64,000 nt of DNA, from contig CP000070.1 of the NCBI GenBank assembly GCA_000002445.1, forward strand, positions 320,001 to 384,000. Direction: 5' to 3'. The notes beneath the pieces were generated by a model. It did no database searches. It saw only the letters and a list, made by a program, of their open reading frames with translations, and was not told the origin of the DNA. Positions 1 through 64,000 of the stretch are shown here, piece by piece; within the stretch, counting starts at the first letter, position 1, and every line of letters starts with the position of its first letter. Both the position numbers and the translations under genes were made by a program. Source of the stretch: Trypanosoma brucei (lineage: Eukaryota).

Positions 1-872
1 CTCTCTACAAACTGAACCGCGAGACCATATACAGGTGCGACGGCATTCTCACTTTACTTCACATTATGGATGAATATTCTTATTATCCTTCTATACAGCA
101 CTGGGGGTTTTGTTGCCTGCGTAACGTGATGGATGTCGATTCAGTCGTTCGGGCAGAGGCCGTTGAGCTCTTTGCCCAGTGCGATGGCATTGATCTCGCC
201 ACAGAGGTGATCCGCTTGCATAAAGATGAGAGGCATGTGATGCGTCAGGCCTCTTTGGCACTCAGCTGTGTTGCACGTGAGCATGCAAAGCACGCAGAAG
301 CAATGGTGGTGTGCGGCATTGGCAGCACACTCGCTGAGGACATGAGAAATAAGGCGGAGGATTCCTTCACATTTTTTGGTTTAGTATCGTTGCTGTACGA
401 GCTGCTACACTGTATTGCAAGCAGTAGTGGGGTGGTTCCTTCATCTGACGACCCCTCGCGGTTGCTGCGTACTGGGAAACACGACTGGGATTATGAGAAT
501 TCGCTTGATTTAGGTGTCGTCACGCCACGCAGCTTCCTCGTGAGCGAATCTGGAAAGTTGCTCCTACAAGAGCTAAATGAAGGGCATGTGCTTCAGTTAC
601 TCAGCGATGTCATGGAGAGTACTTCCCACGAGACGCTGTGCGGAGACTCTTTGAGGTTGATGACCGAATGCGCCGGTTCCGTTTTCATATTATTGATTCT
701 AACTGGCTGTTGTGAAGAACCAATTGTGAAGAGGTTGTATGGGGCATGTGATCGTCTTGTGGTCAAAAATCCAAGCGAGGCTGCGCTGGTCCGCAGGTCG
801 AAAAACATAATGTGCTGGGTCGCTGCATGTGCCCCGCTCTGTTGTAGTAAGGAAGAAATCTGCCTTGTATAG
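1..872 (+). CDS. 3' end of a gene whose start lies upstream of the window (frame open from nt 3; track ORF 66..872); hypothetical protein
   Basis: Reading frame is open from window edge (LYKLNRETIYRCDGILTLLHIMDEYS...) through stop at 872; same strand as all other genes; no recognisable domain. Confidence 0.45.
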   Translation, partial: LYKLNRETIYRCDGILTLLHIMDEYSYYPSIQHWGFCCLRNVMDVDSVVRAEAVELFAQCDGIDLATEVIRLHKDERHVMRQASLALSCVAREHAKHAEAMVVCGIGSTLAEDMRNKAEDSFTFFGLVSLLYELLHCIASSSGVVPSSDDPSRLLRTGKHDWDYENSLDLGVVTPRSFLVSESGKLLLQELNEGHVLQLLSDVMESTSHETLCGDSLRLMTECAGSVFILLILTGCCEEPIVKRLYGACDRLVVKNPSEAALVRRSKNIMCWVAACAPLCCSKEEICLV

Positions 873-1260
873 GTTTGAGAAAAAGCGCTTATCCGTTACG
901 TTCCTTATGGCTGCTTCGCGTTTACTTGTTATTTTCCACGACTATTTGACTGTGACGGCTGTGTCTGATCGCATGTTGTCTCACCTAGAATAGCACTTCC
1001 GCAGAGGGGGAGGGGAAGGGGGTTGCTGAATCGCCGTGCCGCACCCAATGTAATTGCCAAATGTATTTCTGATCGGTGCATTTAATTGAGGACCTAGATC
1101 TGTACCGCGAGTTTGAACCGTGTTTTTTAGCTCTGTTTTCGTCTTCACCACATGGTTGAAAATGTCGTTCATTTGCACTCAATTTGTACATGACTAATTT
1201 GTTGACAGAATACTTGCCACACCCTTTTACTTGCTCTCCCCTTTGCCGTATCCTAAGGCC

Positions 1261-1415
1261 CTATTATCTTTTTCTCTTCTCTTTTTATTTCGTATCAGTG
1301 GCATCAATCAGTGTGCAAAAGAGGCGCGAAAGTGACTCACCGGCAGCGGAATAATTTGATGTGGGGTTTCCCCCCTTATCTATTGTTTTTTTCCCCCGGG
1401 TTTGCACACACACAG
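1261..1415 (+). promoter_or_regulatory. Polypyrimidine tracts + AG dinucleotides upstream of sphingosine-kinase-like gene (candidate trans-splice acceptor / upstream polyadenylation signal region)
   Basis: ctattatctttttctcttctctttttatttcg (1261-1292) and tattgtttttttcccccgggtttgcacacacacAG (1381-1415) precede first ATG of the large + ORF; typical kinetoplastid intergenic architecture. Confidence 0.4.
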
Positions 1416-1623
1416 ATTGTAAGTACCGAGGTGCCGACAGATTGCATACGCCACGCGTGTCGTTTTTTAAAGCCCGATACGTAGTCATTTAGCAACGGGA
1501 ATAAAGGTGGGACCATTTGAGACAACAAATGCTTGAACTGCTTTGCAACGTTATATATCTAGATACGCACGTGCACATTTTGCTTTCCTCTCCACATTTA
1601 GTTTTGTTCAAACGCTAGCGAGA

Positions 1624-3933
1624 ATGAATGCCAACGGGGTACCCACGGGCTCTGCCACTGCTTCACCTGCGGATCTGCAGCAACCGTTGCTTGGGGCCGA
1701 AGTGTCTGTTCCGATAAAATATCGGAAATACGAGGCGAGTTTGACTTTTTCTCAAAGCACACAGCGCCTTTCGATAAAGCGCACGACACGGAGTGGTAAG
1801 ACTGTCTGCATGGTGAATATTCCAACGTGGAACATTGTAAACATTGTGACCTCTACTGAAGCCCTTGCAGGAAACGGTCGCTGCCGTCGATCAAAGGCAG
1901 CGGCAAGGAAAAGCGAGTGGTCACAAGCGTCTGTTCCGCCGACATTTCCTCAGACTTTCAATCCTGCAGACTCTTCCCAGCGGTATCAGCCAATAGCCCG
2001 AGTGGAGTCCAGCATCTACCCTGTGTCCCGCGCGGATTCCTTTTATTCTTCCACTGCTTTGCCACACTCAAGAACAGCTAGCGGGGCGCGGGGTGGGGCC
2101 ACCACATATTTGGTGTACTACGTTAAGAAAGCAAAAGGGCAGATACCGAAGATATCGACCACAGAGTTCACGGCGGCGACAAGTATGGCATACCAACAGG
2201 AAGCACACAGCACTGTTCAGTGTATATTGAGCGCTATTTACCCACGAGGGTGTAAAAAATTGTTGTTCTTCATTAGTGCCAAGTCGGGTAAAGGCAACGC
2301 ATTGAGCATTTACAAACGTGCTGTTCTCCCGGTGGTGCAGGCATCGAGGCACGAGTTTCAAGAGATTATTACGACGCGTGCACGACACGCGGAGGATTAC
2401 GTAGCAGACCTCGGAAATGATATGAGTGACAAGTACGTTGTTGTTGCCGTGGGCGGTGACGGAATGTTCCACGAACTGGTTAATGGTTTGAACAGAAGGC
2501 GCAAGGCTGCTGCTTGTTGCGGTGCCGACGCTGCGGCGGGGGGGACAGTTGTTGGCCGTTCCAACGGCAGCACGAACGATTTTTCATTGGTGGGAGATGA
2601 AACAGAAGTGAGCGGGTCCAGTAATAACGGCATTCAACAAAAAGCATCGCAGGACCATGATGCACCAAATGATTGGCGAGACGAAACCACCAATGGTGCA
2701 GCAACTAAGTTGTGTACAAGGGGGTTCGCATACTTGAAGGCCAACAATATCGATTTTTCCCTTCCCGTGGTAACCAAACTGCAGTGCCCGCAAACCTTAC
2801 CACTTATTGCCACCATTCCAGCTGGTAGTGGGTGTGGAATGGCGAAAACGTTTAATGTAGACAACATAAAAGAAAGCGTGCTTGCTCTTGTGCATCTAAA
2901 TGCGTGCTCCAAGAGTACAATGAATGTGACTGGCAGCCAAAGGGAATGTGCTAAAACGCAAAGAGATTGTGACGGGGCGAATGGGGTAAGGAAAGGAGGC
3001 GTATCGCGTAGGGGTGATCAAGTTGGCGTGAAGACAAGGAGCGGCAGGAGTGAGAGATCAACACAGCACAATGCTGAGCACGTTGAGCGAGTCGCTTGCA
3101 TGTCGTGTTCGTTTGGTATTATAAATGACATTGACCACGGGTCGGAGAAACTGCGCTGGATGGGAAATGCCCGTTTCACTGCGTATGCGGCATTTCTTTT
3201 GTTGAAAGGGGTGCAAATGTATCAGTGTCGGTTGAGGTACTTACCATGGGTAGGGAAACAGGGACAACAACTGCAGAAGATTGAACCTTCGGACAAGCTC
3301 CCGAACGCAGAGGAGCTTCCTAACTGCACATACACGGATCAGTGCCCTCACTGCTCGCAGTACAAAGTAGCAACGGAGTCTGCCTCCAGAGTTGACTGCG
3401 TGGCTTCCACTCTCACTTCTTTTCCTACTCTTGTCAACGAAGAGTGCAGCGTGCCAGCGGTGGAAGGTAAGGGTAAACACTCGCTTCCGTCTGATTCCAA
3501 TGACTCTATCACCCAACCGATGCCTTCGCAAGAAGAACAGAGCGTAGACTTTGAAGATGATAGCCTTTCATGGGTGACAGTTGAGGGTAAGTTTCTCAGT
3601 ATATTTATCAGCAATATACCAAACGCCTCAAAGGACGCCATCATGACGCCTTATGCACATTTAAACGACAACTCTATCGATGTTGCATTCGTTGTAGAAA
3701 AATCGAGGAAGGTTGGTCGAAGTGATTTTGTGAATATTTTCACCCGTGTGGAAAAGGGTGATCACGTCAAGTTGCCTTTCGTTAGTTATGTGAAAGCACG
3801 CGCCATTGAGCTGGAGGCAATTGAGGGGGATATTATGATTGACGGTGAGGTACTACCAGTGAACAGAGTGAGAATCGAGCCACAATCCCGAACATATGAA
3901 ATCGTGCGCGGCCTGAGTTTGCCTGGGAAGTAG
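1624..3933 (+). CDS. Sphingosine/diacylglycerol-kinase-family lipid kinase (DAGK catalytic domain); track start 1543 is TTG, first ATG is 1624 (MNANG...)
   Basis: Contains ...DKYVVVAVGGDGMFHELVNGL... (GGDG motif of DAGK_cat / sphingosine kinase family) preceded by ISAKSGKG... (substrate/ATP loop-like); long low-complexity insertions as in trypanosomatid sphingosine kinases. Confidence 0.65.
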   Translation: MNANGVPTGSATASPADLQQPLLGAEVSVPIKYRKYEASLTFSQSTQRLSIKRTTRSGKTVCMVNIPTWNIVNIVTSTEALAGNGRCRRSKAAARKSEWSQASVPPTFPQTFNPADSSQRYQPIARVESSIYPVSRADSFYSSTALPHSRTASGARGGATTYLVYYVKKAKGQIPKISTTEFTAATSMAYQQEAHSTVQCILSAIYPRGCKKLLFFISAKSGKGNALSIYKRAVLPVVQASRHEFQEIITTRARHAEDYVADLGNDMSDKYVVVAVGGDGMFHELVNGLNRRRKAAACCGADAAAGGTVVGRSNGSTNDFSLVGDETEVSGSSNNGIQQKASQDHDAPNDWRDETTNGAATKLCTRGFAYLKANNIDFSLPVVTKLQCPQTLPLIATIPAGSGCGMAKTFNVDNIKESVLALVHLNACSKSTMNVTGSQRECAKTQRDCDGANGVRKGGVSRRGDQVGVKTRSGRSERSTQHNAEHVERVACMSCSFGIINDIDHGSEKLRWMGNARFTAYAAFLLLKGVQMYQCRLRYLPWVGKQGQQLQKIEPSDKLPNAEELPNCTYTDQCPHCSQYKVATESASRVDCVASTLTSFPTLVNEECSVPAVEGKGKHSLPSDSNDSITQPMPSQEEQSVDFEDDSLSWVTVEGKFLSIFISNIPNASKDAIMTPYAHLNDNSIDVAFVVEKSRKVGRSDFVNIFTRVEKGDHVKLPFVSYVKARAIELEAIEGDIMIDGEVLPVNRVRIEPQSRTYEIVRGLSLPGK

Positions 3934-3943
3934 CACAGTTGAG

Positions 3944-3974
3944 GTGTGTGTCTATGTGTGTGTGTGTGTGTGTT
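3944..3974. repeat. (GT)n microsatellite immediately 3' of sphingosine-kinase-like stop
   Basis: gtgtgtgtctatgtgtgtgtgtgtgtgtgtt read directly. Confidence 0.9.
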
Positions 3975-5132
3975 AGGTGCAGGTGCGGGTACATGACATA
4001 ACTATTTTTTCCACCTTTCACTGCCCCATCGCGCGAGCATCGCATCGATTATGTGAAGCTACCCTTTGTATTTAACTACGCCTGTACATCTTCATACATT
4101 TACCGTTTTTTTTGTTTGCCCTTGCGCGAGGTATCGTGTCACACGTGTTTCTGTAACGCCTGTAGAATTGTTACGTATGGGCATCACCCATGAGAAACCA
4201 TCGCATCTAGGCGTGTGCCATCTGCTTTACCTCCCCACAAGAAAAAAATAATTACATCAAAACGTGCACAAATACATAACAGCGAAAAGTGCATTGAGGA
4301 GGATTGCCTTTATCTTTTTCTTCTTGTATTGAAGGCATGAACTAAGTGGTAGAACATTTGGTTGCGATCGTACCCCTCCACCCATTCAGCAACCGTTCAT
4401 GCTATTTTTACCTTGTTATCTTTCGTGCACATTTACACGCCTTCCCTCGTATATAATTTCTCTTCGTTTTTCATCTAGTTCTGTTTCTTCTGTTTTATTT
4501 TTTTTTTTTGCCCCCCTTGCACCATTAGCCCGTTCTTCATCGCATGAAATTGAAAATTCATGCAGTGAAACGGATGGCACCACTGCGACGACAAACATTG
4601 CTGTTATAATTGTTGTTTGTCACTTCACGTTCGGCCTCATTTCACTTCTCTTTCTCTCTTTTAACTGGGCAGTTTTAAGTCGTTTTCATTGTTTTGGTTT
4701 GGTCCCCTCGCTTACACTTAAATGAAGATAAACAACGAATGCGACCATGCCGCCCAATATTGCTGTTTCCTCGATGGTTTGTCGCAGACACTTCGCTGCA
4801 CGGCCATAAAATTTTGCTCGCTTCTTTTTCTCTTTTTTTTTTTAAGTACTATTCGTCTCGTCCTTTGTTGGTATTATATTTGTTGAAGGAGGAGAGTTAT
4901 GTGAGGAGGCCCTCTCAACCACTCAGCAAATTTCGAGGAAAAGGAAAAGATGTAGCAATTGGGATGCTTTGTGGGAATCGTTGCGTCTCTCACTTTGTTT
5001 TTTATTTTTATTTACTACTCTTTTTTTTTTTTTGAGAAGGCGTGTATTTCGAAGGAGGATAAATAGAAGTGATGAATATTTCAAATATCTCCTTGTATGT
5101 ATATATATATATATGCGGTTTACTTTAATAGT

Positions 5133-5218
5133 TCCTTCACTTGCTGTCCCCTCCCCCCTCTCTCTCTCTTTCTCTCTATTCTTTCCGTTTATTTGTATTA
5201 ACTTTTTGTGTTTCCGTA
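5133..5218 (+). promoter_or_regulatory. Long polypyrimidine tract + AG upstream of pentapeptide-repeat gene (copy 1; identical tract at 9355-9440 for copy 2)
   Basis: gttccttcacttgctgtcccctcccccctctctctctttctctctattctttccgtttatttgtattaactttttgtgtttccgtAG. Confidence 0.45.
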
Positions 5219-5418
5219 GTCTTATGATTAGACGTGTGTTCAAATAAACACGCAAGTGGTAACGTTGCATTCTACAATATTTCTGCTTTTGTGCACCTTT
5301 TATGGTACAGGTGTTGCTGAAGGTGCATAATAGAAGTACGGCCCACCATCATCACCACGTACGGTTTTCGTGATTCTGCGACTGGTGTCAACAAAAGGGA
5401 AGGGTACTCGAGGAGGAA

Positions 5419-6405
5419 ATGCAACGCCGCTTGCAGTGTTGTTTAATGCGTGTAGCGCGCTTACATTCGGCAGCATTGATGCATAATACAAATGGTTGGC
5501 TTATGATATCTTGCAGAACCGTACACATTACAGAGAGTGAGGCACAGTCGTTGGTACATTTGTCTGAGGCGCTTTTTTCTGATGAGGCAAATGCTCTGGG
5601 AGTATGTCTACCCGATACCAGCCTTAACCTTGACGGAGAAAGTGGGGAAGGGGATTTATATACTGAGACACTCACAACAGAGAAGTATATGGATGTGCTC
5701 GTTAGTTCACCAACACAAATAGATACGAGGGGAAATGTTTCTGCTTCATCAACGGATCTGATGATGCCGCTTACGCAAGCGGTGCAAGAACTGAAGTTAT
5801 GTCAGCAAAGAGAAGATCAGCGAGCCATTTCTGCAGCGCTTTCAACAGCCATGTGTGCGTTGATGGGAAGTAGTTCATCTCCTTCCAGTGCTGCTGCAGC
5901 TGAGTTATTGTTAGCCGGTGCAGACTTGAAAGCAATCATTTCTGATGGTACTATTCGACATATGTGCATTGAGGATAAATGCATGAGTCGATGTGATTTT
6001 TCCACTTTGTCACTACTTTCTGTACAGGCAAATCGCGTGGATTTCTCGCGCAGTCTCTTTTATGCTGCTGCCTTCCATAATTGTGTGTTTAGGAACTGCT
6101 CTTTTGAGGGGTGTGTACTGAAGGAACTCCGATGTTTAGGAGATGTGTGTTTTGATGGATGCTCCTTTTGTTTTGCGAACATATCGTTACGTATACCTCA
6201 TGAGAAACCGAGGCGTATTTCGGTATCTTCGGCTGCCACAGAAGGCGTGGGAAGGTATTCTGCGGAACATGCTGTGATATTTAACCGCTGTGATTTTGAC
6301 CTCTGTGATTTTGATGGTTGTGATACCCTTCCTGCATCTTGCTTTACGAACTGCACCAATACTCACCTCGCCGCCAAATTTTCGTCATGTGTGAGAACAT
6401 CATAA
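5419..6405 (+). CDS. Pentapeptide-repeat-containing protein (copy 1), 328 aa
   Basis: ATG start; C-terminal half shows 5-residue periodicity with central F/L (VDFSR SLFYA AAFHN CVFRN CSFEG CVLKE ... VCFDG CSFCF; later NRCDF DLCDF DGCDT) typical of pentapeptide (A[DN]LXX-type) beta-helix repeats; duplicated at 9641. Confidence 0.6.
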   Translation: MQRRLQCCLMRVARLHSAALMHNTNGWLMISCRTVHITESEAQSLVHLSEALFSDEANALGVCLPDTSLNLDGESGEGDLYTETLTTEKYMDVLVSSPTQIDTRGNVSASSTDLMMPLTQAVQELKLCQQREDQRAISAALSTAMCALMGSSSSPSSAAAAELLLAGADLKAIISDGTIRHMCIEDKCMSRCDFSTLSLLSVQANRVDFSRSLFYAAAFHNCVFRNCSFEGCVLKELRCLGDVCFDGCSFCFANISLRIPHEKPRRISVSSAATEGVGRYSAEHAVIFNRCDFDLCDFDGCDTLPASCFTNCTNTHLAAKFSSCVRTS

Positions 6406-7283
6406 CTGTTGAAACTGCAAGATGAATGACACGAAATAAAGAAGCTTTCGGCTACTATTGGGTTGCCTTGCGTCTGTTTATTTGTTTCATTACTTGAACG
6501 CTTATGTCTGAAGAAGTGAAGGATGGGGTGGAATGTTAAAATGCAGACTAAAACTTTCCCCACGCGCTTAAATGCATTCACCATCAAGTGGGATCTGAAG
6601 GAATACTTATCATCCCCTTCAATTATTGGTACTCATCCATCAATACATGCAACCCAATCAGGTATTTACTCTCTGCTCCAAACAACAAGAATCAGTTACG
6701 TGCGTCATTGGATTTACACGTCCTCTCCTTTTTTTTTTCGTTCGTTTTCAAAATATTCATTTGAATGTGTTTTGACATTCTTCTGTATCATCATTACACT
6801 TTATCTGCAGCGATGAGGTTTGGGAAAAGGGAAAATGTACGAATGGCCGTGCGACTTGCTTCTTTCAGTTCCTTTAACCTTATTGAGTTTCCTTCATTGC
6901 TGTGTCGTGCTGTACACAACACTTTGTGTGCTGGTTGGAATTATGTGGGGATGTTTTTTTTTTTTGCATTTCCCTCTCCACACAGTAAGCCCCTCATCAT
7001 CATTTTCACATTTCTCATCAATCAACATTATAAATACCTGCCCATTGGGTTGTCTGTTACGTGATATGCGTGTAAAATATTCTGGTTCCTTCCTTTCGCA
7101 TGTTTCTGTGGATACTCGAATGTACATATATTTTTTCCTAATCATTTTCCATGCTATTTCTTCCCTATCACTCTTATGGGAAAGTTTGTTTGTCCTGTAC
7201 TTACGAAACCAAGCGCAAGTACATTAGTGTCATACCAATCAGAAAGGTTCGCAGTATTATTCTTATTCTTATTGTGCCCGTGG

Positions 7284-7322
7284 TATATATATATATATTT
7301 ATATATATACGTACATATATAC
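7284..7322. repeat. (TA)n microsatellite inside repeat copy 1 (length differs from copy 2 tract at 11504-11541)
   Basis: tatatatatatatttatatatatacgtacatatata; copy 2 has atatttatatatatttatatatatacgtacatatata, accounting for the 3-bp offset change between copies. Confidence 0.85.
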
Positions 7323-7526
7323 ACCTTTCTATTATTCTAGGTTGGTGCCTTTTTAAAAGTCTTCCCATTAGTTTTTTTTGTGAACATATCCCTATTACTA
7401 GCACTGCCACTGTTACTGTTTGGCTCCTTCTTTGAGTGAGCGCCTGCATCCATTTAAGTGTATATTTATTATTTTTTCGGAAACCACAACCAATTGAACG
7501 ACTACTAAAAGCAAACCAAACAAAAG

Positions 7527-8228
7527 ATGATGGAAAGTATGAACCTTGAACAACCACCACGACTAAACGCCGACCCCTGGCGAGATATGGAGCCAAAGGT
7601 GGATGCAATGCTAGGCGATCTACTCATGATATCTGAGCGTTTCCGAAGGATCGTAAATCCGACAGTGTCTGATGCAGATGAATTAATTGAAGCCATCAAC
7701 TCTGTGGGTGGAGAAGTTGAGACGATGCGGGTCGCTTTAGACACTACGATTGAGCGGCCGGAACTCTTTTCTGTAGATGCGGAAGAATTGAAAAGACGCA
7801 CGGAGAAAACTCGCTCGTGGGAGCGCGATGTTGCGAAAGCCATCGAGTTGCGATCAAAGATATTATCAAACCGTGAAGGGCAAATACAGGATCCACTTGA
7901 GAGTAACGTAATGACACCAAATACATGGGTTGATTTGGACACAACTCATATTCATCCATCAGCTCAGTCGTCGCATATGCCAATGAATAGTTGTGAAGCG
8001 ACTACTGACACATCTGTTGGTGTTGTTGAGTCTCAAGCTCTTATGCCAGTTGGAATACCCATACGTGAGCAAACAGTGAAGGCATCCGAATACTCAACCG
8101 CAAGTGTCGAGGTGCATACAGTGGATGATGTGGATGATCCCAATAATGAGGGATCTCTACTAAAGTACGTATTGGTTATCCTCTTAGTATCATCCATTCT
8201 TGTAGCAATATCGTTGATTTTCTTCTGA
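7527..8228 (+). CDS. Tail-anchored membrane protein with N-terminal helical/coiled domain (copy 1), 233 aa
   Basis: ATG ATG start; N-terminal helical segment (ERFRRIVNPTVSDADELIEAINSVGGEVETMRVALDTTIERPELF... RRTEKTRSWERDVAKAIELRSKIL), S/T-rich linker, single C-terminal hydrophobic segment LLKYVLVILLVSSILVAISLIFF at the extreme C-terminus; no SNARE motif adjacent to TM so not called a SNARE. Confidence 0.5.
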   Translation: MMESMNLEQPPRLNADPWRDMEPKVDAMLGDLLMISERFRRIVNPTVSDADELIEAINSVGGEVETMRVALDTTIERPELFSVDAEELKRRTEKTRSWERDVAKAIELRSKILSNREGQIQDPLESNVMTPNTWVDLDTTHIHPSAQSSHMPMNSCEATTDTSVGVVESQALMPVGIPIREQTVKASEYSTASVEVHTVDDVDDPNNEGSLLKYVLVILLVSSILVAISLIFF

Positions 8229-8755
8229 TTTTTTGATACTGAACTTTATCTCCTCTAATTGTTTCTTTTTGCGTGACTATCCTTCATCCTATGTTAAACG
8301 AAAGTAGGAGCTTATGTTTACGTATGTAGGTGCGCATTTTCTTTGTGGAAATATGTATGCATGCGTGTGGTTTTCTTTTTCATTAAAGCCTGCGAGGTGA
8401 ATGATGGAGTTTTGCTTCATATTTTATACAGAGATTGCTTAATTTGTCTTTCAGTTTCTAACTGTTTTTACCTTTTATTTCATTTATCGTAATGAAAGCC
8501 TACACTGAGCACAAGATACAAACAAGCGGTGTAGGGGAATGCTGCAAGTAACATTTGTAGTTTAAAAGTTATAACTGCAACTGAAAAGTCTCCCAATGGG
8601 CGCAGAAAGGTTTACAAACTTTACAGCTCTAAGAGCTTTCGCAGAAGCATATGCGCAAACGATTTTGTCGCCCAATATTTGGTGCTGGTACGTTACATGT
8701 GAAAAGTTCAATGATATCTGAAGTAAGGGAAATGACATCCGTATTTCTCTCGGAT

Positions 8756-8767
8756 GGGGGGGGGGGG
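8756..8767. repeat. Poly(G)12 homopolymer in spacer between the 3.3 kb repeat copies
   Basis: gatgggggggggggggaaag. Confidence 0.8.
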
Positions 8768-9640
8768 AAAGAAGCTTGGTTTCACATGTTCGGGTTAATC
8801 CTTGATATCCTTCAGCGTAATAAGACATAAATTCATCCTCAGCTCTGTCGAACAGGCGCGAGCGAAGGTTTTGGAATGAATGTTGGGCTCTCACGTAATG
8901 CAACCCCAATCCTTTTCAACGTTGCAAAATGACTTAAGGACAACTGCTTTGATAAAGATGGGGTATACACGAAAACTCACTGTTGAAGCGGGAACACAGG
9001 CATTTGATTAAAAGATAGTTAAGAATGATGAAAGGCGACAACTATAAAATGCAGGAAAATATTATGTTAGCCGCGGGAGCAGGTTTAATGAAGGGCGATC
9101 GAGTAACATAAATGGAAAACAGCGGCGAGTACATGGACCACTTAAATAAATGACAAAAGTGCAGCACCTTGCGCAATTGAAAGAGATGCTTTGTGGGAAT
9201 CGTTGCGTCTCTCACTTTGTTTTTTATTTTTATTTACTACTCTTTTTTTTTTTTTGAGAAGGCGTGTATTTCGAAGGAGGATAAATAGAAGTGATGAATA
9301 TTTCAAATATCTCCTTGTATGTATATATATATATATGCGGTTTACTTTAATAGTTCCTTCACTTGCTGTCCCCTCCCCCCTCTCTCTCTCTTTCTCTCTA
9401 TTCTTTCCGTTTATTTGTATTAACTTTTTGTGTTTCCGTAGTCTTATGATTAGACGTGTGTTCAAATAAACACGCAAGTGGTAACGTTGCATTCTACAAT
9501 ATTTCTGCTTTTGTGCACCTTTTATGGTACAGGTGTTGCTGAAGGTGCATAATAGAAGTACGGCCCACCATCATCACCACGTACGGTTTTCGTGATTCTG
9601 CGACTGGTGTCAACAAAAGGGAAGGGTACTCGAGGAGGAA

Positions 9641-10627
9641 ATGCAACGCCGCTTGCAGTGTTGTTTAATGCGTGTAGCGCGCTTACATTCGGCAGCATTG
9701 ATGCATAATACAAATGGTTGGCTTATGATATCTTGCAGAACCGTACGCATTACAGAGAGTGAGGCACAGTCGTTGGTACATTTGTCTGAGGCGCTTTTTT
9801 CTGATGAGGCAAATGCTCTGGGAGTATGTCTACCCGATACCAGCCTTAACCTTGACGGAGAAAGTGGGGAAGGGGATTTATATACTGAGACACTCACAAC
9901 AGAGAAGTATATGGATGTGCTCGTTAGTTCACCAACACAAATAGATACGAGGGGAAATGTTTCTGCTTCATCAACGGATCTGATGATGCCGCTTACGCAA
10001 GCGGTGCAAGAACTGAAGTTATGTCAGCAAAGAGAAGATCAGCGAGCCATTTCTGCAGCGCTTTCAACAGCCATGTGTGCGTTGATGGGAAGTAGTTCAT
10101 CTCCTTCCAGTGCTGCTGCAGCTGAGTTATTGTTAGCCGGTGCAGACTTGAAAGCAATCATTTCTGATGGTACTATTCGACATATGTGCATTGAGGATAA
10201 ATGCATGAGTCGATGTGATTTTTCCACTTTGTCACTACTTTCTGTACAGGCAAATCGCGTGGATTTCTCGCGCAGTCTCTTTTATGCTGCTGCCTTCCAT
10301 AATTGTGTGTTTAGGAACTGCTCTTTTGAGGGGTGTGTACTGAAGGAACTCCGATGTTTAGGAGATGTGTGTTTTGATGGATGCTCCTTTTGTTTTGCGA
10401 ACATATCGTTACGTATACCTCATGAGAAACCGAGGCGTATTTCGGTATCTTCGGCTGCCACAGAAGGCGTGGGAAGGTATTCTGCGGAACATGCTGTGAT
10501 ATTTAACCGCTGTGATTTTGACCTCTGTGATTTTGATGGTTGTGATACCCTTCCTGCATCTTGCTTTACGAACTGCACCAATACTCACCTCGCCGCCAAA
10601 TTTTCGTCATGTGTGAGAACATCATAA
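9641..10627 (+). CDS. Pentapeptide-repeat-containing protein (copy 2), 328 aa
   Basis: Identical to 5419..6405 product except RTVHITE->RTVRITE. Confidence 0.6.
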   Translation: MQRRLQCCLMRVARLHSAALMHNTNGWLMISCRTVRITESEAQSLVHLSEALFSDEANALGVCLPDTSLNLDGESGEGDLYTETLTTEKYMDVLVSSPTQIDTRGNVSASSTDLMMPLTQAVQELKLCQQREDQRAISAALSTAMCALMGSSSSPSSAAAAELLLAGADLKAIISDGTIRHMCIEDKCMSRCDFSTLSLLSVQANRVDFSRSLFYAAAFHNCVFRNCSFEGCVLKELRCLGDVCFDGCSFCFANISLRIPHEKPRRISVSSAATEGVGRYSAEHAVIFNRCDFDLCDFDGCDTLPASCFTNCTNTHLAAKFSSCVRTS

Positions 10628-11745
10628 CTGTTGAAACTGCAAGATGAATGACACGAAATAAAGAAGCTTTCGGCTACTATTGGGTTGCCTTGCGTCTGTT
10701 TATTTGTTTCATTACTTGAACGCTTATGTCTGAAGAAGTGAAGGATGGGGTGGAATGTTAAAATGCAGACTAAAACTTTCCCCACGCGCTTAAATGCATT
10801 CACCATCAAGTGGGATCTGAAGGAATACTTATCATCCCCTTCAATTATTGGTACTCATCCATCAATACATGCAACCCAATCAGGTATTTACTCTCTGCTC
10901 CAAACAACAAGAATCAGTTACGTGCGTCATTGGATTTACACGTCCTCTCCTTTTTTTTTCGTTCGTTTTCAAAATATTCATTTGAATGTGTTTTGACATT
11001 CTTCTGTATCATCATTACACTTTATCTGCAGCGATGAGGATTGGGAAAAGGGAAAATGTACGAATGGCCGTGCGACTTGCTTCTTTCAGTTCCTTTAACC
11101 TTATTGAGTTTCCTTCATTGCTGTGTCGTGCTGTACACAACACTTTGTGTGCTGGTTGGAATTATGTGGGGATGTTTTTTTTTTTTGCATTTCCCTCTCC
11201 ACACAGTAAGCCCCTCATCATCATTTTCACATTTCTCATCAATCAACATTATAAATACCTGCCCATTGGGTTGTCTGTTACGTGATATGCGTGTAAAATA
11301 TTCTGGTTCCTTCCTTTCGCATGTTTCTGTGGATACTCGAATGTACATATATTTTTTCCTAATCATTTTCCATGCTATTTCTTCCCTATCACTCTCATGG
11401 GAAAGTTTGTTTGTCCTGTACTTACGAAACCAAGCGCAAGTACATTAGTGTCATACCAATCAGAAAGGTTCGCAGTATTATTCTTATTCTTATTGTGCCC
11501 GTGATATTTATATATATTTATATATATACGTACATATATACACCTTTCTATTATTCTAGGTTGGTGCCTTTTTAAAAGTCTTCCCATTAGTTTTTTTTGT
11601 GAACATATCCCTATTACTAGCACTGCCACTGTTACTGTTTGGCTCCTTCTTTGAGTGAGCGCCTGCATCCATTTAAGTGTATATTTATTATTTTTTCGGA
11701 AACCACAACCAATTGAACGACTACTAAAGGCAAACCAAACAAAAG

Positions 11746-12447
11746 ATGATGGAAAGTATGAACCTTGAACAACCACCACGACTAAACGCCGACCCCTGGC
11801 GAGATATGGAGCCAAAGGTGGATGCAATGCTAGGCGATCTACTCATGATATCTGAGCGTTTCCGAAGGATCGTAAATCCGACAGTGTCTGATGCAGATGA
11901 ATTAATTGAAGCCATCAACTCTGTGGGTGGAGAAGTTGAGACGATGCGGGTCGCTTTAGACACTACGATTGAGCGGCCGGAACTCTTTTCTGTAGATGCG
12001 GAAGAATTGAAAAGACGCACGGAGAAAACTCGCTCGTGGGAGCGCGATGTTGCGAAAGCCATCGAGTTGCGATCAAAGATATTATCAAACCGTGAAGGGC
12101 AAATACAGGATCCACTTGAGAGTAACGTAATGACACCAAATACATGGGTTGATTTGGACACAACTCATATCCATCCATCAGCTCAGTCGTCGCATATGCC
12201 AATGAATAGTTGTGAAGCGACTACTGACACATCTGTTGGTGTTGTTGAGTCTCAAGCTCTTATGCCAGTTGGAATACCCATACGTGAGCAAACAGTGAAG
12301 GCATCCGAATACTCAACCGCAAGTGTCGAGGTGCATACAGTGGATGATGTGGATGATAGTAGGAGCTCTAATTCTGCTAAGAAGACGGTCTTGATTATAT
12401 TTTTTGCATCGTCTCTTCTTGTGGCTATACTGGTGATTTTCTTTTGA
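11746..12447 (+). CDS. Tail-anchored membrane protein (copy 2) with diverged C-terminal anchor
   Basis: Identical to copy 1 for ~205 aa, then ...VDDVDDSRSSNSAKKTVLIIFFASSLLVAILVIFF instead of ...VDDVDDPNNEGSLLKYVLVILLVSSILVAISLIFF. Confidence 0.5.
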   Translation: MMESMNLEQPPRLNADPWRDMEPKVDAMLGDLLMISERFRRIVNPTVSDADELIEAINSVGGEVETMRVALDTTIERPELFSVDAEELKRRTEKTRSWERDVAKAIELRSKILSNREGQIQDPLESNVMTPNTWVDLDTTHIHPSAQSSHMPMNSCEATTDTSVGVVESQALMPVGIPIREQTVKASEYSTASVEVHTVDDVDDSRSSNSAKKTVLIIFFASSLLVAILVIFF

Positions 12448-12505
12448 TTTTTTGATACTGAACCTTATCCGCTCTAATTGTTTCTTTCTGTTCGCTTGTT
12501 GTTAC

Positions 12506-12528
12506 TATATATATATATATATATATAT
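12506..12528. repeat. (TA)n microsatellite just beyond repeat copy 2
   Basis: tatatatatatatatatatatat read directly. Confidence 0.9.
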
Positions 12529-13217
12529 GTTCTTTTAATTGATAATGAGTTAGCTCTTATGGGTTGAAAGTAGAGTGAAGTTGTGGTATTGTTAACTCCT
12601 GTCGAGTCCATTTTGTTGTTGCTTCTTGTTGAGCACCACCTATTTGTTTTTCTTTGGTCCACTCATCGTTTGTTCATTATGACGAGCAGCAGGTACTGTA
12701 ATTAGATCGAATGGGTGACTTTTTTTTTGTTGTTGTCGCTTTTTTTTTTCTGTTTATATTTTTTTTCGGCCTCCTTTTTGTAGTTTACCTCATTAGCGTT
12801 TGTCAGATTGTCATTCGAACGTGCGAACGAACAGTCACCGTCATTAACGTGCTTTTTTATTAATTATTTAAGCGTTTTTTTCATTTTTATATGTTTGTAT
12901 GATGTTGTTGTACGCGGGCACACGTGGTTGCATTGCCATCTGCCGTATGGGTGTTGTTGATTCATTACTTGGATTCACAGGTGGACTTATTATACGGATT
13001 CCGTAAACTTTGTTTTATTCTCTGAGCGAGCTGTTATAAATATTTATTATACTTTCACTTCGCCTTCCTCCTGTAGTTATCTTTTTTTAAAAAAAGATTA
13101 AGAAGTAGGAATAGGGGCAAATAATCAGATACTCCCTTCTCGCCTCTCCTGACGGCAGCGCGGTGATAGCACGGGTGTAGAAAATAGTATTTTTTTTTTC
13201 TGTTACGAGGGGAACTG

Positions 13218-13946
13218 ATGTTTGGACGTGGTTGCATGCTCACTTTTATTAGCACGGCTCTGTTGCTTCTTGGGGTCGGAGATGCGGCGGATGTTAAAGA
13301 CGGGCAAGGGAGTGTACAAACAACCAGTGATGACGTGTCGTATTATGGCCGTTTGAAGCTGCACCCAACCCTTGTCAATAATCCTGACTTCCACAACCCG
13401 CTGTGGCATGTTCAGGGAGGGGAGGTGATTCTAAGCAATGCTCAGCACTCATTTCGTGTGCCGACGCAAGTGGATGGTTCTTTTGTTGTACATGGTGTCC
13501 CTTACGGAAGTTACTACCTCCATGCGGAATATAGTGATCACATCTACCCAACCATTCGCGTTGATGTAACTCAGAAGACTTCCCATGGGTTAGTACGACC
13601 ACTTATACGAACTTATGCAAACGAGGCGATACTCCAGCAATTACAAGGAACCGGTTTAGACGAATCGGCACCAGCAACCATTCCTTTTGTTGGAATTCAC
13701 AACTATTTTGTGCCTCGTGAAGAGTACACTGTGTGGGGTTTACTGACAAATCCAATGATCATGATGATGCTAGTCTCTATGGCATTGATTGGGATGATGA
13801 ATTTGGTGCCAGAGGAGGAACGAAGAGAGTCCATGCGGGAGTTCCAGAACCTACGTAAGCAGTTTTCTGGTGGAGGTGCTGACGAGATTAAGCAACCGGC
13901 AAGGCGTGCGGTCACTGCGGCGGGACACGAGAGGAAGCACAAGTGA
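13218..13946 (+). CDS. EMC7: ER membrane protein complex subunit 7 (EMC7) homologue, 242 aa
   Basis: Signal peptide (MFGRGCMLTFISTALLLLGVGDA), beta-sandwich region DGSFVVHGVPYGSYYLHAEYSDHIYPTIRVDVT matching human EMC7 [33 protein letters not shown], and WGLLTNPMIMMMLVSMALIGMM matching the human EMC7 ...NPMVMMM... C-terminal TM (compared from memory of the human sequence). Confidence 0.8.
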   Translation: MFGRGCMLTFISTALLLLGVGDAADVKDGQGSVQTTSDDVSYYGRLKLHPTLVNNPDFHNPLWHVQGGEVILSNAQHSFRVPTQVDGSFVVHGVPYGSYYLHAEYSDHIYPTIRVDVTQKTSHGLVRPLIRTYANEAILQQLQGTGLDESAPATIPFVGIHNYFVPREEYTVWGLLTNPMIMMMLVSMALIGMMNLVPEEERRESMREFQNLRKQFSGGGADEIKQPARRAVTAAGHERKHK

Positions 13947-14158
13947 GTGTTAAACATCTTTTCTGTTTTTTTTTTTCGCTCCATATTTTCCATTGTTGTT
14001 GGTAGTTATGATAGTGGAATTTGTGGTTGGGTAGTGGGTAAGGGAACCGAAAAGAAAGAATGGAAACATTGAGGGGGTTTCTTTTTACACTCTTTTCCAC
14101 ATTTTCCCTCTGCTGCCATGCAGCTGCCGTCTTCCTCCTCCTCCTCCCAGATAACGTT

Positions 14159-14182
14159 AAAATAGGAAGGAAGGAAGGAAGG
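14159..14182. repeat. (GGAA)n microsatellite, preceded by (CCT)n at 14131-14148
   Basis: aggaaggaaggaaggaaggg; cttcctcctcctcctccc upstream. Confidence 0.85.
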
Positions 14183-14735
14183 GGGCAAACAAGCAAGAAG
14201 AAGGCAGAGGTTGGGGGATAAAATAGAAGAACTCATAACTTTGTATCGCCTCACCTTTACCTGTACCTCTCGATCACAGACAAGCATATGCACTCATCCC
14301 TTAATTCACATACACGCACTTTCACACGGTGGACGTGAGCGCTGCCGGTGAATTAAGGTGGGAAGCGGAGAGTTGATATTCGAGTATGTTGTTTCTTTGT
14401 TTCGGGATTCTGCACACGGGCCGCCTCATTTGTGACAAATTGCGCTTTCAATTCATGCATCCCTCTTTGTTTTAATTTCCAATTATAATGGCAATTCGGC
14501 TCGTTTAACAAGGAAAATATAACCCCACCCATAAGGTAATATATACTCATCAGAGGAAACAACACAAGGTAATAAATTATAACTTCCGAACGAGGGCACC
14601 GCTGTGGCTATTCTTGTAATCAGCAGAGTGTGAGATAAGTGAGTCAACTTTTCAAGAAAGAAGGAAACGGAGGTACACAAACCAACTTTTTTTGTTTGGA
14701 ATAAAAGTAGAGGAACTCAAAAAGAGGTAACATAA

Positions 14736-15869
14736 ATGACCCCGTTTTCATGTCGCAAAACCAGCCTGTTGAAAGCCATTTGCATCTTTGCTTATTTTGC
14801 ATCTGCAGCGCATGCTAACGAACCGGATGCGGCGCTGGAGGGTGTTGTAGACCTCACCAGCAATAACTTTGACAGTAGTGTGGGAAAGGACGTGGCAGCG
14901 CTGGTGGAGTTTTACGCGCCATGGTGTGGACACTGCAAAAACCTCGTACCGGAGTTTGCCAAACTCGGCCGCGCCGCCGCTGGGGCCAAGGATAAAGTTC
15001 TCATTGCTAAAGTGGATGCCACAGCCCAAAAGGACCTCGCAACTCGCTTTGAGGTGAATGGGTACCCAACCATTCTCTTCTTTCCTGCTGGCTCGCAGAA
15101 GCCGGAGAAATACAGCGAGGGTCGCGAGGCGAAGGCGTTTGTTTCGTACCTTAACAACCAAATAAAGGGCTTGAACCTTTTTCTTCCCCGTGAACACAAG
15201 TACGTGATGGCGCTGGACCAATCCAACTTTGACAAAGTGGCACTGGACGAAGGGAAAGATGCGTTTGTTTTATTTTACGCCCCCTGGTGTGGACACTGCA
15301 AGCGCCTCCATCCCTCGTTTGAGAGTCTCGCGAAGGTGTACCAAAACGAAAAGGACCTCATCATTGCTAATGTCGACGCTGATGACAAGAGCAACTCTGA
15401 GGTGACGAAGCGCTATAAGGTGGAGGGCTACCCCACTCTCGTTTTCTTTCCAAAAGGAAATAAGGGCAACCCGGTGAACTATGAGGAGGGACGAACCTTG
15501 GACGATATGATCAAGTTCGTCAATGAGAGAACGGGGAAAAAACGCACCAGCAGCGGTGATTTTGACAAAACTGTTGGTGTCGATGAAACCGTCACGAACC
15601 TCATGAAGGAGATGGCACAGTCAAGCAAGAACAAGGAGGAGAGGGAACGCCTCCTCGCGCAGATTCAGCAAGCCGTCTCCCCCAAAGCTCTAGGCGAGGG
15701 TGCCATGCACTACATCCGTATTGCTACTAATGTCCTTGAGAATGGTCATGAGTATATTAGCAAGGAACACGAGCGTGTCGGCCGTCTTCTGAAGGGAAGT
15801 CTGACAGGTCCGAAGAGGGATTCGTTGACGATCCGATTCAACATTCTTTCGGCAATCAAAGGTGAGTAA
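14736..15869 (+). CDS. Protein disulfide isomerase (two catalytic thioredoxin domains + C-terminal helical D domain, P5/ERp38-like), 377 aa
   Basis: N-terminal signal peptide; two APWCGHCK active sites (VEFYAPWCGHCKNL and VLFYAPWCGHCKRL) each followed by GYPT(I/L) cis-Pro loop; resembles the bloodstream-stage PDI genes of T. brucei (recalled, not searched). Confidence 0.85.
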   Translation: MTPFSCRKTSLLKAICIFAYFASAAHANEPDAALEGVVDLTSNNFDSSVGKDVAALVEFYAPWCGHCKNLVPEFAKLGRAAAGAKDKVLIAKVDATAQKDLATRFEVNGYPTILFFPAGSQKPEKYSEGREAKAFVSYLNNQIKGLNLFLPREHKYVMALDQSNFDKVALDEGKDAFVLFYAPWCGHCKRLHPSFESLAKVYQNEKDLIIANVDADDKSNSEVTKRYKVEGYPTLVFFPKGNKGNPVNYEEGRTLDDMIKFVNERTGKKRTSSGDFDKTVGVDETVTNLMKEMAQSSKNKEERERLLAQIQQAVSPKALGEGAMHYIRIATNVLENGHEYISKEHERVGRLLKGSLTGPKRDSLTIRFNILSAIKGE

Positions 15870-16094
15870 ATATATGTTTTGCGGATGCCAAACTGCCGAG
15901 TACGCGCATTATTCGAAGATCGATGTTACAAGCAATGAGGTGGCGAGGCACTTGGTTTGGGGTGTTTTCACCGTTGCAGGGGACATTTTTAACCGCTGCA
16001 TGTGATGTCTCATTGTGCACGCACAAACTGGACTGAAAAAGCCTTTTCGTTCTTCACCTTTTTGTTTTTTTTTTAAATGGCCTGCAAGACAACA

Positions 16095-16282
16095 TATGAA
16101 AACAACCCGAGAAAAAAAAATATAAAGGTTTCATGGAAAGAAGTACATAAGAGGAAAGAGAAAGGTGTATGAAGGAAAAAGGCTAGAGGAGGAAAATGGA
16201 GTGACGGAAAGATAAAACTAAAAGGGGGAAACGGCGCGAGAACAAAGCAAAGAGAGAGAGGGGGGTTAAGGGAAAGTAAAGA
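16095..16282 (+). repeat. ~190 nt purine-rich (GA/A) low-complexity tract in PDI 3' flank
   Basis: gagaaaaaaaaatataaaggtttcatggaaagaagtacataagaggaaagagaaaggtgtatgaaggaaaaaggctagaggaggaaaatggagtgacggaaagataaaactaaaagggggaaacggcgcgagaacaaagcaaagagagagaggggggttaagggaaagtaaag. Confidence 0.7.
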
Positions 16283-16722
16283 TGCTTTTGTGACGAAGCT
16301 GAGTAATTTTTTTTAAAAAAAAGTCTGGTGGTGGTGTCTGTGTCTTGAAATATCTCAATCAGTACTATCCACTTGAGGGGAGCTATGGAAAGTTCGATCC
16401 ATCACCACATAAACCTTCTAGAAGCGTACGGGCTCCAACGGTATCTTTCTTTTCCCTTTATTTAATTCTGTTCACCAACTCCGTCTCATTTCTCGTGATG
16501 CGGCGTATATATATATATGTATTTGTGGACAAATCGTGAAGCCCCTTCACATACGCAAGCAAATACACACGCGCACACGCTGGGGGACAGAGCAACCCCA
16601 GGCTTAGAGGTGGCGATATCAAATAAGAGAAAGTGATAGTTCATCAACAACCAGTCAAGAAGGAACCCGTGGGATAGAAGACAACTTCAATACATATTTA
16701 AGAGTGAGCACAGTGGGCAGCC

Positions 16723-19700
16723 ATGGAGTCAAAACGCTTTTCGGTGGGGTCCGAAACTCAGCTTCCGCTAAGGTTCCGGCGCAGTTACACCAGTGACGCA
16801 GCCGGCATTGCCCAATTGAGAAAAATCGCGAGCGTCGCGCAATGTATCCCGCCCACCGCAATGTACCCGTGGAAAACGGAGTCAGAATTCACGACGCTCA
16901 TTGAACAATCCGTGATATCTATTACAGCGATATCTACAGTAATTGACAAGCCTGTCGGGTTCATTTGTCTTGACGACACACCGCACACAACGTTGATACC
17001 TGGAGACAGCTGGGAGGTTCTACTAGATGATAGTGACGGAGATTGTGATAAGCCCCTATCAATCTTTCCGTGCAACACCCTATGGGTGAAGGCAGTTCTC
17101 GTTCCTACATCTACTGCCCTTATGTCAGACTCTACAAATATGACGAAAGAGGATTTAGACTTACAAAGAAAGCTGCTACTTTTCGGCTATTCTTCGGAGG
17201 CGCTTCTTCAGCGTTTTCTCCATATTGCGTTAGACAACCTTCCTTCAATCGAGCACCTGTTGGTTCCCTGCCCAATGGGGCAAACTTACCGCGTGTTTGA
17301 AAACATCGGCTTCCGCCCCAGGCCTCTGCAACCCTCATCCTTCAACGGAACCGTACTTCATATCAAATCCGTCAGTATTGTGCCGCAGTTGCTTTTGCGA
17401 CTTGGTATCGTAGAGGACTATGACGATTTTGTGGTTAGGATTCTCGGTGGTGACGGCCTCATCACATCTTTGCCGGAGGAGTTTTATCTTGACGAGCTGT
17501 TAAAAGACCAGAATAGCAACAACAAGGTGATTGTCGCCGAGGACGCCGTGACGCACCGTGTCGCCGGAATTATGTGCCTTGAGGCCTCCATCGAGGATCA
17601 GCAAATGATATCACGACAGTACTACACCGAGTTGTACGGAAAGCTTCGCCCTATGCGAGGGCAACGCAACGCCTCGAAAGGTGCGGTCACTTCCAATATG
17701 GTGAGGATTAAGTTTTTCTACATTGACCCGGCGTACGCGCTGCGGGCTAAGAGTTTCTTGCCGGTCATATACAAGGAGTTTCCGTTCGTTGAGTACGTTA
17801 TTATTACTCTGCCGTACGACACCGAAAAGCCGCCGTTCCTTGGGGACTTTGATCATATCCCACTTCGCAAATATTACCCCAGGAACTCTGAAGGTTATCT
17901 GATACCGCCGCCCGATGGCCTCTGGATCAACTGCAGGTACGCGGCGGATCCAGTGGTCGCTACACCTGTGCGCAGTGAAAAAGACATAACATCCATCAAT
18001 GTCTTCTTGGATGAGCCACACATGGAATTTTCTCAACATCAAATCACTTTGTTGAGGGAGGATATACAACGCCTGCGGAGCGGTAGGGAAACCCCTGAGG
18101 ATGTCGAAGAGTCGAACATCAACAGCTTTGTCTTTTCCTTTGTCACGTACACAGAGAATGTAGGGAGTGAGAAACAGTTACCTATTGTCGTTGGCGTTGC
18201 CTCCGCGCGGAAAATTTCAGTTAATGAAATGTATAGTTTACGTGCAAACTATGACCTCGACAAGCTAGTAAACTACTACTCGAAGGCCCCTCGGGACTAC
18301 AGCGAAACAGACGTAACGCTCAGTTCTGAGGAGGGACGGCGAAAGTTCTTCAGGAACGAGGTGAGAGGTTTGCTCGTTCGCAGTTTCTACGTGAGGCCTG
18401 TGTATCGTAGTCGTATTTCCTTCTTGATGAGGGAATTGTTGCGACACACAGACTGTGAGTTGGCATTATTGCTAGAAGATAATGCCAGTTCACCCTTCAC
18501 CACCTTGTTGCATCAGTTACTGCGCATCCAACCTCGACGAGTGGTGGAGAAACCTCGCCCTCCGGCAAGCGAACCGGTATTCACACCAAGAAGCCCAGAA
18601 AGGATACCAAGTAAGGATGTCTCACCCCTTGGTTGCCTTTTTGCCGCCACGCGTAGAACTCTTGGGGACCGCAAAAAACTGGTACATACACGCATTATTG
18701 TCGTGGGCGCCGGCTCCACTGGTCTGACGTTTCTTTATCGTCTTCTTACCGTGCCGTACATTTGTTTCACTAACCTGGTGCTTATCTCTACTGATGGCAT
18801 GCCGGAGCATCCTAACCAACAGCAGAACCTCTGGAGCACCGATCGGATGGAACTACTTGAACGAGAACATATGGGACTCACAGTGGGGAACCCTATTCGC
18901 GTTATCCACGGCTCTATGGTCGATATTGAAACTGCCCAGCGTTATGTTGTCGTTGACGACAGCACTTATGAGCCGTATGACTATGTTATTCTCACAACGG
19001 GTAGGCAATTTGGCGTGCCTCTTTCCATAAGTAGCCTTCAACAACCAGTGCAGCAGCGGCAGCAGTTGTCACGGACGAGCACACCTCCTGGTGTTCTGCC
19101 GATCTCTGGTTCGGCTTCTGTAGAAAGGTTGCAGCGGACCCTGTATGAATTGGACCGTAACCCAGAAAATGTCAGCAACATTGTGGTGTACGGCTCCGGT
19201 CTAGACGCCTTTGCTATTGCCACATCCATCATCAACCTCGGTTTCTCACCGCAACGTATGGTGTTGGTGAGTCCGGATGTAACAAATCCATTCGTTGACA
19301 AGGACGCCTTTGAATGTGTTGTGAGAATGTGGAGTGCATTGGGGGCGAATACGATGCATGGGTACAAGATCAGTCGCACAGAATACGATGATGATGGTAC
19401 CACATTAACAACCGTCGTTCTTTCACCCGTGCCCGCATTAGCCGCTCCGGCTGGTCCTGGGACCGATTCCAATGCCCGAAGTTCTGTTGAGATCAACTGC
19501 AGCCTTATCGTCTGCTGTGAGGATAAGGATATTGACAGTAATGTACTTTCCACACTGAACAGGCGCTCGATTGTGTTCGACGGTCGCGTCACGGTTGAGT
19601 CCAACTACCTCACGACGAACCCGTGCGTATACGCAACAGGGCCTGTTGCAATGTTCACACGGCGGTACGGCACGACGACCAGTTTCGATGAATTCAACGC

Positions 19701-20766
19701 GAGGGACGTGGGAACAAACTTGGCGGAGGTTATACTTGGTACGCTTGGGTTCGAGGAGTTTGCTACGCCAAACCTTCAGTCGTGCACAGATAAGGAGAAC
19801 GAATTGCTTGCAGCGCATAATGAACTGTACAGTAAAGTCCTCGATGAGAACGGTAGTCGCAACGCAAATTATGGTGTCGACCTTAATTCTCTGTCGGCGG
19901 AAAAGGATGCCCATGAGATTGCAAAGCAAAACCAACTTAAGCAACAGCAGAAACTCCCAGTGTATACCACGCCCGTTGCGAGCCGAATTCGTCTTCCTGG
20001 GAAGTACGTTTTCTTCAGTACTATGCGCATATTTTTTGACCCCGCGCAGTGCACGCGATTGTACTATTCCTGTATAGAAGACAACAAACCTTATGTAGAT
20101 GACATAACAGCCTCTTATCAAGTGGCAACACCTGCCGACAGGGGCTCAATATATAAAGACGTGGAGCAGGACCTTCTTGTAATTTACTTGAACAAACACA
20201 CGCGACTCATTGATGCTGTGGTGTACTTTGGTAATGGCAGTCCTGAGACGCACAACTATATGTGCCTGATTGGTTTGCCTCACTCCTTGTTGAACCTCAT
20301 CTTTCGCTATAATGAAGCCCGCACGGACTTGCTGGAAAGCGATGATTGCGGCTCCAACAGCAGTATGAGCGGGAGTAAGAGCACCGCAAGCAACAAAATA
20401 GATATTGTTGCTCAAGAAAGCACTCTAAATCTCATGGAATATCTTCGGTCACCAAGGTTGCAGGTTGTCTTTTACGATCGGTTCGTGGAGTTCTACGAAA
20501 ACCTCCGTAAGAAGATGCAAGAGCATGAGGATGTGATGAAAATGAAGCAGAGTGCACTCCAGAGAATGGAAGTGACACCACGTATTAGCGCTAAAAACCG
20601 TGCGATATATCTAGAAAAACTGACGGAGATGCAAAAAGACTTTGCACGGAGGGTTCAGTACGAGCTCATCAAATTCCTCCACGAAAGCAAAGAGTACCTG
20701 CCACAGATCATGTACCTGCCAGACATTACGGAGCATGTGGAAAAAAATGAGGGTCGACAGGAGTGA
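16723..20766 (+). CDS. Large flagellar-type protein with pyridine-nucleotide-disulfide-oxidoreductase-like tandem dinucleotide-binding motifs; CFAP61-like (1347 aa)
   Basis: ATG start; mid-protein TRIIVVGAGSTGLTFLYRLL (GxGxxG) and later IVVYGSGLDAFAIATSIINLGF (second Rossmann motif) with TTGRQFG between them - the FAD/NAD(P)-binding arrangement present in CFAP61/FAP61 radial-spoke-associated proteins; size comparable (~1250 aa in other eukaryotes). Family assignment from memory only. Confidence 0.45.
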   Translation: MESKRFSVGSETQLPLRFRRSYTSDAAGIAQLRKIASVAQCIPPTAMYPWKTESEFTTLIEQSVISITAISTVIDKPVGFICLDDTPHTTLIPGDSWEVLLDDSDGDCDKPLSIFPCNTLWVKAVLVPTSTALMSDSTNMTKEDLDLQRKLLLFGYSSEALLQRFLHIALDNLPSIEHLLVPCPMGQTYRVFENIGFRPRPLQPSSFNGTVLHIKSVSIVPQLLLRLGIVEDYDDFVVRILGGDGLITSLPEEFYLDELLKDQNSNNKVIVAEDAVTHRVAGIMCLEASIEDQQMISRQYYTELYGKLRPMRGQRNASKGAVTSNMVRIKFFYIDPAYALRAKSFLPVIYKEFPFVEYVIITLPYDTEKPPFLGDFDHIPLRKYYPRNSEGYLIPPPDGLWINCRYAADPVVATPVRSEKDITSINVFLDEPHMEFSQHQITLLREDIQRLRSGRETPEDVEESNINSFVFSFVTYTENVGSEKQLPIVVGVASARKISVNEMYSLRANYDLDKLVNYYSKAPRDYSETDVTLSSEEGRRKFFRNEVRGLLVRSFYVRPVYRSRISFLMRELLRHTDCELALLLEDNASSPFTTLLHQLLRIQPRRVVEKPRPPASEPVFTPRSPERIPSKDVSPLGCLFAATRRTLGDRKKLVHTRIIVVGAGSTGLTFLYRLLTVPYICFTNLVLISTDGMPEHPNQQQNLWSTDRMELLEREHMGLTVGNPIRVIHGSMVDIETAQRYVVVDDSTYEPYDYVILTTGRQFGVPLSISSLQQPVQQRQQLSRTSTPPGVLPISGSASVERLQRTLYELDRNPENVSNIVVYGSGLDAFAIATSIINLGFSPQRMVLVSPDVTNPFVDKDAFECVVRMWSALGANTMHGYKISRTEYDDDGTTLTTVVLSPVPALAAPAGPGTDSNARSSVEINCSLIVCCEDKDIDSNVLSTLNRRSIVFDGRVTVESNYLTTNPCVYATGPVAMFTRRYGTTTSFDEFNARDVGTNLAEVILGTLGFEEFATPNLQSCTDKENELLAAHNELYSKVLDENGSRNANYGVDLNSLSAEKDAHEIAKQNQLKQQQKLPVYTTPVASRIRLPGKYVFFSTMRIFFDPAQCTRLYYSCIEDNKPYVDDITASYQVATPADRGSIYKDVEQDLLVIYLNKHTRLIDAVVYFGNGSPETHNYMCLIGLPHSLLNLIFRYNEARTDLLESDDCGSNSSMSGSKSTASNKIDIVAQESTLNLMEYLRSPRLQVVFYDRFVEFYENLRKKMQEHEDVMKMKQSALQRMEVTPRISAKNRAIYLEKLTEMQKDFARRVQYELIKFLHESKEYLPQIMYLPDITEHVEKNEGRQE

Positions 20767-20852
20767 TTACTGCAGCGTGTGACGGTGTGCAACATGAGAA
20801 CCGATGCTGTTGTTTAATCCACTGAGGGGCGCAGCCAAGGATAAGCATTCCT

Positions 20853-20870
20853 ATATATATATATATATAT
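20853..20870. repeat. (TA)n microsatellite
   Basis: tatatatatatatatata. Confidence 0.85.
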
Positions 20871-20920
20871 CATTATATGTAATGCATACACATGTTTCAA
20901 TCACTGCTGAGTCCTTCGGC

Positions 20921-21050
20921 ATCTCTTTTTCACCTTTCGCTTATCATTTGCACGCCCTCTTCTTCATTCCGTTTTCACTCCCTCTCCTCTTGCCCCCGGG
21001 AGAATCCCCTCCGTTTTGTTGTTGTTTCCGTCTATACTTGCTCGGTCAAA
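20921..21050 (+). promoter_or_regulatory. Extended polypyrimidine region upstream of HSP10 copy 1 (candidate splice-acceptor / polyadenylation signal region)
   Basis: atctctttttcacctttcgcttatcatttgcacgccctcttcttcattccgttttcactccctctcctcttgcccccgggagaatcccctccgttttgttgttgtttccgtctatacttgctcggtc. Confidence 0.4.
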
Positions 21051-21385
21051 TAGGGAAACTAACAAGAAAGTGGCACTTATAGGGGTTGAGCTCCTCTTAT
21101 CAGGCTCCCTGATGGCAGCAGCGGTGATCAAAATTGTCACTTCTGTCTTTAGCATTTTGTTATTTTTATGCATTGCATATTGTTTTTCTTCTTGAAAGGT
21201 ATATATGTGTACATATGTTTGTATTATTATTGTTATTATCACTTATCGCATTCCCTTTTACTGTGTTCAAGGTTCTATACGCTACAAGTAAAGTTTTTTT
21301 TTCTCAAGGGCAGGGCAGCCACCAGATAAAGGAAGGGAAGTAATCTGCTTATTTGAATCGAACAACAAAAGCTATAAAAAGAGCA

Positions 21386-21787
21386 GCTAATTACAGGCAG
21401 TTCCGCTTACGACTAAGCAGATTTCATTCAGCAACTAAAGCAACACAGGTATGCTCCGCGTTTCCATTCCCGCACTCAAGACGCTGCAGCCTCTGGGCTC
21501 GCGTGTGCTGGTGAGACGCACTCTGGCAGCCAAGCAAACAAAGGCCGGTGTGCTCATCCCCGAGCAAGTTGCTGGTAAAGTCAACGAGGGTACCGTTGTC
21601 GCTGTGGCGGCTGCAACAAAGGACTGGACACCGAGTGTGAAGGTTAATGACACTGTGCTACTTCCTGAGTTTGGTGGAAGCAGTATTAAGCTGGAAGGAG
21701 AGGAACTGTTCCTCTACAACGAAGACTCGTTGCTTGGTGTTATCCAGAATTGAAGGGTGGACAGTAACCGCTAACGTGCATCACGTC
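21386..21787 (+). repeat. HSP10 duplication unit copy 1 (~402 bp: 65 nt 5' flank + CDS + ~35 nt 3')
   Basis: Identical to 23583..23984 (offset 2197 bp); identity starts at gctaattacaggcagttccgcttacgactaagc and ends after ...ctaacgtgcatcacgtc. Confidence 0.9.
21451..21753 (+). CDS. HSP10: 10 kDa heat shock protein / chaperonin Cpn10 (GroES homologue), mitochondrial, 100 aa, copy 1
   Basis: MLRVSIPALKTLQPLGSRVLVRRTLAAKQTKAGVLIPEQVAGKVNEGTVVAVAAAT...LPEFGGSSIKLEGEELFLYNEDSLLGVI: GroES fold with mobile-loop KTKAGVLIPE and GKV.EGTVVAVA roof region. Confidence 0.9.
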   Translation: MLRVSIPALKTLQPLGSRVLVRRTLAAKQTKAGVLIPEQVAGKVNEGTVVAVAAATKDWTPSVKVNDTVLLPEFGGSSIKLEGEELFLYNEDSLLGVIQN

Positions 21788-22228
21788 ATTCTCTGGTGGC
21801 ACTTTGTTCCCCTCTCGTGTCCTACACGCTCCGCTTCCAGCCTGGTCTGTTTCATTGCTGCGTAAAGGGTGAGAAGCCGTGATAGCGCGAGGAGTGGGGA
21901 ATGGAGTGCATGCCACACTTCTATTTCTATTTACACTTTTATTTTTTTTATTTTAATATTACATCATCGAATTTGTCGGACACCTTCCTTGATTTAGTTT
22001 GTGTGAACCACCGTAGTTGCTTTTTTTTTAAAAAAAAAGAAGGCAACCCTGCCATCCACAATTGCAGTCGCACATATTTTCACTACCATTCTTTTTTATT
22101 CCTTCCCACGGGGGTGGAGTGTGCTAAGTTGTGTGTGTAACATTTAAAATAGCACCGCGCATTCGTACACGGGAAACCTCAAAGGGTCCGTAAAGCAAAA
22201 GAAGAGGAAAAGAAAGAATCACGCGGGC

Positions 22229-23296
22229 ATGTTTTGTGACGCTGAAGATGGGGCTGCCATAGTTTCTCATATTCCAATAAGTCCTTTTGTCCCAATACAA
22301 CACAATAATATTGATGTCTCCGCTGTGAATCGCCTTGCAAACTTCGCCATTCGCTTCGCCAGGGAACACGGCTGGTGTTCCAGTCACCCTTTCAAGATGA
22401 GCTCGGGCCCCAAAATTGGAGAGAATAAAGGCGAGAGCAATGAACTTGATGATATCACTGTTTTCTATGCGGGTGTGGAGGTTGAGCTTGCCGAAGAAAC
22501 CCCGAAGTTCAAAAGAGAGGGCACTCCTGCGTCTCTCTTTCTCTATGCACAGTTATGGCTCTCACATGTAGGTGTGAGCAGCAATGGCCTGTGTGGCAAA
22601 CTCTTTAGCTTCAAGAAGGATGAGGAGGATTGCAGGGAGTTTCTGGGTTCGTTCAAGCTCACAGGCGTTACCGTGTCAAGAACGACTCGTAAACCCACGC
22701 CTATTCCCGCGCCGCGACTCGAAATGATGCGTTCTTTGATCGCAAAAAACACAGCGGCATCGGAGCTGCCCAGGGTTGAGCGTATTAACTTCTCACAGCT
22801 CAACGAGCGGTGCCGTTTCGCTTCTGTCCGCTCCCACGAGGAATTTGCGTGTGCACTTCCATCGCACCCGGCCGTGGCTCCGCTGAAAGTTGGGTACCGC
22901 CGTGAGTTTCACCTGAGAGAAACCGATTTCGATTTTAACAGGCACGTAAACCAGGTTGTAACCATCACAATGGTCATCAACACCTTTCGAGCTGCTTTGG
23001 GTGACAACACAACCATTTTCCCGCGCTTGTTAGATACCGATGTCCACCCTCTGGATGGCGATTTGCTCATCCGAAGGCTACGCATTGACTACGTTCGGGA
23101 GGTACCTGCTGACCACGCCGCCATGGCAGTAATGTTATTCTTTCAAGATGATGTCTCAATGGATAATGTCATTGCGTCTTCCACAAATTCGAGAAAAAAA
23201 TCCCTTACTGAACTTTGGTTTATTGTGCAGGGAATCCCGGCCGCTGAGACCAATCCATTTGTCTCCGCGGTTGGTAAGGTGCTTTTGCGGTGCTGA
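22229..23296 (+). CDS. Hypothetical protein with acyl-ACP-thioesterase-like (hotdog) signature, 355 aa, between the two HSP10 copies
   Basis: ATG start; C-terminal half contains ETDFDFNRHVNQVVTITMVINTFRAA, matching the D-x-N-x-HVN-x catalytic-region motif of FatA/FatB-type acyl-ACP thioesterases (PF01643, from memory); no other family recognised. Confidence 0.4.
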   Translation: MFCDAEDGAAIVSHIPISPFVPIQHNNIDVSAVNRLANFAIRFAREHGWCSSHPFKMSSGPKIGENKGESNELDDITVFYAGVEVELAEETPKFKREGTPASLFLYAQLWLSHVGVSSNGLCGKLFSFKKDEEDCREFLGSFKLTGVTVSRTTRKPTPIPAPRLEMMRSLIAKNTAASELPRVERINFSQLNERCRFASVRSHEEFACALPSHPAVAPLKVGYRREFHLRETDFDFNRHVNQVVTITMVINTFRAALGDNTTIFPRLLDTDVHPLDGDLLIRRLRIDYVREVPADHAAMAVMLFFQDDVSMDNVIASSTNSRKKSLTELWFIVQGIPAAETNPFVSAVGKVLLRC

Positions 23297-23582
23297 CGAG
23301 ATATACCCCGGTGAAACACCTTAAATGTGTTCCCCGTTTAAGGACTTCGACGCCCATGCTAAGGGGAGATAAGTTTATTAAAATGAAACATCGTTGAAAC
23401 ACAGGGGGGAAACAAGGCAAAAATTGGAAAGAAAATATACTTTGTGAAGTTCACACCCACGTGCTCTGTTGGTCGAACTGGACCCAAACCGTAATTGCAC
23501 TCTGCCTTTCCCCACCTTTGCATGCCCGAATTAATGTACATTTCTCGCTTTCCTTTCTTTACAAGTAACCAGTGACCCAGAA

Positions 23583-23984
23583 GCTAATTACAGGCAGTTC
23601 CGCTTACGACTAAGCAGATTTCATTCAGCAACTAAAGCAACACAGGTATGCTCCGCGTTTCCATTCCCGCACTCAAGACGCTGCAGCCTCTGGGCTCGCG
23701 TGTGCTGGTGAGACGCACTCTGGCAGCCAAGCAAACAAAGGCCGGTGTGCTCATCCCCGAGCAAGTTGCTGGTAAAGTCAACGAGGGTACCGTTGTCGCT
23801 GTGGCGGCTGCAACAAAGGACTGGACACCGAGTGTGAAGGTTAATGACACTGTGCTACTTCCTGAGTTTGGTGGAAGCAGTATTAAGCTGGAAGGAGAGG
23901 AACTGTTCCTCTACAACGAAGACTCGTTGCTTGGTGTTATCCAGAATTGAAGGGTGGACAGTAACCGCTAACGTGCATCACGTC
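23583..23984 (+). repeat. HSP10 duplication unit copy 2
   Basis: See copy 1; downstream flank diverges (ccacatatgggatgcgagacc... vs attctctggtggcactttgttcc...). Confidence 0.9.
23648..23950 (+). CDS. HSP10: 10 kDa heat shock protein / Cpn10, copy 2 (identical protein)
   Basis: 100/100 aa identical to 21451..21753. Confidence 0.9.
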   Translation: MLRVSIPALKTLQPLGSRVLVRRTLAAKQTKAGVLIPEQVAGKVNEGTVVAVAAATKDWTPSVKVNDTVLLPEFGGSSIKLEGEELFLYNEDSLLGVIQN

Positions 23985-24481
23985 CCACATATGGGATGCG
24001 AGACCCGCTATTTCCATTATCTATTTTCTTATTATCACTATCACTATTGTTATTTTTAATTACTGTTCGGACAAGTGAAACGATTTTCTCCACTTCCTGT
24101 GTTCGCCCATCGGTATGCATCGGATTTTGGGACACTAACATTCATCGCATTGCGCGCGCTTGACGCCCCCGGCACCGGGGCAGTTGTATCAGTTCACTTT
24201 TTCCTAAATTTTGGTCACTACGTTTCCCTTTTTAAAAAAAAATTATTCTTTCCCCGGCAATCCCGTTTCGCCACTATTACGCCTCGCATTGGGATGCACA
24301 GTGGCAAAGGTTGTCCCACGGGCGGTCAACTAGTGTGGGATACGTTCCCATAATTACACATTTGTGGTAGGTAAAAGCACGTTCGGTATTTTCAGTGTTG
24401 CACAGGAGGCCCTAGTGCAGTTCTGCAACGGCGTTGCTGTGACTTCTCTTGACTCGTTTGTTGCATGTGCCCGCGGTGGAG

Positions 24482-25534
24482 ATGTTTCGCTATCGTTGCC
24501 GCAACGCTAAAAACCTGTTGCTGATGCGCAACATACGCCGTTGGTACACAAGTGCGGGCAACGATGAGAGTCTACCATCCGCGCAAGGACCACCGTTGGC
24601 AGGCGTTTCATCACCAACGCTGTGGAGGAACGGTGGTGTGCTGGGCGAGGGCATGTTGGGAAACCCACGTGTGGCAGCAACAACACCGCAGGAGGTGGAG
24701 GAAACGTTTCGCTGCTCCGTCCTTGCCCGTACGGTTAGCAACTTGAAATTGCGGCGTTACCTCCAGAAATTGGAACCAAAGGATCACACATTAGTCCTTG
24801 CGGCTCTTCGTGGAGCTCAAGCTGGTGGGCTTCGATTGGATACGAAAACTAACGAAGTGGCCCTCTCTAAGCTGATGGATGGAGGCCAACTGCAGGCAAG
24901 TATGGAGATTTATCGGAAGATGATTCAGAATCGTATGAATCCAACAGCAAACACATATGCCACGCTTATGCACATGTGCATCGAGCGGGATATGCCGGAG
25001 GCGTGCCAGAAACTTTTTGAGGAGATGGTCAAGCGTGGCCAGTCACCCAACACACGGAACTACGAAATGTATATTGGGTCGCTCGCAATGGAAAATCCGC
25101 CCAAATGGAAAAATGCTATTGAGGTGTTTGACCGCATGTCACGGGAGCGTCACGGCAAACACCTGACGGCAGCAACATACGAGTCCCTTATGCGCGTCTA
25201 CCTGAATATGACGCCATTTGACTGGCGGGTGGTTTACAACTGCTACTATGAGATGCGCTCTCGCCAACCCCAAATTCAGCTACGGTGGGAGACCTATCAC
25301 TTGGTGGCGGAAGCACTGCGCCGTGGTCAAGCAGGGTACACGCGGCGCCTCATCACGTACTTGGATGCGTGGTTTTGTATAACGTACTTTCGCTCCTGGG
25401 AGTTTTTCATGGGCTTCATGTTTTACATCTGCCTGATGTTTCTTATTAAGGGTCTTATTAGTTGGGTGGTTGTCTGGTACTACGGGCGCGCCGTTAACGC
25501 AAGCAGGGGTGCGTCGGAGTCTGTCATCTTATAG
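24482..25534 (+). CDS. Pentatricopeptide-repeat (PPR)-like protein, probable mitochondrial; track start 24449 is TTG, first ATG 24482 (MFRYRCRNAKNLLLMRNIRRWY)
   Basis: R-rich amphipathic N-terminus; degenerate ~35-aa helical repeats with PPR character (MEIYRKMIQNRMNPTANTYATLMHMCIERDMPEACQKLFEEMVKRGQSPNTRNYEMYIGSL..., AIEVFDRMSRERHGKHLTAATYESLMRVYL). Confidence 0.55.
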   Translation: MFRYRCRNAKNLLLMRNIRRWYTSAGNDESLPSAQGPPLAGVSSPTLWRNGGVLGEGMLGNPRVAATTPQEVEETFRCSVLARTVSNLKLRRYLQKLEPKDHTLVLAALRGAQAGGLRLDTKTNEVALSKLMDGGQLQASMEIYRKMIQNRMNPTANTYATLMHMCIERDMPEACQKLFEEMVKRGQSPNTRNYEMYIGSLAMENPPKWKNAIEVFDRMSRERHGKHLTAATYESLMRVYLNMTPFDWRVVYNCYYEMRSRQPQIQLRWETYHLVAEALRRGQAGYTRRLITYLDAWFCITYFRSWEFFMGFMFYICLMFLIKGLISWVVVWYYGRAVNASRGASESVIL

Positions 25535-25780
25535 GGGCGCCCGTAGCACCATACAAAGAGGAACGAGAGCGTAATACCGATGCAAAGCGCCTTTGCGGCA
25601 CTGGGAAGAAAACAAGGTGATCACGGGCAGCTTGGATGGCCGTATTGAAGGAGGGGAGAGGTGAGGAATGCCCTTCGTCTCGTTGTACGGATAAGTGACG
25701 TAGTGCCACAGAGCAACCGATTCAATTTTCACGTGCGGGGGCGGACCAGCTTCCGCTCTTGCGTGGTGGTGTCCAAAACA

Positions 25781-25866
25781 CTTTGTCTTGTCATTCCTGC
25801 GCCCCCCCCCCCCCCCCACACACACCCATTTATCCTTTGCGGGTCCCCCTTTTTCTCCCACGGTAG
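25781..25866 (+). promoter_or_regulatory. Poly(C)/polypyrimidine tract + AG upstream of coiled-coil gene
   Basis: ctttgtcttgtcattcctgcgc(c)15acacacacccatttatcctttgcgggtccccctttttctcccacggtAG. Confidence 0.45.
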
Positions 25867-25939
25867 ACGGGCGAGCGATACCAGTTTAGCCTATTTAACG
25901 TTATTTTTCCCGATAGGACCACCCGCCCCTTCTCGCTTA

Positions 25940-27040
25940 ATGCCTGAGCAGTTGGGCGCGGAGGCACCGCAGCACGTTGTCCCAGAGGGGGACCAGAGCG
26001 CAGGATCTGAAGCCGGGAATGTCACGAGGGGAACCAAAAACCACGATGACAGCGATCCTTTTGTCTCACTCCGGCACATGGAAGACCGGAAGCAACTCGA
26101 GACACAGGCGCGCGCTGTCGTAACGGCGTTACTTGCAGAGAAAGGCGAGGTGTACGTGCAAGGACTTCTTCAAGCAGAAATACAGCGGGTGAAGAAAAAG
26201 GAATCGGAAGCGGCGGCGATAAAAAAGAAGATTTCAGCAGCCACCAAATTGGCGGGAGAGCTGAAGGGGGATATCCGGCGGGAGACTGAGGCAAAGGCAG
26301 AAGAGGAGCATATGTGCAAAAACCTCCAAGCGGAGATGAAACGACGAAGCACACTCACAGAGGAAGCTACCAGAAGGATGGAAAGCCGCCGGCTCACCCT
26401 CAAGAAAGATGTGGAAACCAGCGTCCGGGACGTGCGGGAGAAGTATGACGATCGCAAGCGGCAGGCGATGGAATTAGTAGAGGAGAACAAGCGCCTTACT
26501 GATGAAGTGGCCAAGATGAGGAAAGAGTTCGACGAGGCTCGCGCAACATACGCTGACACCTGCAAGGAACGCGAAACCTATGTGGAATCTCTGATACGTT
26601 CCTACCGTGAGGTGACGAGGGAGGTGGAAACGCTGGAGGCTAAGATAGCCCTTGTGCGCCGCGAGCGGCAGGCATCAGAGCAGCGAAAAGCCTCTCTGGA
26701 AAAGCAGTTGGAGTCGTACAACTCACAATTTGGCTCCTTGTCAGAGGGACAATCCGTTGAGGATGCGGAAAGGATGGCTAAGGAGCAGCGTGAGGAGGCG
26801 GAGGCGAGAATAGCTCAATTAGAAAGTGAAAAGAAAGAGGCCAGTGAGATTCGACTCAGACTTGACAAGGAGACTGCGACGTGGCGTGCAGCACTAGCGG
26901 CTCATAAGCGTGAGCTTCCGAGGTTGGAGAAAGCCAAGCTGGCAGCAGAAAAGAGATGCAGACAAGCACAGGAGAGGGCAAGGCAACAGCTGAAGGAGGA
27001 TGCCACAACAACAAAAGACCAAGAGGATGGCGGCATGTAG
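25940..27040 (+). CDS. Coiled-coil protein (366 aa); track start 25661 is GTG, first ATG 25940 (MPEQLGAEAPQ...)
   Basis: Continuous heptad-rich charged sequence (EIQRVKKKESEAAAIKKKISAATKLAGELKGDIRRETEAKAEEEHMCKNLQAEMKRR... LEAKIALVRRERQASEQRKASLEKQLESYNSQ... QLESEKKEASEIRLRLDKETATWRAALAAHKRELPRLEKAKLAAEKR). Confidence 0.55.
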   Translation: MPEQLGAEAPQHVVPEGDQSAGSEAGNVTRGTKNHDDSDPFVSLRHMEDRKQLETQARAVVTALLAEKGEVYVQGLLQAEIQRVKKKESEAAAIKKKISAATKLAGELKGDIRRETEAKAEEEHMCKNLQAEMKRRSTLTEEATRRMESRRLTLKKDVETSVRDVREKYDDRKRQAMELVEENKRLTDEVAKMRKEFDEARATYADTCKERETYVESLIRSYREVTREVETLEAKIALVRRERQASEQRKASLEKQLESYNSQFGSLSEGQSVEDAERMAKEQREEAEARIAQLESEKKEASEIRLRLDKETATWRAALAAHKRELPRLEKAKLAAEKRCRQAQERARQQLKEDATTTKDQEDGGM

Positions 27041-30000
27041 AAAACAGCCTCGCTGTACTATTGAGTGGCAACCTTTTCCGCTCTTTCCATCTGCTTTCCC
27101 AGGAAACGCGCGGCTGCATGTGTCGACTTCCTCTTGTATTGTGTCTGTCATACTGTTCTTCCCGCCCTACGGCGTGCAAGCACGTAGGGTTTCCTTACCC
27201 ATCTACTGTTGTGCTAGACTTCGCTTTCCCGATTCTCCTCTCTCCGAATACTCTCTTATTTCTTTTTTTTTTCTGCAGTGAAGGGGAGGTAAGAAACGGG
27301 AAGAAAAAGGTGTAGCTCGGATGTGGGAGTTGCGGTGCCGTGACCCCTCCGCCGCAACACGTATATGACTCCTTACGAAGCAGTCGGCATGGTTTATTCC
27401 TTTTTTTTTTTTGCCAACCGATGGTAGAGAATGGTGATAATAGGAGCTTAGAAGGACAGTGTCCAGCTTTATGCACCCTACTCCATTATATTCAGCATTC
27501 CACATGGCAGACCTTTGAGCACCCGTGCCACGCATCCCTTCAACTGGGGAAGAATCGAAACATTAAACCGCTGCCGCCTTGTTTCCCTCACCGACCCTTC
27601 TCCTCCAGTGCGCAGTTAGTGGTGCATCGGCGTGTTCGCTCAAGGTGGCTCCTAGTCGTTATTCCCACTCAGTCAGTTGGGCCGAGAAGTCTGTCGTTTC
27701 CTGTAGGAAAATATGCCATGAAGGCCCTGGCGATGCCGGCCACCTCAACGTGGTGCCAGGGTCCAGTTCCCCGTATCATCGGGGGAAGCCAAGAGCCAGC
27801 AGAGTTCCTTTCATGGGGAACACTGCTGTGCTCCGGCTAAGGCATCATACAGCACAGGGATCAGCAGCGTCTTGCTGGGACACCGTTTTTCATTTGTCGG
27901 TCCCTGGGAAAAAAAAAATGCCATGAAGGGGTCGGCCTCGCTTACCAGTGACGGGGCGTCGTATCAATCTTTGAAGTCCACGGGAAAAGCGTTATCCAAC
28001 GCTGCCGCCGTCCAAATTATAGCTGGGACTGAGGGACGATATATCTCGCTTCCGCTCCATCAGCTGTCGCCCCTTGCGGTCCATTACGGCTACGTATTTC
28101 GCCTCCCTACTGAAGAAACGCCTCCTCAAGCCTGCTCCAACCCCTTCTGTTTCCTCCGGCTCCTTGTAATATCTATCACCTCCCCCCCCCACACACACGC
28201 ACCCACCGCCGTTCCCGCTGAATAACTTTCCTCTCGCTTCTATTAACATGGCGCGTGCAGACGCTTCAAATAGGGAGCCTTTGACTATGGGAACGCTCGT
28301 CGCTGGTATCCTCAACCCATTTTTTCCCGACGCTTTTTGCGTACGTATCCGATGGCGTCTGCGGCCGCCGCCATTTCGCACGTGGGCAACTCTCTTTTAC
28401 GCCTAAGCAATGGTGGATGGCGGACCCTTCATGGATGCTGATTTCGGTAATGCTCAGCTATTCTCCGTGACAGATGGCTCGGGGGTATCACCTCTATTTA
28501 CGCTCCTAGAAACTATTTTCGTCGGTAATGCCTTCCTCAGATCTGTGAAGGTCGTCCTGTCCGTCGGACTGCAAAACCAATTCGTTTTGTCTGCGGGTGC
28601 CAGCCGTTCTGTTGTCAAGATTTTGACGGTGATTCCGCGACGTTTTCCCTTTGGATTGTTTTTGGCGCCATCTAACCCACTACAGATGTAATGGCATCGT
28701 TGGTGTTTTCGACTGCCATCGACACGTATCTTTACCTATTTGCGGAGCTCAGGTGCGCAATGTTTTGGTGAATTCGGACATTCCACAATTCTTTTCATAT
28801 CCCTTTATAATGCTACATTGAGCAATATCCAACTACAATATCTTCTAAAGTTTCGTATCATTTTCCAAGATGTTACATCGCTGTGCGTAGAACTGGTAAC
28901 TTCTTTTGAAAGCAGTGCGCCTCTGAATGATGTATATCAAGTTGGAACTTCATTGTTGGTAACTGTTAAACTCTTTTCCATCTATCAATCCAATATCAGC
29001 GTCATCACCCTTCTCTTCTGGAATGCGGGTGTCTCAACCAACGTAATGTTGTCTTACGTCGGCCCCAACGGCTACTGAGTCTTGATCCTCGCTCAGTCGC
29101 TACAACGTTCCAGGGGTTGCGTCGGAGTTTCCGGGAGAAATGAGTAGAGGTTGGGGGGGGGGGGGCTATTCGCCATTTTTAAACAGTGGTGTAGCGGCCG
29201 CACTATCCGCAACTCCATTTATCTTTAGACGCCTGGCCACGCCTATCTTGCTCCAAATGATTATTTTGCATGATGCCGCTCTTGGAGGGACGCACCGTTC
29301 CAATGCGTCGGTTTTTTCATACGTGTGTGTGTGCTCGATCTCTCTGGGGTGTGAGTTTGTTTTCCCGTTTCACGATGCACCAGCCGATCCGGCATTCGGG
29401 AGGTCGCCCGATCACGACATGTTCGCGCAGCTGGGAGAAGCCAAGATCGATTCAGTCCCTTCCGCGTAAAAGTGGGTTTAGGTCCCGTACGGCATTCCCC
29501 TTTGGCTTAAGCATCAATTTTGTGGTGTCCGGCGAGGCGCCCCTACGTGTTCCACGGGGTGAAGCTGCTTTGTCGCGCTAGAAGTCCCATGACACCGCCA
29601 GGCGACCGAGCTCCGTCAGCTGCCAAAACTTCCGTGCTGCCTGATGTTCGAAGGGTAGAATGCGCGAGCCACCTGGCTTTGATCTCCTTTCCCTGCGGCG
29701 AACCGGATCCCTGCGCAACGATGGACTGAGCGGTACCATCGCATGGGTTGGGTGGGGGGTCCTCGTATATATACGTATGTGCATATGTTGTGGCCGCGGG
29801 GGTGTTCTCCTTATCGTCCGTGTCGGCTGCGGTATCCCTGGGTTAGTTCTTCTATGTGCCACGGTTCCCTCTCCCCTAGGGGCATTCCTGGCGTCTATTG
29901 GGGATGGGGCGTTTGTTGGTGTTGAGGGGCTTCTGCGGGGTCATTGGATAATGTCTGAAAGGTATGGTTGTTTCAGGTTCGCGCTCAGGGGGTACGGATG

Positions 30001-30497
30001 GTGCGCGTATGCGGATTACCTTTGTGTGTGCTTGTGCTTCCACTCTGCTCTGCTGCTTAGAACTGGTAGTTGTCAACAAGGGTAGATTTTGTTGCGTCTG
30101 TTCCATCGTAAGCTAGTAGCTGTTTTCCCGCCCCTTGCTAGTTGCTTCATGATAATACAGGGTTGTGGTCATTCTTCTACGTAACAGCGAGCGCTCCGTA
30201 AGCGGGATCGAATATATTTCCCGCTGTTATTTGTTACCGATTTTCAGGGTGTGCCACTTCGGTTCTGCAAGTGGGATGAACTCACGTCAGCGTCCTGTAT
30301 CTTGCAAGCGGCAGGAGACGTGTGGGTGAGCAGAACCTAAACGAGTAAACTTGATTTTGAGGGATGATAGGAAAGATTTTCACGTGGAAACCGTCCCATG
30401 AAATTGATGTGAGCTGCTTTTTATTATATTTCTTGAACTTTGGTGACATCTATCCACTTTATTCTCAATCATGTGTTTCATATCTACATAGGATAAG
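27041..30497 (+). other. 3.4 kb GC-rich non-ORF interval containing a chain of overlapping short + strand ORFs in shifting frames; candidate frameshifted pseudogene / degenerate element
   Basis: No ORF >170 codons on either strand although neighbouring intergenic spacers are 0.3-1.5 kb and AT/pyrimidine-rich; consecutive + ORFs 27340-27840, 27579-27926, 27872-28225, 28410-28691, 28740-29078, 29140-29469, 29270-29581, 29520-29729, 29660-30085 tile the interval. Confidence 0.3.
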
Positions 30498-32315
30498 ATG
30501 AGAAGTAGTGCTAATTTTTTTTTAGCGAATAGTAGTAGCGGCGGACTTTCGAAATATCGCCCCCGATTTCGGCCGAGAAGACTTGTGCTGCCGGTAAATC
30601 CTTCTGATGTGCATAGCATTAGTCGAGCGAATAATCCCATGTACGCGAAATATCAAGAGGGTATTCGATTGAGAAGGAGGGCGGAGCGCCGCGGTGTAAT
30701 TGCACTTTCTTTCGTTCCGTCTGAACGCAGCGTGGGTGATGCTTTTCGGATTATGGTTGAGGTGTGTGAAAAGGAGGGGTTCTTCGAGTCAAAGTCGTCC
30801 ACACCAAATTATCTCCGTAAAGTACGTGAATTAATCAAGCGCGCTGAGACGGAATTAGGGACCGGGGAAAGAGTCAAAAATACGTCCGCGAACCCATCTT
30901 TTTACGACATTGGCTTGTCAGAAGCGAGGGATTTATCAAGAAACGCAGATAAATCACGTCATGCTGAGGGCAATATCGAAACGAGGGAGATAGACTCACT
31001 GTGGAGTCTACTAAATGCTACTCCACTTGATTCCCCCGTTCATGGGATTTTGGCCTTGAGGGGAAAGGCCCTCCTTGAAAGTATAATTGCTAACACCGTA
31101 CAACAACAATATCCACGGCTGCGGTCAAAGCACTTGCAGGAAATCATACATGAGTGTTGTAGTCTTTTGGCATGTGGAAGAGCCGCGTTCCGTCTGGGAT
31201 TCGCTGACGTTTGTGGAATTAATGGGGAGATAAACATGTGGCGTGAACTCAATGTCCTCACTGAGAGGTTCAATACCGCACGACATAAGGCTGCTGCTCA
31301 CCTCCAACGTGTGGAGAAAGGAGTGACACAACAAAGACGATGGTATTGGAGGGGCGTTCTCAGGTCTTCATCTAAGCGATTGAAACAGTTCCCTGTACGT
31401 CAAGGTGATTTACTCCCCCGAATGGAGTGGATAAGGGAGTCTGTGTACGCGTTCGTTGCCTTTGTGGATCTGGCAGAAAAATCAGGTGACAATGTCCGTG
31501 TAGTGCCACTGATTGAAAATCTGTTCTGTGGTCAAATATCCTCGTTTGTAAGCACCAACCAGACACTTAAGAAGGCGCATAGGATGGTTGATATGCTGTC
31601 AAAAGCAAGAATTGAATGTGATGCCACAACGGAAAAAGAGAAAATACAACAATTAGAGTCTCTTTCTACTGACATTGAAAATGAGCTTGCCGCCCTCGAA
31701 CAATTCACTGATGACGAGTTAGGAGTTATGAGCCGTGTCGTTCATCCGCTTAATGCTCGGAGCGACAACCGGAAAGAGCAGTTTTCGTCCAGTGGTGGTG
31801 CCCATGCGGTGCAAAGTCTTAGGGATGACATCTTCGACGATTACCGGGTAACTCGTCACAACAAAGAGGCGCCCCCTATGGTGATCAACTGTATGCGCCC
31901 ACAAAATGCTCTGAAAGAGGCTCAAATCATTCTCCGCTACGATCCGAATGTGTCAGAAACATTGTCGTCATCTCCTATAGATGTCGACCAGGTGATCCGA
32001 AGGGTCACTGAGGTACACGAAACCAATTCTTACGCTACGCTTTACAATTTCCAGCAGTTTAGGCAGGTTGAATATACGGTTTGCCGGCTTTACGCAGGAA
32101 AGCGTTGTATTGGCCAAGGAAAAGGCGAAACCCTGATGGAAGCAGTAAACGAAGCGGCCCAGCACACACTTCTTAATTATTATCTTAAAGACGTGAGCAA
32201 TGCGAACTCCCGTGAAAAAGAAGAGGACGCTGTCACCGAGGCCTTCAGTGCCACTCCACCTGAGTTGACGGAGGTCCGCGTCAAAGAGGCTACGGAGGAA
32301 GAAGTTATTTTTTGA
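30498..32315 (+). CDS. Degenerate RNase III-like domain + dsRNA-binding domain protein, probable organellar (605 aa)
   Basis: RNase III signature region aligned by eye: ...LDSPVHGILALRGKALLESIIANTVQQQYPRL vs canonical ...[27 protein letters not shown] (catalytic E and D replaced by H/G and R/G); C-terminal dsRBD: YATLYNFQQFRQVEYTVCRLYAGKRCIGQGKGETLMEAVNEAAQHTLLNYYLK (G.G.sK.eA...AA..aL motif); R-rich N-terminus (MRSSANFFLANSSSGGLSKYRPRFRPRRL). Confidence 0.65.
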   Translation: MRSSANFFLANSSSGGLSKYRPRFRPRRLVLPVNPSDVHSISRANNPMYAKYQEGIRLRRRAERRGVIALSFVPSERSVGDAFRIMVEVCEKEGFFESKSSTPNYLRKVRELIKRAETELGTGERVKNTSANPSFYDIGLSEARDLSRNADKSRHAEGNIETREIDSLWSLLNATPLDSPVHGILALRGKALLESIIANTVQQQYPRLRSKHLQEIIHECCSLLACGRAAFRLGFADVCGINGEINMWRELNVLTERFNTARHKAAAHLQRVEKGVTQQRRWYWRGVLRSSSKRLKQFPVRQGDLLPRMEWIRESVYAFVAFVDLAEKSGDNVRVVPLIENLFCGQISSFVSTNQTLKKAHRMVDMLSKARIECDATTEKEKIQQLESLSTDIENELAALEQFTDDELGVMSRVVHPLNARSDNRKEQFSSSGGAHAVQSLRDDIFDDYRVTRHNKEAPPMVINCMRPQNALKEAQIILRYDPNVSETLSSSPIDVDQVIRRVTEVHETNSYATLYNFQQFRQVEYTVCRLYAGKRCIGQGKGETLMEAVNEAAQHTLLNYYLKDVSNANSREKEEDAVTEAFSATPPELTEVRVKEATEEEVIF

Positions 32316-32591
32316 CACCTCTTTTCCACAAACATTGAAGTTTAAAAAAACCTACGTGTTGTTTTGCGGATATCGGTTTAGTTTAATATTTAAGTTTGAA
32401 ATTATTGACTTGCTACTGGTCGATCATACAGAACACTTCCTTCTTGTTATTAAGTGAATTTTCAGTAATTCAAATTCTTATGTACCTTCCGCCACTTGTT
32501 TTTTTCTAGGAAAAAGTATACTTGGTATACAGTGGCTCGACAACGTCACGTAACTGTTTAAGGGGGAGTTAAGTGTGCGAGCCGGAGGGAA

Positions 32592-33047
32592 ATGAGTACG
32601 ATGGATGTCCCGGGCACCGCCATTGAGCAGTATTTCAACCAGCTCATCCAGATGAGGCTTCTCACACAGGTGATTGTATCAGATACTCGGGGTGATACGA
32701 CTGTTGCGTGTCTCATGGGTTTGGAACATGGAGGAGACGCTGTTGTTTCGTCATCTGAAGATACGTACGGCGTAGCAGAGTCGATAATGGAAAGCAACGT
32801 CGCCCTTAGTGGTGCTCGATGCTTTCAGAATTTAGACCAACTGAACCTGGGTGTGCCACTCTATGTAAGCTTTCAGTATCACGATGATGTCGTTGTGCAG
32901 ACGCTCGATGGGTGCTGTATGCTGACTCTCATCGGTAGCCGGTCCCAAGGACATTTTGTAGGTGGCCTACTAACACTTCTCGATCAAATACGTTCGTGCG
33001 AGGCATATCAAGAGCTACTAACACAAACTCAACTATGCTTTAGGTGA
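32592..33047 (+). CDS. Hypothetical protein, 151 aa (possible roadblock/longin-like small alpha-beta fold)
   Basis: ATG start, + strand, follows 280-nt pyrimidine-rich spacer; weak resemblance only (IEQYFNQLIQMRLLTQVIVSDTRGDTTVACLMGLEHGG). Confidence 0.35.
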   Translation: MSTMDVPGTAIEQYFNQLIQMRLLTQVIVSDTRGDTTVACLMGLEHGGDAVVSSSEDTYGVAESIMESNVALSGARCFQNLDQLNLGVPLYVSFQYHDDVVVQTLDGCCMLTLIGSRSQGHFVGGLLTLLDQIRSCEAYQELLTQTQLCFR

Positions 33048-33440
33048 AGTATCTACTTCCAGTCGTTTACGTGTCAGAGGCCATATTCTCTTTTCTACAT
33101 TTCCTTTTATTTCCCTGATTGTCTTGAAGTCGCCATGCGGGGTCTATTTGTGACGTTTTGTTGGTCATCGCTATTTCTCATTAATTTATTTGTGTGCTCG
33201 AGCTCTCAGCATCCTGATTCTCTACTCTGGACCCCTTTGCCCTTTCCCTTATTGAACCCCTCTGTGTACAGGTATTTTTTGAAGGCCATTTTCAACGATT
33301 TTCGTCTATAGTTATCCATTCTTTCTCGCATTTGTGCTCTTTCCAAACCTTTCTTTGTTAGGCAGCCGGTACCATTCGCAGCAGCAGCCAGAAGTAGACT
33401 AATTTGCAAGTAGTTTGTACCATACGTTGTCAAAATCGTG

Positions 33441-33995
33441 ATGACTGTGAACATCGTTGCGCGCATTTCCAACTTACCAACCAGTATTACGGACGCTCAC
33501 TTGCGGGAGCTAATTGAACCGTTTGCACGAGTGAGGTGTATTATTATGCCCAAGTCTGCTCTTTGGCAGACGTGTCCCACGGGGCGCGCGGAAGTTGTGG
33601 GTGCCACGACTGATGACACTATATTGGTATACGTCCATCTCCACGGATCTATCATTGATGGTAATCGAGTAAACGTATCATTTGGGAAAGTAGCCAAATG
33701 TGTTCAACCGACTTCTTCATCACGCTTCGCGGGAGAACGGCGGGAGAGGACGTCACGCCGCACGCGTAGTGAAAGCAGGGGGGCGCGGAAAAGACCGAAG
33801 AGGGGCGATCGTAGTGGGGAATATTGCAGTAGGGGGCATGGGAAGCGGCAGACAGTGAGGCGGTCACCTACTCCACGGAAAACGAGGCGCTACTCTACAT
33901 CTCCTTCGAGCAGAAGCTCCTCTTCCGGACGGGACTCGTGGTCAAGCGACAGAAGCCGAAGCCGAAGCCGCTCCCCGTACCCAAGTTGGAGCTAA
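33441..33995 (+). CDS. RRM-like domain protein with RS/SR-rich C-terminus (184 aa); track start 33438 is GTG
   Basis: N-terminal RRM-like segment (VNIVARISNLPTSITDAHLRELIEPFARVRCIIMPK...ILVYVHLHGSIIDGNRVNVSFGK) followed by RRERTSRRTRSESRGARKRPKRGDRSGEY...SSRSSSSGRDSWSSDRSRSRSRSPYP. Confidence 0.5.
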   Translation: MTVNIVARISNLPTSITDAHLRELIEPFARVRCIIMPKSALWQTCPTGRAEVVGATTDDTILVYVHLHGSIIDGNRVNVSFGKVAKCVQPTSSSRFAGERRERTSRRTRSESRGARKRPKRGDRSGEYCSRGHGKRQTVRRSPTPRKTRRYSTSPSSRSSSSGRDSWSSDRSRSRSRSPYPSWS

Positions 33996-34448
33996 TAGCA
34001 TTAAGGTAACTGGGCTCTCATTTCAGTTGGGAGAAGTGAGGTGTTCTCAATCGAGATTAACGAGTTGGCGCACGGATGTGTTGTGCGGAAAATGCGTGAG
34101 ACGAACAAGGAGTTGTTCCGTCGATATGTTTTTGTTCCCCTCCTTCTGGCAGATAGTTGTTTGTTCGTTGAAATTAATACTGGTTTAATGTCTCTTTCCC
34201 CTCAATTTAAGTGGATGCGCTCTTACACTTTCAACGGCGCTGTCATGACAAGAGGATATTGTTATCGTAATATGTGTATGTGCACTTGTATAAGCACATG
34301 CTATATATATACTTTTTTAAACCCCCTTGATCATACATTACAGTAAAACCATTACGGGGTTGCCTGTTTCTGATTTGGCTACTGCAACAAAAAATCATAT
34401 TAGTAGGGAGAGAGTATTTGTAAAATAAGTAGGGTAGGGAGGGAAGTG

Positions 34449-36110
34449 ATGAACAATGCTAATGACACTTTAGATTACAGTGGTAACACTTCCTCTACGT
34501 ATTCTGCCGCTGTAAACGAAGAATTTTTAACTCCTACAAGACGTACTCATGTGTCAGTGTCCACTTCTCACGTGAGCAGCTCCGAAGCTGACTTCGTCAC
34601 GGGATCAATGGTCGACGATGAAGAATATTACAATGAATACACTAGTGGGTATGAAAGCAGAGTGTATACTCATGCATCCTTCACCTACGACGAATTTTCT
34701 TCTGGATCCCCAAATTCCGACGACCTGAGTTCAACGTTCATGAGCTACTATATTGATAGTGTCATAGGCCAAAAGACTCGCTATTTTTTTTCTGTTCTGC
34801 GAAAGCCAATCGTGTTCTTCTCGTTGATATTGCCTGGGTCTAACTTTGTTGGGTCCCTTGGTCGTCTGGTATACGCTGTAACTGTATCTGCGTCCAGACG
34901 CACAGCGGTAAATTATTCTATGGGCGTGGAAACCCTTTGCGTCCTTCCTAAGGGGTATGGGCACATGCCGGAGCACTTGCAGCGCGCACGTCTTGCATTG
35001 CCCTCATTTGTTGAGTACTTTGCTAAAATGTTGTTGCGACTCAGTGGAGTTCCTTCGCTTGCTGATTTGCAGAAGAGAAAATGGTTAGAAACGGTGCGAA
35101 TTCTGAAGAGTGCAACTGGGGAGATTATATCACAGTCAGCCCACCGGTCTTCAGGGCCAATGATACCGCTTGCAGTTTTCCTTCCAGTGTTTTCACTCAG
35201 TGTTATTACGATAGCTCGAGGCGTGATTTCACGGCAACAAACCTATAACGAATATGAGGAGGACGAGGACGTGGCGTACGAAGCGGCGCATTCAGGTAGT
35301 TACAAGGGGGTGGCAGCTTCGCGAGGGTTGGATGCGCTACAGCTGTCTGGATTAGATGACTCATTCCCAAATCTAGGATCGGAAAAATCAAACGAGGTTA
35401 ACTACAGTGGGGTGGAAACGCCGAAAGGTTCACCACCCGCCCCCGAACTTTTCCCGTCTCCTAAACCACAAGGTGAGAGACATGCCCCCTCTGAGACACA
35501 AACGAACCCCCAAACAGTACCAACTTCGAGGGATTTATCTCCTGATTCTTCCGCTGTCGGTGATGAATTTAAATTGATAATGTCCCCCACATCAGAGGAT
35601 CCGGGGCGAGCCCCTTCTGCGGCTTCCCGGGAAGCTGTTCGGCATCCTAAACAGTACGATCTAAGGGGTGATGTCGTAATCGCTTTGACTGGGGAGCCGT
35701 CACCTCAAGAGGTGGATGTTCTGCTTATGGCGGCGGCGAAATATAAGTGTCGGAGGGTAATTTTGCCCTCTTTAGTGGCAGACACAGCGCTGGCGTCAGT
35801 GCATCCTTTAGTGGATGTGGTGAAGGTCAGCGATGTGATGGAACATGTCATGAGTGTTGAGGAAAGCGAAGGGCGGACTACTGTTGGAGTTTTTCTGCGG
35901 CCAGTAACTGATGAAACGGAGGAATTGCGGCTCTTCACACACCCTACCTCTGTAGTATACATTTTTGTGCCTGCGGCATTTTTGGAGGCTAATGTTATCG
36001 CACATCTGGTTGACCGTAGCGTTTATTATTCGGCATCGTTGGACGAACCCTTCCCCATCAATGTGTGTCTTTATGACCGCCTTACTAAAGAGCGACGGGA
36101 GGGTGCGTGA
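34449..36110 (+). CDS. Hypothetical protein with two predicted TM segments, 553 aa; track start 34446 is GTG
   Basis: Long ORF, ATG at 34449; acidic/S-rich N-terminus, hydrophobic segments PIVFFSLILPGSNFVGSLGRLVYAVTV and PMIPLAVFLPVFSLSVITIA; no recognised domain. Confidence 0.45.
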   Translation: MNNANDTLDYSGNTSSTYSAAVNEEFLTPTRRTHVSVSTSHVSSSEADFVTGSMVDDEEYYNEYTSGYESRVYTHASFTYDEFSSGSPNSDDLSSTFMSYYIDSVIGQKTRYFFSVLRKPIVFFSLILPGSNFVGSLGRLVYAVTVSASRRTAVNYSMGVETLCVLPKGYGHMPEHLQRARLALPSFVEYFAKMLLRLSGVPSLADLQKRKWLETVRILKSATGEIISQSAHRSSGPMIPLAVFLPVFSLSVITIARGVISRQQTYNEYEEDEDVAYEAAHSGSYKGVAASRGLDALQLSGLDDSFPNLGSEKSNEVNYSGVETPKGSPPAPELFPSPKPQGERHAPSETQTNPQTVPTSRDLSPDSSAVGDEFKLIMSPTSEDPGRAPSAASREAVRHPKQYDLRGDVVIALTGEPSPQEVDVLLMAAAKYKCRRVILPSLVADTALASVHPLVDVVKVSDVMEHVMSVEESEGRTTVGVFLRPVTDETEELRLFTHPTSVVYIFVPAAFLEANVIAHLVDRSVYYSASLDEPFPINVCLYDRLTKERREGA

Positions 36111-36650
36111 TCAACGAAGTCATTGTTTGAGTTGTGTCCAGGTGTGTATTTGTGTATGTGTTTATTGGGATGGGGTTATAAATACGCTTTGTACTTTTTT
36201 CTTAATGATCAAGTAACAACACATATTGGTGAGAGGGGTACTCCTGTCTTGTACATTTGCCATCCAGGGTTTTAACACCACCCCTTACCGATGGGTGCAT
36301 GCTTGTACTCGTACAGTGCGTCCGCTTCTCTCTATCCATATATCATCGCAGCAGCATTTAACCGTTCATGCACTCTTGTTTGACATTTTCTTCCTCTTTC
36401 CCCCCTTTTACATTCCTCTGTAAACTTGGACGATGATATTTTAAATGTTTTGTTCGAACTATCAGCGCGTAAAGGGCAAAGCACTGCTTCTCAGGAAAAC
36501 CTACGGAGTGGTCTTGAGTTGTTTTTGCTCGGGCTGTACCGAACTGGTTGTGCAGGGAAGTTCCATAGAAAAAGATAAAATAGGTTTACTCGTAATTTCG
36601 CTTCCTATTTTTAACACGGATAGACTTTTTTCTCTGGGGGTTCGCACTAA

Positions 36651-36666
36651 TATATATATATATATA
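36651..36666. repeat. (TA)n microsatellite
   Basis: tatatatatatatata. Confidence 0.85.
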
Positions 36667-36730
36667 CATTGTACAGCCGTACAAGGTGCACAAACGTTTT
36701 TAAAATTTGTGCGTATAGATTTTCCATTAT

Positions 36731-39223
36731 ATGCTTCGACCGCACTGCACTGAGCGAGTCCCTTCCTGTATAGATTCAGGATCCGGAAATGTCGTTTTTG
36801 CGTTGCATCCAGACCCATTTGGTAACCAAGTTTGCTGGGGCAGCTGCGTCGTGACGCGAAATCTGGAGTTGGTTTTCAGCCGCCCTTCGTATGGGGCGTC
36901 TCGGCTCAAAATCCCCGGGGCGCATGAAAAGGGAGACACCTCGCAATTTTTTTGTTTTTCGTGTGTCAACGCGACGAAGTTGTTGGGCGTTCCCATTGAA
37001 CCCAAATGGGTGATGAGCTACGACTTGAGCTCAAACAGCTACTCGGAGGAGACAGAAATGAGCCATGCAAACTCGGTGTTGCAGGGACTCCCGACGGTTG
37101 CCATGTTGCTCATGACAAATAACGCTGAAACTAAGTTGCTCGTCGTAAACCCTGTTTTGCACGTGGAAAAGAAAGAGCAGATCATTACTTATCGTGCAAC
37201 CCTGCTTACCTCGCCCGACAGCGTTCAACATGTCGTGATGTGCCGTGGGGGTAGGGTGGTGCTGCTACTTGAGCAATGTGTGGGTGGTAATGTCGCATCG
37301 CAATGTTTCGGCTTACTTATCCGGGATGGGCAGCCCCATGCACCATTCAAATCCGTGCGGCTTACCGTTCCAGGTGAGTTTATCGCGTCGATGCCCGCCC
37401 AGCGGATTATTTGTGCAAGAGCACGAAGACCTCTGGGTCAGACTACGCATGCAATGATTGAGACAGTCGATACAGAAGTTACAACCTTCACCGATCATGG
37501 TGTGGTAATCGTATTTCGGATAGGCGTATCTGATGCGGAACCACAGAGAGTAACTTGTGTGTGGGTTTCGCACCTTTTCCGGCGGAGTGAGTCGCAGAAA
37601 AAACTTCTTAGACCCCTCGGTGTGGTTGAAAGGTGGAATACAACTATGTCTTTCAAGCAAGCAACGGGACTTGCCGGCACAAAGCCGCCACTCCCTCCTC
37701 TGGGGTGCGAGGTACCGCAACAGTTACAGGGATTTAAAACACACTCGTCAATTATTTGCGCAAGTTCCAATGGTGCACTGATTCTAGTCGCCAAACCCAA
37801 CTCCCCAGATGCGTTTATCGCCTGTCTAGGAGCGAGCGTTCATGAACGCTCGAGTGCGAATGCGGGTGTTGGCGTATCTTTGCCACCGAGTTTGAACCTT
37901 TGTGACGCTTCGTGGATTAGTGGGCCCCTTTGTGGCTTTTTGCTTCTTGGTAACGATGATGGCAGAAAGGTTCTCTCTCTTTATTTTCTTCCGCTCACCG
38001 GAGAGTCACCACGGCGGGTGCACATTGAGCAAACCGACTGCGAGTGGGCAAACATAGAGAACAGGAATGTTCGCTTCTTTTCTCTCAGCACAGTAGTGAA
38101 TATATTTGGAGTCCCCCAGTTGCGCATATCACTGCTCTTTTCCCAGCACCGCAAAAGAGGGGACACACAGATAGAAGACTGGAGTGAATTACGTACTTGT
38201 CTCTTCTCTTTTCCAACAGTTGCATCCCTATCATCGGTTGAGGACCCCGCACACGTGTCAACCCTTGTTTATTGCACTGGACTGGCTGCTTTTGAGGCAA
38301 TTCCCTGGCCTGTGGGTACGTCTGCACGAACTAAGTGTACAGATGAGGTCCACGGTTTCGGTGATGTACAACTTTCGACAGAAGCTGCTCTCGAGTCACA
38401 ATTAAAACGTTGGCCTCATTTGGAAGAATCGGGAATTGAATTCTTCTGCGGATTAATACATGAGATGATTCAACGTCTCACGACTAGCGTACAACGATGT
38501 CGTTTCGTTGATTCGGGGTTCGGCAACCGGGCCGTTGCCGCACTGGTAGCAGTGTTCCAGGGTGTAGCTGAGGCTTTCGTCACCCTCGGTGTTGCGTATT
38601 CATCAACTCTTCTGAAGCGTTATTTGTGCTATGTTCACAGCATTCTGGTCATACTTCGCCAGGCGCTGACAGTTATGGGTCAGTATGGTGCAATATCTGC
38701 CTGCTTCTCCGCAGTAGCTCCGTTTGCGCATCTTGATAGCAGTGGAAGCGAAGGCGAACTACAACCTGAGTGGCGCGCGTTGCTTGGGGCACTCTTTGAC
38801 GAGGCATTAGCACACACGTGTGCTTACCCTTCGCTGGCACAGGCGCTTCTTCCGCACTGCAGCGCAGGTGTGAAACAAATAATGGAGGCTGGACGACGCA
38901 TGGAACAGTGGACGCACAAGCAACAAGAAACCGCAGCTACGACCTTAACGACAGCTGATAGGGGTGAGAGCACACAGGTCCGAACACTGCAAGAGGTTCT
39001 CTCGCTCGTGCGGAATGGGGCGCCTGCATTGTCGATGCTCTCCCCTGCTGACGTCTGTTGCGCGTCGCGGCGTTTGTTCTTCAGCGATGGAATAGACACA
39101 GTACAGGCTTTCCTGAAGAGTTTCGTTGGCGACTACTGGATGAATTGTCCAGATATACAAGCCGTTTGTAAGGAGTATGAAACAGTGAAAGAGGACATGG
39201 ATATAGTTCTTCAGTGCCGTTAA
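36731..39223 (+). CDS. Hypothetical protein, 830 aa
   Basis: Uninterrupted 2.5 kb + strand ORF with ATG start, same orientation as neighbours; no recognisable domain. Confidence 0.5.
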   Translation: MLRPHCTERVPSCIDSGSGNVVFALHPDPFGNQVCWGSCVVTRNLELVFSRPSYGASRLKIPGAHEKGDTSQFFCFSCVNATKLLGVPIEPKWVMSYDLSSNSYSEETEMSHANSVLQGLPTVAMLLMTNNAETKLLVVNPVLHVEKKEQIITYRATLLTSPDSVQHVVMCRGGRVVLLLEQCVGGNVASQCFGLLIRDGQPHAPFKSVRLTVPGEFIASMPAQRIICARARRPLGQTTHAMIETVDTEVTTFTDHGVVIVFRIGVSDAEPQRVTCVWVSHLFRRSESQKKLLRPLGVVERWNTTMSFKQATGLAGTKPPLPPLGCEVPQQLQGFKTHSSIICASSNGALILVAKPNSPDAFIACLGASVHERSSANAGVGVSLPPSLNLCDASWISGPLCGFLLLGNDDGRKVLSLYFLPLTGESPRRVHIEQTDCEWANIENRNVRFFSLSTVVNIFGVPQLRISLLFSQHRKRGDTQIEDWSELRTCLFSFPTVASLSSVEDPAHVSTLVYCTGLAAFEAIPWPVGTSARTKCTDEVHGFGDVQLSTEAALESQLKRWPHLEESGIEFFCGLIHEMIQRLTTSVQRCRFVDSGFGNRAVAALVAVFQGVAEAFVTLGVAYSSTLLKRYLCYVHSILVILRQALTVMGQYGAISACFSAVAPFAHLDSSGSEGELQPEWRALLGALFDEALAHTCAYPSLAQALLPHCSAGVKQIMEAGRRMEQWTHKQQETAATTLTTADRGESTQVRTLQEVLSLVRNGAPALSMLSPADVCCASRRLFFSDGIDTVQAFLKSFVGDYWMNCPDIQAVCKEYETVKEDMDIVLQCR

Positions 39224-39795
39224 ACACATGGGGCCCAACGCGGAAAAATTACCCACTTGGTCGCAAAAAAAAAAAAAGAAATGTGATGGTATACAATCTT
39301 TTTTTTATTTGTTTTCCAGTTCTCATGTCAGGACACATTCCATGCGTACAGAAAACACTTTAATTTGTTGGTTGTGTAAGGGTATAATAAGTGTGTTCTT
39401 TTCAGATCTGCGTCGTATGCAATATCTCACCCCCCTTCTCGTATTTCCCGTACGCCTTACTGCTGTGGATAAATAGTCACACCTTCTCGTTTACGCCATG
39501 CTGTGTTGGCGAAGCGAGAATGCTACTTTTCATTTATTTCTTTTGTGAGCTCTCATCTTTTGCACTTAATTCTTTGAAAACTGAAGCACTTTTCCTTGGC
39601 AGTGAGGTTAAGCTTGGTAAGGGGTATAACATCATTTTTATTTCTGGAAACGGCTGTGGAAACAGAAATAAAATTGGCTGGGTTGATACACAAGAACCGG
39701 GGTTGGTAGTGTGGCGTTAGCCGCAGTGGGTGAACGTTTGGGCGAAGCAGCTTCATTTTCAACACCAATCCCAATATCGTCCTTTGTTTACCAGC

Positions 39796-42700
39796 ATGGA
39801 CGCAATAAATGAATCAACATTGATGAGCCGCGCTGCCCCAAATGCACCGAAGGGTATAAGTGTCCTCAATAAGAGCGTGCATGAGTCCATGCATTTCCCA
39901 CCTGCATGGGTTTCTCTTTCGGTTGGCCACTTGGATGATGCCTACTCCCTGAGCAGCAAAAACAACGATGTTCTGTGTTTGGCAGCCTCCCTTGTGATGC
40001 GAGGGGACACAGAGAGAGCACTAAAGATGATGGAAGCGCTTATAATCTCCAGTTGTGTCGTAGTCCACGAACGCCTAAAGGGGCTGCTGTCTGATGATTG
40101 CTCCTCCTTGAAACGGATGAGCCAAGTCTTGTTAAGCCATGTGCGTGGTAGAGCCGCACTCGCAGCAGCACTGGGTGCGAGCATTGATCCTACCAGTGAA
40201 GAGTGTCAGCAAGCTGCCATGGGCGCATGCGAGATTGTGGATTGGGATGTTATCCACAGGTGGTTTATCATTGCTCTCCTCCTGCACGATGGGGATTATA
40301 AAGCATCGGACATTGTGTGGTTTCATCACTTTTTCGCGCTACCCCCCATGACGACCCTCGATGGGAGCCCGAAATCGGCCACCTCAGCTAGGAAGCGGGA
40401 TGCCGATACGTTGTCGGCCGGTTTTCTTGGTGAAGGTCCAACTGCTATGTGGGCCCCTATGGATGCATCCCAAATGAAGGACATACTACTATCCCACTGT
40501 GGCAAGGATGAGGTGCTTCTCATTTCCACCATATGCGCGTGGAAGACGCGACGCTATCGAAGTGTAACCACTAGCGCGACTGAGTTTTTGGCCCTGGCAG
40601 GTGGGGACCAGGTGATTCTGGATGACTACATGAGCATAATGGTGCGCTTCGTTCTTTGTATGAGTCTAATCGAGCTTGGAGAGCGCACGCTTGCTGGCAA
40701 GGAGGTGGCCATACTGATGCAACACAAGGAACCGTTTGTAGCGATGGTTGGTTGCAGCATTGCTACTTTTCTTCTACCGCTTCCGGAGTGTGTCGGGCGC
40801 ATCACCTCATTTAACGGGCCAATTCCGCGGCGGAGGTATTTGATTGCTTTGTGTGAATACATTCATGCCCTTACCCTTTTGCAGCTAGGTTCGATGGAAG
40901 CTGCAATACGGGTCATCAGGGAGGCACTTCCTTATTCGTCTTCGCACAATGTAGGTGAATGGCTCTTGGACATTCTTTGCATCGCCTGTACGGCCATAGA
41001 AGACTCCAAAACGATAAGTGAGTGGCCCGTTTCCGTCCACCGGCAGCTGTACCTTGCACTGGCCCCCGCCTTTTTCGGTGGGTTTAACATGCACGAGCTG
41101 AAGGTGAACATGAAGTCGCCCCTAGGGCGAATGGTATACCCGCGGCGGACCGCCTTATGCGCTTCCATTAAGCAGATGCTTCCCGTGTACATGGTGCGGG
41201 CCAACCAAAAATTCGCTAAGGGAGAGTACGTTGAAGCATGGGAAAACGTGACGCTGGCGGTGGCTTGCGCAGAGGAGATTATCGGGTCTGTTGAGTTCGC
41301 CTTCACTGATTGCTCGCCCATGCTTGTGTACGCATTTGGTTGCCGTGTTGGTGAGCATGTGATCGGTGAACTAATGTCTTCGTCGACATCTGAAGAATTT
41401 TCAACATGTTCCGTTGCAGGTGATACCGCTGCCCTCGTTCAAAAAAGTGATATGCTGGGGGAAAGTGTGATACAATTATGCTTGCAGTGGGCCCGGCGGA
41501 TACGGGAGTTTCACCCCAACGCTCGTTTGGGGGCTTTGACGATGTCTAAATGCACCACTTTTGCCCACACTGACAACTTCTTGAGCCGTGCAATGGATGT
41601 GGCTCACCGTTATCCAGGAAGCGCACTTGCGCAGAACTGTCTTACGCTTGCACTTTACGGTAATCACAACATTCCGGAGGCAGCTGACAGCGCGGCCAAT
41701 GCACTTCAAACGTTCCCACACACAGTGGAGGTGAAGGCACTTTACGGTTATATGCTGAAAAAGGACGGTCTATACTATTATAACTATCGTGGCCTTATTC
41801 CCGTTCATTGTTCCCCGTGCAACGATTATAAGTGGGCGAAACGTAACATCACCACACTCATACTACTTCTAATCAACGTTGTCGTTATATTGGTGACGCT
41901 GTCGTTGAACTTGCCGAATGTGTTCTCGCTGTCGGAAACTGCAAGAGAAATAGCCGTTAGGGTGCAACTTCCTACTCTGATTCCCATCAGCTACACGCTC
42001 GTGGTGTTTACCTACGCAATCACGGCGAGCTTTACGAAGAACAATCTTACACACACGATACTGCAGGACCTCTTTTTTGACAATGGGCCGCTGAACCGTT
42101 TTGTCTTCGCTATGCGTGGGATTGCCTTCGTGAACGCAAGCAATGCGCTGTTGATAACTATCGCGGGTAACAATTTCCTATTTACCTCGCATTGGTACAC
42201 CTTTTTGTTCTACCTCGTATTATTCATCGTGTTCGTCCCCTTTACTTCACACCTATGGCTTCTTCCTTCTTCGGATCAGCCCAGGGAGGCGATGTGGACA
42301 TGGCTTGCATTGGTTTCTATCGACGTTGCTGCTACTGCTTTTCTGCTGGTGCCACATGTCATATTATTCGTCATCGAGCCGCTTATGTTCGCCTTGTTCT
42401 TCCTGCAGGGGAGCACCTATCGACCCACCCAAGACAACGTGAGCGGAAACGTAAAGAAAAGGTTGGTGATCCACACAGCGTACCGTAACGTGATGCCATC
42501 GCGTTATGCAGTGACTACTGGGTCGGGGTTTATTCATTTGTCTTTGTTGAAGCTTCTGTTTTACAAGACGCACTCGTCGTTATCGACTAAGTACCTGATT
42601 CGTGCACAGACAGATGAAGAGAACTACCGAGTGTTTCCGTTAATTGAGGTATTCGAGCCGATCTCCCCTGCACCAATCGAACTGGACGAAGGGACGAAAT

Positions 42701-44544
42701 ACATGTTGAAGTCGTATCTGCACTACCCTGGCGCTGCTACCACGAAGGTCGAACGAAAAGACGGTACAGCCGAAGGCGGCCAGCAAGGCTTGGAGTCTGA
42801 CAGTTCTGAAGAGGAGGGCTACGATGACCCCGACTGGGGTGATCAAGCTCCGCTCACACGTTCATTTGCGGGTGGGAACACTGGCGGTGAATCGCCTGCT
42901 GTTGGGGAGGTGATAGATCAGGAGGCGTTGAACAGCTTTTTAAACGTTGGTGTGACTGTACTCTCGGAGTTCGGTAAGCGGCAGGGCAAAAGAAAATCTA
43001 ACCACGATATGCCTGATAATCCTGTTGAACTGAGTGATATTCGTTCTCAGCGGAGAGACTCGGTGCCAGGGGGAGAGAGACGAAGTAGAAGACCATCCGC
43101 AGTATTCAGGCAAGGATTCTCGAGTCCGCGCGATGGCTGTGGAGACGGAAGGCCTAACCGATCCAAATCGGAGAGAAGAGCTTCTTTTGCGTTTGGAGAT
43201 TCCTGCGCTGCGAGTCCGAGAGGTGCTGACAAACACAACCGGGGTACCGCCGACGATGAAAATCGTTACCTTGGGGGTGACTGTTCGGTTGCGGGATCCG
43301 GAGGCGCATCTGCAGCGCAGACGAAATATTCAAGTGGAAACACGACTTCTACGTTCCGTGACCCTGTTGTTGCGTCCTCCAGCAGCATTGGATCATCGAA
43401 GTGCACTTCAGTTGCCACTGGGGATGCTAAAGGAGGTAACCTTACGGAGAAACCATCAGCACTGCCCAAGTCCAAGGATAAGCGGGACAAGAAATCCAAG
43501 GGAAACGCATCTGATGCTCCTCCAGAGGAGCTTCAACTAAAAAAATCACTGGAACAACTTTGTGAGGTTTGCCGCTCCGTGTCCTTTACCAGTTTGAGTG
43601 TTTCAGACAAGAAAAATCTGGAGGGAGCGAAGACAAATGTGCATCAAAGTCTGTCGTCTCTGTGCAAGGGGGTGGAAGTTGGACCAATTCGCCTCAAGAG
43701 CGAAGGTTGCTGCGAGGCGGTTTGCGATGCGTTATTCCATTTAATAGCGGAGGGTGATGTGACAAATCCCCTTGAGGGGGTGAGGGGCCCTCTGGCAGAA
43801 ACCCTGCTGCAACGCGTGGAGCTTTCTTGCCTCGCAAACCTTTTAGTGGCAAAGGAGATCCCCCTTCAGTGTGTATTGCATGGCCGGACGAACATCTTGA
43901 ATATTGTTATGGTTCCGAGTTGCGTGGAGGGGATGTGTGCCGACAGGTGGTCAACAATACTAACCGCCCTGCAAACGGACGCCCGTCGGGAGCGTGTCGA
44001 GTCCTTGCGGCTTTTATTTAAAGGTTTGAAGTACATGAAGGGGAAAGACTGTTTGCAGTCAATTAAACCGATGCTGCAGACGGCTGTCACTGCCGTACTG
44101 ATAGCTGAGTCGGCGCATGTAGCAGGCGAAAAGCTCTTTGCTCTTTTGGAGACAATTAAAAAAGAGGGGCGTATACCTATTGACTTTTGGGAGGAGGAAG
44201 ATTCCCGCAACCGGACGTTGTTCTCGCATGCGTGTGCATCGGGGAATGCAGAGCTTGTTGATGCGCTATGGTGCACCGGATTTGTGAAGTGTCCGAATAA
44301 GGTCCAAGGTGATGGAACCAACGGGTTAATGCAGGCGGTTATTAACAATCAACGGCGTGTTGTACAGTGGTTCTGTGACCATGCGATGGATTCAACCGAC
44401 AAAAGTTTTCAGCACGTACATCCCGTATATGGTGATGCCTTAAACATTGCTAAGGAGGTCGATGCCGACCTCCACGCCCTGATTGAGGCTAAAGTAGAGG
44501 AATTGAAGACATACCAATGGGCCTCAACCACGCAAAAACGTTAG
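39796..44544 (+). CDS. Large multi-pass membrane protein with C-terminal ankyrin-like repeats (~1582 aa); track start 39730 is GTG, first ATG 39796 (MDAINEST...)
   Basis: Cluster of ~5 hydrophobic helices mid-protein (ITTLILLLINVVVILVTLSLNL; LPTLIPISYTLVVFTYAITASF; FVFAMRGIAFVNASNALLITIAG; WYTFLFYLVLFIVFVPFTSHLWLL; WTWLALVSIDVAATAFLLVPHVILFVIEPLMFALFFL), then R/S/G-rich disordered region, then ANK-like repeats (LFSHACASGNAELVDALWCTGFVKCPNKVQGDGTNGLMQAVINNQRRVVQWFCDHAMD). Confidence 0.5.
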   Translation: MDAINESTLMSRAAPNAPKGISVLNKSVHESMHFPPAWVSLSVGHLDDAYSLSSKNNDVLCLAASLVMRGDTERALKMMEALIISSCVVVHERLKGLLSDDCSSLKRMSQVLLSHVRGRAALAAALGASIDPTSEECQQAAMGACEIVDWDVIHRWFIIALLLHDGDYKASDIVWFHHFFALPPMTTLDGSPKSATSARKRDADTLSAGFLGEGPTAMWAPMDASQMKDILLSHCGKDEVLLISTICAWKTRRYRSVTTSATEFLALAGGDQVILDDYMSIMVRFVLCMSLIELGERTLAGKEVAILMQHKEPFVAMVGCSIATFLLPLPECVGRITSFNGPIPRRRYLIALCEYIHALTLLQLGSMEAAIRVIREALPYSSSHNVGEWLLDILCIACTAIEDSKTISEWPVSVHRQLYLALAPAFFGGFNMHELKVNMKSPLGRMVYPRRTALCASIKQMLPVYMVRANQKFAKGEYVEAWENVTLAVACAEEIIGSVEFAFTDCSPMLVYAFGCRVGEHVIGELMSSSTSEEFSTCSVAGDTAALVQKSDMLGESVIQLCLQWARRIREFHPNARLGALTMSKCTTFAHTDNFLSRAMDVAHRYPGSALAQNCLTLALYGNHNIPEAADSAANALQTFPHTVEVKALYGYMLKKDGLYYYNYRGLIPVHCSPCNDYKWAKRNITTLILLLINVVVILVTLSLNLPNVFSLSETAREIAVRVQLPTLIPISYTLVVFTYAITASFTKNNLTHTILQDLFFDNGPLNRFVFAMRGIAFVNASNALLITIAGNNFLFTSHWYTFLFYLVLFIVFVPFTSHLWLLPSSDQPREAMWTWLALVSIDVAATAFLLVPHVILFVIEPLMFALFFLQGSTYRPTQDNVSGNVKKRLVIHTAYRNVMPSRYAVTTGSGFIHLSLLKLLFYKTHSSLSTKYLIRAQTDEENYRVFPLIEVFEPISPAPIELDEGTKYMLKSYLHYPGAATTKVERKDGTAEGGQQGLESDSSEEEGYDDPDWGDQAPLTRSFAGGNTGGESPAVGEVIDQEALNSFLNVGVTVLSEFGKRQGKRKSNHDMPDNPVELSDIRSQRRDSVPGGERRSRRPSAVFRQGFSSPRDGCGDGRPNRSKSERRASFAFGDSCAASPRGADKHNRGTADDENRYLGGDCSVAGSGGASAAQTKYSSGNTTSTFRDPVVASSSSIGSSKCTSVATGDAKGGNLTEKPSALPKSKDKRDKKSKGNASDAPPEELQLKKSLEQLCEVCRSVSFTSLSVSDKKNLEGAKTNVHQSLSSLCKGVEVGPIRLKSEGCCEAVCDALFHLIAEGDVTNPLEGVRGPLAETLLQRVELSCLANLLVAKEIPLQCVLHGRTNILNIVMVPSCVEGMCADRWSTILTALQTDARRERVESLRLLFKGLKYMKGKDCLQSIKPMLQTAVTAVLIAESAHVAGEKLFALLETIKKEGRIPIDFWEEEDSRNRTLFSHACASGNAELVDALWCTGFVKCPNKVQGDGTNGLMQAVINNQRRVVQWFCDHAMDSTDKSFQHVHPVYGDALNIAKEVDADLHALIEAKVEELKTYQWASTTQKR

Positions 44545-46012
44545 AGGGCATCAAAGCCGCTCTATTTGGATGATCATATGTATGTATTTCGCCTATAAGT
44601 AAGAGAGTGTGACTGTATTAATTGTTTTGAATGATATAGACAGGACATGGGCCGGAGTGGGGAAGTGTAAGTGTGTAACAAACAAATGAGACCAACAACA
44701 TTAAGGTAGATGTAGTTGAGGTTTTGATGGGCCAATATTCGAAACCAAAGGATGAAATTAGGGAAACGGAAGGGGAGGGTGAAGCAAAGAAATTTTCTTT
44801 GCGGATACAACTGTTGCAATGTTCGCTCCTGTTGCAACTTTTTATTTTTATTTTTAAACATGCAAACCAATACAATATCCAAATACTTGTGTTGTTATTA
44901 ATGAGTTTGTTATATCTATCATTGGGAACATATTTCCGAGTTGTGATCAACTCAGCGCAGTGGGGACCTTTTAAAAGGGGAGCAGGGTCAACTACTCAGA
45001 GGGAGAAAGTGATAATAATGACACTTTCTTTTTCATTGAAAATAAATAAATTATATTGTATTGGGGGTGTACATAAACATTCTTGATATATTCTCTATAG
45101 TCCCTTATGTTTTTTTTTAAAGCCCTCCTTCTTCGCCTTGTCTTACATATTACTGGTGCTGCACATGTTGATTGGAGATATAAACGAGGTGTTTCTTTTT
45201 TTTTTTCTGATACTGATATGGAAAATGTGGAAGAACGAAAAGCGGAGGAAGTTTGAGAAGGTTTTTAAAAATGTCACATCCGTTTCTGATCTTGTTTGCT
45301 TGGTTGTTCTTACAGAACGCTAAGCACGGAAAAGGAGTGAAAGGAAGCGTCCTCAACCGCACCTGCGACAGTTGTGCCACTTGCCGTCTGCTCCTTGATT
45401 ATTGAAACACTTCATCTTCTTGCTTCTCTTCCTTCTACCGTATCATTGGTTTTGTTGAATTTCCTTTCTACTGTTAGTGACGTATAAAATCACGTCTGCA
45501 CGTGTGAACAAATGCGGAGATGGAGCGTTTCCGTGCTATTGCGCACAACAGAGTATTCGTAGGGAACGGCAGCGGTATAAGGTGCTGCACTGAAATTGTC
45601 CCTAATGTACGCGCATAATAGTAAATTGGATCACCGCCGCGTGTCAGGTAATCGAGTACTAATCTAGTTTAAACCTGCTGAAGGTAACGGGAAGGAATCG
45701 CACGTTGGAGTATGGAGGAGGATTGGTGTGTGCGCATGAACGACCTGCCACCCTGTAGCGGAATTATCACAATTTACTGAAAGAGGAGCAAAAAGATGAA
45801 GCACGAAAAGGGGGGTTGACTTCCACTTTCCTTTCCCTTGCTTAGTTGTTTTTTTTGGGGGGGAGGGGAGGGATGCACATGTGTATATATTTCTCTCTTT
45901 GTATTCCCAATTTGTTTTTTTTAGTAACCTTATTTGTAGGGTAAACGAGCTGCCCCTTGGAGTCGCTGAGTAGTGGGTTCATCGCCTTAGCCTCCGAGCT
46001 GTCTGAACCATC

Positions 46013-47359
46013 ATGCTCGCGGACCGCATAAATAGGATATGTGGTCTAAGGGGGAATCACAGACATACAATCAAGCCAGGTGCTTCCTTGGCAACGGTCT
46101 TTGACAATGATTCCTCCCAGGACTTGAAGATTGAAGTTTCTTGGAAGAGATTAACTTCCAAAGATTTGGATGGTATATGCCGTCTTATCGCGGAAGGAGA
46201 TGCCGGAGCGCTCGTGAAAGTTGTTCACCTCTCAGACAACGATCTTGGTCCGCAGGGGGCGCAGAAAGTCGTGACGGCGATGAACATGTCGGGTGTCCAG
46301 GATTTGCTGTTGTGTTTCAACGATGTTGGGAGAGAAGGTTGCGACGCACTCTCCAACATAGTGAGTATTTCAGTGAATTTGCGGCTGCTTGATTTACGTG
46401 GTAATGGCCTCACTCCCCGTTGTGTGCACAAGCTGCTCAAGGCGGTTGCTGTGTCCACCAGTTTGAAGCGCCTTGGGCTTGGATCCAACAAACTTGGACC
46501 GGAGGGCGCTGCCCTTCTGGCTCGAAAGTTAGAGAAGAACACATATCTCACTTCCCTTGACATCTCGCTGAACGAAATTGGACCGGGTGGTGCGAAGCCC
46601 ATTGCCAAACTTATAGAGGGACCTGAATGTGTGTTGGAGTGTGTGCAATTGTACGGAAACCGTCTCGGACCAGAAGGCGTTTCCGAGATTCTAGCGGCGG
46701 TTAAAAAGAATCGTTCTATTAAGCAGCTCACACTTGGAAACAACCACGCCACCGATGCCGTAGCCGCTGATCTTGCCGCCATGTTGCGTGAAAACACTTC
46801 GCTGGAGCGCTTAGATATTCGGCTAAACACCCTAACAGCGGCAGCCGTCCGTGTCTTTGCACAAGATGGTTTAGCACAAAACAGCGTGCTTCGGTCTCTC
46901 TGTCTTGCTGGAAATCCTCTTGACAGCATTGGAGGTGAGGATATATCCCAGGCACTTATTTTGTCCCAGGTGACCGTTCTCTCCCATTTGGACCTCAGCT
47001 CGTGCCAACTTGGGCCGATTGGCGGGATGCGTATCGCGAACCTCATTGGCACAAGCTCTACCATTACCGACGTGAACCTGAGTGACAATAAGCTGGACGA
47101 TGAGGCATCTGCTTCGCTTGCGAACAGCATTTTGAACGGCGTGTCGATTTCGTCGTTAAATCTATCTGCTAATGAGATTGGGGAGTGGAGCGCAAGCAAT
47201 TTGATCGAGGCAACTCAACGCAATTTCCGCATGATGTCACTTGTGCTCCATGGGAATAAAATCAACCGCACAGTCCAGAAAAAGATTGACACACTATTGG
47301 AGGAGCGCCTTGCTCGCAAAAATGCGGAGTGTCAGCGCACATCATCCTCTCGAGCATGA
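46013..47359 (+). CDS. Leucine-rich repeat protein, ribonuclease-inhibitor (RNI)-like LRRs, 448 aa
   Basis: Repeated ~28-aa units L..L.L..N.IG..G...(L/I)A..L..N.....L (e.g. VVHLSDNDLGPQGAQKVVTAM, LRLLDLRGNGLTPRCVHKLLKAV, LKRLGLGSNKLGPEGAALLARKLEKN, LTSLDISLNEIGPGGAKPIAKLIEG, VQLYGNRLGPEGVSEILAAVKKN). Confidence 0.7.
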   Translation: MLADRINRICGLRGNHRHTIKPGASLATVFDNDSSQDLKIEVSWKRLTSKDLDGICRLIAEGDAGALVKVVHLSDNDLGPQGAQKVVTAMNMSGVQDLLLCFNDVGREGCDALSNIVSISVNLRLLDLRGNGLTPRCVHKLLKAVAVSTSLKRLGLGSNKLGPEGAALLARKLEKNTYLTSLDISLNEIGPGGAKPIAKLIEGPECVLECVQLYGNRLGPEGVSEILAAVKKNRSIKQLTLGNNHATDAVAADLAAMLRENTSLERLDIRLNTLTAAAVRVFAQDGLAQNSVLRSLCLAGNPLDSIGGEDISQALILSQVTVLSHLDLSSCQLGPIGGMRIANLIGTSSTITDVNLSDNKLDDEASASLANSILNGVSISSLNLSANEIGEWSASNLIEATQRNFRMMSLVLHGNKINRTVQKKIDTLLEERLARKNAECQRTSSSRA

Positions 47360-47711
47360 TATGATGTACCAACACCGTTCGCGTAACGTGGAGTTACATT
47401 GAGGGGAGCGTTCACCCTGTTGTCTCTTTCAAATGTATAGTTTAGACCAGTGAGCCTGACACAAAACAGAATTTCAGATCTTTTGTTAGAAGGTACACCG
47501 CGGTGGAATATTCCTTTCGTCAGTACTCACACTGGCGTGACGTTCGCCCTGTGTTGCAGTGCCATGTTTGGTTTGTGATGACCGTTCATCTTAACTTCAT
47601 GGTTGATTGTTCCTTAGCATCTGTTTCTCCCTTCCCCCTTGTCTAAATAACACTGACTCGCTACTTGTATGGAAAAAAAAATAAGAAAAAAAGGAGGTTT
47701 GAAATCTGCAA

Positions 47712-49178
47712 ATGAGCGCAAGCGACGGAGGGAGAAGCAGTAAAAGGAGCGGCAATGGCTGGTCCCGCGTAAAAAGGTGGTCTGCCAACGTTCCTGCCAC
47801 TTATGTCGAAGGAACGCAGATGTTAACCGTGGATGGAGCCCAGCAAACAGCAGTGGTGAATCCCTCCTGGAATCGGGGCTATAACCCTGCTGATTGCGCG
47901 TGGACGAGAGAAGGTGGGCTCAAACGGCACCGTACAGGTGACAACAATGCGGAGGATCGAAGGCTACGCCACAAGTCCAAGATGAGTACGCTGTGCCCCA
48001 AGACGGAACCGTTAGGAAGTAGCAACATGCCATTTGACTCGGAAGGTATCCATACTTTTGATGAAGGATTGCTTTCTTTCTTGGCAGCAGTTGCTCCCGA
48101 TGAGGAAGCGCACCGCAAGGCGAGATTGGTTATGCATGATGTAGCACAAACTCTATACAACGTCGGCTTGCAAGTAGCACTTTTCGGTAGTTGGTCTACA
48201 GGCCTTTGTATTCCAAGCAGTGACATGGATTTTGCGGCCGTTTCAGTGATACCACATGTTGCCGGCAGAACGAACAACTCCAATATGTTCCGGAGGAACT
48301 ATGAATACGGCGGAAGTTGTGGTATGGTGACAGAGTCTCTCTTTGCAAGTTTGAGTGATCCACCAGAATTTAAAAGAGAGCGGCAAAGAAATTACTCGTT
48401 GGCACTGCGGACTGTGGCGAAGAGCATGCGGTCTTCAAATTCCTTCTGTAGAATCGTTTGTATTCCACACGCCCGTGTGCCACTTGTTAAGGCTGTCCAT
48501 TCCTGTGGGAAAGCAGTTGATGTCTCATTCCAGAGCGATGGTCTGAAAACCACAGCTTTTCTACGTGATGAGTTCAGAAGAGAAGAATTCCGTCGAGCTC
48601 GGGGGCTCATCATGTTACTGAAGGCTCTGCTTGACAAGTGGGAGCTTAACGATCCCAGTAAAAATGGCCTCGGGTCTTTTCCCGTATCTATTATGGTTCT
48701 GTGGTTTCTGCGGGAGGAGGCACCAAAGGAATGCACTGGTGAGTCAGGGAATAACTATGCCACCCAATTTGTTGCTCTTCTGAAATACTACGGCACACAA
48801 TTTGACTATTTGAAGGAGGGAATTGACTATGCTAAGGGCTGCACGTTCACAAAGACGTCAACGGAACTGTTTATTGTGAACCCACTGAAACCCGGTGCCA
48901 ATTGTGCTTCATCTGCGACACTGTTCGATTCCCGTGTCGTGCCGAATCTGCGTGAGGCATATAGAGACCTTTTACCACTTCTTAAACCCAATGTTACCGC
49001 GTGTTTGATCGAGAGGACTCTTGGTAGAGTATTTGGTGTTTCGCAGAAAGCCTTGAGCAGAGGCAAGGCAATGTGGAAACACCGGCAGGACGCTCGTGCC
49101 TACGTTGGAGGCGCAACGGCGCAGCACCAGTGGGATGAATTGACAAACATGTACGTAGGAAATCCCATTGGGGTGTAA
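47712..49178 (+). CDS. Non-canonical nucleotidyltransferase of the Cid1/TUTase/ncPAP (Pol-beta-like NT) family, 488 aa
   Basis: NT core motif ...VALFGSWSTGLCIPSSDMDFAAV... (hG[GS] ... D.D catalytic aspartates) followed by a PAP-associated-like helical region; ~130-aa N-terminal extension. Confidence 0.65.
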   Translation: MSASDGGRSSKRSGNGWSRVKRWSANVPATYVEGTQMLTVDGAQQTAVVNPSWNRGYNPADCAWTREGGLKRHRTGDNNAEDRRLRHKSKMSTLCPKTEPLGSSNMPFDSEGIHTFDEGLLSFLAAVAPDEEAHRKARLVMHDVAQTLYNVGLQVALFGSWSTGLCIPSSDMDFAAVSVIPHVAGRTNNSNMFRRNYEYGGSCGMVTESLFASLSDPPEFKRERQRNYSLALRTVAKSMRSSNSFCRIVCIPHARVPLVKAVHSCGKAVDVSFQSDGLKTTAFLRDEFRREEFRRARGLIMLLKALLDKWELNDPSKNGLGSFPVSIMVLWFLREEAPKECTGESGNNYATQFVALLKYYGTQFDYLKEGIDYAKGCTFTKTSTELFIVNPLKPGANCASSATLFDSRVVPNLREAYRDLLPLLKPNVTACLIERTLGRVFGVSQKALSRGKAMWKHRQDARAYVGGATAQHQWDELTNMYVGNPIGV

Positions 49179-49678
49179 AGAAAATGAAGAGACACGTTCA
49201 GTGGTTGAATTGTCGACGAAGGAGATTGTTGTATTCATGTGGGAATGAAGAACTCTTCCGTCCACGGTAACTGGATTCTTGGGAGCGTACTTGGTTCCGG
49301 GGAAATGCGCTTTACCCTCCAAATGCAGACAAATGTCAACCATCTTCGGGTGCTACCGAGAAAGAGGGAGCCACTATACTCTGTATGCGCGCATCTCCGT
49401 GTTACATCTTTTATGGCATGGATGGCTTCACTGCCTTAACTCGCTGTGCTTGGGTTGTGTTCACTCAGCTCCCACCTTCGAGCTCCCCTAACGGTCGATA
49501 CTTTCCTGTCCTCCAGATAAACTGGCGACCCAATGCACATCCGTTATGGGTGCGCCCTATATCGATTTACCCATTCTCTACACGTGGTGACAATTTGTAA
49601 ATTTCACTTCACCTGCCACGCAGTCTCCCTAATATAGAAGGAGAAAAGGTACGAGGATTAGGGACCTCTTTAGATTTT

Positions 49679-50644
49679 ATGTTCGGAGAGCTGGTCTGCG
49701 GCCCACCCGGAAGTGGCAAAACAACGTACTGCGAGGGAAAACGGCAGTTTCTCAGCGTTTATGAACCCACACGACCCGTAGTACTGCTGAACCTGGACCC
49801 GGCCAATGAGGATATCTTTCCTTACCCTTGCGATGTCGATATACGTGAGGTTGTCTCGCATGTGCGTGTCATGGAAACGGAGGAACTTGGACCCAACGGT
49901 AGCTACTTGTTTTGTGCCGCTCTCATGGAGCGTCGCATCGACTGGATAATACAAAAGGTTGAGGAAGCCGTTGACCGCCGTTTGCGTGACGTGGTCATCA
50001 CTGGTGGGGGCTCCGTTCACCCCCGCCCTCCATATCTGATTATCGACTGCCCTGGGCAAGTGGAGTTCTATTTAGGTTCTCCTGTTATGCATACACTTTT
50101 CCGTGCACTGCAGAAGCGACTTTGCTGTACTCTCTGCACTGTGCATCTCGTAGACGCCAGTGTTTCAACACGCGACATTTCTACTTACGTTTCAAGTTGC
50201 TTGCTTAGCATCACAACGATGATTGACCACGAACTGCCGCATATTAACGTGTTTAGCAAATGGGATACCCTCTCGGTAGAGGACTCCGAGGAAGGAGAGG
50301 CTTATCTTCGCGCCTCAAGCTTTATGGCAGAGGACTTCGACAGATTGTGGAAGAAGCAACTTCGGCAACGCCGTCGCAATCAGCGGCTTGCGAAGTTGTA
50401 TCCCACTGGAGCGGAGAAGTTGGATGCTCGCGACGAACCGAGTGCGGCGGCGAGGGACGACATGGAGGTGGAGGCTATTGACCTGGAGAAGGACGGCGGT
50501 CACTTGTATCGCTACAGCAAGGCTGTAATGGAGGTTGTGGATGGTTATGGGTTAATTGGTTTTTTGCCGCTCGACGTTCAGTCACAGGATATGATGACGC
50601 GTCTAACGCAACAGATAGATGATTGCATCGGCAACTTTCTATGA
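49679..50644 (+). CDS. GPN2: GPN-loop GTPase (GPN2-like), 321 aa
   Basis: MFGELVCGPPGSGKTTYCEG (P-loop as in GPN2 ...GPPGSGKTTYC...), GPN motif ...EELGPNGSYLF..., DCPGQVEFY switch/G3 region. Confidence 0.85.
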   Translation: MFGELVCGPPGSGKTTYCEGKRQFLSVYEPTRPVVLLNLDPANEDIFPYPCDVDIREVVSHVRVMETEELGPNGSYLFCAALMERRIDWIIQKVEEAVDRRLRDVVITGGGSVHPRPPYLIIDCPGQVEFYLGSPVMHTLFRALQKRLCCTLCTVHLVDASVSTRDISTYVSSCLLSITTMIDHELPHINVFSKWDTLSVEDSEEGEAYLRASSFMAEDFDRLWKKQLRQRRRNQRLAKLYPTGAEKLDARDEPSAAARDDMEVEAIDLEKDGGHLYRYSKAVMEVVDGYGLIGFLPLDVQSQDMMTRLTQQIDDCIGNFL

Positions 50645-51414
50645 CGCGAAACTTCTCTATTCGTCTCCACCGGTGCCTGCGCGTATGCCGTGCTGTGCGG
50701 ACAGTACCCTTGGTACAGCTTCTCAATGGCTATGCGGCGAGCGAGATATAACACATGCTCTAAGACTTTTTACGCGGAACGTCACCAATGTTGTTTTAGT
50801 GGATCGTTGCTGGGGATATTCGCCCTAAAAGCTGTACGAAAGCTTCCACTTCTCTAATCAACTGTGACATGCAAGGTTTCGTGGAAGGGAAGTTATCTGA
50901 AATTTTACTATGATCAGGTGCAGTCCCTCAGCACAAATGTAAATGGTGGTGATCTGATTCCACGCAGCTTCCGTAGTGGTTCAGAGAGCGGCCTCCCGCA
51001 CGCCCGTTCGTGTTTACTTCATTACCCGGAAGGTTGGCCCTCAAACTATCGTGATAAAACCTTGAAGTTTTGGATAGCTGTCACAGGACGTGCAAGGCAG
51101 ACACTATGTAATGGCGGCTGCGGTTTCCCCTTCACGGCCAGAAATGGGTCGTGTCACCGTGTCAACCCACGTGGTAGAATGAGTTTTCTTTTCTCTCTTT
51201 TTTTGTTCTTTGATCGTGGGGTTGTTGCCAAAATTTTGGTCAATCGGGTATGACGAGAAATCGTGTGTAACTCGCACGTGTCCGTATGCGCACAGATCGT
51301 AATGTATGTGGCAAGACCCCCTTCCCGTATGTGAGTGCCCCCTTTTCCTGGCTTCCACTTGAACTTCCTTCCTTATATTCTCCTATAATTTGACACAGTG
51401 TATTTGTCATCAAG

Positions 51415-54321
51415 ATGGACGTGGTGTTGGAGGTCCTCCGTACGTCCAACAATAATGACGAGCGCAAAAAAGCCGATGCACAGCTGCGCCAGATGCAGGA
51501 AAGTGATCCGCAAGCTTTCCTCATGCTTACGTGGGATGGCATATCCTCCACTGCGGTAGATACGACTACACGTTTCTTTCTCGCATCGACGGTGGTTCAA
51601 TTTGTTGAGCAGTCATGGCAACATAGTGTCCCTAAAGATCTACAAGTAGTCATGATAAACCGCTACCTGCATTTGCTTCTTTGTAGTGAGCCCCTACCAT
51701 CGGTGACACTCGCGCGGAAGGTCGCACTGCTCTTGGGACTCATGCTTAAGCGGTGCAATGCACGCGGTGAGCCTGGGGCGTTGCCTCCACCATTAGAGCA
51801 TGCGGGTAAAATGATTGGGGAATCGGTGGTGCATGCAGTGAACAACCTAAGCCCCACTTTAATAGGTTTGGCAACGCAATATCTTCTTGTACTCCACGTT
51901 GTGTTGAAGGAAATGGAAGGTAAACGAGTTGGTGGTGTTTTTCCGAGGTTGTGTGCTTCACTCGTACCAGTCATGTCCAGCGTCTTCGTGTCAAGTGCGA
52001 CGTGGGATTATGTGACGTGCTATATGCCACTATTGTACATGATGAAGTGTGTATTGCGTGTGTTTGGCTCTGGTGTGTTTGATGCTGGGTTCTATCCACA
52101 CCTCTTGGACATTACCTGGCGATTGGCGCACTCCGTTTCCGTCACCGGACAACCCACGGAACGTGTGGAACGAGGACAGCGACTGATGGAGTACGCAATA
52201 AAAGTACAGTTGAAGATGTTGAGTGTCTTCCCGAGCAAGATGGATGGTCTTCCTCCTGCATTTTTTATTTCCCAAGGGAACGGTGACATGGAAGATAGGT
52301 CACTACTTGCACTGTTGGTCGCCATCATCGAAAGTCCGATTGGAACGGTGGTGACGGAGAAGCTTGTTTGCCGTGCTCTACTGACCTTTAAGGCTCTCTT
52401 AACGGTGGAGGATTCACAGCCGTTCGTAGCGAATTGCGTAATTGCACTGGCCAACGCACCACAGCTCCTGAGTCGCGTAATCGATCGTATTACCTATTTT
52501 CTTGCAGATGCAACAGGTGATGCAGTTCTTCGCGCGTGGGACTTGAGTCCGGAGCATCACGCTGCTGAGTTAGAAAGGTTGATAGATGATACAGAACACG
52601 TATCGTCATGTGCGGAGGAGCTGTTGCTAGCTCTCACAGGTTCCACACACTGCTCCGAAAGCAGTTTACGCTTAACATGGGAGGTTGCAAATACCTTGCT
52701 CGACAGAGGTGGTGTGGAAGAAGTGACGGCAGCGCTCCATGTTATTGGTATTTGTTGTTACACCATGGCTGACGGGCCGTACTCTGCCAGCTTCATGAAC
52801 TTTCTGGCGGCGAAACTCCTCCCTATAATAACCGCTGCTGCAACTAGCACAGTTGGTGACCAAATTTATCCCTCCCCATTCGTGCTTCGGCGAGTGGTGT
52901 GGGTTGTTGGGATGTGGTGTGAATCCGTAAAGGGCTCTGTGGCTCGGAGTGAGGTGCACAGAGCCCTTACTTCACTACTCAGAGCCCCCACCCATGTGGT
53001 TTTGCAACTTTGTGCACTGCAGGCAATCGGGCATTTTATTTTGGATTTGAATTTCAGCATTGAGGATGTCCCAGCTGAATGCGTACAAGGCACACTGTGT
53101 GCCATTCAAAACCTTCTGCCGCAGTTAAGTGCCCCTGCCACAATCGAACAACTAGCAGGTCTTGTTCAGGGTTTGATAGCTCGAAAACTTCTTCATGTTG
53201 GTAGTGGGGAACTATTGTTGGACATGATGCTCCCTGCCGTGTACAGGGCGATAAGTGGCGCGCAACGCACCCCTGACGGGGAAGCCGATCACAGCGGCGG
53301 GAACGACGACGGGGATGAGGAAAGCGATGACGATGTGTCTTTGCAGGGTCGTTGTATAGGTTTACTTTTGGAATGTGTTCATAGTTGCGTAACTATTGCC
53401 GCACCGGAACTTGAAGAACGTGTGTGGTCACTATTCAGAGCAATTGTTCTTCCCTGCACTGAACCTGGGAGCCGCTTGGCTCTATGGGCCGATGAACAGG
53501 CATGGGAACTGCTGCTGTCCATGTGCTGCGCTGCACGGTCGTGGTTACCGGAAACGAACGATGCTCTGCTTTTCTGTTTGGATAATATGACTCGTGAGAT
53601 ATCCTCACGGCACATTGTGGTCCGTTGCGTATATTCGATTCTGTTGTTATGTCCAGAACCAGCGAAGCACATCAGTGTCGCGTTGGTGGATCACGCTATG
53701 GCAGAGCTCACACAAACTTGCAGCAGTGATGTTGCTAGCGCGTACTTTGCTCTCCTGGCGGTGATGCTGCGGCGTGGGGAGGTGACGTTGCGTTGCCACT
53801 TGCTGAGTTTAGCCCTCCACAAGTTTCTCAGCATCAAGTCTGTGCACTCCGAGTCCTTCAGTGAACAACTAGCACTCCTTCTCGCATGGGGTTTCTTGAC
53901 TTATGGTGATTGTGAAAATTGGGAAGTTATACTTCTCGACACGGTGGCAAAGGTCCTTTTACACCACCCGAATGCAAATTCTTTCGTGGAATGGATTGTA
54001 TTACTTTTTGACGTCTCCCCGGGCCCATTCGTGACAGAACAACTTGTGCGTCTGTTGCAACACTCACTCAGTGCACAACACACGGTACTCCTCCAGCTCA
54101 TCGGGGAAGATGATAGGGCTATGGCACGGAAAGTAGTTGAAGGGACTCTACTGCCTCCATCATCCATGCAGGAGCGAGGTGCGGATACGGATGAGGCTGG
54201 AGAGTTGGTGCGTGATCCGACCGAAATGTTGATGGAATTATTCGGTGACACAGCATTGATCGGTGCTTCGCCGCACGTCATTCGCTTGTGCAGATTGTTT
54301 GACGTATGCACGATTTCTTAG
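51415..54321 (+). CDS. Importin-beta family karyopherin (importin/exportin), 968 aa
   Basis: N-terminal importin-beta N-terminal-domain pattern (MDVVLEVLRTSNNNDERKKADAQLRQMQESDPQAFLMLTWDGISS...), remainder all-helical HEAT/ARM-like with acidic insert (DGEADHSGGNDDGDEESDDD); size typical. Confidence 0.65.
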   Translation: MDVVLEVLRTSNNNDERKKADAQLRQMQESDPQAFLMLTWDGISSTAVDTTTRFFLASTVVQFVEQSWQHSVPKDLQVVMINRYLHLLLCSEPLPSVTLARKVALLLGLMLKRCNARGEPGALPPPLEHAGKMIGESVVHAVNNLSPTLIGLATQYLLVLHVVLKEMEGKRVGGVFPRLCASLVPVMSSVFVSSATWDYVTCYMPLLYMMKCVLRVFGSGVFDAGFYPHLLDITWRLAHSVSVTGQPTERVERGQRLMEYAIKVQLKMLSVFPSKMDGLPPAFFISQGNGDMEDRSLLALLVAIIESPIGTVVTEKLVCRALLTFKALLTVEDSQPFVANCVIALANAPQLLSRVIDRITYFLADATGDAVLRAWDLSPEHHAAELERLIDDTEHVSSCAEELLLALTGSTHCSESSLRLTWEVANTLLDRGGVEEVTAALHVIGICCYTMADGPYSASFMNFLAAKLLPIITAAATSTVGDQIYPSPFVLRRVVWVVGMWCESVKGSVARSEVHRALTSLLRAPTHVVLQLCALQAIGHFILDLNFSIEDVPAECVQGTLCAIQNLLPQLSAPATIEQLAGLVQGLIARKLLHVGSGELLLDMMLPAVYRAISGAQRTPDGEADHSGGNDDGDEESDDDVSLQGRCIGLLLECVHSCVTIAAPELEERVWSLFRAIVLPCTEPGSRLALWADEQAWELLLSMCCAARSWLPETNDALLFCLDNMTREISSRHIVVRCVYSILLLCPEPAKHISVALVDHAMAELTQTCSSDVASAYFALLAVMLRRGEVTLRCHLLSLALHKFLSIKSVHSESFSEQLALLLAWGFLTYGDCENWEVILLDTVAKVLLHHPNANSFVEWIVLLFDVSPGPFVTEQLVRLLQHSLSAQHTVLLQLIGEDDRAMARKVVEGTLLPPSSMQERGADTDEAGELVRDPTEMLMELFGDTALIGASPHVIRLCRLFDVCTIS

Positions 54322-54564
54322 TTGTATCGAACGTGGACGCGCAAGTAAACTCTACAGCACAAAGGATGCGAAAGAAAGATACTACCCGGTAATAGCTAAC
54401 GGTCTTTAACCTCTTATATCCCTCATGCGTGTTTGCCGAGCCATTATTGTGGTGCGAGGTGCAATGTGACCTGTTGTGGGTGCGGGAAGTAACACGTACT
54501 TGCGCATGAACACGAAATAGTCAAGTTCAAATAACAAACACATTTACCGTTACTATGAAATCAT

Positions 54565-54698
54565 ACTTTCCTGTTTAATCTTTCTTTGCTTTTTCTTTTT
54601 CCACGTTGTAGACACACCCACCACAGTTTCTTTTCTTTTCTTTTCGTTTTTTGCTTTTTACACTTTCTTATAGATTCTCCTGTTTCCTTTTCGAGCAG
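54565..54698 (+). promoter_or_regulatory. Strong polypyrimidine tract + AG upstream of ATP synthase subunit c
   Basis: ctttcctgtttaatctttctttgctttttctttttccacgttgtagacacacccaccacagtttcttttcttttcttttcgttttttgctttttacactttcttatagattctcctgtttccttttcgagcAG. Confidence 0.45.
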
Positions 54699-54764
54699 TA
54701 AGTGCCTTAAAAGAAAAAATTGAGTAAACAACCGCATTTATATTGGATTTAAAAACAAAAAAAA

Positions 54765-55118
54765 ATGATGCGCCGCCTTGCCATTCAGTCTTCTGTTCGC
54801 CGCACCACCGCGGCCATAACACCAATTGCGGTACCCATGAAGGTCGCCAGTCCGATGTGTAGTGCTGCTACTCGTCAGGCTTCAACAGTGGCCATATCCG
54901 TGCAGGGCCTGCACTACGTTGGGACAGGTCTTGCCGCAATTGCCCTCGCCGGTGTGGGTCTTGGCATCGGAACAATTTTCGGTAACCTGTTGGTTGCTTG
55001 TGCTCGGCAGCCCAACTTGACGAAGATGCTTTTCAACTATGCCATTCTTGGATTCGCACTCACGGAAGCTATTGGTCTATTCGCCCTCATGCTTGCGTTC
55101 TTGATGCTCTTCTCGTAA
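54765..55118 (+). CDS. F1Fo ATP synthase subunit c (proteolipid) precursor with mitochondrial presequence, 117 aa
   Basis: Mature part [63 protein letters not shown] = canonical subunit-c hairpin (GxGxGxG helix 1, ARNP/ARQP loop, conserved carboxylate E in helix 2); R-rich N-terminal presequence. Confidence 0.9.
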
Positions 55119-56108
55119 AAGAGTTATACAGCCTCTCTGATTTTTGAGGAATGTAGAGAAGGGTGGATGATTAATACCTGTAAGGTTAAGGTTAGGGTGT
55201 GGGCTCTGATGTTTGTGCTTCTTATTCGCACCTCCAAAGACGCGATTTTCTTGTTTTTGTTTGTTTATGTGCGTGTGTGTGGTTGTGTGGATCCTACCAA
55301 ATGCTTTAAGTGTGGGGATGGGGCCCCACGCCCACAGACACACATGCTCGACGTAAGGAGGCCGTGGGGCGGACGCTCATAAACATCTTTTTAATATTAT
55401 TAGGGGAGTATTAGTACCATTTGAGATGGCGGCATACGCTGTGAGGAGGTCTTGGTAGCGGCTGTGCACGGGTGTTTTCACCCTGTTGGGGTAAGGGAGG
55501 TGTGTGTTTGTATCTTGACTCATTTCTGGTAGTATTGGAAGAAGGAGATAACCGAACGCATTTTTGTTTCTCTTTTTCCTCTCATCCTCATTTGTGGTGA
55601 CATCAACGGAAGAAGAGAAACATTTTTGTAATCGCCACAGAAGCGGCTGTTTTTGTGAGTTGCATGAATTATTACTTGTCGCCGTATATGCATGCGCAGC
55701 CGTATGTTTTTGAGTGCTTACCCCCTTTTTTACGTTCGATACAATCCTCTTCTTCCCTTCACTATTCAACATATATATATTTTAAAATTTCCTTCTTTCC
55801 TTCTTACGTAACTTACAAAGCCTCTTCAGCGAGGGTACACCTTTGTGCTCTCATTCTTACTGTTGTGCGACACTCGTCAGAATTGTTATCAAGAGGGAAG
55901 AATACAGACGAGGGAAGGAACACCATTCCCTCTTTCGCGGCAAGTTTCGGTCGGAGTGATTACTCCGCAAGTTGTGGAAGTGAGCGTCCCCATTCTGGGA
56001 CTTGCAGTGGTGCCACATTGTTCTTTCTCGTTCTGGAAAGTTATCCAGGAAGAAATACAACCATAGTAATAACAGTTCATCATAGTATCACACAACGACG
56101 CCGTTACC

Positions 56109-57317
56109 ATGGTTGTAAATGAGGCTCCGTGGTTGACGCGTTGGATAGAGGCATTGTTAGTCGTTGCTGTCTTTTTAATTTGCTGCACTGCCGACATGCT
56201 CAAGTGTAATAATGGATTCACCTACAAATGCTCGGATAATGGTTATAGAACATGCAGGCGCGAACCCCAAAGTTCGTTCTGCGACGATTTGGTGCTCCCT
56301 ACAACAGTTATGAGAGAACTGAGGCGCTGTAGTTGTGAGGACCGTAAGTTCGCTGAATTACTGCTTCACGTCGTCGAAGTTGGTGCTCCCATTGCTGCTG
56401 GTGGGTCTGGAGGGGAAAATATCGAGCGCATTCCACTAGCCCCGCTTTTGTCAAATGCTCTGAGGGGTTCCATTGGCGATAAGATCGTGGGCAACAGAAG
56501 TAGTGGTATTTTTAGGGTGCCTGTGCTTGAGGCTCTTCGAAAGGAAATTGGACTGACTGTTGACAATTCCACTCCGTGCTTGAATAGTGAGAGCACCTTC
56601 AAGGTTTTTCACAGCCATGATAGCGTGCTGGTTCCTGGCTCTGTGAACTTGCTGGAGGAAGTTAAGGCTGCCATACCCTTTGATGACGGCGGTAAAAGTA
56701 TGCCAGGAATACGGAGCGCACTGGAGGAACTCCTCAAGCGACGTCAGCAGCCCAACGAACCTGGGGCGAGTTCTTGTATGTTCGCCCACCTTATCTTCAT
56801 TGTCGTCGGTACTCCTGGAAGAGGTGGAGTGTGGAGTAATAATGAAAGTGACACGCGACATGCTGCGCTACAGCTGATGGAAGTGCAAGCGCACATCCGA
56901 CGGACCATTAGCCGATTTTTGCGTGGGAAGAGGAGATACACTGGCATGTTGGGGACTGTGTGGTATGTGGGTGTTCCAGTTGGGTTTCCAGTTCATAACA
57001 ACAGTGCCACTGATGGAAGAGCTGCAGAAAATGGGCGGACAAGGTCATGTGACGTTGGTGATGGACTGCCACGCTGCACCATGAACTGCACGGCTCATAC
57101 GCGGCGGTTAACTTTGTATAAAAGTGTGAATGGAGAGTTAGAAAGAATGGTGGGCTCCCATGGAAGGCGCCTTAGTGCCCGGACGATTATTCTTCCGTAC
57201 AATGATTACTTCAGCACTATAGGTAATTTACCAGGGGAATCTCAATGGGTGGACTGCTTTACGCTGTCCAGTGGTGGTGTGGCGGAGATGGCTCGGCTTC
57301 TTGTGGAGGGACTGTGA
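56109..57317 (+). CDS. Hypothetical protein with N-terminal signal-anchor, 402 aa
   Basis: ATG start; N-terminal hydrophobic segment WLTRWIEALLVVAVFLICCTA; Cys-rich stretch (KCNNGFTYKCSDNGYRTCRREPQSSFCD); no recognised domain. Confidence 0.45.
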   Translation: MVVNEAPWLTRWIEALLVVAVFLICCTADMLKCNNGFTYKCSDNGYRTCRREPQSSFCDDLVLPTTVMRELRRCSCEDRKFAELLLHVVEVGAPIAAGGSGGENIERIPLAPLLSNALRGSIGDKIVGNRSSGIFRVPVLEALRKEIGLTVDNSTPCLNSESTFKVFHSHDSVLVPGSVNLLEEVKAAIPFDDGGKSMPGIRSALEELLKRRQQPNEPGASSCMFAHLIFIVVGTPGRGGVWSNNESDTRHAALQLMEVQAHIRRTISRFLRGKRRYTGMLGTVWYVGVPVGFPVHNNSATDGRAAENGRTRSCDVGDGLPRCTMNCTAHTRRLTLYKSVNGELERMVGSHGRRLSARTIILPYNDYFSTIGNLPGESQWVDCFTLSSGGVAEMARLLVEGL

Positions 57318-57930
57318 TCGCGTAAGCGTAACTTTCGGTATGTTGCGCTCGATTCGTTCATACACCAAATGGTTGTGTGTGCAAGGTGTGTGTGTGGGGA
57401 AGGTTGCATTTTATCAGCACGCGGCTGCAGCGGAGGAGCTATTGAGGAGAATCAGTGGTGCTCTGCCTCTTTGTTGTCTATTGTATTCCCTCCCCCTTCT
57501 TTCGTTGATGACCGCATTTTATCTCTCACTCCTTTTATGAAGTTACAATGAATGGAGGTCAATCCCTTTTCTTCGTGATTATTACTATTTTTTTTCTTTT
57601 TGTATCGTGTAAATTTCCCTCTGGCTGGTCCCTGATTGTTAGCGTCGAAGTGGGTCACCGGTTTTTTCTTGCGGGGATTCTCACTGCACGGTCACGGACG
57701 TGCAACTCCGGTGCTCGTGGTTTTGCGAGAGCACTTTACCTGACGCACGTTGACCTAACCGTATCCAACGCTCAGTTTCATGTCCTTCTTCCGCTTCTTG
57801 TGTTTTGATGGTGGTTTCTATTTCGTCTTCAACTATCTTGTGACCTCCCTTTTGTGATTTTATTGGCAGGCGTCCTTCCCATCCACCTTTTCTTTGTTGT
57901 TGTCACGGCGTTATATGAAGTGCTGGTTTG

Positions 57931-58671
57931 ATGAGACCGTGTGCGCCTGGCGTGGCGTTGCAGTTAGTGGTGGCAGATCCGTGGCAGCGCTGCGCAAGGC
58001 GTAGGACGAGTACCAGTGCCAGCACTAACACTTGTAAATCATTTACGAGCAGGATACCGTTCAAGCTGCGGTCCGATCAAGTGAATGAGTCTAATATTCC
58101 CTCAGCTCGGGAGGTTTCAGAAATGATTGCAACACACGAGGAGTTGCAAGAACAGTTACCTTCCGCAAAGTTTTTGGAGTCACGGTACATCAAGCGACCG
58201 TTGCACACCGAGAGTTGCGGAAGTTGCCCTGCCACTGTGTGCGGGCCGCCTCTGTGGCCGGATTGCGATACACCGGAGGAAATTATGGATGAGGAACGTT
58301 ACGGCGGCCCTGAGGCAATGGACCGAGTGCCGGCTCCATCAGCCGAGCACATGTTGCTTGCCTGGCGTGCGCTGATGTGGGGGACACTATATGCCTTTGT
58401 TGGTGTTACTCTCGTTGTAGCGGTGGCGATATACGTCAGCGGTGTGAACGGCATTTCGAGTGTTCTCCAGCATCTGCGTAGTCGCTCAGAGCGGGAGTTA
58501 CATCGACTGTCAGCTGAAGGTCAGGAGGTACATCATTTTGTGCTTGACTTGACAAACCCGGTGGCGTTCGGCCGGCAGCTACAGGAGGCGTGGCAATTGG
58601 TGCAAGACATTGCGAATAAGCAGGAGGAGGGTGAAGAGAGTATAGCGAAGGAGATCAAAGAGGAGCTGTAA
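57931..58671 (+). CDS. Hypothetical protein with one internal TM segment, ~246 aa; track start 57928 is TTG
   Basis: ATG 57931; hydrophobic WGTLYAFVGVTLVVAVAIYVSGV; acidic C-terminus; true start uncertain. Confidence 0.4.
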   Translation: MRPCAPGVALQLVVADPWQRCARRRTSTSASTNTCKSFTSRIPFKLRSDQVNESNIPSAREVSEMIATHEELQEQLPSAKFLESRYIKRPLHTESCGSCPATVCGPPLWPDCDTPEEIMDEERYGGPEAMDRVPAPSAEHMLLAWRALMWGTLYAFVGVTLVVAVAIYVSGVNGISSVLQHLRSRSERELHRLSAEGQEVHHFVLDLTNPVAFGRQLQEAWQLVQDIANKQEEGEESIAKEIKEEL

Positions 58672-59077
58672 AGGCGAAGGTAGTTGCGGAGGGGAGGGAA
58701 ACATTGCGCAACCTCCTCATTTCTTCGGGCAATGCGGCAGCATTGCGAGAGTTTGTGACAGGTGAAATTGCGCCTTACATTCATCTGGGCGCGTGACTGG
58801 ACGTGACACAGATAATTCCAAGGGGCAAACATTCGGAGGAACACGTTGTGTGGGTGACGGGTGAAACGAGGCACTGGTTCTCATTTAATTTTTTTCGTTT
58901 TGTGTTGGAGAATTTGCTCACTTTCGTACCTCTCGTTTCCTATCATTGCTCTTGGTTTATCCGTTCTTGGGAAAGGTGGCACTTGTTTATCACACTTTTT
59001 TTTTCTTAAAGAGCGGGTTACGGGTTTCCACGAAAAGAAAGGAAGGGACGGTTTGAGAGCGGGCGCACAGACGACTG

Positions 59078-59947
59078 ATGGCCACCTCCCTTTCGGATGT
59101 GAATCACATAATTCTTGTGTTGAGTGGCAAAGGCGGCGTCGGGAAATCTACGGTGGCGTGTCAACTCGCCCTTGCTCTGGCTAATGTACATGGGAAGAAG
59201 GTTGGACTGCTGGATGTTGACATTTGTGGTCCTAGTGTTCCAACGATATGTGGTGTTACTGGAAAGGATGTGTATCGCGGGGACGCGGGATGGGAGCCCG
59301 TTTCGCTGTTCCACGAACAGCACGAGGCAGACACTGCGGCGTCTGCGACGGGTAACGTCAAAATAATGTCCATAGCATTTTTGCTACCGAGCGAGAATGA
59401 CGCCGTTGTTTGGCGCGGTCCGAAGAAGGATGCGATGATCCGTCAATTCGTCACTGACGTGCACTGGGGCGCACTCGATTACCTCATTATTGACACCCCA
59501 CCAGGGACTAGCGATGAACATCTCACGTTGTGCGAGGTGTTGAAACCCTTCAATACGGCAGGAGCTGTGATCGTCACAACACCTCAGGATGTGGCAACTG
59601 ACGATGTGAAGAAGGAGCTTTCTCTTTGTCACAAGTTGGAGCTGAGATGCCTTGGGGTTGTGGAAAACATGTCAGGGTTCGTGTGCCCCCATTGCGCCCA
59701 TTGTACCGACATTTTTTCCAAAGGCGGTGGGAAGAAACTTGCAGAGATGTATGAAGTGGAATTCCTTGGCGCAATACCAATCGATCCAACACTTTCCCTA
59801 GCGGAAGACAAGGGCCAGTGCTTTGTAACGACCGCGACAGATGCTAACTCCCCCACGGTGCGCAAAACTGTCGCCGCGGTGACTGGTGTTATCGATGCCA
59901 TACTGAAGCAGGTGGAGAAATCAGCGCAACTGCAACAACGTCATTAA
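59078..59947 (+). CDS. Cytosolic Fe-S cluster assembly P-loop ATPase, Mrp/NBP35 family, Cfd1/NUBP2-type, 289 aa
   Basis: Deviant Walker A ILVLSGKGGVGKSTVACQLALALA at the N-terminus (no N-terminal ferredoxin-like Cys cluster -> Cfd1 rather than Nbp35), conserved C-terminal CPHCAHC (CPxC) motif, DTPPGTSDEH Walker B region. Confidence 0.85.
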   Translation: MATSLSDVNHIILVLSGKGGVGKSTVACQLALALANVHGKKVGLLDVDICGPSVPTICGVTGKDVYRGDAGWEPVSLFHEQHEADTAASATGNVKIMSIAFLLPSENDAVVWRGPKKDAMIRQFVTDVHWGALDYLIIDTPPGTSDEHLTLCEVLKPFNTAGAVIVTTPQDVATDDVKKELSLCHKLELRCLGVVENMSGFVCPHCAHCTDIFSKGGGKKLAEMYEVEFLGAIPIDPTLSLAEDKGQCFVTTATDANSPTVRKTVAAVTGVIDAILKQVEKSAQLQQRH

Positions 59948-60493
59948 GGGTTGTGGTGGTGGGGAGAGTGCAGAAGGCTGCTGTGAATGAAGGGATATCG
60001 GATATGAGTATTAAGAGAGGTTTGTAAAGCGGAGTCTGCTGCAAGGATGGGCGTTGTGTTGTTTCCTTATTTTTACCCAGCAAGCGCATCGTTAACTTTC
60101 TTTCTTCACTCAACCACACGTGTGTGCATACGGTCAAAGTGGTAGCCTGGATTTGTACCCTATTGTGGCTTTCCCTCCTTGGATTGAATAACTCGGCTGG
60201 GTCATGATAAGGCGTTTGCTTCCTATGGGAGGTGGGGGTTAGTTACCCTTCTCGAAGAACGTATGCATCATTACCACTACTTTATCGAGTTTTAGGCGTG
60301 GGGACTGTCACGTTGTTGCTTCCTGCTGCTGCTTCGCCTCGCTAGTTTACGTCCGTGCTCTCAATTATATCTTTAATTTTCATCGGCACTTTGCCTTCGG
60401 GTTAAACACTCTTTTGATGGACTCTGTGCCTCCTCAATTTGCGGTGGAGATAAGTACTGTATATACGGAAGAATCTGTAGTGCAGTGGTGGAA

Positions 60494-62350
60494 ATGTCTA
60501 AGCGTAAGAATTTTAACACGCGGAGGGCGTGTTTGCGCAAAGCCCCTAGGGACCATACACATATTGGACTTTGTGTGATGTACTGCGGCACGGCGTTCCG
60601 AGGACTGCAGTTGCAGGCGCACGCACCGACTCACCATACGGTTGAGGGTGTTTTGATTCAAGCGTTGAAAGATGCCGGTATCGTCGATGGCGTACAGCGG
60701 GGTCGTGTGAGCGGGGAAGAGCATCATTTTGCTCGTTCGTGCCGTACGGATCGCGGTGTGCATGCCGTGAGGAATCTCGTTTGCTTGTTTGTGCCGAACA
60801 GCAAACTTGAAGCTGCCGGTGGTTGTGACAGACTCCCACAGCTTCTAAACGCACATCTCCCCTCAACTGTGCGTGTGGAACGCGTGACAACCGTTATGGG
60901 TGATTTCATCCCCCGTTTCTGTTGCGTTAGCCGTATATACCGTTATATGATCCCGGTGTATGCCCTTTTGTCACCCTGTAGTTCATGGAATGAATTTTAC
61001 GCAGAGTTCCCACAGGCTGTCGAGACGCTGCGGTGCCGCGCTCAAGGGGGCTCTTTCATCGACCTCTGCCCAAATGAAGAGGATAAACTACTTGCTGCAT
61101 TGAGAGACGTTGTGTCTCGGGGGAATGGGTTGCTCGCTCATCATGTGGTGGGGACCCACCGTTTTCACAACTTTTCGGCATCCCCAGGGGAGCGATATGG
61201 TCACGGATGGAACAGGAAGGTGGTTATGCCCAATGACAATACCTCAGTGCGTACCGTTATGCGATGCGAAATAGCACCGCGCCTGTTTCTGTTCCCGCAG
61301 GAAACCATCGGACCGACCCGGTCAGAATATGCAAAATCGCTGAAGATATTCGAAGGTGATACCGCTGCGGAAGGGGAAAGGGTGGTAGCAGTGTCTGAGA
61401 GGACCTTCCCCGAGACGGCGCTTCTGCCGTACCTTCTGTTTCAGATTGAGGGCAGGTCATTCCTGTTCAACATGATACGAAAGATTGTTGGTCTCATCAT
61501 CGCTGTACTGCGTGGTGCGAGGGAGTCGCTCATGCAAGAAACCCTGTCTGCTGAGCGGCACGCGTTGTGTCCGCTGGCACCCGGCTCGTTTTTGTACCTT
61601 TTTCACTCTTTCTACACTTCGTATGACAACAGAGTCCGCCGCAGTGGGAGTACGCGGTTCTGTCCGCTGGAAGATGAGTGGACTGGAGAAGTCGGAGAAG
61701 CTGCTTCCGCTTTTGCGGTAACGAGCATTGCGGCAGATGTTATTGACCTCGACATGAACCGTGTTCCTGCCCTCGGTACGCTTCTTAGTGCGATAGACGC
61801 ACAACGACGTGTGACTCGCCCCTGTTGGGAGGAAGAAGATGCTCACCTTACCTCAATGAAAGAATTTCACCCAGCTGTTGTAGAGCCCCATCCTTCATGC
61901 TCAGAAATGACCACCTTTCTGCGGTCGTTACGCGTGCATAACTGGGGGTTGTCGCAAGTAAAACAACCTGTCCAGTGCGGGAAAAACAAACCCCTCGACA
62001 CGGATAATGGAAAGGAAAGCATCACTGGCTGCGAAGGGGTGAAACAACAGCGCGCTTCTGGTGATGGTTGTGTGGTAGATGAAGGGCAAGTACGGAAGAG
62101 AGCGCGCAAGGAGGAGTGCATGTGTGAAGGTTGTGATGGCACACCCTTCAGCCGGGAAACCCACACGTTAGGGGAGGAGGAGGTTGATGACGGTTGGCTC
62201 TACGTGGCGTCAACGCTGGAGGAGGAGCAACGTCTGCGGCATGAGCATCACAAACGGGTGCGCCGCTCACGAGCGTGGGATGGTACCGCGCACGGCGGTG
62301 GTGTGGAAGTTGCTTTTCATAGTGATGGTGATGGCGGCGGAAGCGAGTGA
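60494..62350 (+). CDS. tRNA pseudouridine synthase, TruA/Pus1-Pus3 family, with long C-terminal extension (618 aa); track start 60485 is GTG
   Basis: ATG 60494 (MSKRKNF...); ...HFARSCRTDRGVHAVRNLVCLFV... = TruA catalytic-Asp motif (RTDkGVHA); earlier GLCVMYCGTAFRGLQLQ typical of the TruA N-terminal strand. Confidence 0.8.
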   Translation: MSKRKNFNTRRACLRKAPRDHTHIGLCVMYCGTAFRGLQLQAHAPTHHTVEGVLIQALKDAGIVDGVQRGRVSGEEHHFARSCRTDRGVHAVRNLVCLFVPNSKLEAAGGCDRLPQLLNAHLPSTVRVERVTTVMGDFIPRFCCVSRIYRYMIPVYALLSPCSSWNEFYAEFPQAVETLRCRAQGGSFIDLCPNEEDKLLAALRDVVSRGNGLLAHHVVGTHRFHNFSASPGERYGHGWNRKVVMPNDNTSVRTVMRCEIAPRLFLFPQETIGPTRSEYAKSLKIFEGDTAAEGERVVAVSERTFPETALLPYLLFQIEGRSFLFNMIRKIVGLIIAVLRGARESLMQETLSAERHALCPLAPGSFLYLFHSFYTSYDNRVRRSGSTRFCPLEDEWTGEVGEAASAFAVTSIAADVIDLDMNRVPALGTLLSAIDAQRRVTRPCWEEEDAHLTSMKEFHPAVVEPHPSCSEMTTFLRSLRVHNWGLSQVKQPVQCGKNKPLDTDNGKESITGCEGVKQQRASGDGCVVDEGQVRKRARKEECMCEGCDGTPFSRETHTLGEEEVDDGWLYVASTLEEEQRLRHEHHKRVRRSRAWDGTAHGGGVEVAFHSDGDGGGSE

Positions 62351-62626
62351 CGTCGGATGCACCTCGTGTGCGGTGTTCGTCCTTCGGAGTTTCGTATGAT
62401 AGCGGGTAACTAACATCTTTCAGTTAACGGTGTCGTTTGGTAGTGGGGGCGCATGTGCCTTTCACGGTAAGTTAATTCTAGTTCCGTTCATATGCACTAG
62501 TGCATTTGATTTGTCAAAAGTGTAGGTTGCCCTTGCAGATATTCTCTGATTTCCAATATTGTCTGAATCCTTCCTCTGATTGCTAGGGTTACCTTAGCAA
62601 TTGTGGTGGTGTTGGTGCTATTAGTG

Positions 62627-62917
62627 ATGGGTGGGGATGACCAAATATTTCGTTCCAACGTGTCGCATAATTACTACAGTGAGGCACTGCAGGCGCAGCG
62701 GAAACCCCTAAATTGTCCCACGTGCAAACGTGTCGGCCGTTTCGCCGGCACACTCAATGAGATTTACCGCCGCATCCCCCGCACGCAGTGGGAGTCACTA
62801 ATCCTATGCCATGTGTGTGGTGAGAACGTGCTGCGGCGGGAAGACGCGGTAACACGGCAACGCGTATGGTATTGTGAGTCTTGTGAGATCTGTTTGTGCA
62901 CGAAGTGCCAGCGTTAG
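62627..62917 (+). CDS. Small Cys-rich putative zinc-binding protein (~96 aa); track start 62603 is GTG
   Basis: CPTC...(17)...CHVC and YCESCEICLCTKC pairs of CxxC; short, uncertain. Confidence 0.3.
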   Translation: MGGDDQIFRSNVSHNYYSEALQAQRKPLNCPTCKRVGRFAGTLNEIYRRIPRTQWESLILCHVCGENVLRREDAVTRQRVWYCESCEICLCTKCQR

Positions 62918-63339
62918 CGGGAAGAGTCGAGATGCCTTGAGGTGTTCATTCATCAATGAAAGCTATTGGTTCAGTTGTGTTTCTCCCTTATTAATTTTTC
63001 GGTACGTATGCACCATTTACTATTTGTGTGTGAGGGTAAAAAGGAGGGTGTGCAGGTGCTCTTTGCGCGCCGCGTACTGGTTATCGACGTTGACAGTTCT
63101 CCCTTTCATTAAATATTGCTGTCGTCCACATAACGTTGGAGGTGCGTGTGTCTGTGTTGTACACTGGACTCGTGGGAGAGGGACTGTCAACGACTATTTG
63201 TGTAAGGAGTAGTTGATCATGTACCACCTTAGCCAGTGAAACTCAAATACATAAACAAATAGAGATGTCTCCGCTGGCAATAGCTTACTAGAGACCATAA
63301 AGGGTTAGAAGGAAAAAAAACCAATATAGTAGTGACATT

Positions 63340-64000
63340 ATGGAGACTCACAACACCGAGCCACTAGGGGACTTCGCAAAGATACGTTCTCGCTGCCACA
63401 GGTATCTCCTTGCGGTCGCCACACACCTTTCTCCCATTGAGAAATACGTAGTCGCACCTGGAAGTTACAAGAACCTTGGTCTCATTGCGATAAACTGTGG
63501 TGTGCAAACCGGTTCAGGCCCCTTTTATCTACGGCAGCAACTGATCGCCCACACCGCTCTCTCCGACGCATCAATAGAACTCTTCTACAGCTCAAAATTT
63601 CCCTTCACTCTTATTTGTGGTGATACTTCATTTGGCGACGGACTAAAACCCCTCAAGACGCGGCTAATCGAAGTGGCAACCACTAACGGCGGGCCTACAG
63701 CCTACGTGTATGCCATCCCTGTACCTCATGAGATGTTGTGGAAGGGTGGGTTGCTTCCCAGCAGTGGGATGTCACTCCTGTATTTGCTTTGTTGTAAGGG
63801 TGATGCCGTGCTTCACACCCTCAGGCGTGTATTTCAGCCACCCACAATAGGTGTGGGGAGGGTTTGCGATGACCCGTTGCAACCTAGTATAACTGGTTTG
63901 CTGAGCATGGAGGAAGTGGGTAGTGGCACTTCCTTCACCAGTGACACTGCGCACACTAGTTACTTTTACAAAGGCGCTAAGGTTCGTTGTGTTGAATGCG
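63340..64000 (+). CDS. 5' part of a gene running off the window end (>220 codons open), hypothetical protein; not in ORF track because no stop is reached
   Basis: ATG at 63340 (METHNTEPLGDFAKIRSRCH...) with frame open to nt 64000 by manual translation; preceded by purine-rich gap then ccaatatag; + strand. Confidence 0.45.
   Translation, partial: METHNTEPLGDFAKIRSRCHRYLLAVATHLSPIEKYVVAPGSYKNLGLIAINCGVQTGSGPFYLRQQLIAHTALSDASIELFYSSKFPFTLICGDTSFGDGLKPLKTRLIEVATTNGGPTAYVYAIPVPHEMLWKGGLLPSSGMSLLYLLCCKGDAVLHTLRRVFQPPTIGVGRVCDDPLQPSITGLLSMEEVGSGTSFTSDTAHTSYFYKGAKVRCVEC

What the first reader, a model, noticed from the sequence alone, without database searches (positions are those of the whole stretch)
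21386..23984. HSP10 tandem pair with identical CDS and 5' flank but unrelated 3' flanks, sandwiching a third gene
The two Cpn10 genes are 100% identical over the CDS plus 65 nt upstream (same splice-acceptor / 5'UTR), but identity stops ~35 nt after the stop codon, so the copies carry different 3'UTRs. In kinetoplastids mRNA abundance and stage-specific expression are largely set by 3'UTR elements. This arrangement points to differential post-transcriptional control of two otherwise identical chaperonin genes. Preserving identity strictly over the CDS plus 5' flank suggests concerted evolution.
Basis: partly seen in the sequence, partly recalled or inferred. Interest (0 to 1): 0.5.

Follow-up and report, generated by a model that had tools for sequence, protein, structure and literature searches.

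The report
Twin HSP10 genes kept identical
Two copies of a small mitochondrial chaperone gene in Trypanosoma brucei flank an unrelated gene and are kept letter-for-letter identical by recombination, while their mRNAs end in different tails; this is a clean but ordinary example of a pattern already well known in these parasites.

Summary
An exact 403-nt direct repeat (window 21385-21787 and 23582-23984) holds the 303-nt Cpn10/HSP10 CDS plus 66 nt upstream and 34 nt downstream. The flanks beyond it are unrelated, and a 355-aa thioesterase-like gene lies between the copies. The window is T. brucei TREU927 chromosome 7 (Tb927.7.1320/1330/1340).

Concerted evolution is strongly supported. The HSP10-thioesterase-HSP10 order is shared by T. 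vivax, T. theileri, T. melophagium, T. rangeli and L. major. Paralogues have dS = 0 within each of these (0.013 for one T. theileri pair; T. vivax copies near-identical, dS not computed). Between species dS is 0.8-1.5.

Published poly(A) mapping (Kolev 2010) gives 3'UTRs of 252 nt and 127 nt, so both mRNAs extend past the shared 34 nt.

"Same splice acceptor" is not supported. A spliced-leader junction for copy 1 lies 114 nt upstream of the repeat, and both polypyrimidine tracts are outside it.

Differential regulation is untested. The one hint is an RBP10 motif, UA(U)6, present only in the copy-1 3'UTR. Different 3' flanks are also the automatic result of a gene sitting between the copies.

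This is a known kind (Leishmania HSP70-I/II; T. brucei tandem arrays), so interest is low to moderate.

The parts
21385..21787 (+). Repeat copy 1: exact 403-nt homogenised tract (66 nt of 5' flank, the HSP10 CDS, 34 nt of 3' flank)
   Evidence: Exact-match extension; the repeat finder
23582..23984 (+). Repeat copy 2: identical 403-nt tract, 2197 nt downstream of copy 1
21451..21753 (+). HSP10/Cpn10 gene copy 1 (Tb927.7.1320), 100 aa
   Evidence: Pfam PF00166 at 78.5 bits. Protein identical to AAZ12197.1/AAZ12199.1.
23648..23950 (+). HSP10/Cpn10 gene copy 2 (Tb927.7.1340), 100 aa, CDS identical to copy 1
21272..21450 (+). 5'UTR of copy 1 as seen in one trans-spliced RNA-seq contig (179 nt). The splice-acceptor AG is at 21270-21271, preceded by a polypyrimidine tract at 21251-21259. 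Only the last 66 nt are shared with copy 2.
   Evidence: Logan contig L004 starts with the last 25 nt of the T. brucei spliced leader joined to window 21272. Tract positions.
21754..22005 (+). 3'UTR of copy 1, 252 nt (predominant poly(A) site at chr7 342005 = window 22005). The first 34 nt are shared with copy 2; the remaining 218 nt are unique.
   Evidence: Kolev 2010 Table S13. The TriTrypDB 3'UTR sequence in PMC5568443 supplement file 1 matches the window at 21753-22005, including the last base of the stop codon.
21940..21947 (+). UA(U)6 motif, the RBP10 binding motif, in the unique part of the copy-1 3'UTR (+187 after the stop). It is absent from the copy-2 flank.
   Evidence: Motif scan. 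PMC5568443 Table 1 lists one UA(U)6 for Tb927.7.1320.
22229..23296 (+). Intervening gene Tb927.7.1330: 355-aa double-hotdog, acyl-ACP-thioesterase-like protein
   Evidence: Identical to XP_845757.1. Pfam Acyl-ACP_TE_C matches 9 of 10 orthologues weakly and 4HBT_2 matches 7 of 10. The top Foldseek hits are FatA/FatB thioesterases at E about 1e-9, on a low-confidence model.
23548..23560 (+). Polypyrimidine tract upstream of copy 2. The predicted splice-acceptor AGs at 23564, 23571, 23579 and 23582 lie outside or at the edge of the repeat.
   Evidence: Sequence scan. This is a prediction; no spliced-leader junction was recovered for copy 2.
23951..24077 (+). 3'UTR of copy 2, 127 nt to the predominant poly(A) site (chr7 344077). 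The average site is 344103, giving 153 nt. The first 34 nt are shared; the rest is unique.
   Evidence: Kolev 2010 Table S13
16723..20766 (+). Upstream syntenic neighbour: CFAP61-like gene
   Evidence: Pfam CFAP61_N. It holds the same position in all species examined.
24482..25534 (+). Downstream syntenic neighbour: PPR-repeat protein (350 aa from the ATG at 24482)
   Evidence: Pfam PPR_2. Gene calls in L002. Same position in L. major, T. theileri and T. vivax.

Best explanation
The locus is an ancient cassette, HSP10 - thioesterase-like gene - HSP10, inside one + strand polycistron of T. brucei TREU927 chromosome 7.

The two HSP10 genes are old duplicates that are repeatedly homogenised by recombination between them, through gene conversion and/or unequal crossing-over. 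The identical island is confined to the CDS and a few tens of nucleotides either side. The surrounding sequence belongs to different intergenic regions and has no homology to carry a conversion tract further.

In trypanosomes each mRNA's 5' and 3' ends are set by the neighbouring polypyrimidine tract and splice site. The two genes therefore necessarily give mRNAs with the same ORF and the same proximal 66 nt of 5'UTR, but different distal 5'UTRs and different 3'UTRs (252 nt against about 127-153 nt).

Shown here: the repeat, its conservation and homogenisation across species, the two poly(A) sites, and one splice site for copy 1.

Inferred:
- The main function of the pair is dosage of a highly expressed co-chaperonin.
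- The copy-1 mRNA alone is a target of the bloodstream-form repressor RBP10 through its single UA(U)6 motif. That would make copy 1 procyclic-enriched and copy 2 more constitutive. I put this last step at about 0.35-0.4.
For: 1. Exact 403-nt repeat with random-level flanks.
2. The order CFAP61 - HSP10 - thioesterase-like - HSP10 - PPR is shared by T. brucei subspecies, T. vivax and L. major. T. theileri, T. melophagium and T. rangeli carry variants of it, and Bodo saltans has HSP10-HSP10-TE-TE at the same place.
3. Nei-Gojobori dS between paralogues is 0 in T. brucei, T. theileri (copies 1 and 2), T. melophagium, T. rangeli and L. major. It is 0.013 for T. theileri copies 2 and 3 and 0.08 in Bodo. 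Between species it is 0.8-1.5 (nucleotide identity 99-100% within against 70-85% between).
4. Tract edges differ by lineage:
- T. brucei: -66 to +34.
- T. vivax: about -33 to +68.
- L. major: 0 to +19/+29.
- T. theileri: -50 to +10 for one pair and -94 to +99 for another.
5. The synonymous site Pro37 is CCC in both TREU927 copies and CCT in both copies of DAL972 and T. b. equiperdum. The +4 site is G/G in TREU927 but G/A in the other two. Homogenisation has therefore acted within the T. brucei complex.
6. T. melophagium has (HSP10-TE)x2-HSP10 with identical TE proteins, the expected product of unequal crossing-over between HSP10 repeats.
7. Poly(A) sites at +252 and +127 (average +153). The copy-1 3'UTR sequence is confirmed.
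8. A spliced-leader junction for copy 1 at AG 21270/71.
9. HSP10 mRNA is bound by RBP10, rises 2.1-fold on rbp10 RNAi and is 2.2-fold higher in procyclic than bloodstream forms (PMC5568443). UA(U)6 is present only in the copy-1 3'UTR in three subspecies assemblies.
10. HSP10 mRNA is abundant, at about 53 RNAs per cell for the two copies together (Kolev Table S6).
Against: - No copy-specific expression data exist in the sources I could read. ORF read counts for the two genes are equal because the reads multi-map, so differential regulation is unproven.
- The 3' flanks show no detectable similarity between species, so there is no evolutionary evidence that either UTR carries a conserved element.
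- One UA(U)6 in a T-rich 3'UTR can occur by chance.
- Gene conversion and unequal crossing-over cannot be told apart from these data.
- The copy-1 splice site rests on one assembled RNA-seq contig, and the copy-2 site is only predicted.
Confidence: 0.8

Rival explanations
1. Dosage only. The pair exists solely to double the output of an abundant co-chaperonin in a genome without gene-specific promoters. On this view the different 3'UTRs are a by-product of having another gene between the copies and have no regulatory meaning.
For: - HSP10 is among the abundant mRNAs.
- Copy number varies freely between lineages: 2 in T. brucei and L. major, 3 in T. theileri and T. melophagium, at least 4 in T. 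rangeli.
- The flanks are not conserved between species.
- Jackson 2007 argues that dosage is the general role of T. brucei tandem arrays (PMC1855330).
Against: - The two mature mRNAs do differ by more than 200 nt of UTR.
- In trypanosomes 3'UTRs are the main site of control. A known repressor motif is present in one copy only and is kept in three subspecies.
Confidence: 0.45
2. A recent, lineage-specific duplication or insertion of a 403-nt HSP10 segment in T. brucei. The identity would then reflect youth rather than homogenisation.
For: Perfect identity with sharp edges is what a very young duplicate looks like.
Against: - The same HSP10-X-HSP10 layout, with an orthologous middle gene and the same outer neighbours, is present in T. 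vivax and L. major, with variants in T. theileri, T. melophagium and T. rangeli.
- In each of these the paralogues are identical or near-identical to each other.
- Independent recent insertions on both sides of the same gene in at least six lineages are not credible.
Confidence: 0.02
3. Purifying selection on the protein alone keeps the copies identical, with no recombination between them.
For: HSP10 is highly conserved at the protein level (dN 0.06-0.2 between species).
Against: - Synonymous sites are saturated between species but show zero differences within each species.
- 100 nt of non-coding flank are also identical.
- A synonymous strain polymorphism is shared by both copies.
Confidence: 0.02
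4. An assembly artefact: one HSP10 gene wrongly duplicated in the reference.
For: Repeats are error-prone in assemblies. The T. equiperdum OVI assembly shows only one chimeric copy.
Against: - Three independent Trypanozoon assemblies show two copies, and two of these carry a copy-specific SNP.
- Two separate poly(A) clusters map to the two unique 3' flanks.
- The OVI case is the reverse error, a collapse. Its middle gene sits alone on a 1,878-bp contig.
Confidence: 0.01

Closest known systems
Leishmania HSP70-I / HSP70-II genes (Quijada, Folgueira, Requena; summarised in PMC3185273)
   Same: A chaperone gene family in a trypanosomatid polycistron. The copies share the coding region and 5'UTR but carry unrelated 3'UTRs. 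The arrangement is conserved across species.
   Different: - For HSP70 the two 3'UTR classes are each conserved across Leishmania, and they have been shown experimentally to give different mRNA accumulation and translation on heat shock.
- For HSP10 neither conservation of the UTRs nor different behaviour has been shown.
- HSP70 copies are directly tandem, whereas the HSP10 copies are separated by an unrelated gene.
- Only the proximal 66 nt of the HSP10 5'UTR are shared.
Concerted evolution of T. brucei tandem gene arrays (Jackson 2007, PMC1855330)
   Same: Paralogues cluster by species, coding sequences are identical apart from rare silent changes, terminal UTRs are curtailed or different, and gene conversion is the inferred mechanism.
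   Different: That survey covers head-to-tail arrays and its main text does not mention HSP10. Here the two copies are interleaved with a different gene, so the homologous island is only 403 nt and conversion must act across a 1.8-kb non-homologous spacer (about 5 kb in L. major).
L. major HSP10 genes LmjF26.0620 / LmjF26.0640 and L. donovani CPN10
   Same: These are the orthologous locus. Two genes 'with almost identical sequence' are already noted in the literature (PMC4488524). The protein is mitochondrial, co-precipitates with HSP60, and is induced by heat and in amastigotes (PMC1097755).
   Different: The literature I read does not describe the UTR divergence, the intervening thioesterase-like gene or the homogenisation. 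In L. major the identical tract starts exactly at the ATG.
RBP10 regulon of T. brucei (Mugo and Clayton 2017, PMC5568443)
   Same: HSP10 mRNA is listed among 31 selected RBP10 targets, with one UA(U)6 motif in the Tb927.7.1320 3'UTR.
   Different: That analysis counted ORF reads and used one gene as representative, so it cannot say which copy is bound. Copy 2 lacks the motif.

Membership tests
Cpn10/GroES co-chaperonin (Pfam PF00166) | Sequence match to the Cpn10 profile above the curated threshold, in a protein of about 100 aa | tested here: met
   78.5 bits against a cut-off of 21.1, covering residues 12-98 of 100. It is 74-93% identical to annotated trypanosomatid HSP10 proteins.
Cpn10/GroES co-chaperonin (Pfam PF00166) | Mitochondrial location and partnership with HSP60 | not testable with these tools
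   Shown for the L. donovani orthologue only (PMC1097755).
Concertedly evolving duplicate genes (gene conversion / unequal crossing-over) | Paralogues within a species are more alike than orthologues between species, including at synonymous sites | tested here: met
   dS is 0 within five species and 0.8-1.5 between species.
Concertedly evolving duplicate genes (gene conversion / unequal crossing-over) | The duplication predates the species splits (shared position and neighbours) | tested here: met
   CFAP61 - HSP10 - TE-like - HSP10 - PPR is found in T. brucei, T. vivax and L. major, with variants in T. theileri, T. melophagium and T. rangeli.
Concertedly evolving duplicate genes (gene conversion / unequal crossing-over) | Evidence of recent transfer: a polymorphism fixed in both copies of one lineage | tested here: met
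   Pro37 is CCC in both TREU927 copies and CCT in both copies of DAL972 and T. b. equiperdum. The +4 site is homogenised only in TREU927.
Identical-CDS, different-3'UTR, differentially regulated gene pairs (Leishmania HSP70-I/II type) | Mature mRNAs carry different 3'UTRs | tested here: met
   Published poly(A) sites lie at +252 and +127 (average +153), and only 34 nt are shared.
Identical-CDS, different-3'UTR, differentially regulated gene pairs (Leishmania HSP70-I/II type) | A common 5'UTR and splice acceptor | tested here: not met
   The copy-1 spliced-leader junction is at 21270/71, 114 nt upstream of the repeat. Both polypyrimidine tracts lie outside the repeat, and only 66 nt are shared. 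The copy-2 site is predicted, not observed.
Identical-CDS, different-3'UTR, differentially regulated gene pairs (Leishmania HSP70-I/II type) | Each 3'UTR type is conserved between species | tested here: not met
   Local alignments of positionally equivalent flanks between T. brucei, T. vivax, T. theileri and T. rangeli score no better than shuffles. The divergence is large, so this is weak negative evidence.
Identical-CDS, different-3'UTR, differentially regulated gene pairs (Leishmania HSP70-I/II type) | The two mRNAs differ in abundance or translation under some condition | not testable with these tools
   Published tables count ORF reads that map to both copies. No copy-specific values were found in the supplements of PMC2916883, PMC2926603 or PMC11405848.
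RBP10 target mRNAs | A UA(U)6 motif in the 3'UTR | tested here: met
   Copy 1 has one motif at 21940-21947, kept in three subspecies assemblies. Copy 2 has none, only UA(U)5A at 24051. The feature is therefore met for copy 1 only.
Acyl-ACP thioesterase (double hotdog; middle gene Tb927.7.1330) | Two hotdog domains matching the FatA/FatB fold and profile | tested here: inconclusive
   - Pfam Acyl-ACP_TE_C scores 20.6 bits, just under the cut-off of 21. It matches weakly in 9 of 10 orthologues, and 4HBT_2 matches in 7 of 10.
- A PDB profile search hits 2own at E = 0.033.
- The top 30 or so Foldseek hits are acyl-ACP thioesterases at E about 1e-9, but TM-scores are 0.28-0.37 on a model with mean pLDDT 57.
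- Catalytic residues and substrate were not examined.

The most novel reading that the evidence does not exclude
UTR-level division of labour under CDS homogenisation. The copy-1 mRNA (252-nt 3'UTR with a UA(U)6 motif) would be repressed by RBP10 in bloodstream forms and rise in stumpy and procyclic forms as the mitochondrion is activated. The copy-2 mRNA (about 127-nt 3'UTR, no motif) would supply a constitutive or heat-responsive baseline.

A second, independent possibility is that the two HSP10 repeats act as a recombination substrate that changes the dosage of the enclosed thioesterase-like gene. One copy is seen in T. brucei and two in T. melophagium.
Probability: 0.35. Interest if true: 0.4.

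Novelty: new member of a known kind. Interest (0 to 1): 0.25.

Why it matters
The locus is a compact, well-bounded example of how trypanosomatids can keep a protein invariant while its copies sit in different mRNA contexts. It offers a simple natural test of 3'UTR-specific control: same ORF, two UTRs, one of them carrying a known repressor motif.

There is also a practical point. Standard RNA-seq pipelines count ORF reads and cannot separate the two genes, so published HSP10 values, including 'RBP10 target', are sums of two different mRNAs.

The case does not change current understanding. Both the mechanism and the pattern are established for other trypanosomatid genes.

Tried and rejected
- **Splice-site tables.** The Kolev 2010 SAS tables (S4, S12) were truncated in the held copy before chromosome 7. 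The Siegel 2010 supplements are not held. The Nilsson 2010 and Trenaman 2024 supplements do not list these genes. No published splice site was therefore obtained, and I used one spliced-leader-bearing Logan RNA-seq contig instead.
- **Copy-2 transcripts.** I looked for a copy-2 transcript contig through the thioesterase-like protein. It covered only 22044-23435 and carried no spliced leader.
- **T. equiperdum OVI.** Its single chimeric HSP10 (copy-1 5' flank, copy-2 3' flank) first looked like a real deletion by recombination. I rejected that because the middle gene TEOVI_000847000 exists alone on a 1,878-bp contig, the signature of repeat collapse.
- **Cross-species flank alignments.** These gave no signal. 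The one z = 6.4 pair was between non-equivalent flanks. I did not inspect that alignment; a low-complexity match is my guess.
- **ZC3H11 heat-shock regulon.** HSP10 is not mentioned as a whole word in Droll 2013 or Minia 2016.
- **cDNA-mediated conversion.** I considered it because the repeat begins at an AG. I rejected it because the tract is complete at the 5' side and cut short at +34 on the 3' side, the opposite of what reverse transcription from the poly(A) tail would give.
- **Contig L006.** It has an unrelated 713-nt 5' part, which I treated as a likely chimeric assembly, not as a third locus.
- **First structure job.** I reran it with eight rows.
Full report
**What is there**

The window carries an exact 403-nt direct repeat, 21385-21787 and 23582-23984, offset 2197 nt. 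Each copy comprises 66 nt of 5' flank, a 303-nt ORF (21451-21753 and 23648-23950) and 34 nt after the stop. The 100 nt beyond either edge are 28-29% identical, which is the random level.

The ORF is a 100-aa Cpn10/HSP10 (Pfam PF00166, 78.5 bits). Between the copies lies a 355-aa ORF on the same strand (22229-23296).

**Identity of the window**

- The 100-aa protein is found unchanged in Trypanozoon assemblies.
- The middle protein is identical to XP_845757.1 of T. b. brucei TREU927.
- The TriTrypDB 3'UTR of Tb927.7.1320, printed in a supplement of PMC5568443, matches window 21753-22005 when compared by eye.
- With the published poly(A) coordinates, the window is chr7 320001-384000.

The three genes are Tb927.7.1320 (HSP10), Tb927.7.1330 and Tb927.7.1340 (HSP10). 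The neighbours are a CFAP61-like gene upstream and a PPR protein downstream, all on the + strand.

**The middle gene**

It is annotated 'thiolester hydrolase' or 'thioesterase-like superfamily' in some relatives.

- Pfam Acyl-ACP_TE_C matches weakly in 9 of 10 orthologues, and 4HBT_2 in 7 of 10.
- A profile search of the PDB gives a marginal hit to an oleoyl-ACP thioesterase (E = 0.033).
- An AlphaFold model is of low confidence (mean pLDDT 57). It still shows two helix-plus-sheet halves, and its top Foldseek matches are all FatA/FatB-type acyl-ACP thioesterases at E about 1e-9, with TM-scores of only 0.28-0.37.

I call it a double-hotdog thioesterase-like protein, with moderate confidence.

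**Concerted evolution**

I fetched the orthologous loci. The gene orders are:

| Species | Order at the locus |
|---|---|
| T. b. gambiense, T. b. equiperdum | CFAP61 - HSP10 - TE-like - HSP10 - PPR |
| T. vivax | HSP10 - TE-like - HSP10 - PPR |
| L. major | HSP10 - TE-like - HSP10 - PPR (middle gene 38% identical) |
| T. theileri | HSP10 - TE - HSP10 - unrelated 413-aa gene - HSP10 |
| T. melophagium | (HSP10 - TE) x2 - HSP10, the two TE proteins identical |
| T. rangeli | at least four HSP10 copies around one TE gene |
| Bodo saltans (free-living) | HSP10 - HSP10 - TE - TE, at the same place |

HSP10 coding sequences are 99-100% identical at the nucleotide level within every species and 70-85% between species. 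Nei-Gojobori dS is 0 between paralogues in T. brucei, T. theileri (copies 1 and 2), T. melophagium, T. rangeli and L. major. It is 0.013 for T. theileri copies 2 and 3 and 0.08 in Bodo, against 0.8-1.5 between species.

The edges of the identical tract differ by lineage:

| Species | Identical tract (relative to ATG and stop) |
|---|---|
| T. brucei | -66 to +34 |
| T. vivax | about -33 to +68 |
| L. major | 0 to +19/+29 |
| T. theileri | -50 to +10 and -94 to +99 |

Within the T. brucei complex, the synonymous site Pro37 is CCC in both TREU927 copies (21561 and 23758). It is CCT in both copies of DAL972 and T. b. equiperdum. The site 4 nt after the stop is G/G in TREU927 but G in copy 1 and A in copy 2 of the other two.

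These data exclude a young duplication, selection alone, and an assembly artefact. They show continuing homogenisation. Gene conversion and unequal crossing-over cannot be separated here. The T. melophagium expansion is what unequal exchange between the HSP10 repeats would produce.

**The mRNAs**

Kolev et al. 2010 (PMC2936537, Table S13) report:

| Gene | Predominant poly(A) site | 3'UTR | Average site |
|---|---|---|---|
| Tb927.7.1320 | chr7 342005 | 252 nt | 341998 |
| Tb927.7.1340 | chr7 344077 | 127 nt | 344103 (153 nt) |

.

At the 5' end, a Logan RNA-seq contig (L004, run ERR7929156) begins with the last 25 nt of the T. brucei spliced leader, as I recall its sequence. The leader is joined at the AG at 21270/21271, which gives a 179-nt 5'UTR for copy 1. 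Only the last 66 nt of that UTR are repeated.

The polypyrimidine tracts of both copies (21251-21259 and 21294-21305 for copy 1; 23548-23560 for copy 2) lie outside the repeat. For copy 2 the first AGs after the tract are at 23564-23582, so its 5'UTR is predicted at about 66-84 nt. 'Same splice acceptor' is thus not supported. 'Same proximal 5'UTR' is.

**Is there differential control?**

Nothing I could read separates the two mRNAs. The tables in PMC5568443 give virtually equal ORF counts for both genes because the reads multi-map. Kolev lists one joint abundance of about 53 RNAs per cell.

The one concrete lead comes from Mugo and Clayton:

- They list HSP10 mRNA among RBP10 targets.
- It rises 2.1-fold on rbp10 RNAi in bloodstream forms.
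- It is 2.2-fold higher in procyclic than in bloodstream forms.
- It has one UA(U)6 motif in the Tb927.7.1320 3'UTR.

That motif is at window 21940-21947, in the unique part of the copy-1 3'UTR, and is kept in DAL972 and T. b. equiperdum. The copy-2 flank has none.

Three points weigh against reading much into this:

- Positionally equivalent flanks show no detectable similarity between species.
- A single short U-rich motif can be fortuitous.
- Unrelated 3' flanks are the automatic result of the layout. The 3' end of copy 1 is set by the thioesterase gene's splice signals and that of copy 2 by the PPR gene's.

HSP10 is reported as heat-inducible in T. brucei (bioRxiv 10.64898/2026.01.20.700697). 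It is induced in amastigotes and by heat in L. donovani (PMC1097755). Neither study resolves the copies.

**Comparison with what is known**

The closest system is the Leishmania HSP70-I/HSP70-II locus. There the CDS and 5'UTR are shared and the 3'UTRs differ, with demonstrated differences in mRNA accumulation and translation (PMC3185273).

Jackson 2007 describes the general phenomenon for T. brucei tandem arrays: species-wise clustering of paralogues, identical CDS, and curtailed or different terminal UTRs (PMC1855330). HSP10 is not mentioned in that paper's main text.

The two nearly identical L. major HSP10 genes are already noted in the literature (PMC4488524).

This study adds the following:

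- exact tract boundaries;
- the shared layout interleaved with an orthologous thioesterase-like gene across the trypanosomatids sampled;
- dS = 0 (or 0.013) among the trypanosomatid paralogues measured;
- evidence of homogenisation within the T. brucei complex;
- the link between the published poly(A) sites and the repeat edge;
- the copy-specific RBP10 motif.

**Verdict**

The inference of concerted evolution is correct and now well supported. Distinct 3'UTRs are confirmed, a shared splice acceptor is not, and differential regulation remains a reasonable but untested hypothesis (about 0.35-0.4). This is a new, tidy member of a known kind, of low to moderate interest.

Noticed in passing
window 4963-8268 and 9185-12487: A second tandem duplication in the window. 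A 3.3-kb two-gene unit (ORFs of 328 aa and 233 aa: 5419-6405 with 7527-8228, and 9641-10627 with 11746-12447) is repeated at 98.6% identity, intergenic DNA included. This is a whole-unit duplicate, unlike the CDS-limited HSP10 island. Pfam gives only a sub-threshold pentapeptide-repeat hit for the 328-aa protein.
   Followed up: partly
L003 (T. equiperdum OVI, CZPT02001763.1) 9065-9367: This assembly shows a single chimeric HSP10 with the copy-1 5' flank and the copy-2 3' flank, and no middle gene. The middle gene TEOVI_000847000 sits alone on a 1,878-bp contig, so this is a repeat collapse in the assembly and not a deletion.
   Followed up: yes
L007 (T. theileri) 8150-9391: A 413-aa ORF with no Pfam match and no relative in the window occupies the spacer between the second and third HSP10 copies of T. 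theileri. T. melophagium has a second thioesterase-like copy at that position.
   Followed up: partly
L013 (T. melophagium) 3199-7685: The (HSP10 - thioesterase-like) unit is present twice, followed by a third HSP10. The two thioesterase-like proteins are identical, and the unit lengths are 2089 and 2101 nt. This looks like a recent expansion by unequal exchange. The third HSP10 was fused to the PPR gene in the deposited gene call.
   Followed up: partly
L015 (T. vivax GCA_021307395.1) 6904-7973 and 8275-8577: In this assembly the thioesterase-like gene is split by a frameshift, and the second HSP10 copy has a 1-nt deletion right after the ATG. The other T. vivax assembly (L009) has an intact thioesterase-like gene. 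These are probably sequencing errors.
   Followed up: partly
L012 (Bodo saltans) 8001-11934: At the syntenic site Bodo has two directly tandem HSP10 genes (dS 0.08) followed by two thioesterase-like paralogues that are only 30% identical. The HSP10 / thioesterase-like neighbourhood therefore predates parasitism, and only the HSP10 pair is homogenised.
   Followed up: partly
L006 (Logan ERR7929163 contig) 1-713: This RNA-seq contig joins an unrelated 713-nt segment with a 139-aa ORF to the HSP10 copy-1 5'UTR at about window 21332, without a spliced leader. It is probably a chimeric assembly, and I did not identify the foreign part.
   Followed up: no
window 20853-20871: A (TA)n microsatellite lies in the CFAP61-HSP10 intergenic region (seen).
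   Followed up: no
window 22229-23296 compared with other Trypanozoon strains: The thioesterase-like protein differs at 1-6 of 355 residues between T. brucei-group strains (for example K67E, C122Y, I263V, A297T), while the flanking HSP10 protein is invariant.
   Followed up: no
PMC1097755 (L. donovani CPN10): Southern blots suggested a single CPN10 copy in L. donovani, against two in L. major. Identical CDS copies or real copy-number variation could explain this. I did not resolve it.
   Followed up: no

What the first reader, a model, noticed from the sequence alone, without database searches (positions are those of the whole stretch)
22229..23296. Acyl-ACP-thioesterase-like hotdog protein between the HSP10 copies
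The 355-aa product carries ETDFDFNRHVNQVV..., which matches the D-x-N-x-H-V-N catalytic motif of plant and bacterial FatA/FatB acyl-ACP thioesterases. Trypanosomatids are usually described as releasing fatty acids from elongase/FAS II systems without a classical Fat-type thioesterase. A conserved Fat-like protein embedded between two mitochondrial chaperonin genes would therefore be a notable candidate for the missing chain-release activity of mitochondrial FAS II. The match is a motif-level observation only.
Basis: partly seen in the sequence, partly recalled or inferred. Interest (0 to 1): 0.5.

Follow-up and report, generated by a model that had tools for sequence, protein, structure and literature searches.

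The report
Divergent Fat-like thioesterase gene in trypanosome
The gene between the two HSP10 copies of Trypanosoma brucei chromosome 7 does encode a distant relative of plant and bacterial fatty-acyl thioesterases with its catalytic residues intact, but orthologues already carry that label in public databases and nothing places the protein in the mitochondrion.

Summary
Window 22229-23296 (+) is a 355-aa ORF, T. brucei TREU927 XP_845757.1/Q57WR7 'hypothetical protein, conserved' (by position Tb927.7.1330). It lies between two identical HSP10 genes. The DFNRHVN motif occurs once in all six frames.

The Fat-like reading is supported well beyond the motif:
- The AlphaFold model is a double hotdog.
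- A family profile aligns to Pfam-verified bacterial acyl-ACP thioesterases (hhalign 98.5%, E 3.5e-15).
- D235/N237/H239/E291 align with UcFatB D281/N283/H285/E319 and are invariant or nearly invariant in the family.

It is still a divergent, small, protist-restricted clade. It has no PF01643 hit, scores 20.6 bits on PF20791 against a cut-off of 21, and has extra inserts.

The 'missing mitochondrial FAS II release enzyme' idea is not supported:
- The N-terminus is acidic, has no presequence, and forms the first strand of the fold.
- Two T. brucei mitochondrial inventories list both flanking HSP10 genes or one of them, and the downstream PPR gene, but not this gene.

The T. cruzi orthologue is already named 'Acyl-ACP thioesterase-like'/'thiolester hydrolase'. 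Most likely it is an extramitochondrial acyl-thioester hydrolase, and it has not been characterised experimentally.

The parts
22229..23296 (+). Complete CDS of the 355-aa Fat-like double-hotdog protein (T. brucei XP_845757.1/Q57WR7; Tb927.7.1330 by position)
   Evidence: ORF; exact-sequence identification; no upstream extension
22229..22678 (+). N-terminal hotdog domain (approx. residues 1-150), non-catalytic. Strands 2-4 and 10-16, helix 30-46, strands 77-149. Conserved family signature DGSA..V..IP.SPF...QH at the very N-terminus
   Evidence: AF2 secondary structure; alignments; family-profile hits to YbgC/FadM-type single hotdogs over this region
22364..22444 (+). Variable, low-confidence loop (residues 46-72) inserted after the N-terminal hotdog helix
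   Evidence: pLDDT <50; unalignable, length-variable columns
22679..22888 (+). Long, partly helical inter-domain linker (approx. residues 151-220). It is longer than in the ~250-aa bacterial Fat-type enzymes
   Evidence: gaps against the bacterial profile
22889..23293 (+). C-terminal, catalytic hotdog domain (approx. residues 221-355). Best-modelled part (pLDDT 80-90)
   Evidence: (PF20791 residues 221-252)
22925..22954 (+). Catalytic motif D233-F-D235-F-N237-R-H239-V-N241-Q242. D235/N237/H239 correspond to UcFatB D281/N283/H285
   Evidence: D235, H239 and N241 invariant, D233 and N237 nearly invariant in 32 family members; aligned to DIDFNRHVN of bacterial acyl-ACP thioesterases and to 5x04; UcFatB residues from PMC9659231 Table 2
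23099..23101 (+). Glu291 in RIDYVRE, equivalent of UcFatB E319 (EYRRE). It is followed by Val, not the Cys of plant Fat enzymes
   Evidence: Invariant in 32 family members; aligned to the invariant Glu of the bacterial profile; spacing counted on the 5x04 alignment
21451..21753 (+). Upstream HSP10/Cpn10 gene copy (context only, not functionally tied)
23648..23950 (+). Downstream HSP10/Cpn10 gene copy, 100% identical (context only)

Best explanation
The ORF encodes a divergent, protist-restricted relative of the Fat-type (FatA/FatB and bacterial acyl-ACP thioesterase) double-hotdog enzymes.

Architecture (shown): as in Fat enzymes, a degenerate N-terminal hotdog precedes a C-terminal hotdog that carries the catalytic centre. 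The catalytic residues are D235, N237 and H239 in the D-x-N-x-H-V-N loop at the start of the hotdog helix, plus E291 on the following strand.

Chemistry (inferred by homology): the Asp/Asn/His/Glu network hydrolyses a fatty-acyl thioester to a free fatty acid plus the thiol carrier. By analogy with Fat enzymes, the N-terminal hotdog would supply most of the acyl-chain pocket.

Location and substrate (inferred, weaker): the protein has no mitochondrial presequence and is missing from T. brucei mitochondrial inventories. The only ACP of trypanosomes is mitochondrial. The enzyme therefore most probably works outside the matrix on acyl-CoA, for example products of the ER elongase pathway, or on another acyl-thioester, rather than on acyl-ACP.

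Its position between two HSP10 genes is a conserved piece of synteny in a polycistron, not a functional operon.

The confidence of 0.6 is for the whole statement. The Fat-homologous thioesterase-fold part alone is about 0.9. The extramitochondrial, non-ACP substrate part is about 0.6.
For: - Sequence: PF20791 Acyl-ACP_TE_C matches at E 5e-4 in T. brucei and in 20 of 32 family members, best 8.8e-14. The family profile hits 9mqf at 7.9e-6, 5x04 at 6.5e-5 and 2own at 7.6e-5. hhalign against Pfam-verified bacterial acyl-ACP thioesterases gives 98.5% probability and E 3.5e-15, with the motif and the Glu in register.
- Catalytic residues: D235, H239, N241 and E291 are invariant, and D233 and N237 nearly invariant. 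They match the UcFatB residues listed in PMC9659231.
- Not mitochondrial: there is no K/R in residues 1-34 and the net charge is -3 to -4. Residues 2-16 are strands of the fold, and the N-terminal signature is conserved even in distant family members. No upstream start exists. The gene is absent from the importome tables and from the Zikova 2017 mitoproteome table, which list Tb927.7.1320/1340/1350.
- Background: a 2021 review of trypanosomatid lipid metabolism names only acetyl-CoA thioesterase (ACH) and no acyl-ACP thioesterase (PMC8561143).
Against: - No enzymology, substrate or localisation data exist for this protein or any orthologue in the searched literature.
- The N-terminal Pfam domain PF01643 is not detected, and PF20791 falls just below its gathering score in T. 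brucei.
- Absence from proteomic lists may only mean low abundance, and some supplementary files were truncated.
- Trypanosome matrix proteins can use internal or atypical import signals.
- The Cys that follows the catalytic Glu in plant Fat enzymes is absent (V292).
Confidence: 0.6

Rival explanations
1. The protein is the acyl-ACP thioesterase that releases C8-C16 chains from mitochondrial ACP, terminating FAS II in trypanosomes.
For: The closest structural and sequence relatives are genuine acyl-ACP thioesterases, and the catalytic residues are conserved. No mitochondrial chain-release enzyme is named in the trypanosomatid lipid review. In T. cruzi the orthologue's transcript is listed as changing alongside mitochondrial ACP in a benznidazole-resistant line, both 1.5-fold; this is very weak evidence.
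Against: The N-terminus is acidic, has no presequence, and is part of the fold. The gene is not in the ATOM40-dependent importome or in a compiled mitoproteome, while its neighbours are. Adjacency to HSP10 is uninformative in a polycistron whose other neighbours are unrelated.
Confidence: 0.15
2. A hotdog-fold protein that has kept the fold but does something other than hydrolyse fatty-acyl thioesters. Possibilities include an acyltransferase/decarboxylase like LnmK, a dehydratase or hydratase, or a non-catalytic acyl-binding or scaffold subunit.
Against: The Fat-specific Asp/Asn/His/Glu set is invariant or nearly invariant across about 32 divergent family members, which argues for retained Fat-type catalysis. 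All top-ranked structures are thioesterases. The only Pfam matches are thioesterase families.
Confidence: 0.12
3. The motif is a chance match in a non-homologous protein.
For: The single-sequence Pfam hit covers only 32 residues and falls 0.4 bits below the gathering score. phmmer against the PDB finds nothing significant.
Confidence: 0.01

Closest known systems
Plant and algal FatA/FatB acyl-ACP thioesterases (e.g. UcFatB 5X04, AtFatA 9HRR, Chlamydomonas 9MQF)
   Different: Only 13-15% identity. No plastid or mitochondrial targeting peptide. No PF01643 match. No Cys after the catalytic Glu. About 100 extra residues: a loop at 46-72, a long linker at 151-220, and an insert between the catalytic helix and the Glu strand. 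Substrate unknown. No ACP-dependent FAS is expected in the compartment where it probably resides.
Bacterial acyl-ACP thioesterases of the same Pfam families (B. thetaiotaomicron 2ESS, Spirosoma 4GAK, L. plantarum 2OWN; Bacteroides, Clostridium and Azospirillaceae ORFs in L001, L003, L004)
   Same: Nearly identical core motif (DIDFNRHVN against DFDFNRHVN in T. brucei and DIDFNRHVN in other trypanosomes). The Glu aligns. Like two of the three bacterial ORFs examined here, it lacks the plant Cys. hhalign 98.5%, E 3.5e-15.
   Different: The bacterial enzymes are about 250 aa and score strongly on both PF01643 and PF20791.
YbgC/FadM-type 4HBT_2 single-hotdog acyl-CoA thioesterases (PF13279; e.g. 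2FUJ, 1NJK)
   Same: Same superfamily and a related D-x-D-x-x-G-H-V-N-N motif. 16 of 32 family members hit PF13279 (best 4.6e-21). The family profile hits these proteins over the N-terminal hotdog. Two metagenomic members are auto-named 'acyl-CoA thioesterase FadM'.
   Different: Those are single-domain proteins of about 130-150 aa that form active sites across subunits. Here two fused hotdogs have Fat-type asymmetry and the Fat-specific Asn (H-2) and Glu. Genuine Fat enzymes also cross-hit PF13279, so this hit does not discriminate.
ACOT7/ACOT12 double-hotdog acyl-CoA thioesterases and LnmK
   Same: Fused double-hotdog architecture. ACOT7 is a cytosolic acyl-CoA thioesterase, a plausible functional analogue if the trypanosome protein is cytosolic.

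Membership tests
Fat-type acyl-ACP thioesterases (Pfam PF01643 + PF20791) | Two fused hotdog domains in one chain | tested here: met
   [not shown]
Fat-type acyl-ACP thioesterases (Pfam PF01643 + PF20791) | Catalytic Asp-x-Asn-x-His-Val-Asn at the start of the C-terminal hotdog helix (UcFatB D281/N283/H285) | tested here: met
   D235/N237/H239 align to 5x04 and to bacterial enzymes. D235 and H239 are invariant and N237 nearly invariant in the family. Reference residues come from PMC9659231.
Fat-type acyl-ACP thioesterases (Pfam PF01643 + PF20791) | Catalytic Glu on the strand after the helix (UcFatB E319, motif YRRE) | tested here: met
   E291 in YVRE is invariant and aligns to the invariant Glu of the bacterial profile.
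Fat-type acyl-ACP thioesterases (Pfam PF01643 + PF20791) | Cys next to the catalytic Glu (plant Fat C320) | tested here: not met
   The residue is V292, and I/T/V in orthologues. The Cys is also absent in the Bacteroides and Azospirillaceae enzymes, so it defines plant Fat enzymes only.
Fat-type acyl-ACP thioesterases (Pfam PF01643 + PF20791) | Score above the Pfam gathering threshold on the C-terminal domain model PF20791 | tested here: inconclusive
   T. brucei scores 20.6 bits against a cut-off of 21. 20 of 32 family members match at E<=0.01, best 8.8e-14.
Fat-type acyl-ACP thioesterases (Pfam PF01643 + PF20791) | Score above the Pfam gathering threshold on the N-terminal domain model PF01643 | tested here: not met
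   No hit in T. brucei. Only 1 of 32 members matches, at E 0.0049.
Fat-type acyl-ACP thioesterases (Pfam PF01643 + PF20791) | Targeting to the compartment that holds ACP-dependent FAS II (in trypanosomes, the mitochondrion) | tested here: not met
   No presequence. Absent from two mitochondrial inventories that list its neighbours. This is negative proteomic evidence, not proof.
Fat-type acyl-ACP thioesterases (Pfam PF01643 + PF20791) | Hydrolysis of acyl-ACP in preference to acyl-CoA | not testable with these tools
   Needs an enzyme assay.
4HBT_2 / YbgC-FadM thioesterase-like superfamily (PF13279) | Score above the PF13279 gathering threshold (25.5 bits) | tested here: inconclusive
   No hit for the T. 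brucei protein. 16 of 32 family members match. Genuine Fat enzymes cross-hit as well.

The most novel reading that the evidence does not exclude
Despite lacking a canonical presequence, the protein reaches the mitochondrion, or acts on acyl-ACP at its surface, and is the chain-terminating acyl-ACP thioesterase of mitochondrial FAS II. No such enzyme is named for trypanosomatids in the review read here, and to my knowledge, from memory, none is established for non-plant eukaryotes in general. The small protist family it belongs to (kinetoplastids, Colponema, Reticulomyxa) would then define a new eukaryotic mitochondrial branch of the Fat-type family.
Probability: 0.12. Interest if true: 0.65.

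Novelty: new member of a known kind. Interest (0 to 1): 0.3.

Why it matters
Trypanosomes make fatty acids by two routes: an ER elongase pathway that uses acyl-CoA, and a mitochondrial ACP-dependent FAS II. The only thioesterase named in the review read here is the acetyl-CoA thioesterase ACH.

A conserved Fat-like enzyme with an intact active site is a concrete, testable candidate for releasing free fatty acids or editing acyl-thioester pools in these parasites. It also lacks close relatives in the collections searched: only 36 representative clusters among 1.84 billion. Whether a mammalian homologue exists was not tested here.

As it stands this is a well-supported annotation upgrade for a T. 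brucei 'hypothetical protein'. It is not a discovery, because orthologues already carry the label and there is no evidence linking the protein to mitochondrial FAS II.

Tried and rejected
- NCBIfam scan: no hit.
- Single-sequence phmmer against the PDB: only noise, thioredoxin at E 0.67.
- Third homologous-protein search, with the 32-sequence alignment: added only the Reticulomyxa protein because of the candidate cap.
- AFDB50 fold search: library unavailable.
- Scan of bacterial and archaeal genomes with the family pattern: found only classical ~250-aa acyl-ACP thioesterases matching around the motif, and no full-length family member. These ORFs were re-used as a verified Fat reference set.
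- Literature: 'Tb927.7.1330' and alternative or orthologue gene IDs gave no paper, apart from the T. cruzi transcriptome table.
- Localisation look-ups:
  - The TrypTag paper supplements and the structure-based annotation paper supplements contain no entry.
  - The hyperLOPIT supplements are truncated and uninformative for this gene.
  - The Pyrih 2023 sub-mitochondrial map is not held.
- PTS1 and PTS2 glycosomal signals: none found; the C-terminus is -LRC and there is no PTS2-like match.
- Functional coupling to HSP10: rejected. Only the HSP10 CDS plus about 100 nt of flanks is duplicated, and the other neighbours are functionally unrelated.
- Presence or absence of a Leishmania orthologue could not be established.

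Full report
**1. Observation**

The ORF exists exactly as described: 22229-23296 on the + strand, ATG to stop, 355 aa.
- An in-frame stop lies 28 codons upstream with no ATG in between, so the N-terminus is fixed.
- The peptide ETDFDFNRHVNQVV is at residues 231-244.
- D-x-N-x-H-V-N occurs once in the six-frame translation of the whole 64-kb window, at nt 22931.
- About 1e-4 occurrences are expected in a protein of this composition, and 24 of 200,000 shuffles contain one.
- Two 100-aa Cpn10/HSP10 genes with identical protein sequences flank it, at 21451-21753 and 23648-23950.
- Only about 410 nt is duplicated at the DNA level: the HSP10 CDS plus short flanks.

By exact match the protein is T. 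brucei brucei TREU927 AAZ12198.1/XP_845757.1/Q57WR7, 'hypothetical protein, conserved'. The HSP10s are AAZ12197 and AAZ12199. The importome tables give Tb927.7.1320 and Tb927.7.1340 for the HSP10s, so by position the gene is Tb927.7.1330.

**2. What it is**

Single-sequence searches are marginal:
- Pfam gives only PF20791 (Acyl-ACP thioesterase C-terminal domain) at E 5e-4, 20.6 bits against a cut-off of 21, over residues 221-252.
- NCBIfam gives nothing.
- phmmer against the PDB gives nothing.

Family-level evidence is decisive.
- Orthologues exist throughout Trypanosoma at about 50% identity.
- An exhaustive profile search of 1.84 billion representatives finds only 36 proteins. Named members come from Strigomonas, Angomonas, Trypanoplasma (Cryptobia) borreli, Colponema vietnamica and Reticulomyxa filosa.
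- Of 32 members scanned, 20 hit PF20791 (best 8.8e-14) and 16 hit PF13279 4HBT_2 (best 4.6e-21).
- The family profile hits three Fat-type thioesterase chains in the PDB: Chlamydomonas chloroplast acyl-ACP thioesterase 9mqf (7.9e-6), UcFatB 5x04 (6.5e-5) and L. plantarum 2own (7.6e-5).
- A scan of bacterial genomes supplied three classical ~250-aa thioesterases. Pfam confirms them as PF01643 + PF20791.
- Profile-profile alignment of the trypanosome family against these three gives 98.5% probability and E 3.5e-15. The DxDFNxH[VL]N motif and the downstream Glu are in register.

Structural evidence agrees.
- The AlphaFold2 model (11-sequence alignment, pLDDT 71.8, pTM 0.75) has two hotdog units. 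The first is strands 2-16, helix 30-46 and strands 77-149. The second is strand 223-228, helix 242-258 and strands 281-354.
- The top 39 Foldseek hits in the PDB are all Fat-type acyl-ACP thioesterases, E 1.7e-14 to 2.5e-10.
- Other double hotdogs follow: LnmK 18.2, ACOT7 17.9, MFE-2 hydratase 16.2 and ACOT12 15.8.

**3. Catalytic centre**

PMC9659231 (Table 2) lists the UcFatB catalytic centre as D281, N283, H285, E319 and C320.
- In the 5x04 alignment, RWNDLDVNQHVNN aligns with RETDFDFNRHVNQ. This gives D235=D281, N237=N283 and H239=H285.
- Counting along the 5x04 segment puts E319 in EYRRE, 34 residues after the His. The trypanosome equivalent is E291 in IDYVRE.
- That Glu is aligned to the invariant Glu of the bacterial profile.
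- The larger spacing, 52 residues, comes from an insert (TIFPRLLDTDVHPLDGDLL) that appears as a gap against the bacterial enzymes.
- D235, H239, N241 and E291 are invariant, and D233 and N237 nearly invariant, in 32 family members.
- The plant Cys is replaced by Val. It is also missing in two of the three bacterial enzymes.

The N-terminal hotdog has no equivalent motif and is therefore non-catalytic, as in Fat enzymes.

**4. How it probably works**

Shown: a Fat-type double-hotdog fold with a conserved Asp/Asn/His/Glu centre.

Inferred: hydrolysis of a fatty-acyl thioester, with the N-terminal domain forming the acyl pocket.

The carrier of the substrate is the open question. Several points count against that:
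- The first 34 residues contain no Lys or Arg and carry a net charge of -3 to -4.
- Residues 2-16 are modelled as strands just before the hotdog helix.
- The N-terminal signature DGSA..V..IP.SPF...QH is conserved from residue ~7 even in distant members.
- No upstream start exists.
- The ATOM40-dependent importome tables (PMC5436138) list Tb927.7.1320.1340 and .1350 consecutively but not .1330.
- The compiled mitoproteome table of PMC5739487 lists .1340 and .1350 but not .1330.
- No PTS1 or PTS2 glycosomal signal was seen.

I therefore rate an extramitochondrial acyl-CoA (or other acyl-thioester) hydrolase as most likely. The mitochondrial acyl-ACP thioesterase reading gets about 0.15. A non-hydrolase or non-catalytic hotdog role gets about 0.12.

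These negatives are not proof. The protein may simply be of low abundance, and some supplementary files were truncated.

**5. Context**

All genes in the region lie on the + strand of one polycistron and are functionally unrelated. They include a DAG/sphingosine-kinase-like protein, EMC7, a protein disulfide isomerase, a CFAP61-like protein, HSP10, this gene, HSP10 and a PPR protein.

The HSP10-X-HSP10 order appears conserved.
- Gene numbering in T. congolense, T. vivax and T. cruzi leaves one gene between HSP10 copies.
- A 1496-aa EukProt gene model (P0011) reads thioesterase-like, HSP10, thioesterase-like, thioesterase-like.

This is synteny, not evidence of shared function.

**6. Comparison with the known, and novelty**

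The protein works like, and is homologous to, Fat-type thioesterases. It fails or only borderline-passes the curated family models: PF01643 is absent and PF20791 is 0.4 bits short. It is about 100 residues longer and lacks a targeting peptide. It belongs to a small protist-restricted clade with no full-length bacterial member detected in the pattern-seeded scan of bacterial and archaeal genomes.

The assignment is not new.
- UniRef names the T. cruzi and T. cruzi marinkellei orthologues 'Acyl-ACP thioesterase-like C-terminal domain-containing protein'.
- NCBI names the T. cruzi, T. rangeli and T. conorhini orthologues 'thiolester hydrolase'.
- The T. b. equiperdum protein is named 'Thioesterase-like superfamily'.
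- T. cruzi C4B63_8g510, shown here to be the orthologue, is listed as 'Acyl-ACP Thioesterase' in PMC10204194.

No experimental study of any member was found. A 2021 review of trypanosomatid lipid metabolism mentions no acyl-ACP thioesterase.

**7. Verdict**

- The Fat-like homology is supported.
- The mitochondrial FAS II role is unsupported and mildly contradicted.
- This is a new, divergent member of a known kind. It is of moderate-to-low interest until localisation and substrate are measured.

Noticed in passing
window 21451-23950; P0011 (EukProt gene model, 1496 aa): The HSP10 / thioesterase-like interleaving is conserved. Gene numbering in T. congolense, T. vivax and T. cruzi leaves one gene between HSP10 copies. 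A distant euglenozoan-like gene model fuses TE-like (61-433), Cpn10 (519-598), TE-like (655-1036) and TE-like (1125-1466). This is probably a polycistron read as one gene.
   Followed up: partly
window 21380-21790 and 23577-23987: The two HSP10 copies are 100% identical at DNA level over about 410 nt only: the CDS, about 70 nt upstream and about 35 nt downstream. Identity falls to background outside that block. This suggests gene conversion confined to the coding unit around an unduplicated middle gene.
   Followed up: partly
window 23291-23293 (Cys355) and orthologue C-termini: All nine Trypanosoma sequences examined end in a C-terminal Cys (-LRC, -VWC, -VSC, -VCC, -ICC, -VYC, -FFC). Some other probable kinetoplastid members (P0009, P0010, P0012, P0016) have Cys within the last 2-5 residues. 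A possible S-acylation or membrane-anchoring site. Unexplained.
   Followed up: no
window 5419-6405 / 9641-10627 and 7527-8228 / 11746-12447: A two-gene unit (328-aa ORF with a weak pentapeptide-repeat hit, plus a 233-aa ORF with no Pfam hit) appears twice in tandem about 4.2 kb apart.
   Followed up: no
window 24449-25534: The downstream gene (Tb927.7.1350) is a PPR-repeat protein with a basic N-terminus (MFRYRCRNAKN... after an internal Met). It is listed as mitochondrial in both inventories. The TTG-start ORF listed is probably too long at its 5' end.
   Followed up: no
[not shown]
   Followed up: no
window 16723-20766: The 1347-aa upstream gene (Tb927.7.1310) combines CFAP61 N-terminal and dimerisation domains with a pyridine-nucleotide-disulphide oxidoreductase domain.
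   Followed up: no

What the first reader, a model, noticed from the sequence alone, without database searches (positions are those of the whole stretch)
27041..30497. 3.4 kb GC-rich interval with no long ORF: frameshifted pseudogene, degenerate retroelement, or unannotated ncRNA locus
Every other inter-CDS spacer in the window is 0.3-1.5 kb and pyrimidine/AT-rich. This one is 3.4 kb, GC-rich (stretches of ~60% GC at 29500-30100) and carries a G13 run (29153-29165). It is tiled on the + (coding) strand by nine overlapping 60-170-codon ORFs in alternating frames, the pattern expected when a former gene accumulates frameshifts. One example: an ATG at 28691 reads MASLVFSTAIDTYLYLFAELRCAMFW and stops, while the +1 frame continues from 28740 for 112 more hydrophobic, membrane-protein-like codons (...ILFISLYNATLSNIQLQYLLKFRIIFQDVTSLCVELVTSF...VITLLFWNAGVSTNVMLSYVGPNGY). 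T. brucei-group genomes contain many degenerate ingi/DIRE retroelement remnants and decayed gene copies with exactly this signature. Alternatively, homopolymer sequencing errors could be hiding a genuine gene.
Basis: inference. Interest (0 to 1): 0.6.

Follow-up and report, generated by a model that had tools for sequence, protein, structure and literature searches.

The report
Known noncoding transcript carrying retroposon fragment
The 3.4-kb "empty" GC-rich stretch of Trypanosoma brucei chromosome 7 is not a dead gene: it is a rare, spliced-leader-capped, polyadenylated and barely translated RNA catalogued in 2010 (Tb7.NT.9), and in this strain it also carries a young 194-base fragment of the ingi/RIME retroposon.

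Summary
The window is T. brucei brucei TREU927 chromosome 7, and window coordinate + 320,000 gives the Tb927_07_v4 coordinate. The interval lies between Tb927.7.1360 (PFR-AF2) and Tb927.7.1370.

The ORF tiling is what chance gives. ORF number and length, codon usage and period-3 signal all sit at shuffle or intergenic level. No Pfam domain appears in six frames, and a positive control for that scan worked.

Published maps explain the locus. PFR-AF2 mRNA ends at 27117. A polypyrimidine tract and AG (27277-78) give the spliced-leader site at 27279. Tb7.NT.9 runs from 27279 to 30371 (3,092 nt, 0.53 RNAs/cell), with ribosome footprints far below its RNA level.

Against T. b. gambiense the interval diverges like neutral DNA: 11.3 substitutions/kb against 5.6 in CDS, with indels that are not multiples of three.

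One new detail: 27725-27918 is nucleotides 1-184 of ingi/RIME plus A10, flanked by a perfect 12-bp target-site duplication. The site is empty in gambiense. This fragment accounts for an earlier "conserved ORF" call.

Verdict: already known and ordinary. The pseudogene reading is not supported.

The parts
25940..27040 (+). Upstream gene Tb927.7.1360 (PFR-AF2, 366-aa coiled coil). Context only, not part of the interval.
   Evidence: Orthologs in T. cruzi and T. theileri are syntenic and hit Pfam Taxilin. The ID follows from the coordinate offset and the 42-kDa coiled-coil description in PMC7272336. Its spliced-leader site at 25867 follows the AG at 25865-66.
27041..27117 (+). 3'UTR of Tb927.7.1360, 77 nt, ending at the mapped poly(A) site.
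   Evidence: The Vasquez 2014 supplementary row gives the transcript as Tb927_07_v4:345867-347117, i.e. window 25867-27117.
27224..27278 (+). Polypyrimidine tract (27224-27276) and AG dinucleotide (27277-27278): the trans-splice acceptor signal for Tb7.NT.9.
   Evidence: Sequence scan and sequence. The published 5' end, 347279, is the base right after this AG.
27279..30371 (+). Tb7.NT.9: a 3,092-nt trans-spliced, polyadenylated transcript at 0.53 RNAs per procyclic cell, with no credible coding capacity (lncRNA-like).
   Evidence: Kolev 2010 Table S7. The ORF list in Ericson 2014 matches the window sequence exactly. The Vasquez 2014 row shows low ribosome footprints. Coding tests are negative.
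27421..27840 (+). Tb7.NT.9_1, a 139-codon ORF. It is the 5' part of a 200-codon ORF that is intact in T. b. gambiense. Its last ~38 codons are read from the retroposon fragment.
   Evidence: Codon-usage score is at shuffle level. All 3 substitutions against gambiense are nonsynonymous.
27713..27724 (+). Upstream copy of the 12-bp target-site duplication ATGCCATGAAGG. It is preceded by GTAGG (27703-27707), which fits the Tbingi/TbRIME insertion-site motif.
   Evidence: (repeat D4). The motif is from PMC3820030.
27725..27918 (+). Retroposon fragment: nucleotides 1-184 of ingi/RIME, including the 77-79-nt 'Pr77' 5' signature (about 27725-27803), followed by A10 (27909-27918). It is in sense orientation within the transcript.
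   Evidence: 97.8% identity to a T. b. gambiense RIME and 94.6% to an ingi over 184 nt. Absent from the gambiense syntenic site. Its translation matches ingi proteins that carry the 2A-like DVEENPGP motif. The L1Tc Pr77 primer CCCTGGCTCAGCCGG matches the element's start at 12 of 15 positions.
27918..27929 (+). Downstream copy of the 12-bp target-site duplication ATGCCATGAAGG. Its first A is shared with the A-tail.
29153..29165 (+). G13 homopolymer, length-polymorphic (G17 in T. b. gambiense).
29660..30085 (+). 141-codon ORF, annotated in T. b. gambiense as 'hypothetical protein, unlikely' (CBH12160.1).
   Evidence: Codon-usage score of the enclosing open frame (29645-30082) is -0.176 per codon, below the shuffle mean.
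30372..30497 (+). Spacer between the Tb7.NT.9 poly(A) site and the ATG of Tb927.7.1370. It holds the T-rich tract and AG(s) that presumably serve trans-splicing of Tb927.7.1370.
   Evidence: Sequence and the poly(A) coordinate. The acceptor site of Tb927.7.1370 itself was not retrieved, so this part is inferred.

Best explanation
The interval is a separate RNA-processing unit inside a polycistronic transcription unit. It is not a gene remnant.

How it is made:
- RNA polymerase II reads through from PFR-AF2 (Tb927.7.1360) to Tb927.7.1370.
- The PFR-AF2 mRNA is cleaved and polyadenylated at 27117, giving a 77-nt 3'UTR. This is coupled to spliced-leader addition 162 nt downstream, at the AG (27277-78) that follows a ~50-nt polypyrimidine tract.
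- No other strong polypyrimidine tract lies downstream of the two just after the splice site (the last ends at 27416). The SL-capped RNA therefore stays in one piece for 3,092 nt.
- It is polyadenylated at 30371, coupled to trans-splicing of Tb927.7.1370.

The product is Tb7.NT.9, a rare RNA that is hardly associated with ribosomes. Its sequence is unique, GC-rich, free of recognisable protein or RNA families, and evolves neutrally. It is best described as a lineage-specific long noncoding 'spacer' transcript with no demonstrated function.

In the TREU927 lineage the Tbingi machinery inserted a 184-nt 5' fragment of ingi/RIME plus a poly(A) tail at 27725, duplicating 12 bp of target. This cut a 200-codon chance ORF down to 139 codons.

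Shown: the transcript ends, abundance, low footprints, lack of coding signal, neutral divergence and the insertion polymorphism. Inferred: the coupling of the specific processing sites, and the absence of function.
For: Identity and coordinates:
- The flanking protein is 100% identical to a T. b. brucei TREU927 protein.
- The +320,000 offset to Tb927_07_v4 was checked four ways.

Transcript evidence:
- Kolev 2010 Table S7 lists Tb7.NT.9 at 347279-350371, + strand, 3,092 nt, 0.53 RNAs/cell. The paper defines these transcripts as trans-spliced and polyadenylated.
- Position 27279 is the base right after the polyY tract and AG.
- The PFR-AF2 transcript ends at 27117.
- The Vasquez 2014 row for Tb7.NT.9 reads about 6.0/6.5 for RNA against 0.25/0.53 for footprints, and mean coverage 0.05-0.34x, where the paper's threshold is 2x. 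The column meaning is inferred from the text.

Coding tests:
- ORF count and length match shuffles, and codon-usage scores of the ORFs match shuffles rather than real CDS.
- Period-3 signal has a median of 1.1, against 2.9 in CDS and 0.8 in other spacers.
- No Pfam hit at E<=1 in six frames. The same method finds RVT_1 at 7e-40 in a degenerate ingi.
- No Rfam family, tRNA or tandem repeat.

Comparative evidence:
- Against T. b. gambiense: 11.3 substitutions/kb in the interval, 9.2 in other spacers and 5.6 in CDS. There are seven indel events, including ones of 1, 2, 4 and 4 nt, and none in CDS.
- T. cruzi and T. theileri keep the same gene order with only 317-565 bp, AT-rich, between the two genes.
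- The retroposon fragment, its target-site duplication and the empty site are shown.
Against: - CDS-like GC content (51%) is unusual. T. brucei lncRNAs are reported as less GC-rich than mRNAs (PMC9200285). The origin of the ~2.9 kb of unique sequence remains unexplained.
- Total ORF length is marginally above shuffles (3.7% of shuffles reach it).
- In T. b. gambiense a 200-codon ATG ORF (about 235 codons stop-to-stop) starts 142 nt from the 5' end, an mRNA-like layout.
- Neutral divergence between two subspecies has little power: only 39 substitutions.
- A broad protein-database search of all six frames was attempted, but the tool's negatives proved unreliable. Absence of homologs for 28,230-30,370 therefore rests on Pfam, local comparisons and the published BLAST of Ericson 2014.
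- I could not read the column headers of the ribosome-profiling table.
Confidence: 0.78

Rival explanations
1. Tb7.NT.9 is the mRNA of a T. brucei-specific small protein or proto-gene. The candidate is the 200-aa ORF that is intact in T. b. gambiense and starts 142 nt from the cap. TREU927 would carry an allele truncated to 139 aa by the retroposon insertion.
For: - The layout is mRNA-like: the 5'UTR of 142 nt is close to the genome median, and the ORF comes early in the transcript.
- The open frame in the empty-site allele is about 235 codons, above the 95th percentile of shuffles (218).
- The only indel inside it is a multiple of three.
- Ericson 2014 listed Tb7.NT.9_1 among its 'conserved' ORFs.
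Against: - The 'conservation' comes from the ingi/RIME 5' signature translated at the C-terminus. Every hit outside T. brucei aligns within residues ~83-139 (most from ~98-105) and continues into ingi or L1Tc-type sequence.
- Codon-usage scores of both halves are at shuffle level, -0.083 and -0.105 per codon against +0.028 for CDS.
- All 3 substitutions against gambiense are nonsynonymous.
- Two upstream ATGs open short uORFs.
- Footprint density is about 4-8% of RNA density.
- No Pfam domain.
- Gambiense annotators labelled it 'hypothetical protein, unlikely'.
- No mass-spectrometry peptide is listed in Ericson's table row.
Confidence: 0.08
2. The bulk of the interval is a decayed protein-coding gene or a degenerate ingi-related element (DIRE), so eroded that only GC content and scattered ORFs remain.
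For: - GC content is CDS-like at 0.511.
- Summed ORF length is marginally high.
- The 128-codon open frame at 28692-29075 lies in a 40%-GC stretch, where such a run is improbable by my rough estimate.
- A real ingi-clade fragment lies in the interval.
- A weak 36-aa match (32.7 bits) links one frame to a real protein of the window.
Against: - No period-3 signal anywhere: the maximum is 2.5, while the CDS median is 2.9.
- Codon usage is at shuffle level.
- No RT, endonuclease, RNase H or other Pfam domain in six frames, with a validated control.
- tblastn of all open frames against a full ingi copy finds nothing outside the 184-nt fragment.
- No gene occupies this position in T. cruzi or T. theileri.
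- The 128-codon frame has the highest substitution density against gambiense, 18 per kb with 4 nonsynonymous and 3 synonymous.
Confidence: 0.05
3. Tb7.NT.9 is a functional regulatory RNA. It might act as a lncRNA on neighbouring genes, or host a small RNA as grumpy hosts a snoRNA. Alternatively its GT-rich 3' part (29650-30250) might be a DNA-level element such as an internal Pol II initiation or H2A.Z site.
For: - T. brucei has more than 1,400 SL-capped, polyadenylated lncRNAs, and many are reported to affect fitness in RNAi screens (PMC9200285).
- The RNA is stably detectable in procyclic and bloodstream data sets.
- The stretch 29651-30250 has the highest G+T content in the window, 0.68.
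Against: - No Rfam family, including snoRNAs, at E<=1.
- Folding energy of the first 1 kb is unexceptional: z = -1.66, and 2 of 20 shuffles fold as well.
- Divergence is neutral or faster, with many indels, against gambiense.
- The transcript tolerates a 194-nt insertion.
- Abundance is about 0.5 copies per cell.
- No counterpart exists in the T. cruzi or T. theileri spacers.
Confidence: 0.08
4. Homopolymer sequencing errors hide an intact conserved gene.
For: Homopolymers are present: G13, T12, A10 and a C9 run. The G run differs in length between assemblies.
Against: - The independently assembled T. b. gambiense DAL972 locus has the same frame structure and no ORF above 228 codons.
- There are no homologs to restore.
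- Coding statistics that do not depend on frame are negative.
Confidence: 0.01

Closest known systems
T. brucei 'new transcripts' (Kolev et al. 2010) and SL-capped, polyadenylated intergenic lncRNAs (Guegan et al. 2022)
   Same: - It is itself entry Tb7.NT.9 of the Kolev catalogue.
- It is trans-spliced at a polyY/AG signal and polyadenylated.
- It is intergenic within a polycistron, low in abundance and poorly ribosome-associated.
- It is not conserved outside the T. brucei group.
   Different: - At 3.1 kb and 51% GC it is longer and more GC-rich than the typical T. brucei lncRNA, which is described as shorter and less GC-rich than mRNAs.
- It holds ORFs of 25 aa or more, so Kolev did not list it among the 103 'non-coding' transcripts.
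- I could not check whether it is in the Guegan list.
TbRIME / Tbingi (ingi4 subclade non-LTR retroposons)
   Same: - The first 184 nt are 94.6-97.8% identical to ingi and RIME copies and include the 77-79-nt 5' signature.
- It has a poly(A) tail and an exact 12-bp target-site duplication.
- GTxGG sits at the expected distance upstream of the nick site.
- It lies in sense orientation in a transcription unit.
   Different: - RIME is about 500 bp, made of the 5' ~250 nt plus the 3' ~250 nt of ingi. This copy stops at nucleotide 184 and goes straight into the A-tail.
- It therefore lacks the whole 3' half, which RIME and ingi share.
T. cruzi NARTc (0.25-kb 3'-deleted derivative of L1Tc)
   Same: The architecture matches: the 5' end of the autonomous LINE (with Pr77) joined directly to a poly(A) tail, mobilised in trans, with a 12-bp target-site duplication.
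   Different: - NARTc is an established multi-copy family of T. cruzi derived from L1Tc (ingi6 subclade).
- Here only one copy was seen, derived from Tbingi/TbRIME.
- It may be a one-off retroposition of a prematurely polyadenylated RNA.
TbSIDER1 / TbSIDER2 and the 29 'unique' 79-bp signatures of Bringaud et al. 2007
   Same: It is a short element carrying the 79-bp signature and lying outside annotated RIME, ingi or DIRE copies. It could be one of the 29 solitary signatures reported for the TREU927 genome.
   Different: - SIDERs are about 570 bp, 8-18% diverged from their consensus, mostly without intact target-site duplications, and unrelated to ingi downstream of the signature.
- This copy is about 2% diverged from a RIME over all 184 nt and has a perfect target-site duplication.

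Membership tests
Kolev-type novel Pol II transcript / trypanosome lncRNA | 5' end created by spliced-leader addition at an AG downstream of a polypyrimidine tract. | tested here: met
   The published 5' end 347279 equals window 27279. This is the base after AG 27277-78, which follows the polyY tract 27224-27276.
Kolev-type novel Pol II transcript / trypanosome lncRNA | Polyadenylated 3' end placed upstream of the next gene's trans-splice signal. | tested here: met
   The published 3' end 350371 equals window 30371, 126 nt before the ATG of Tb927.7.1370. The paper states that all listed transcripts are trans-spliced and polyadenylated.
Kolev-type novel Pol II transcript / trypanosome lncRNA | No overlap with an annotated CDS. 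| tested here: met
   None of the four largest ATG ORFs of the TREU927 interval that were looked up is in the protein collection. The gene IDs .1360 and .1370 are adjacent.
Kolev-type novel Pol II transcript / trypanosome lncRNA | Low coding potential, few ribosome interactions, no peptides (Guegan criteria). | tested here: met
   Codon, period-3 and Pfam tests are negative. Footprints are about 4-8% of the RNA level (column meaning inferred). No MS entry appears in the Ericson row. No peptide search was run here.
ingi/RIME clade retroposon (the fragment 27725-27918) | 76-79-bp conserved 5' signature (Pr77 hallmark). | tested here: met
   184 nt align from element nucleotide 1 to a RIME (97.8%) and an ingi (94.6%) of T. 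b. gambiense. The start CCCTGGCGATGCCGG compares with the L1Tc Pr77 primer CCCTGGCTCAGCCGG.
ingi/RIME clade retroposon (the fragment 27725-27918) | 3' poly(dA) stretch. | tested here: met
   A10 at 27909-27918.
ingi/RIME clade retroposon (the fragment 27725-27918) | 12-bp target-site duplication. | tested here: met
   ATGCCATGAAGG occurs at 27713-27724 and at 27918-27929, 12 of 12 identical. There is a single copy at the empty gambiense site. The 12-bp rule is from PMC3820030.
ingi/RIME clade retroposon (the fragment 27725-27918) | ingi4 insertion-site motif AxxxxxxxTxxxGTxGGxTxxx^xTxTxxTxxxxx. | tested here: inconclusive
   Upstream of the nick, T(9), G(13), T(14), G(16) and G(17) match, while A(1) and T(19) do not. 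Two of the 3 T positions in the duplicated target match (read). One site cannot prove a motif.
TbRIME proper (500-bp element) | Contains both the 5' ~250 nt and the 3' ~250 nt of ingi. | tested here: not met
   The alignment stops at element nucleotide 184 and runs into the A-tail. The RIME in L007 continues for about 340 nt more.
DIRE / decayed protein-coding gene (bulk of the interval) | Residual protein similarity (RT, endonuclease, RNase H or any family) in some frame. | tested here: not met
   Pfam six-frame scan at E<=1 finds none, with a valid control. tblastn against a full ingi and against syntenic loci finds nothing. The wide database searches are unusable.
HDV-like ribozyme / Pr77 promoter activity of the fragment | Self-cleavage upstream of nucleotide +1, or internal promoter activity. 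| not testable with these tools
   No Rfam HDV-type hit at E<=1. Activity is known for L1Tc and is reported as unpublished for T. brucei LINEs (PMC4035085).

The most novel reading that the evidence does not exclude
The 184-nt + poly(A) element is not a one-off. It would be a member of an unrecognised, still-active NARTc-like mini-SINE family of T. brucei: an ingi 5' end with the Pr77 promoter/ribozyme joined directly to a poly(A) tail. Its strain-polymorphic insertions into transcribed spacers would then reshape lncRNAs or proto-genes. Here it would truncate a 200-codon T. brucei-specific ORF and could place a self-cleaving or promoter module inside Tb7.NT.9.
Probability: 0.1. Interest if true: 0.4.

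Novelty: already known. Interest (0 to 1): 0.14.

Why it matters
- For genome scanning: in trypanosomatids a long, GC-rich spacer without a CDS is not evidence of a dead gene. Published spliced-leader and poly(A) maps already resolve this one as a catalogued low-abundance transcript.
- For published data: the listing of Tb7.NT.9_1 as 'conserved in T. congolense, T. cruzi and T. evansi' (Ericson 2014) is best explained by a translated retroposon signature, not protein conservation.
- For retroposon biology: the site adds one documented presence/absence polymorphism between TREU927 and T. b. gambiense DAL972. The inserted copy has an unusual 3'-deleted, NARTc-like structure.
- None of this changes current understanding of trypanosome biology.

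Tried and rejected
- Concatenated three-frame translations, with X for stops, of the + and - strands against the 5.8-billion-protein index returned nothing. I reject these as evidence. Local phmmer with the same + strand query (the one used) and the same Z finds P0041, P0054 and P0043 at E of 1e-114 to 1e-29. All three are in that collection. The tool's word-index stage therefore missed them. The - strand query had no such control and is set aside as the same query design.
- T. brucei TREU927 contigs are not in the contig index, and neither is the T. congolense ortholog. No T. congolense synteny could be examined.
- The T. vivax contig starts 3.7 kb upstream of the ortholog and carries an unrelated zinc-finger-like ORF instead of PFR-AF2. 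It is uninformative.
- The 1.6-kb gap in one T. cruzi assembly is a run of Ns.
- Rfam, tRNA, tandem-repeat and repeat searches found nothing beyond the target-site duplication.
- Supplements of Guegan 2022 and Siegel 2010 are not held. The supplements held for Nilsson 2010 and for the nanopore paper did not contain the locus.
- RNA folding of the first 1 kb showed no exceptional stability.


Full report
**Identity of the window.** The 605-aa ORF at 30498-32315 is 100% identical to a T. brucei brucei TREU927 protein annotated as 'spliced leader RNA PSE-promoter transcription factor, putative'. That protein lies on a 2.2-Mb contig, chromosome 7.

Published coordinates fix the register: window coordinate + 320,000 equals the Tb927_07_v4 coordinate. 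Four checks agree:
- Tb927.7.1350 has its poly(A) site at 345723 and a 189-nt 3'UTR. This puts its stop at 345534, which is window 25534.
- Tb927.7.1380 has its poly(A) site at 353208 and a ~160-nt UTR. This puts its stop at window 33047.
- The Tb927.7.1360 transcript starts at 345867, which is the base after the AG at window 25865-66.
- The start of Tb7.NT.9 falls right after an AG (see below).

The upstream coiled-coil gene (25940-27040, 366 aa) is therefore Tb927.7.1360. This is PFR-AF2, a 42-kDa coiled-coil factor for paraflagellar-rod assembly (PMC7272336). The downstream gene is Tb927.7.1370.

**The observation.**
- The interval 27041-30497 is 3,457 bp, the longest spacer in the window. 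The others are 276-1,787 bp.
- Its GC content is 0.511, against 0.425 for the other spacers pooled and 0.502 for CDS.
- The G13 run, the ATG at 28691 and the open frame at 28740-29078 are all as described. That frame 'starts' with TTG only under the bacterial code and has no usable ATG.
- The ORF tiling is not beyond chance. There are 15 open frames of 60 or more codons on the + strand, against 13.9 +/- 2.5 in 300 dinucleotide-preserving shuffles.
- The longest frame is 174 codons, against 148 +/- 33 in shuffles. Only the summed ORF length is marginally high, reached by 3.7% of shuffles.

**Is there a decayed gene?**
- Codon usage, scored so that the mere absence of stops gives no advantage, is -0.02 to -0.31 per codon for the interval's open frames. 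Shuffle ORFs give -0.093 +/- 0.042 and real CDS chunks give +0.028 +/- 0.045.
- The period-3 signal is immune to frameshifts. Its median is 1.1 in the interval (maximum 2.5), 2.9 in CDS and 0.8 in other spacers.
- A six-frame Pfam scan at E<=1 finds nothing. The same procedure on a stop-ridden ingi copy recovers RVT_1 at 7e-40, so the method works.
- Rfam at E<=1, tRNA, tandem-repeat and dispersed-repeat searches are negative.
- My two wide protein searches with concatenated frames must be disregarded. Local phmmer with the + strand query finds the gambiense ORFs and RIME-derived ORFs easily. These proteins are in the collection, so the index step failed. The - strand query had no such control.

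**Synteny.**
- T. cruzi (three assemblies) and T. theileri keep the order PPR gene, PFR-AF2, Tb927.7.1370 ortholog.
- In those species only 317 bp and 565 bp, both AT-rich, separate the last two genes. No gene lies between them.
- The 1.6-kb gap in one T. cruzi assembly is a run of Ns.
- The interval shares no DNA or protein similarity with these loci or with the T. vivax contig.
- The ~3 kb is therefore a lineage-specific expansion. T. congolense DNA could not be obtained.

**What the literature says.**
- Kolev et al. 2010 (PMC2936537), Table S7, lists Tb7.NT.9 at Tb927_07_v4 347279-350371, + strand, 3,092 nt, 0.53 RNAs per procyclic cell. The paper defines these 1,114 'new transcripts' as trans-spliced and polyadenylated.
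- In window terms the transcript is 27279-30371. Position 27279 is the first base after the AG at 27277-78, which ends a polypyrimidine tract at 27224-27276.
- No other strong polypyrimidine tract lies downstream of the two just after the splice site, the last ending at 27416. This explains why the RNA stays in one piece.
- Vasquez et al. 2014 (PMC3973304) give the PFR-AF2 transcript as 345867-347117. Its 3'UTR is therefore only 77 nt, and its poly(A) site lies 162 nt upstream of the Tb7.NT.9 splice site. This fits the known coupling of polyadenylation to downstream trans-splicing.
- The same paper's row for Tb7.NT.9 reads 6.05, 6.45, 0.25, 0.53, 40.5, 58.3, 3.98, 12.3, 0.90, 3.02, 0.05, 0.34. 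From the text and neighbouring rows I read these as RNA against footprint density, percent covered and mean coverage, in bloodstream and procyclic forms.
- On that reading, footprints are about 4-8% of RNA and far below the paper's 2x criterion. I could not read the header, so the column assignment is inferred.
- Tb7.NT.9 is absent from Kolev's lists of conserved ORFs, MS-supported ORFs and ORF-less transcripts.

**The 'conserved ORF' and the retroposon.**
- Ericson et al. 2014 (PMC3942054) list 13 ORFs for Tb7.NT.9. They flag Tb7.NT.9_1 (139 aa, transcript positions 143-559, window 27421-27837) as having hits in T. congolense, T. cruzi and T. evansi. Their BLAST cut-off was E<0.1.
- An exhaustive phmmer search with this ORF gave 10 hits.
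- One hit, P0041, is 95% identical over residues 1-110 and then diverges. The other nine align within residues ~83-139 (most from ~98-105). Several of these run on into ingi or L1Tc-type sequence, with the 2A-like DVEENPGP motif in two of them and an endonuclease-like region in P0045.
- P0041 is a 'hypothetical protein, unlikely' of T. b. gambiense DAL972. Its contig is the syntenic chromosome 7 locus.
- Alignment of that locus to the window breaks exactly at 27724|27913, with a 17-nt overlap. TREU927 thus carries an insertion that gambiense lacks.
- The insert is 184 nt that match nucleotides 1-184 of a gambiense RIME (97.8%) and of an ingi (94.6%), followed by A10.
- It is flanked by a perfect 12-bp duplication, ATGCCATGAAGG. 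Twelve bp is the size characteristic of the ingi clade. It is preceded by GTAGG at the distance expected from the Tbingi/TbRIME insertion motif (PMC3820030).
- Its first bases match the L1Tc Pr77 primer at 12 of 15 positions.
- Unlike RIME, it lacks the ingi 3' half. Structurally it resembles T. cruzi NARTc, a 3'-deleted LINE 5' end with a poly(A) tail (PMC2323293).
- It may be one of the 29 'unique' 79-bp signatures noted in that paper.
- No other ingi or RIME similarity exists in the interval or anywhere in the window.
- The published cross-species 'conservation' of Tb7.NT.9_1 is therefore explained by the translated retroposon signature.

**Constraint.**
- Over 20.8 kb aligned between TREU927 and DAL972, substitutions per kb are 5.6 in CDS, 9.2 in other spacers and 11.3 in the interval.
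- CDS substitutions split 38:22:12 across codon positions 3:1:2.
- The interval has seven indel events, including ones of 1, 2, 4 and 4 nt and G13 against G17. CDS has none.
- In the 200-codon gambiense ORF all three substitutions are nonsynonymous.
- The gambiense assembly also has no ORF above 228 codons. This disposes of the sequencing-error idea.
- Folding of the first kilobase is unexceptional, with z = -1.66.

**Conclusion.**
- The interval consists of a 77-nt 3'UTR, a trans-splice signal, the catalogued 3.1-kb transcript Tb7.NT.9 and a 126-nt spacer.
- The transcript shows no sign of coding capacity, of a known RNA family or of purifying selection. It is best seen as a lineage-specific lncRNA-like product of polycistronic RNA processing.
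- The pseudogene and DIRE readings are not supported.
- The 'ncRNA locus' reading is right but already published.
- The only new details are the polymorphic NARTc-like ingi/RIME 5' fragment and the resulting reinterpretation of one 'conserved small ORF'.

**What remains unexplained.** Where the ~2.9 kb of unique, GC-rich sequence came from is unknown. Whether the RNA has any function is also unknown.

Noticed in passing
window 4963-8268 and 9185-12487: A 3.3-kb tandem duplication, 98.6% identical, carrying two copies of a 328-aa + 233-aa gene pair.
   Followed up: no
window 21382-21787 and 23579-23984: Two 406-bp copies, 99.75% identical. They correspond to the duplicated Cpn10/HSP10 genes (Tb927.7.1320 and .1340), which are interleaved with other genes as in T. 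cruzi and T. theileri.
   Followed up: partly
window 29651-30250: The most G+T-rich stretch of the + strand in the whole window: up to 0.68 in 300 nt, against a window mean of 0.53 (sd 0.042). Only 12351-13050 is comparable. GT-rich elements have been linked to Pol II initiation and H2A.Z deposition in T. brucei (from memory, not checked).
   Followed up: no
window 25867-27117 (Tb927.7.1360 / PFR-AF2): The Vasquez 2014 supplementary row for this gene ends with the values 0.259, 24.56 and 94.9. This looks like a ~95-fold difference in translation efficiency between life-cycle stages. The header was not read.
   Followed up: no
window 29740-29845 (frame +2) vs window 3148-3252: A weak 36-aa match (32.7 bits, 42% identity) between a non-ORF frame of the interval and the real 796-aa protein at 1543-3933. 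It is driven by W, C and Y residues and is probably chance.
   Followed up: partly
window 29153-29165; also 25802-25817 and 8756-8767: The G13 run is G17 in T. b. gambiense. Similar long runs (C16, G12) occur in other spacers, so the run is not peculiar to this interval.
   Followed up: partly
window 33438-33995 (Tb927.7.1390 as I delimited it): This is the only long ORF of the window with a codon-usage score near zero: -0.016 per codon against 0.08-0.20 for all other genes. The GTG-start ORF I took may have the wrong start.
   Followed up: no
L004 944-1588 (T. vivax contig NLFJ01000055.1): Upstream of the T. vivax ortholog of Tb927.7.1370 lies a 214-aa C2H2-zinc-finger-like ORF instead of PFR-AF2, followed by a 2.1-kb spacer of 33% GC. 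This is either a synteny break or an assembly issue at the contig end.
   Followed up: partly
L007 1786-1956 (T. b. gambiense chromosome record FN554964.1): A second, degenerate Pr77-like sequence lies about 1.2 kb upstream of the RIME used as reference (37% identity over 57 aa at the protein level).
   Followed up: no
tool behaviour: The word-indexed protein search returned no hit for a long query of concatenated frames with X for stops. Yet the collection holds near-identical (about 95% or more) gambiense versions of ORFs in the + strand query, P0041 and P0054. Negatives from such queries should not be trusted.
   Followed up: yes

What the first reader, a model, noticed from the sequence alone, without database searches (positions are those of the whole stretch)
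30498..32315. Catalytically degenerate RNase III + dsRBD protein with organelle-like N-terminus
The protein keeps the RNase III helical signature region (LLESIIANTVQQQYPRL aligns with [16 protein letters not shown]) and a clear C-terminal dsRBD (GQGKGETLMEAVNEAAQHTL). The catalytic ERLEFLGD acidic residues, however, are replaced (HGILALRG). Non-catalytic RNase III folds act as dimerisation partners of active RNase III enzymes in kinetoplastid RNA-editing and processing complexes, and as RNA-binding scaffolds in mitoribosomes. The R-rich N-terminus suggests mitochondrial import.
Basis: partly seen in the sequence, partly recalled or inferred. Interest (0 to 1): 0.55.

Follow-up and report, generated by a model that had tools for sequence, protein, structure and literature searches.

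The report
Mitochondrial dead RNase III, mL44-like
This Trypanosoma brucei gene, labelled in databases as a nuclear spliced-leader transcription factor (PPB1, Tb927.7.1370), encodes a protein imported into mitochondria that has lost its RNA-cutting residues and most resembles mitochondrial ribosomal protein mL44, so the database label is probably wrong and its real job is untested.

Summary

An AlphaFold model and profile comparisons show an RNase III-fold domain (aa ~161-345), split by a conserved, basic 56-aa helical insertion, and a C-terminal dsRBD (aa ~466-566).

No sequence I aligned (27 + 17) keeps the four catalytic acidic residues at the aligned positions: E41->A, D45->K, D114/E117->F, or S/V in the other register.

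The closest relative by four methods is mitoribosomal mL44:
- Foldseek top hits.
- The only PDB profile hits.
- hhalign 96.8% / E 2.5e-10, against 44.8% for bacterial RNase III.

Published ImportOmics data place the protein in the ATOM40-dependent mitochondrial importome. It is absent from every solved kinetoplastid mitoribosome, assembly-intermediate and editosome structure, and from the 2008 mitoribosome proteome list.

The family spans kinetoplastids (including Perkinsela) and diplonemids.

Verdict: a diverged, non-catalytic mL44 homologue in the mitochondrion, most likely an RNA/protein-binding scaffold. It is probably mis-annotated as a nuclear transcription factor, and its function is untested. 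It is a new member of a known kind, of moderate interest.

The parts
30498..32315 (+). Complete ORF, 605 aa plus stop. [quoted passage not shown]
   Evidence: 100% identity over the full length. One search gives the gene ID.
30498..30677 (+). N-terminal 60 aa, very basic (pI 11.8). It has a short MRxx start followed by the family-wide conserved Arg-rich motif Y20-RPRFRPRRLVLPVNP-35 (nt 30555-30602). The model predicts it to be disordered.
   Evidence: P32 is invariant among the 27 sequences of A1 and >=90% conserved in A2; the motif is recognisable in most kinetoplastid-type members and weaker in diplonemids. (pLDDT <50 for aa 1-29). (pI and conservation).
30693..30776 (+). Conserved segment G66-E93 (VPxERSVGDAFRxM), a confidently modelled helix that is specific to this family.
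   Evidence: G66 invariant; V73, P74, E76, R77, D81 and R84 at >=90%. (pLDDT 84-93 for aa 71-100).
30978..31226 (+). RNase III-like domain, first half (aa 161-243). It holds the degenerate signature H182-GILALRG-K190 (nt 31041-31067), where E38/E41/D45 of E. coli RNase III are G/A/K. It also holds the invariant basic patch P206-RLRSKH-212.
   Evidence: (94%, E 1e-7; alignment to mL44 HNGRLSLLGES; column contents).
31227..31394 (+). Family-specific helical hairpin inserted in the RNase III fold (aa 244-299). It is strongly basic (pI 11.7) and the most conserved segment of the protein (MWRELN ... QRRWYWR; W248, E250, W282 and W284 invariant among the 27 sequences of A1).
   Evidence: (helices 242-273 and 281-297; the RNase III alignment only closes when this stretch is removed).
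31395..31532 (+). RNase III-like domain, second half (aa 300-345). The helix P307-RMEWIRESVYAFVAFVDLAE-327 corresponds to the D114/E117 helix of E. coli RNase III. Those positions are F319/F322, or S315/V320 in the alternative register.
31533..31892 (+). Helical linker (aa 346-465). It is variable in length and sequence, but includes the conserved HPLN...SSGGAH stretch (aa 416-436).
   Evidence: mean conservation 0.48.
31893..32195 (+). C-terminal dsRBD (aa 466-566) with alpha-beta-beta-beta-alpha topology, of mL44 type. E474 is invariant in both alignments. The GKGE motif (G541-K542-G543) is conserved, but the canonical KKxAK lysines are absent.
   Evidence: yeast mL44, whole-sequence E 9e-4, matching through this region. 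(secondary structure). (93.5% against the mL44 dsRBD, 8% against bacterial). (precomputed Pfam PF22892 = DSRM_MRPL44).
32196..32312 (+). Acidic, low-confidence C-terminal tail (aa 567-605). It ends in the kinetoplastid-conserved motif EEE-(I/V)-x-(F/L).
   Evidence: last alignment block; pLDDT <50; pI 4.2.

Best explanation
The gene encodes a nuclear-encoded protein that is imported into the mitochondrion. It is a highly diverged homologue of mitoribosomal protein mL44: an RNase III-fold domain that has lost all four catalytic carboxylates, followed by an mL44-type dsRBD. It therefore cannot cut RNA by the RNase III mechanism.

The family has added several conserved features: a basic N-terminal Arg-rich peptide, a conserved basic/aromatic helical hairpin inserted in the RNase III fold, an invariant PRLRSKH patch, and an acidic tail.

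Shown: the fold, the loss of the catalytic residues, the closest similarity to mL44, mitochondrial import (from published proteomics), and conservation across kinetoplastids and diplonemids.

Inferred: it works as a non-enzymatic RNA- and/or protein-binding scaffold in mitochondrial gene expression. The most likely setting is large-subunit rRNA or mitoribosome biogenesis, or a loosely attached peripheral ribosome factor, as expected of an mL44 descendant. The database name, a nuclear SL RNA promoter transcription factor, is most likely a historical mis-assignment.
For: - Identity.
- Sequence profiles: a family profile searched against all PDB sequences hits only mL44 (yeast E 9e-4, human 0.055) and no bacterial RNase III, Dicer, Drosha or KREPB.
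- Profile-profile: hhalign of the core against an mL44 profile gives 96.8%, E 2.5e-10, 191 columns spanning both domains. Against a bacterial RNase III profile it gives 44.8%, E 2.2e-4.
- Pfam: precomputed DSRM_MRPL44 on three family members.
- Catalytic loss. mL44 shares the E38->G and E41->small-residue changes.
- Import: 0.157-fold after ATOM40 RNAi, 4/4 replicates, p 0.00088, GO component mitochondrion.
- Basic, highly conserved family-specific segments.
Against: - It is not in the Zikova 2008 mitoribosome list, the Panigrahi mitochondrial proteome, or the RNA-editing and MRB1 lists, as tabulated by Peikert 2017.
- TargetP and MitoFates predict no presequence.
- The dsRBD lacks the canonical KKxAK lysines, so RNA binding is itself unproven.
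- From my memory, not retrievable here: the original Leptomonas seymouri work (Matkin, Das and Bellofatto, Nucleic Acids Res 2001) reported sequence-specific binding to the SL RNA gene promoter.
- No paper in the searchable library mentions Tb927.7.1370, so there are no functional data.
Confidence: 0.6

Rival explanations
1. It is a pseudo-nuclease partner or duplex-RNA binder in kinetoplastid/diplonemid mitochondrial RNA processing. The dead RNase III domain would pair with an active mitochondrial RNase III (for example the gRNA-processing enzyme mRPN1), or with itself. That would position or protect double-stranded RNA such as sense/antisense gRNA precursors or gRNA-mRNA duplexes, independently of the ribosome.
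For: - The protein is mitochondrial yet absent from ribosome structures and from the 2008 ribosome proteome.
- The most conserved surface is the former signature/dimer-interface region plus the basic insertion.
- The family was identified in kinetoplastids and diplonemids, both lineages with exotic mitochondrial RNA processing.
Against: - It is not in the RNA-editing or MRB1 protein lists, nor in the solved RECC structures.
- It is closer to mL44 than to the KREPB proteins or any active RNase III by every measure used.
- The dsRBD lacks the lysines used for canonical dsRNA binding.
- No partner has been identified. Absence from euglenids is not established, because most distant hits are unnamed metagenomic sequences.
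Confidence: 0.22
2. The database annotation is right: it is a nuclear DNA-binding factor for the PSE promoter element of spliced leader RNA genes, possibly dually localised.
For: The name is carried by orthologues in more than 20 kinetoplastid genomes. From memory only: it derives from a 2001 Leptomonas seymouri study reporting promoter binding. The protein has very basic segments that could bind DNA in vitro.
Against: - Its abundance in purified mitochondria drops about 6-fold when the outer-membrane import pore ATOM40 is depleted.
- It has no DNA-binding domain in Pfam. The fold is that of an RNA-binding mitoribosomal protein.
- One orthologue is already labelled 'putative mitochondrial' (Leptomonas pyrrhocoris).
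- From memory: later purifications of the trypanosome SL RNA pre-initiation complex (tSNAPc/TBP/TFIIA) did not contain it.
Confidence: 0.05
3. It is still an active nuclease that uses a non-canonical catalytic site.
For: His182, Arg188, Glu250, Glu310 and Glu474 are invariant or nearly so and could in principle build a different active site.
Against: All four metal-binding carboxylates are replaced, two of them by Phe, across all aligned family members. mL44, its nearest relative, is likewise non-catalytic. There is no similarity to any other nuclease fold.
Confidence: 0.03

Closest known systems
Mitoribosomal large-subunit protein mL44 (human MRPL44, yeast MRPL3)
   Same: - The same two-domain architecture: a degenerate RNase III-like domain followed by a dsRBD.
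- The same loss of catalytic residues, including Gly at the E38 position.
- The same extra residue and GxGxGE(T/S)L pattern in dsRBD helix 2. The region-3 lysines are absent, as in human mL44.
- An insertion at the same point of the RNase III fold in choanoflagellate mL44.
- Mitochondrial location.
   Different: - Twice the size (605 aa against ~290-330 aa).
- It has a 160-aa N-terminal region with a conserved Arg-rich motif, a conserved basic 56-aa hairpin insertion, a 120-aa helical linker and an acidic tail.
- Sequence identity is only ~10-17%.
- It has not been seen in any kinetoplastid mitoribosome structure or in the 2008 ribosome proteome, so ribosomal residency, the defining property of mL44, is unproven.
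Editosome degenerate RNase III proteins KREPB4-B8 (MP46, MP44, KREPB8) of T. brucei RECC
   Same: Mitochondrial, kinetoplastid, RNase III fold without a complete catalytic site. They serve as non-catalytic partners and scaffolds.
   Different: - No sequence or profile match to the RECC chains in the PDB.
- No zinc-finger or PUF module was detected.
- Not in the published editing-protein lists.
- As far as I recall, the KREPB proteins have no dsRBD; this was not checked here.
Class 1 bacterial RNase III (E. coli Rnc, Aquifex aeolicus RNase III)
   Same: The same domain order (nuclease domain then dsRBD) and the same fold. The conserved helical signature region aligns.
   Different: All four catalytic carboxylates are lost. 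There is a large insertion and there are extensions. The dsRBD region-3 lysines are lost. The profile match is weaker than to mL44 (44.8% against 96.8%).
mL57 (yeast and Neurospora mitoribosome), the RNase III-like partner of mL44
   Different: As far as I recall, mL57 has no dsRBD (not checked here), and its structural similarity is much lower. Whether kinetoplastids have an mL57-like partner was not testable here.

Membership tests
mL44 (mitoribosomal protein L44) | Degenerate RNase III-like domain followed by a dsRBD | tested here: met
   [not shown]
mL44 (mitoribosomal protein L44) | Closer in sequence and structure to mL44 than to other RNase III families | tested here: met
   [not shown]
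mL44 (mitoribosomal protein L44) | Mitochondrial localisation | tested here: met
   Published ImportOmics data read here: ATOM40-dependent, 0.157-fold, p 0.00088. No experiment of my own.
mL44 (mitoribosomal protein L44) | Stoichiometric constituent of the mitochondrial large ribosomal subunit | tested here: inconclusive
   There is no match to any chain of a solved kinetoplastid mitoribosome or assembly intermediate, and it is not in the Zikova 2008 list. A loosely bound, early-assembly or unmodelled protein cannot be excluded. On present evidence this feature is not met, so I do not file the protein as mL44 proper, only as an mL44 homologue.
Catalytic RNase III (class 1-4) | Signature motif ERLEFLGD and the acidic quartet (E41, D45, D114, E117 in E. 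coli numbering) | tested here: not met
   The aligned residues are A186, K190, and F319/F322 or S315/V320. They are conserved as non-acidic across all aligned family members.
Canonical (type A) dsRBD | alpha-beta-beta-beta-alpha fold plus RNA-contact regions 1-3, including KKxAK at the start of helix 2 | tested here: inconclusive
   The fold is present and the region-1 Glu (E474) is invariant. The region-3 lysines are absent in every aligned member (TLMEAV and variants). RNA binding is not testable here.
Editosome KREPB4-B10 proteins | Subunit of RECC with a U1-like zinc finger plus a degenerate RNase III (and PUF) module | tested here: not met
   [not shown]
SL RNA gene promoter transcription factor (the database name, PPB1) | Nuclear, sequence-specific DNA-binding protein required for SL RNA transcription | not testable with these tools
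   No DNA-binding domain was detected, and the protein is imported into mitochondria, which argues against this role. The original L. seymouri paper could not be retrieved.

The most novel reading that the evidence does not exclude
An mL44-derived pseudo-RNase III left the ribosome in the common ancestor of kinetoplastids and diplonemids. It then became a dedicated duplex-RNA-handling factor for the unusual mitochondrial RNA processing of these lineages, such as gRNA/antisense duplexes, gRNA-mRNA duplexes or diplonemid module joining. It would do this using its new basic hairpin and Arg-rich N-terminal peptide, possibly as the silent half of a heterodimer with an active RNase III.
Probability: 0.2. 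Interest if true: 0.7.

Novelty: new member of a known kind. Interest (0 to 1): 0.45.

Why it matters
1. It would correct an annotation, 'SL RNA PSE-promoter transcription factor', that has been copied into dozens of kinetoplastid genomes and that points experimenters to the wrong compartment and process.

2. Valach et al. 2020 (PMC7947838) state that the presence of mL44 in the last eukaryotic common ancestor is uncertain, because outside model organisms only an unconfirmed jakobid homologue is known. A clear mL44 homologue conserved across kinetoplastids and diplonemids adds a second discobid lineage and makes that question testable.

3. It is a strongly conserved mitochondrial pseudo-enzyme with no assigned complex, in an organelle whose ribosome, editosome and RNA-processing machines have been mapped in great detail. 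That makes it an obvious candidate for a missing early-assembly or RNA-handling step, in parasites where mitochondrial gene expression is a drug-relevant process.

Tried and rejected
- Single-sequence searches were nearly blind. Pfam gave only E 0.11, PDB phmmer gave nothing relevant, and scanning all 27 family members against Pfam gave no significant family.
- hhalign against a single E. coli sequence gave only 3% probability. With the insertion left in, the second half of the domain mis-aligned; removing aa 244-299 fixed this.
- A second word-indexed homologue search with the diverse alignment A2 returned the same 40 proteins.
- The AFDB50 fold library was unavailable.
None found a paper naming PPB1 in trypanosomatids or Tb927.7.1370. 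A guessed DOI for the 2001 L. seymouri paper failed.
- Supplements of the Diplonema mitoribosome paper, the Andalucia paper and Tobiasson 2021 are not held. The hyperLOPIT and diplonemid mitoproteome supplements, which are partly truncated, had no entry.
- Rejected: active nuclease (no acidic quartet), KREPB membership (no zinc finger, not in RECC), and stable mature-ribosome subunit (absent from the structures).
- I did not attempt a linked-dimer AlphaFold run. The tool returns no coordinates or PAE, so an interface could not have been judged.

Full report
**What is at the coordinates.** The window is Trypanosoma brucei TREU927 chromosome 7. The ORF at 30498..32315 (+) starts with ATG and encodes 605 aa. 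It is 100% identical over its full length to XP_845761.1 / UniProt Q57WR3.

**Is the RNase III plus dsRBD reading real?** Single-sequence tools barely see it. Pfam Ribonuclease_3 scores E 0.11 over aa 185-238, and PDB phmmer finds nothing relevant. With homologues the signal becomes clear.
- I aligned 27 kinetoplastid orthologues as A1. The AlphaFold2 model has mean pLDDT 72.5 and pTM 0.70. It has a confident all-helical core at aa ~160-430 and an alpha-beta-beta-beta-alpha unit at aa 471-563.
- Foldseek against the PDB is likewise headed by mL44 chains from human, mouse and yeast mitoribosomes, with Drosha interleaved.
- With the family-specific insertion (aa 244-299) removed, hhalign aligns the domain to E. 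coli RNase III residues 21-147 at 94% probability, E 1e-7.

**Catalytic site.** In that alignment, and in the alignment to mL44, E. coli E38/E41/D45 correspond to G183/A186/K190. The D114/E117 helix corresponds to P307-RMEWIRESVYAFVAFVDLAE. Depending on where a two-residue gap is placed, D114/E117 fall on F319/F322 or on S315/V320. Neither register gives an acidic residue. G183 is invariant, and A186, F319 and F322 are nearly invariant among the 27 sequences. The wider alignment A2, which includes Perkinsela-like and diplonemid members, also shows no acidic quartet in any member. Only Leishmaniinae have Asp at the D45 position (RGD), which is insufficient alone. The protein is therefore a pseudo-RNase III.

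**The dsRBD.** The fold is present and E474 (region 1) is invariant in both alignments. The lysines of the canonical KKxAK motif at the start of helix 2 are missing: the sequence is GKGETLMEAV, with no conserved Lys in any aligned member. This resembles human mL44 (GPGETVLVAEEEAA). So 'clear dsRBD' is right for the fold, but canonical dsRNA binding cannot be assumed.

**Which RNase III family?** Several independent lines point to mitoribosomal protein mL44.
- A profile of A1 searched against all PDB chain sequences hits only mL44: yeast E 9e-4, human 0.055, Neurospora 0.12. It hits no bacterial RNase III, Dicer, Drosha or editosome protein.
- An exhaustive HMMER scan of 1.84 billion representative proteins found 45 hits. 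Where an origin could be established they are euglenozoan, apart from P0078, a choanoflagellate protein. P0078 passes Pfam RM44_endonuclase at 48 bits. Its Salpingoeca orthologue is named mL44 by UniRef.
- Profile-profile comparison of the conserved core (aa 165-243, 300-350 and 466-566) gives 96.8% / E 2.5e-10 over 191 columns spanning both domains against an eight-sequence mL44 profile. Against a fourteen-sequence bacterial RNase III profile it gives 44.8% / E 2.2e-4. Each domain taken alone also prefers mL44: 89.9% against 45.4%, and 93.5% against 8%.
- The precomputed Pfam label on three family members, PF22892, is DSRM_MRPL44.
- mL44 shares the Gly at the E38 position and a small residue at E41. 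The choanoflagellate proteins carry an insertion at the same point of the fold.

**Where is the protein in the cell?** I read the supplement of Peikert et al. 2017 (Nat Commun 8:15272, PMC5436138).
- In gradient-purified mitochondria, Tb927.7.1370 drops to 0.157-fold (mean log2 -2.67, 4/4 replicates, p 0.00088) after knock-down of the outer-membrane import channel ATOM40. This is well inside the paper's importome threshold. Its GO component is mitochondrion.
- It also falls to ~0.40-0.43-fold in two further SILAC datasets of that paper's supplement (files 4 and 5; I did not read their headers, so I cannot say which knock-downs they are).
- The same tables show what it is not. It is not in the Panigrahi mitochondrial proteome, the Zikova 2008 mitoribosome list, or the RNA-editing and MRB1 lists. 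Neither TargetP nor MitoFates predicts a presequence.
- So mitochondrial import is supported by experiment rather than by the look of the N-terminus.

**The Arg-rich N-terminal stretch.** It is therefore a functional motif rather than a mere targeting peptide.

**Distribution.** Orthologues occur throughout trypanosomatids. More distant members occur in Perkinsela (KNH09369.1) and in the diplonemids Hemistasia and Lacrimia, plus many unnamed metagenomic sequences. Two unnamed members sit on long, gene-dense contigs. Some unnamed members are 1074-1288 aa, with the domain in the middle. No euglenid member was identified, but most distant hits are unnamed, so absence from euglenids is not established.

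**Family-specific anatomy.**
- The N-terminal 60 aa have pI 11.8.
- The aa 244-299 hairpin inserted in the RNase III fold has pI 11.7. It is the best-conserved segment (mean conservation 0.75; MWRELN ... QRRWYWR, with W248, E250, W282 and W284 invariant among the 27 sequences).
- The PRLRSKH patch follows the signature helix (R207 invariant in both alignments; R209 invariant among the 27).
- The tail is acidic and ends in EEE-(I/V)-x-(F/L).
- From memory of the Aquifex RNase III-RNA structures, the PRLRSKH patch lies where that enzyme has an RNA-contacting loop of its nuclease domain. This is a lead, not a test.

**Most likely mechanism.**
- Shown: the fold, the loss of catalysis, the nearest-relative status of mL44, import, and conservation.
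- Inferred: the protein acts without cutting, as an RNA- and/or protein-binding scaffold in mitochondrial gene expression.
- As an mL44 descendant it most plausibly acts on large-subunit rRNA or in early or peripheral mitoribosome biogenesis. Conserved disordered Arg-rich extensions are typical of ribosomal proteins.
- I put ~0.6 on the combined statement. I would put about 0.9 on the structural, evolutionary and localisation part, and about 0.4 on the ribosome link.
- The main rival (~0.2) is a ribosome-independent role as a silent dimer partner or duplex-RNA binder in gRNA/mRNA processing. This fits its absence from ribosome preparations and its kinetoplastid-diplonemid distribution, but has no direct support.
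- The annotated nuclear transcription-factor role (~0.05) conflicts with import and with the fold. As I recall it rests on a 2001 Leptomonas seymouri promoter-binding study (Matkin, Das and Bellofatto, Nucleic Acids Res), which I could not retrieve.
- A cryptic nuclease activity is very unlikely (~0.03).

**Comparison with the known, and novelty.** The protein works like, and descends from the same stock as, mL44. It fails, or at least has not passed, the defining test of being a large-subunit constituent. I therefore call it an mL44 homologue, not mL44. It is not a member of the catalytic RNase III classes or of the KREPB editosome family.

The gene itself is long known and named. In the literature I could search, nothing describes it as a mitochondrial, mL44-like pseudo-RNase III, nor the extent of the family. 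Valach et al. 2020 explicitly list mL44 as of uncertain antiquity. I rate it a new member of a known kind, with interest 0.45. It is a useful re-annotation and a good experimental lead, but not a new principle.

Noticed in passing
window 4963-13400 (repeat unit ~4.22 kb; copies e.g. 4963-5262 / 9185-9484, 6730-7029 / 10951-11250): A near-perfect (99-100%) tandem duplication carries two gene pairs. One pair is a 328-aa protein with a weak pentapeptide-repeat hit (5419-6405 and 9641-10627). The other is a 233-aa protein with a hydrophobic C-terminal tail (7527-8228 and 11746-12447), whose copies differ only near the C-terminus.
   Followed up: partly
window 24449-25534 (+): A 361-aa pentatricopeptide-repeat protein (PPR_2, E 1.9e-11) lies two genes upstream of the target. 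By gene order it is probably Tb927.7.1350, which Peikert 2017 lists as mitochondrial with a predicted presequence. The mapping of this ORF to that ID was not verified.
   Followed up: partly
window 16723-20766 (+): A 1347-aa CFAP61-like flagellar protein with CFAP61_N, a Pyr_redox_2 oxidoreductase-like middle region and the CFAP61 dimerisation domain.
   Followed up: no
window 14736-15869 (+): A 377-aa protein disulfide isomerase-like protein with two thioredoxin domains plus an ERp29 C-terminal domain.
   Followed up: no
window 33438-33995 (+) and 32592-33047 (+): These are the two ORFs immediately downstream of the target. One is a 185-aa protein with an Arg/Ser-rich C-terminal half (RSRSRS...). 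The other is a 151-aa protein. Neither has a Pfam hit at E <= 0.001.
   Followed up: no
aa 190 of the target (nt 31065-31067) and orthologues P0014, P0015, P0017, P0019, P0022, P0029: Leishmaniinae orthologues have Asp (RGD) at the position of catalytic D45, where trypanosomes have Lys. The other three catalytic positions remain non-acidic, so this looks like drift rather than retained activity.
   Followed up: partly
proteins P0060 (1288 aa) and P0062 (1074 aa), from ENA metagenome contigs: These are giant family members. The pseudo-RNase III core sits in the middle of a protein twice as long, with low-complexity Ser/Ala/Gly-rich expansions. The organism is unknown.
   Followed up: no
Diplonema papillatum DIPPA_27413 (supplement of PMC12699882): [quoted passage not shown] Its sequence is unrelated in detail to this family. 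It could be an mL57-like or mRPN1-like partner worth testing against this family.
   Followed up: no
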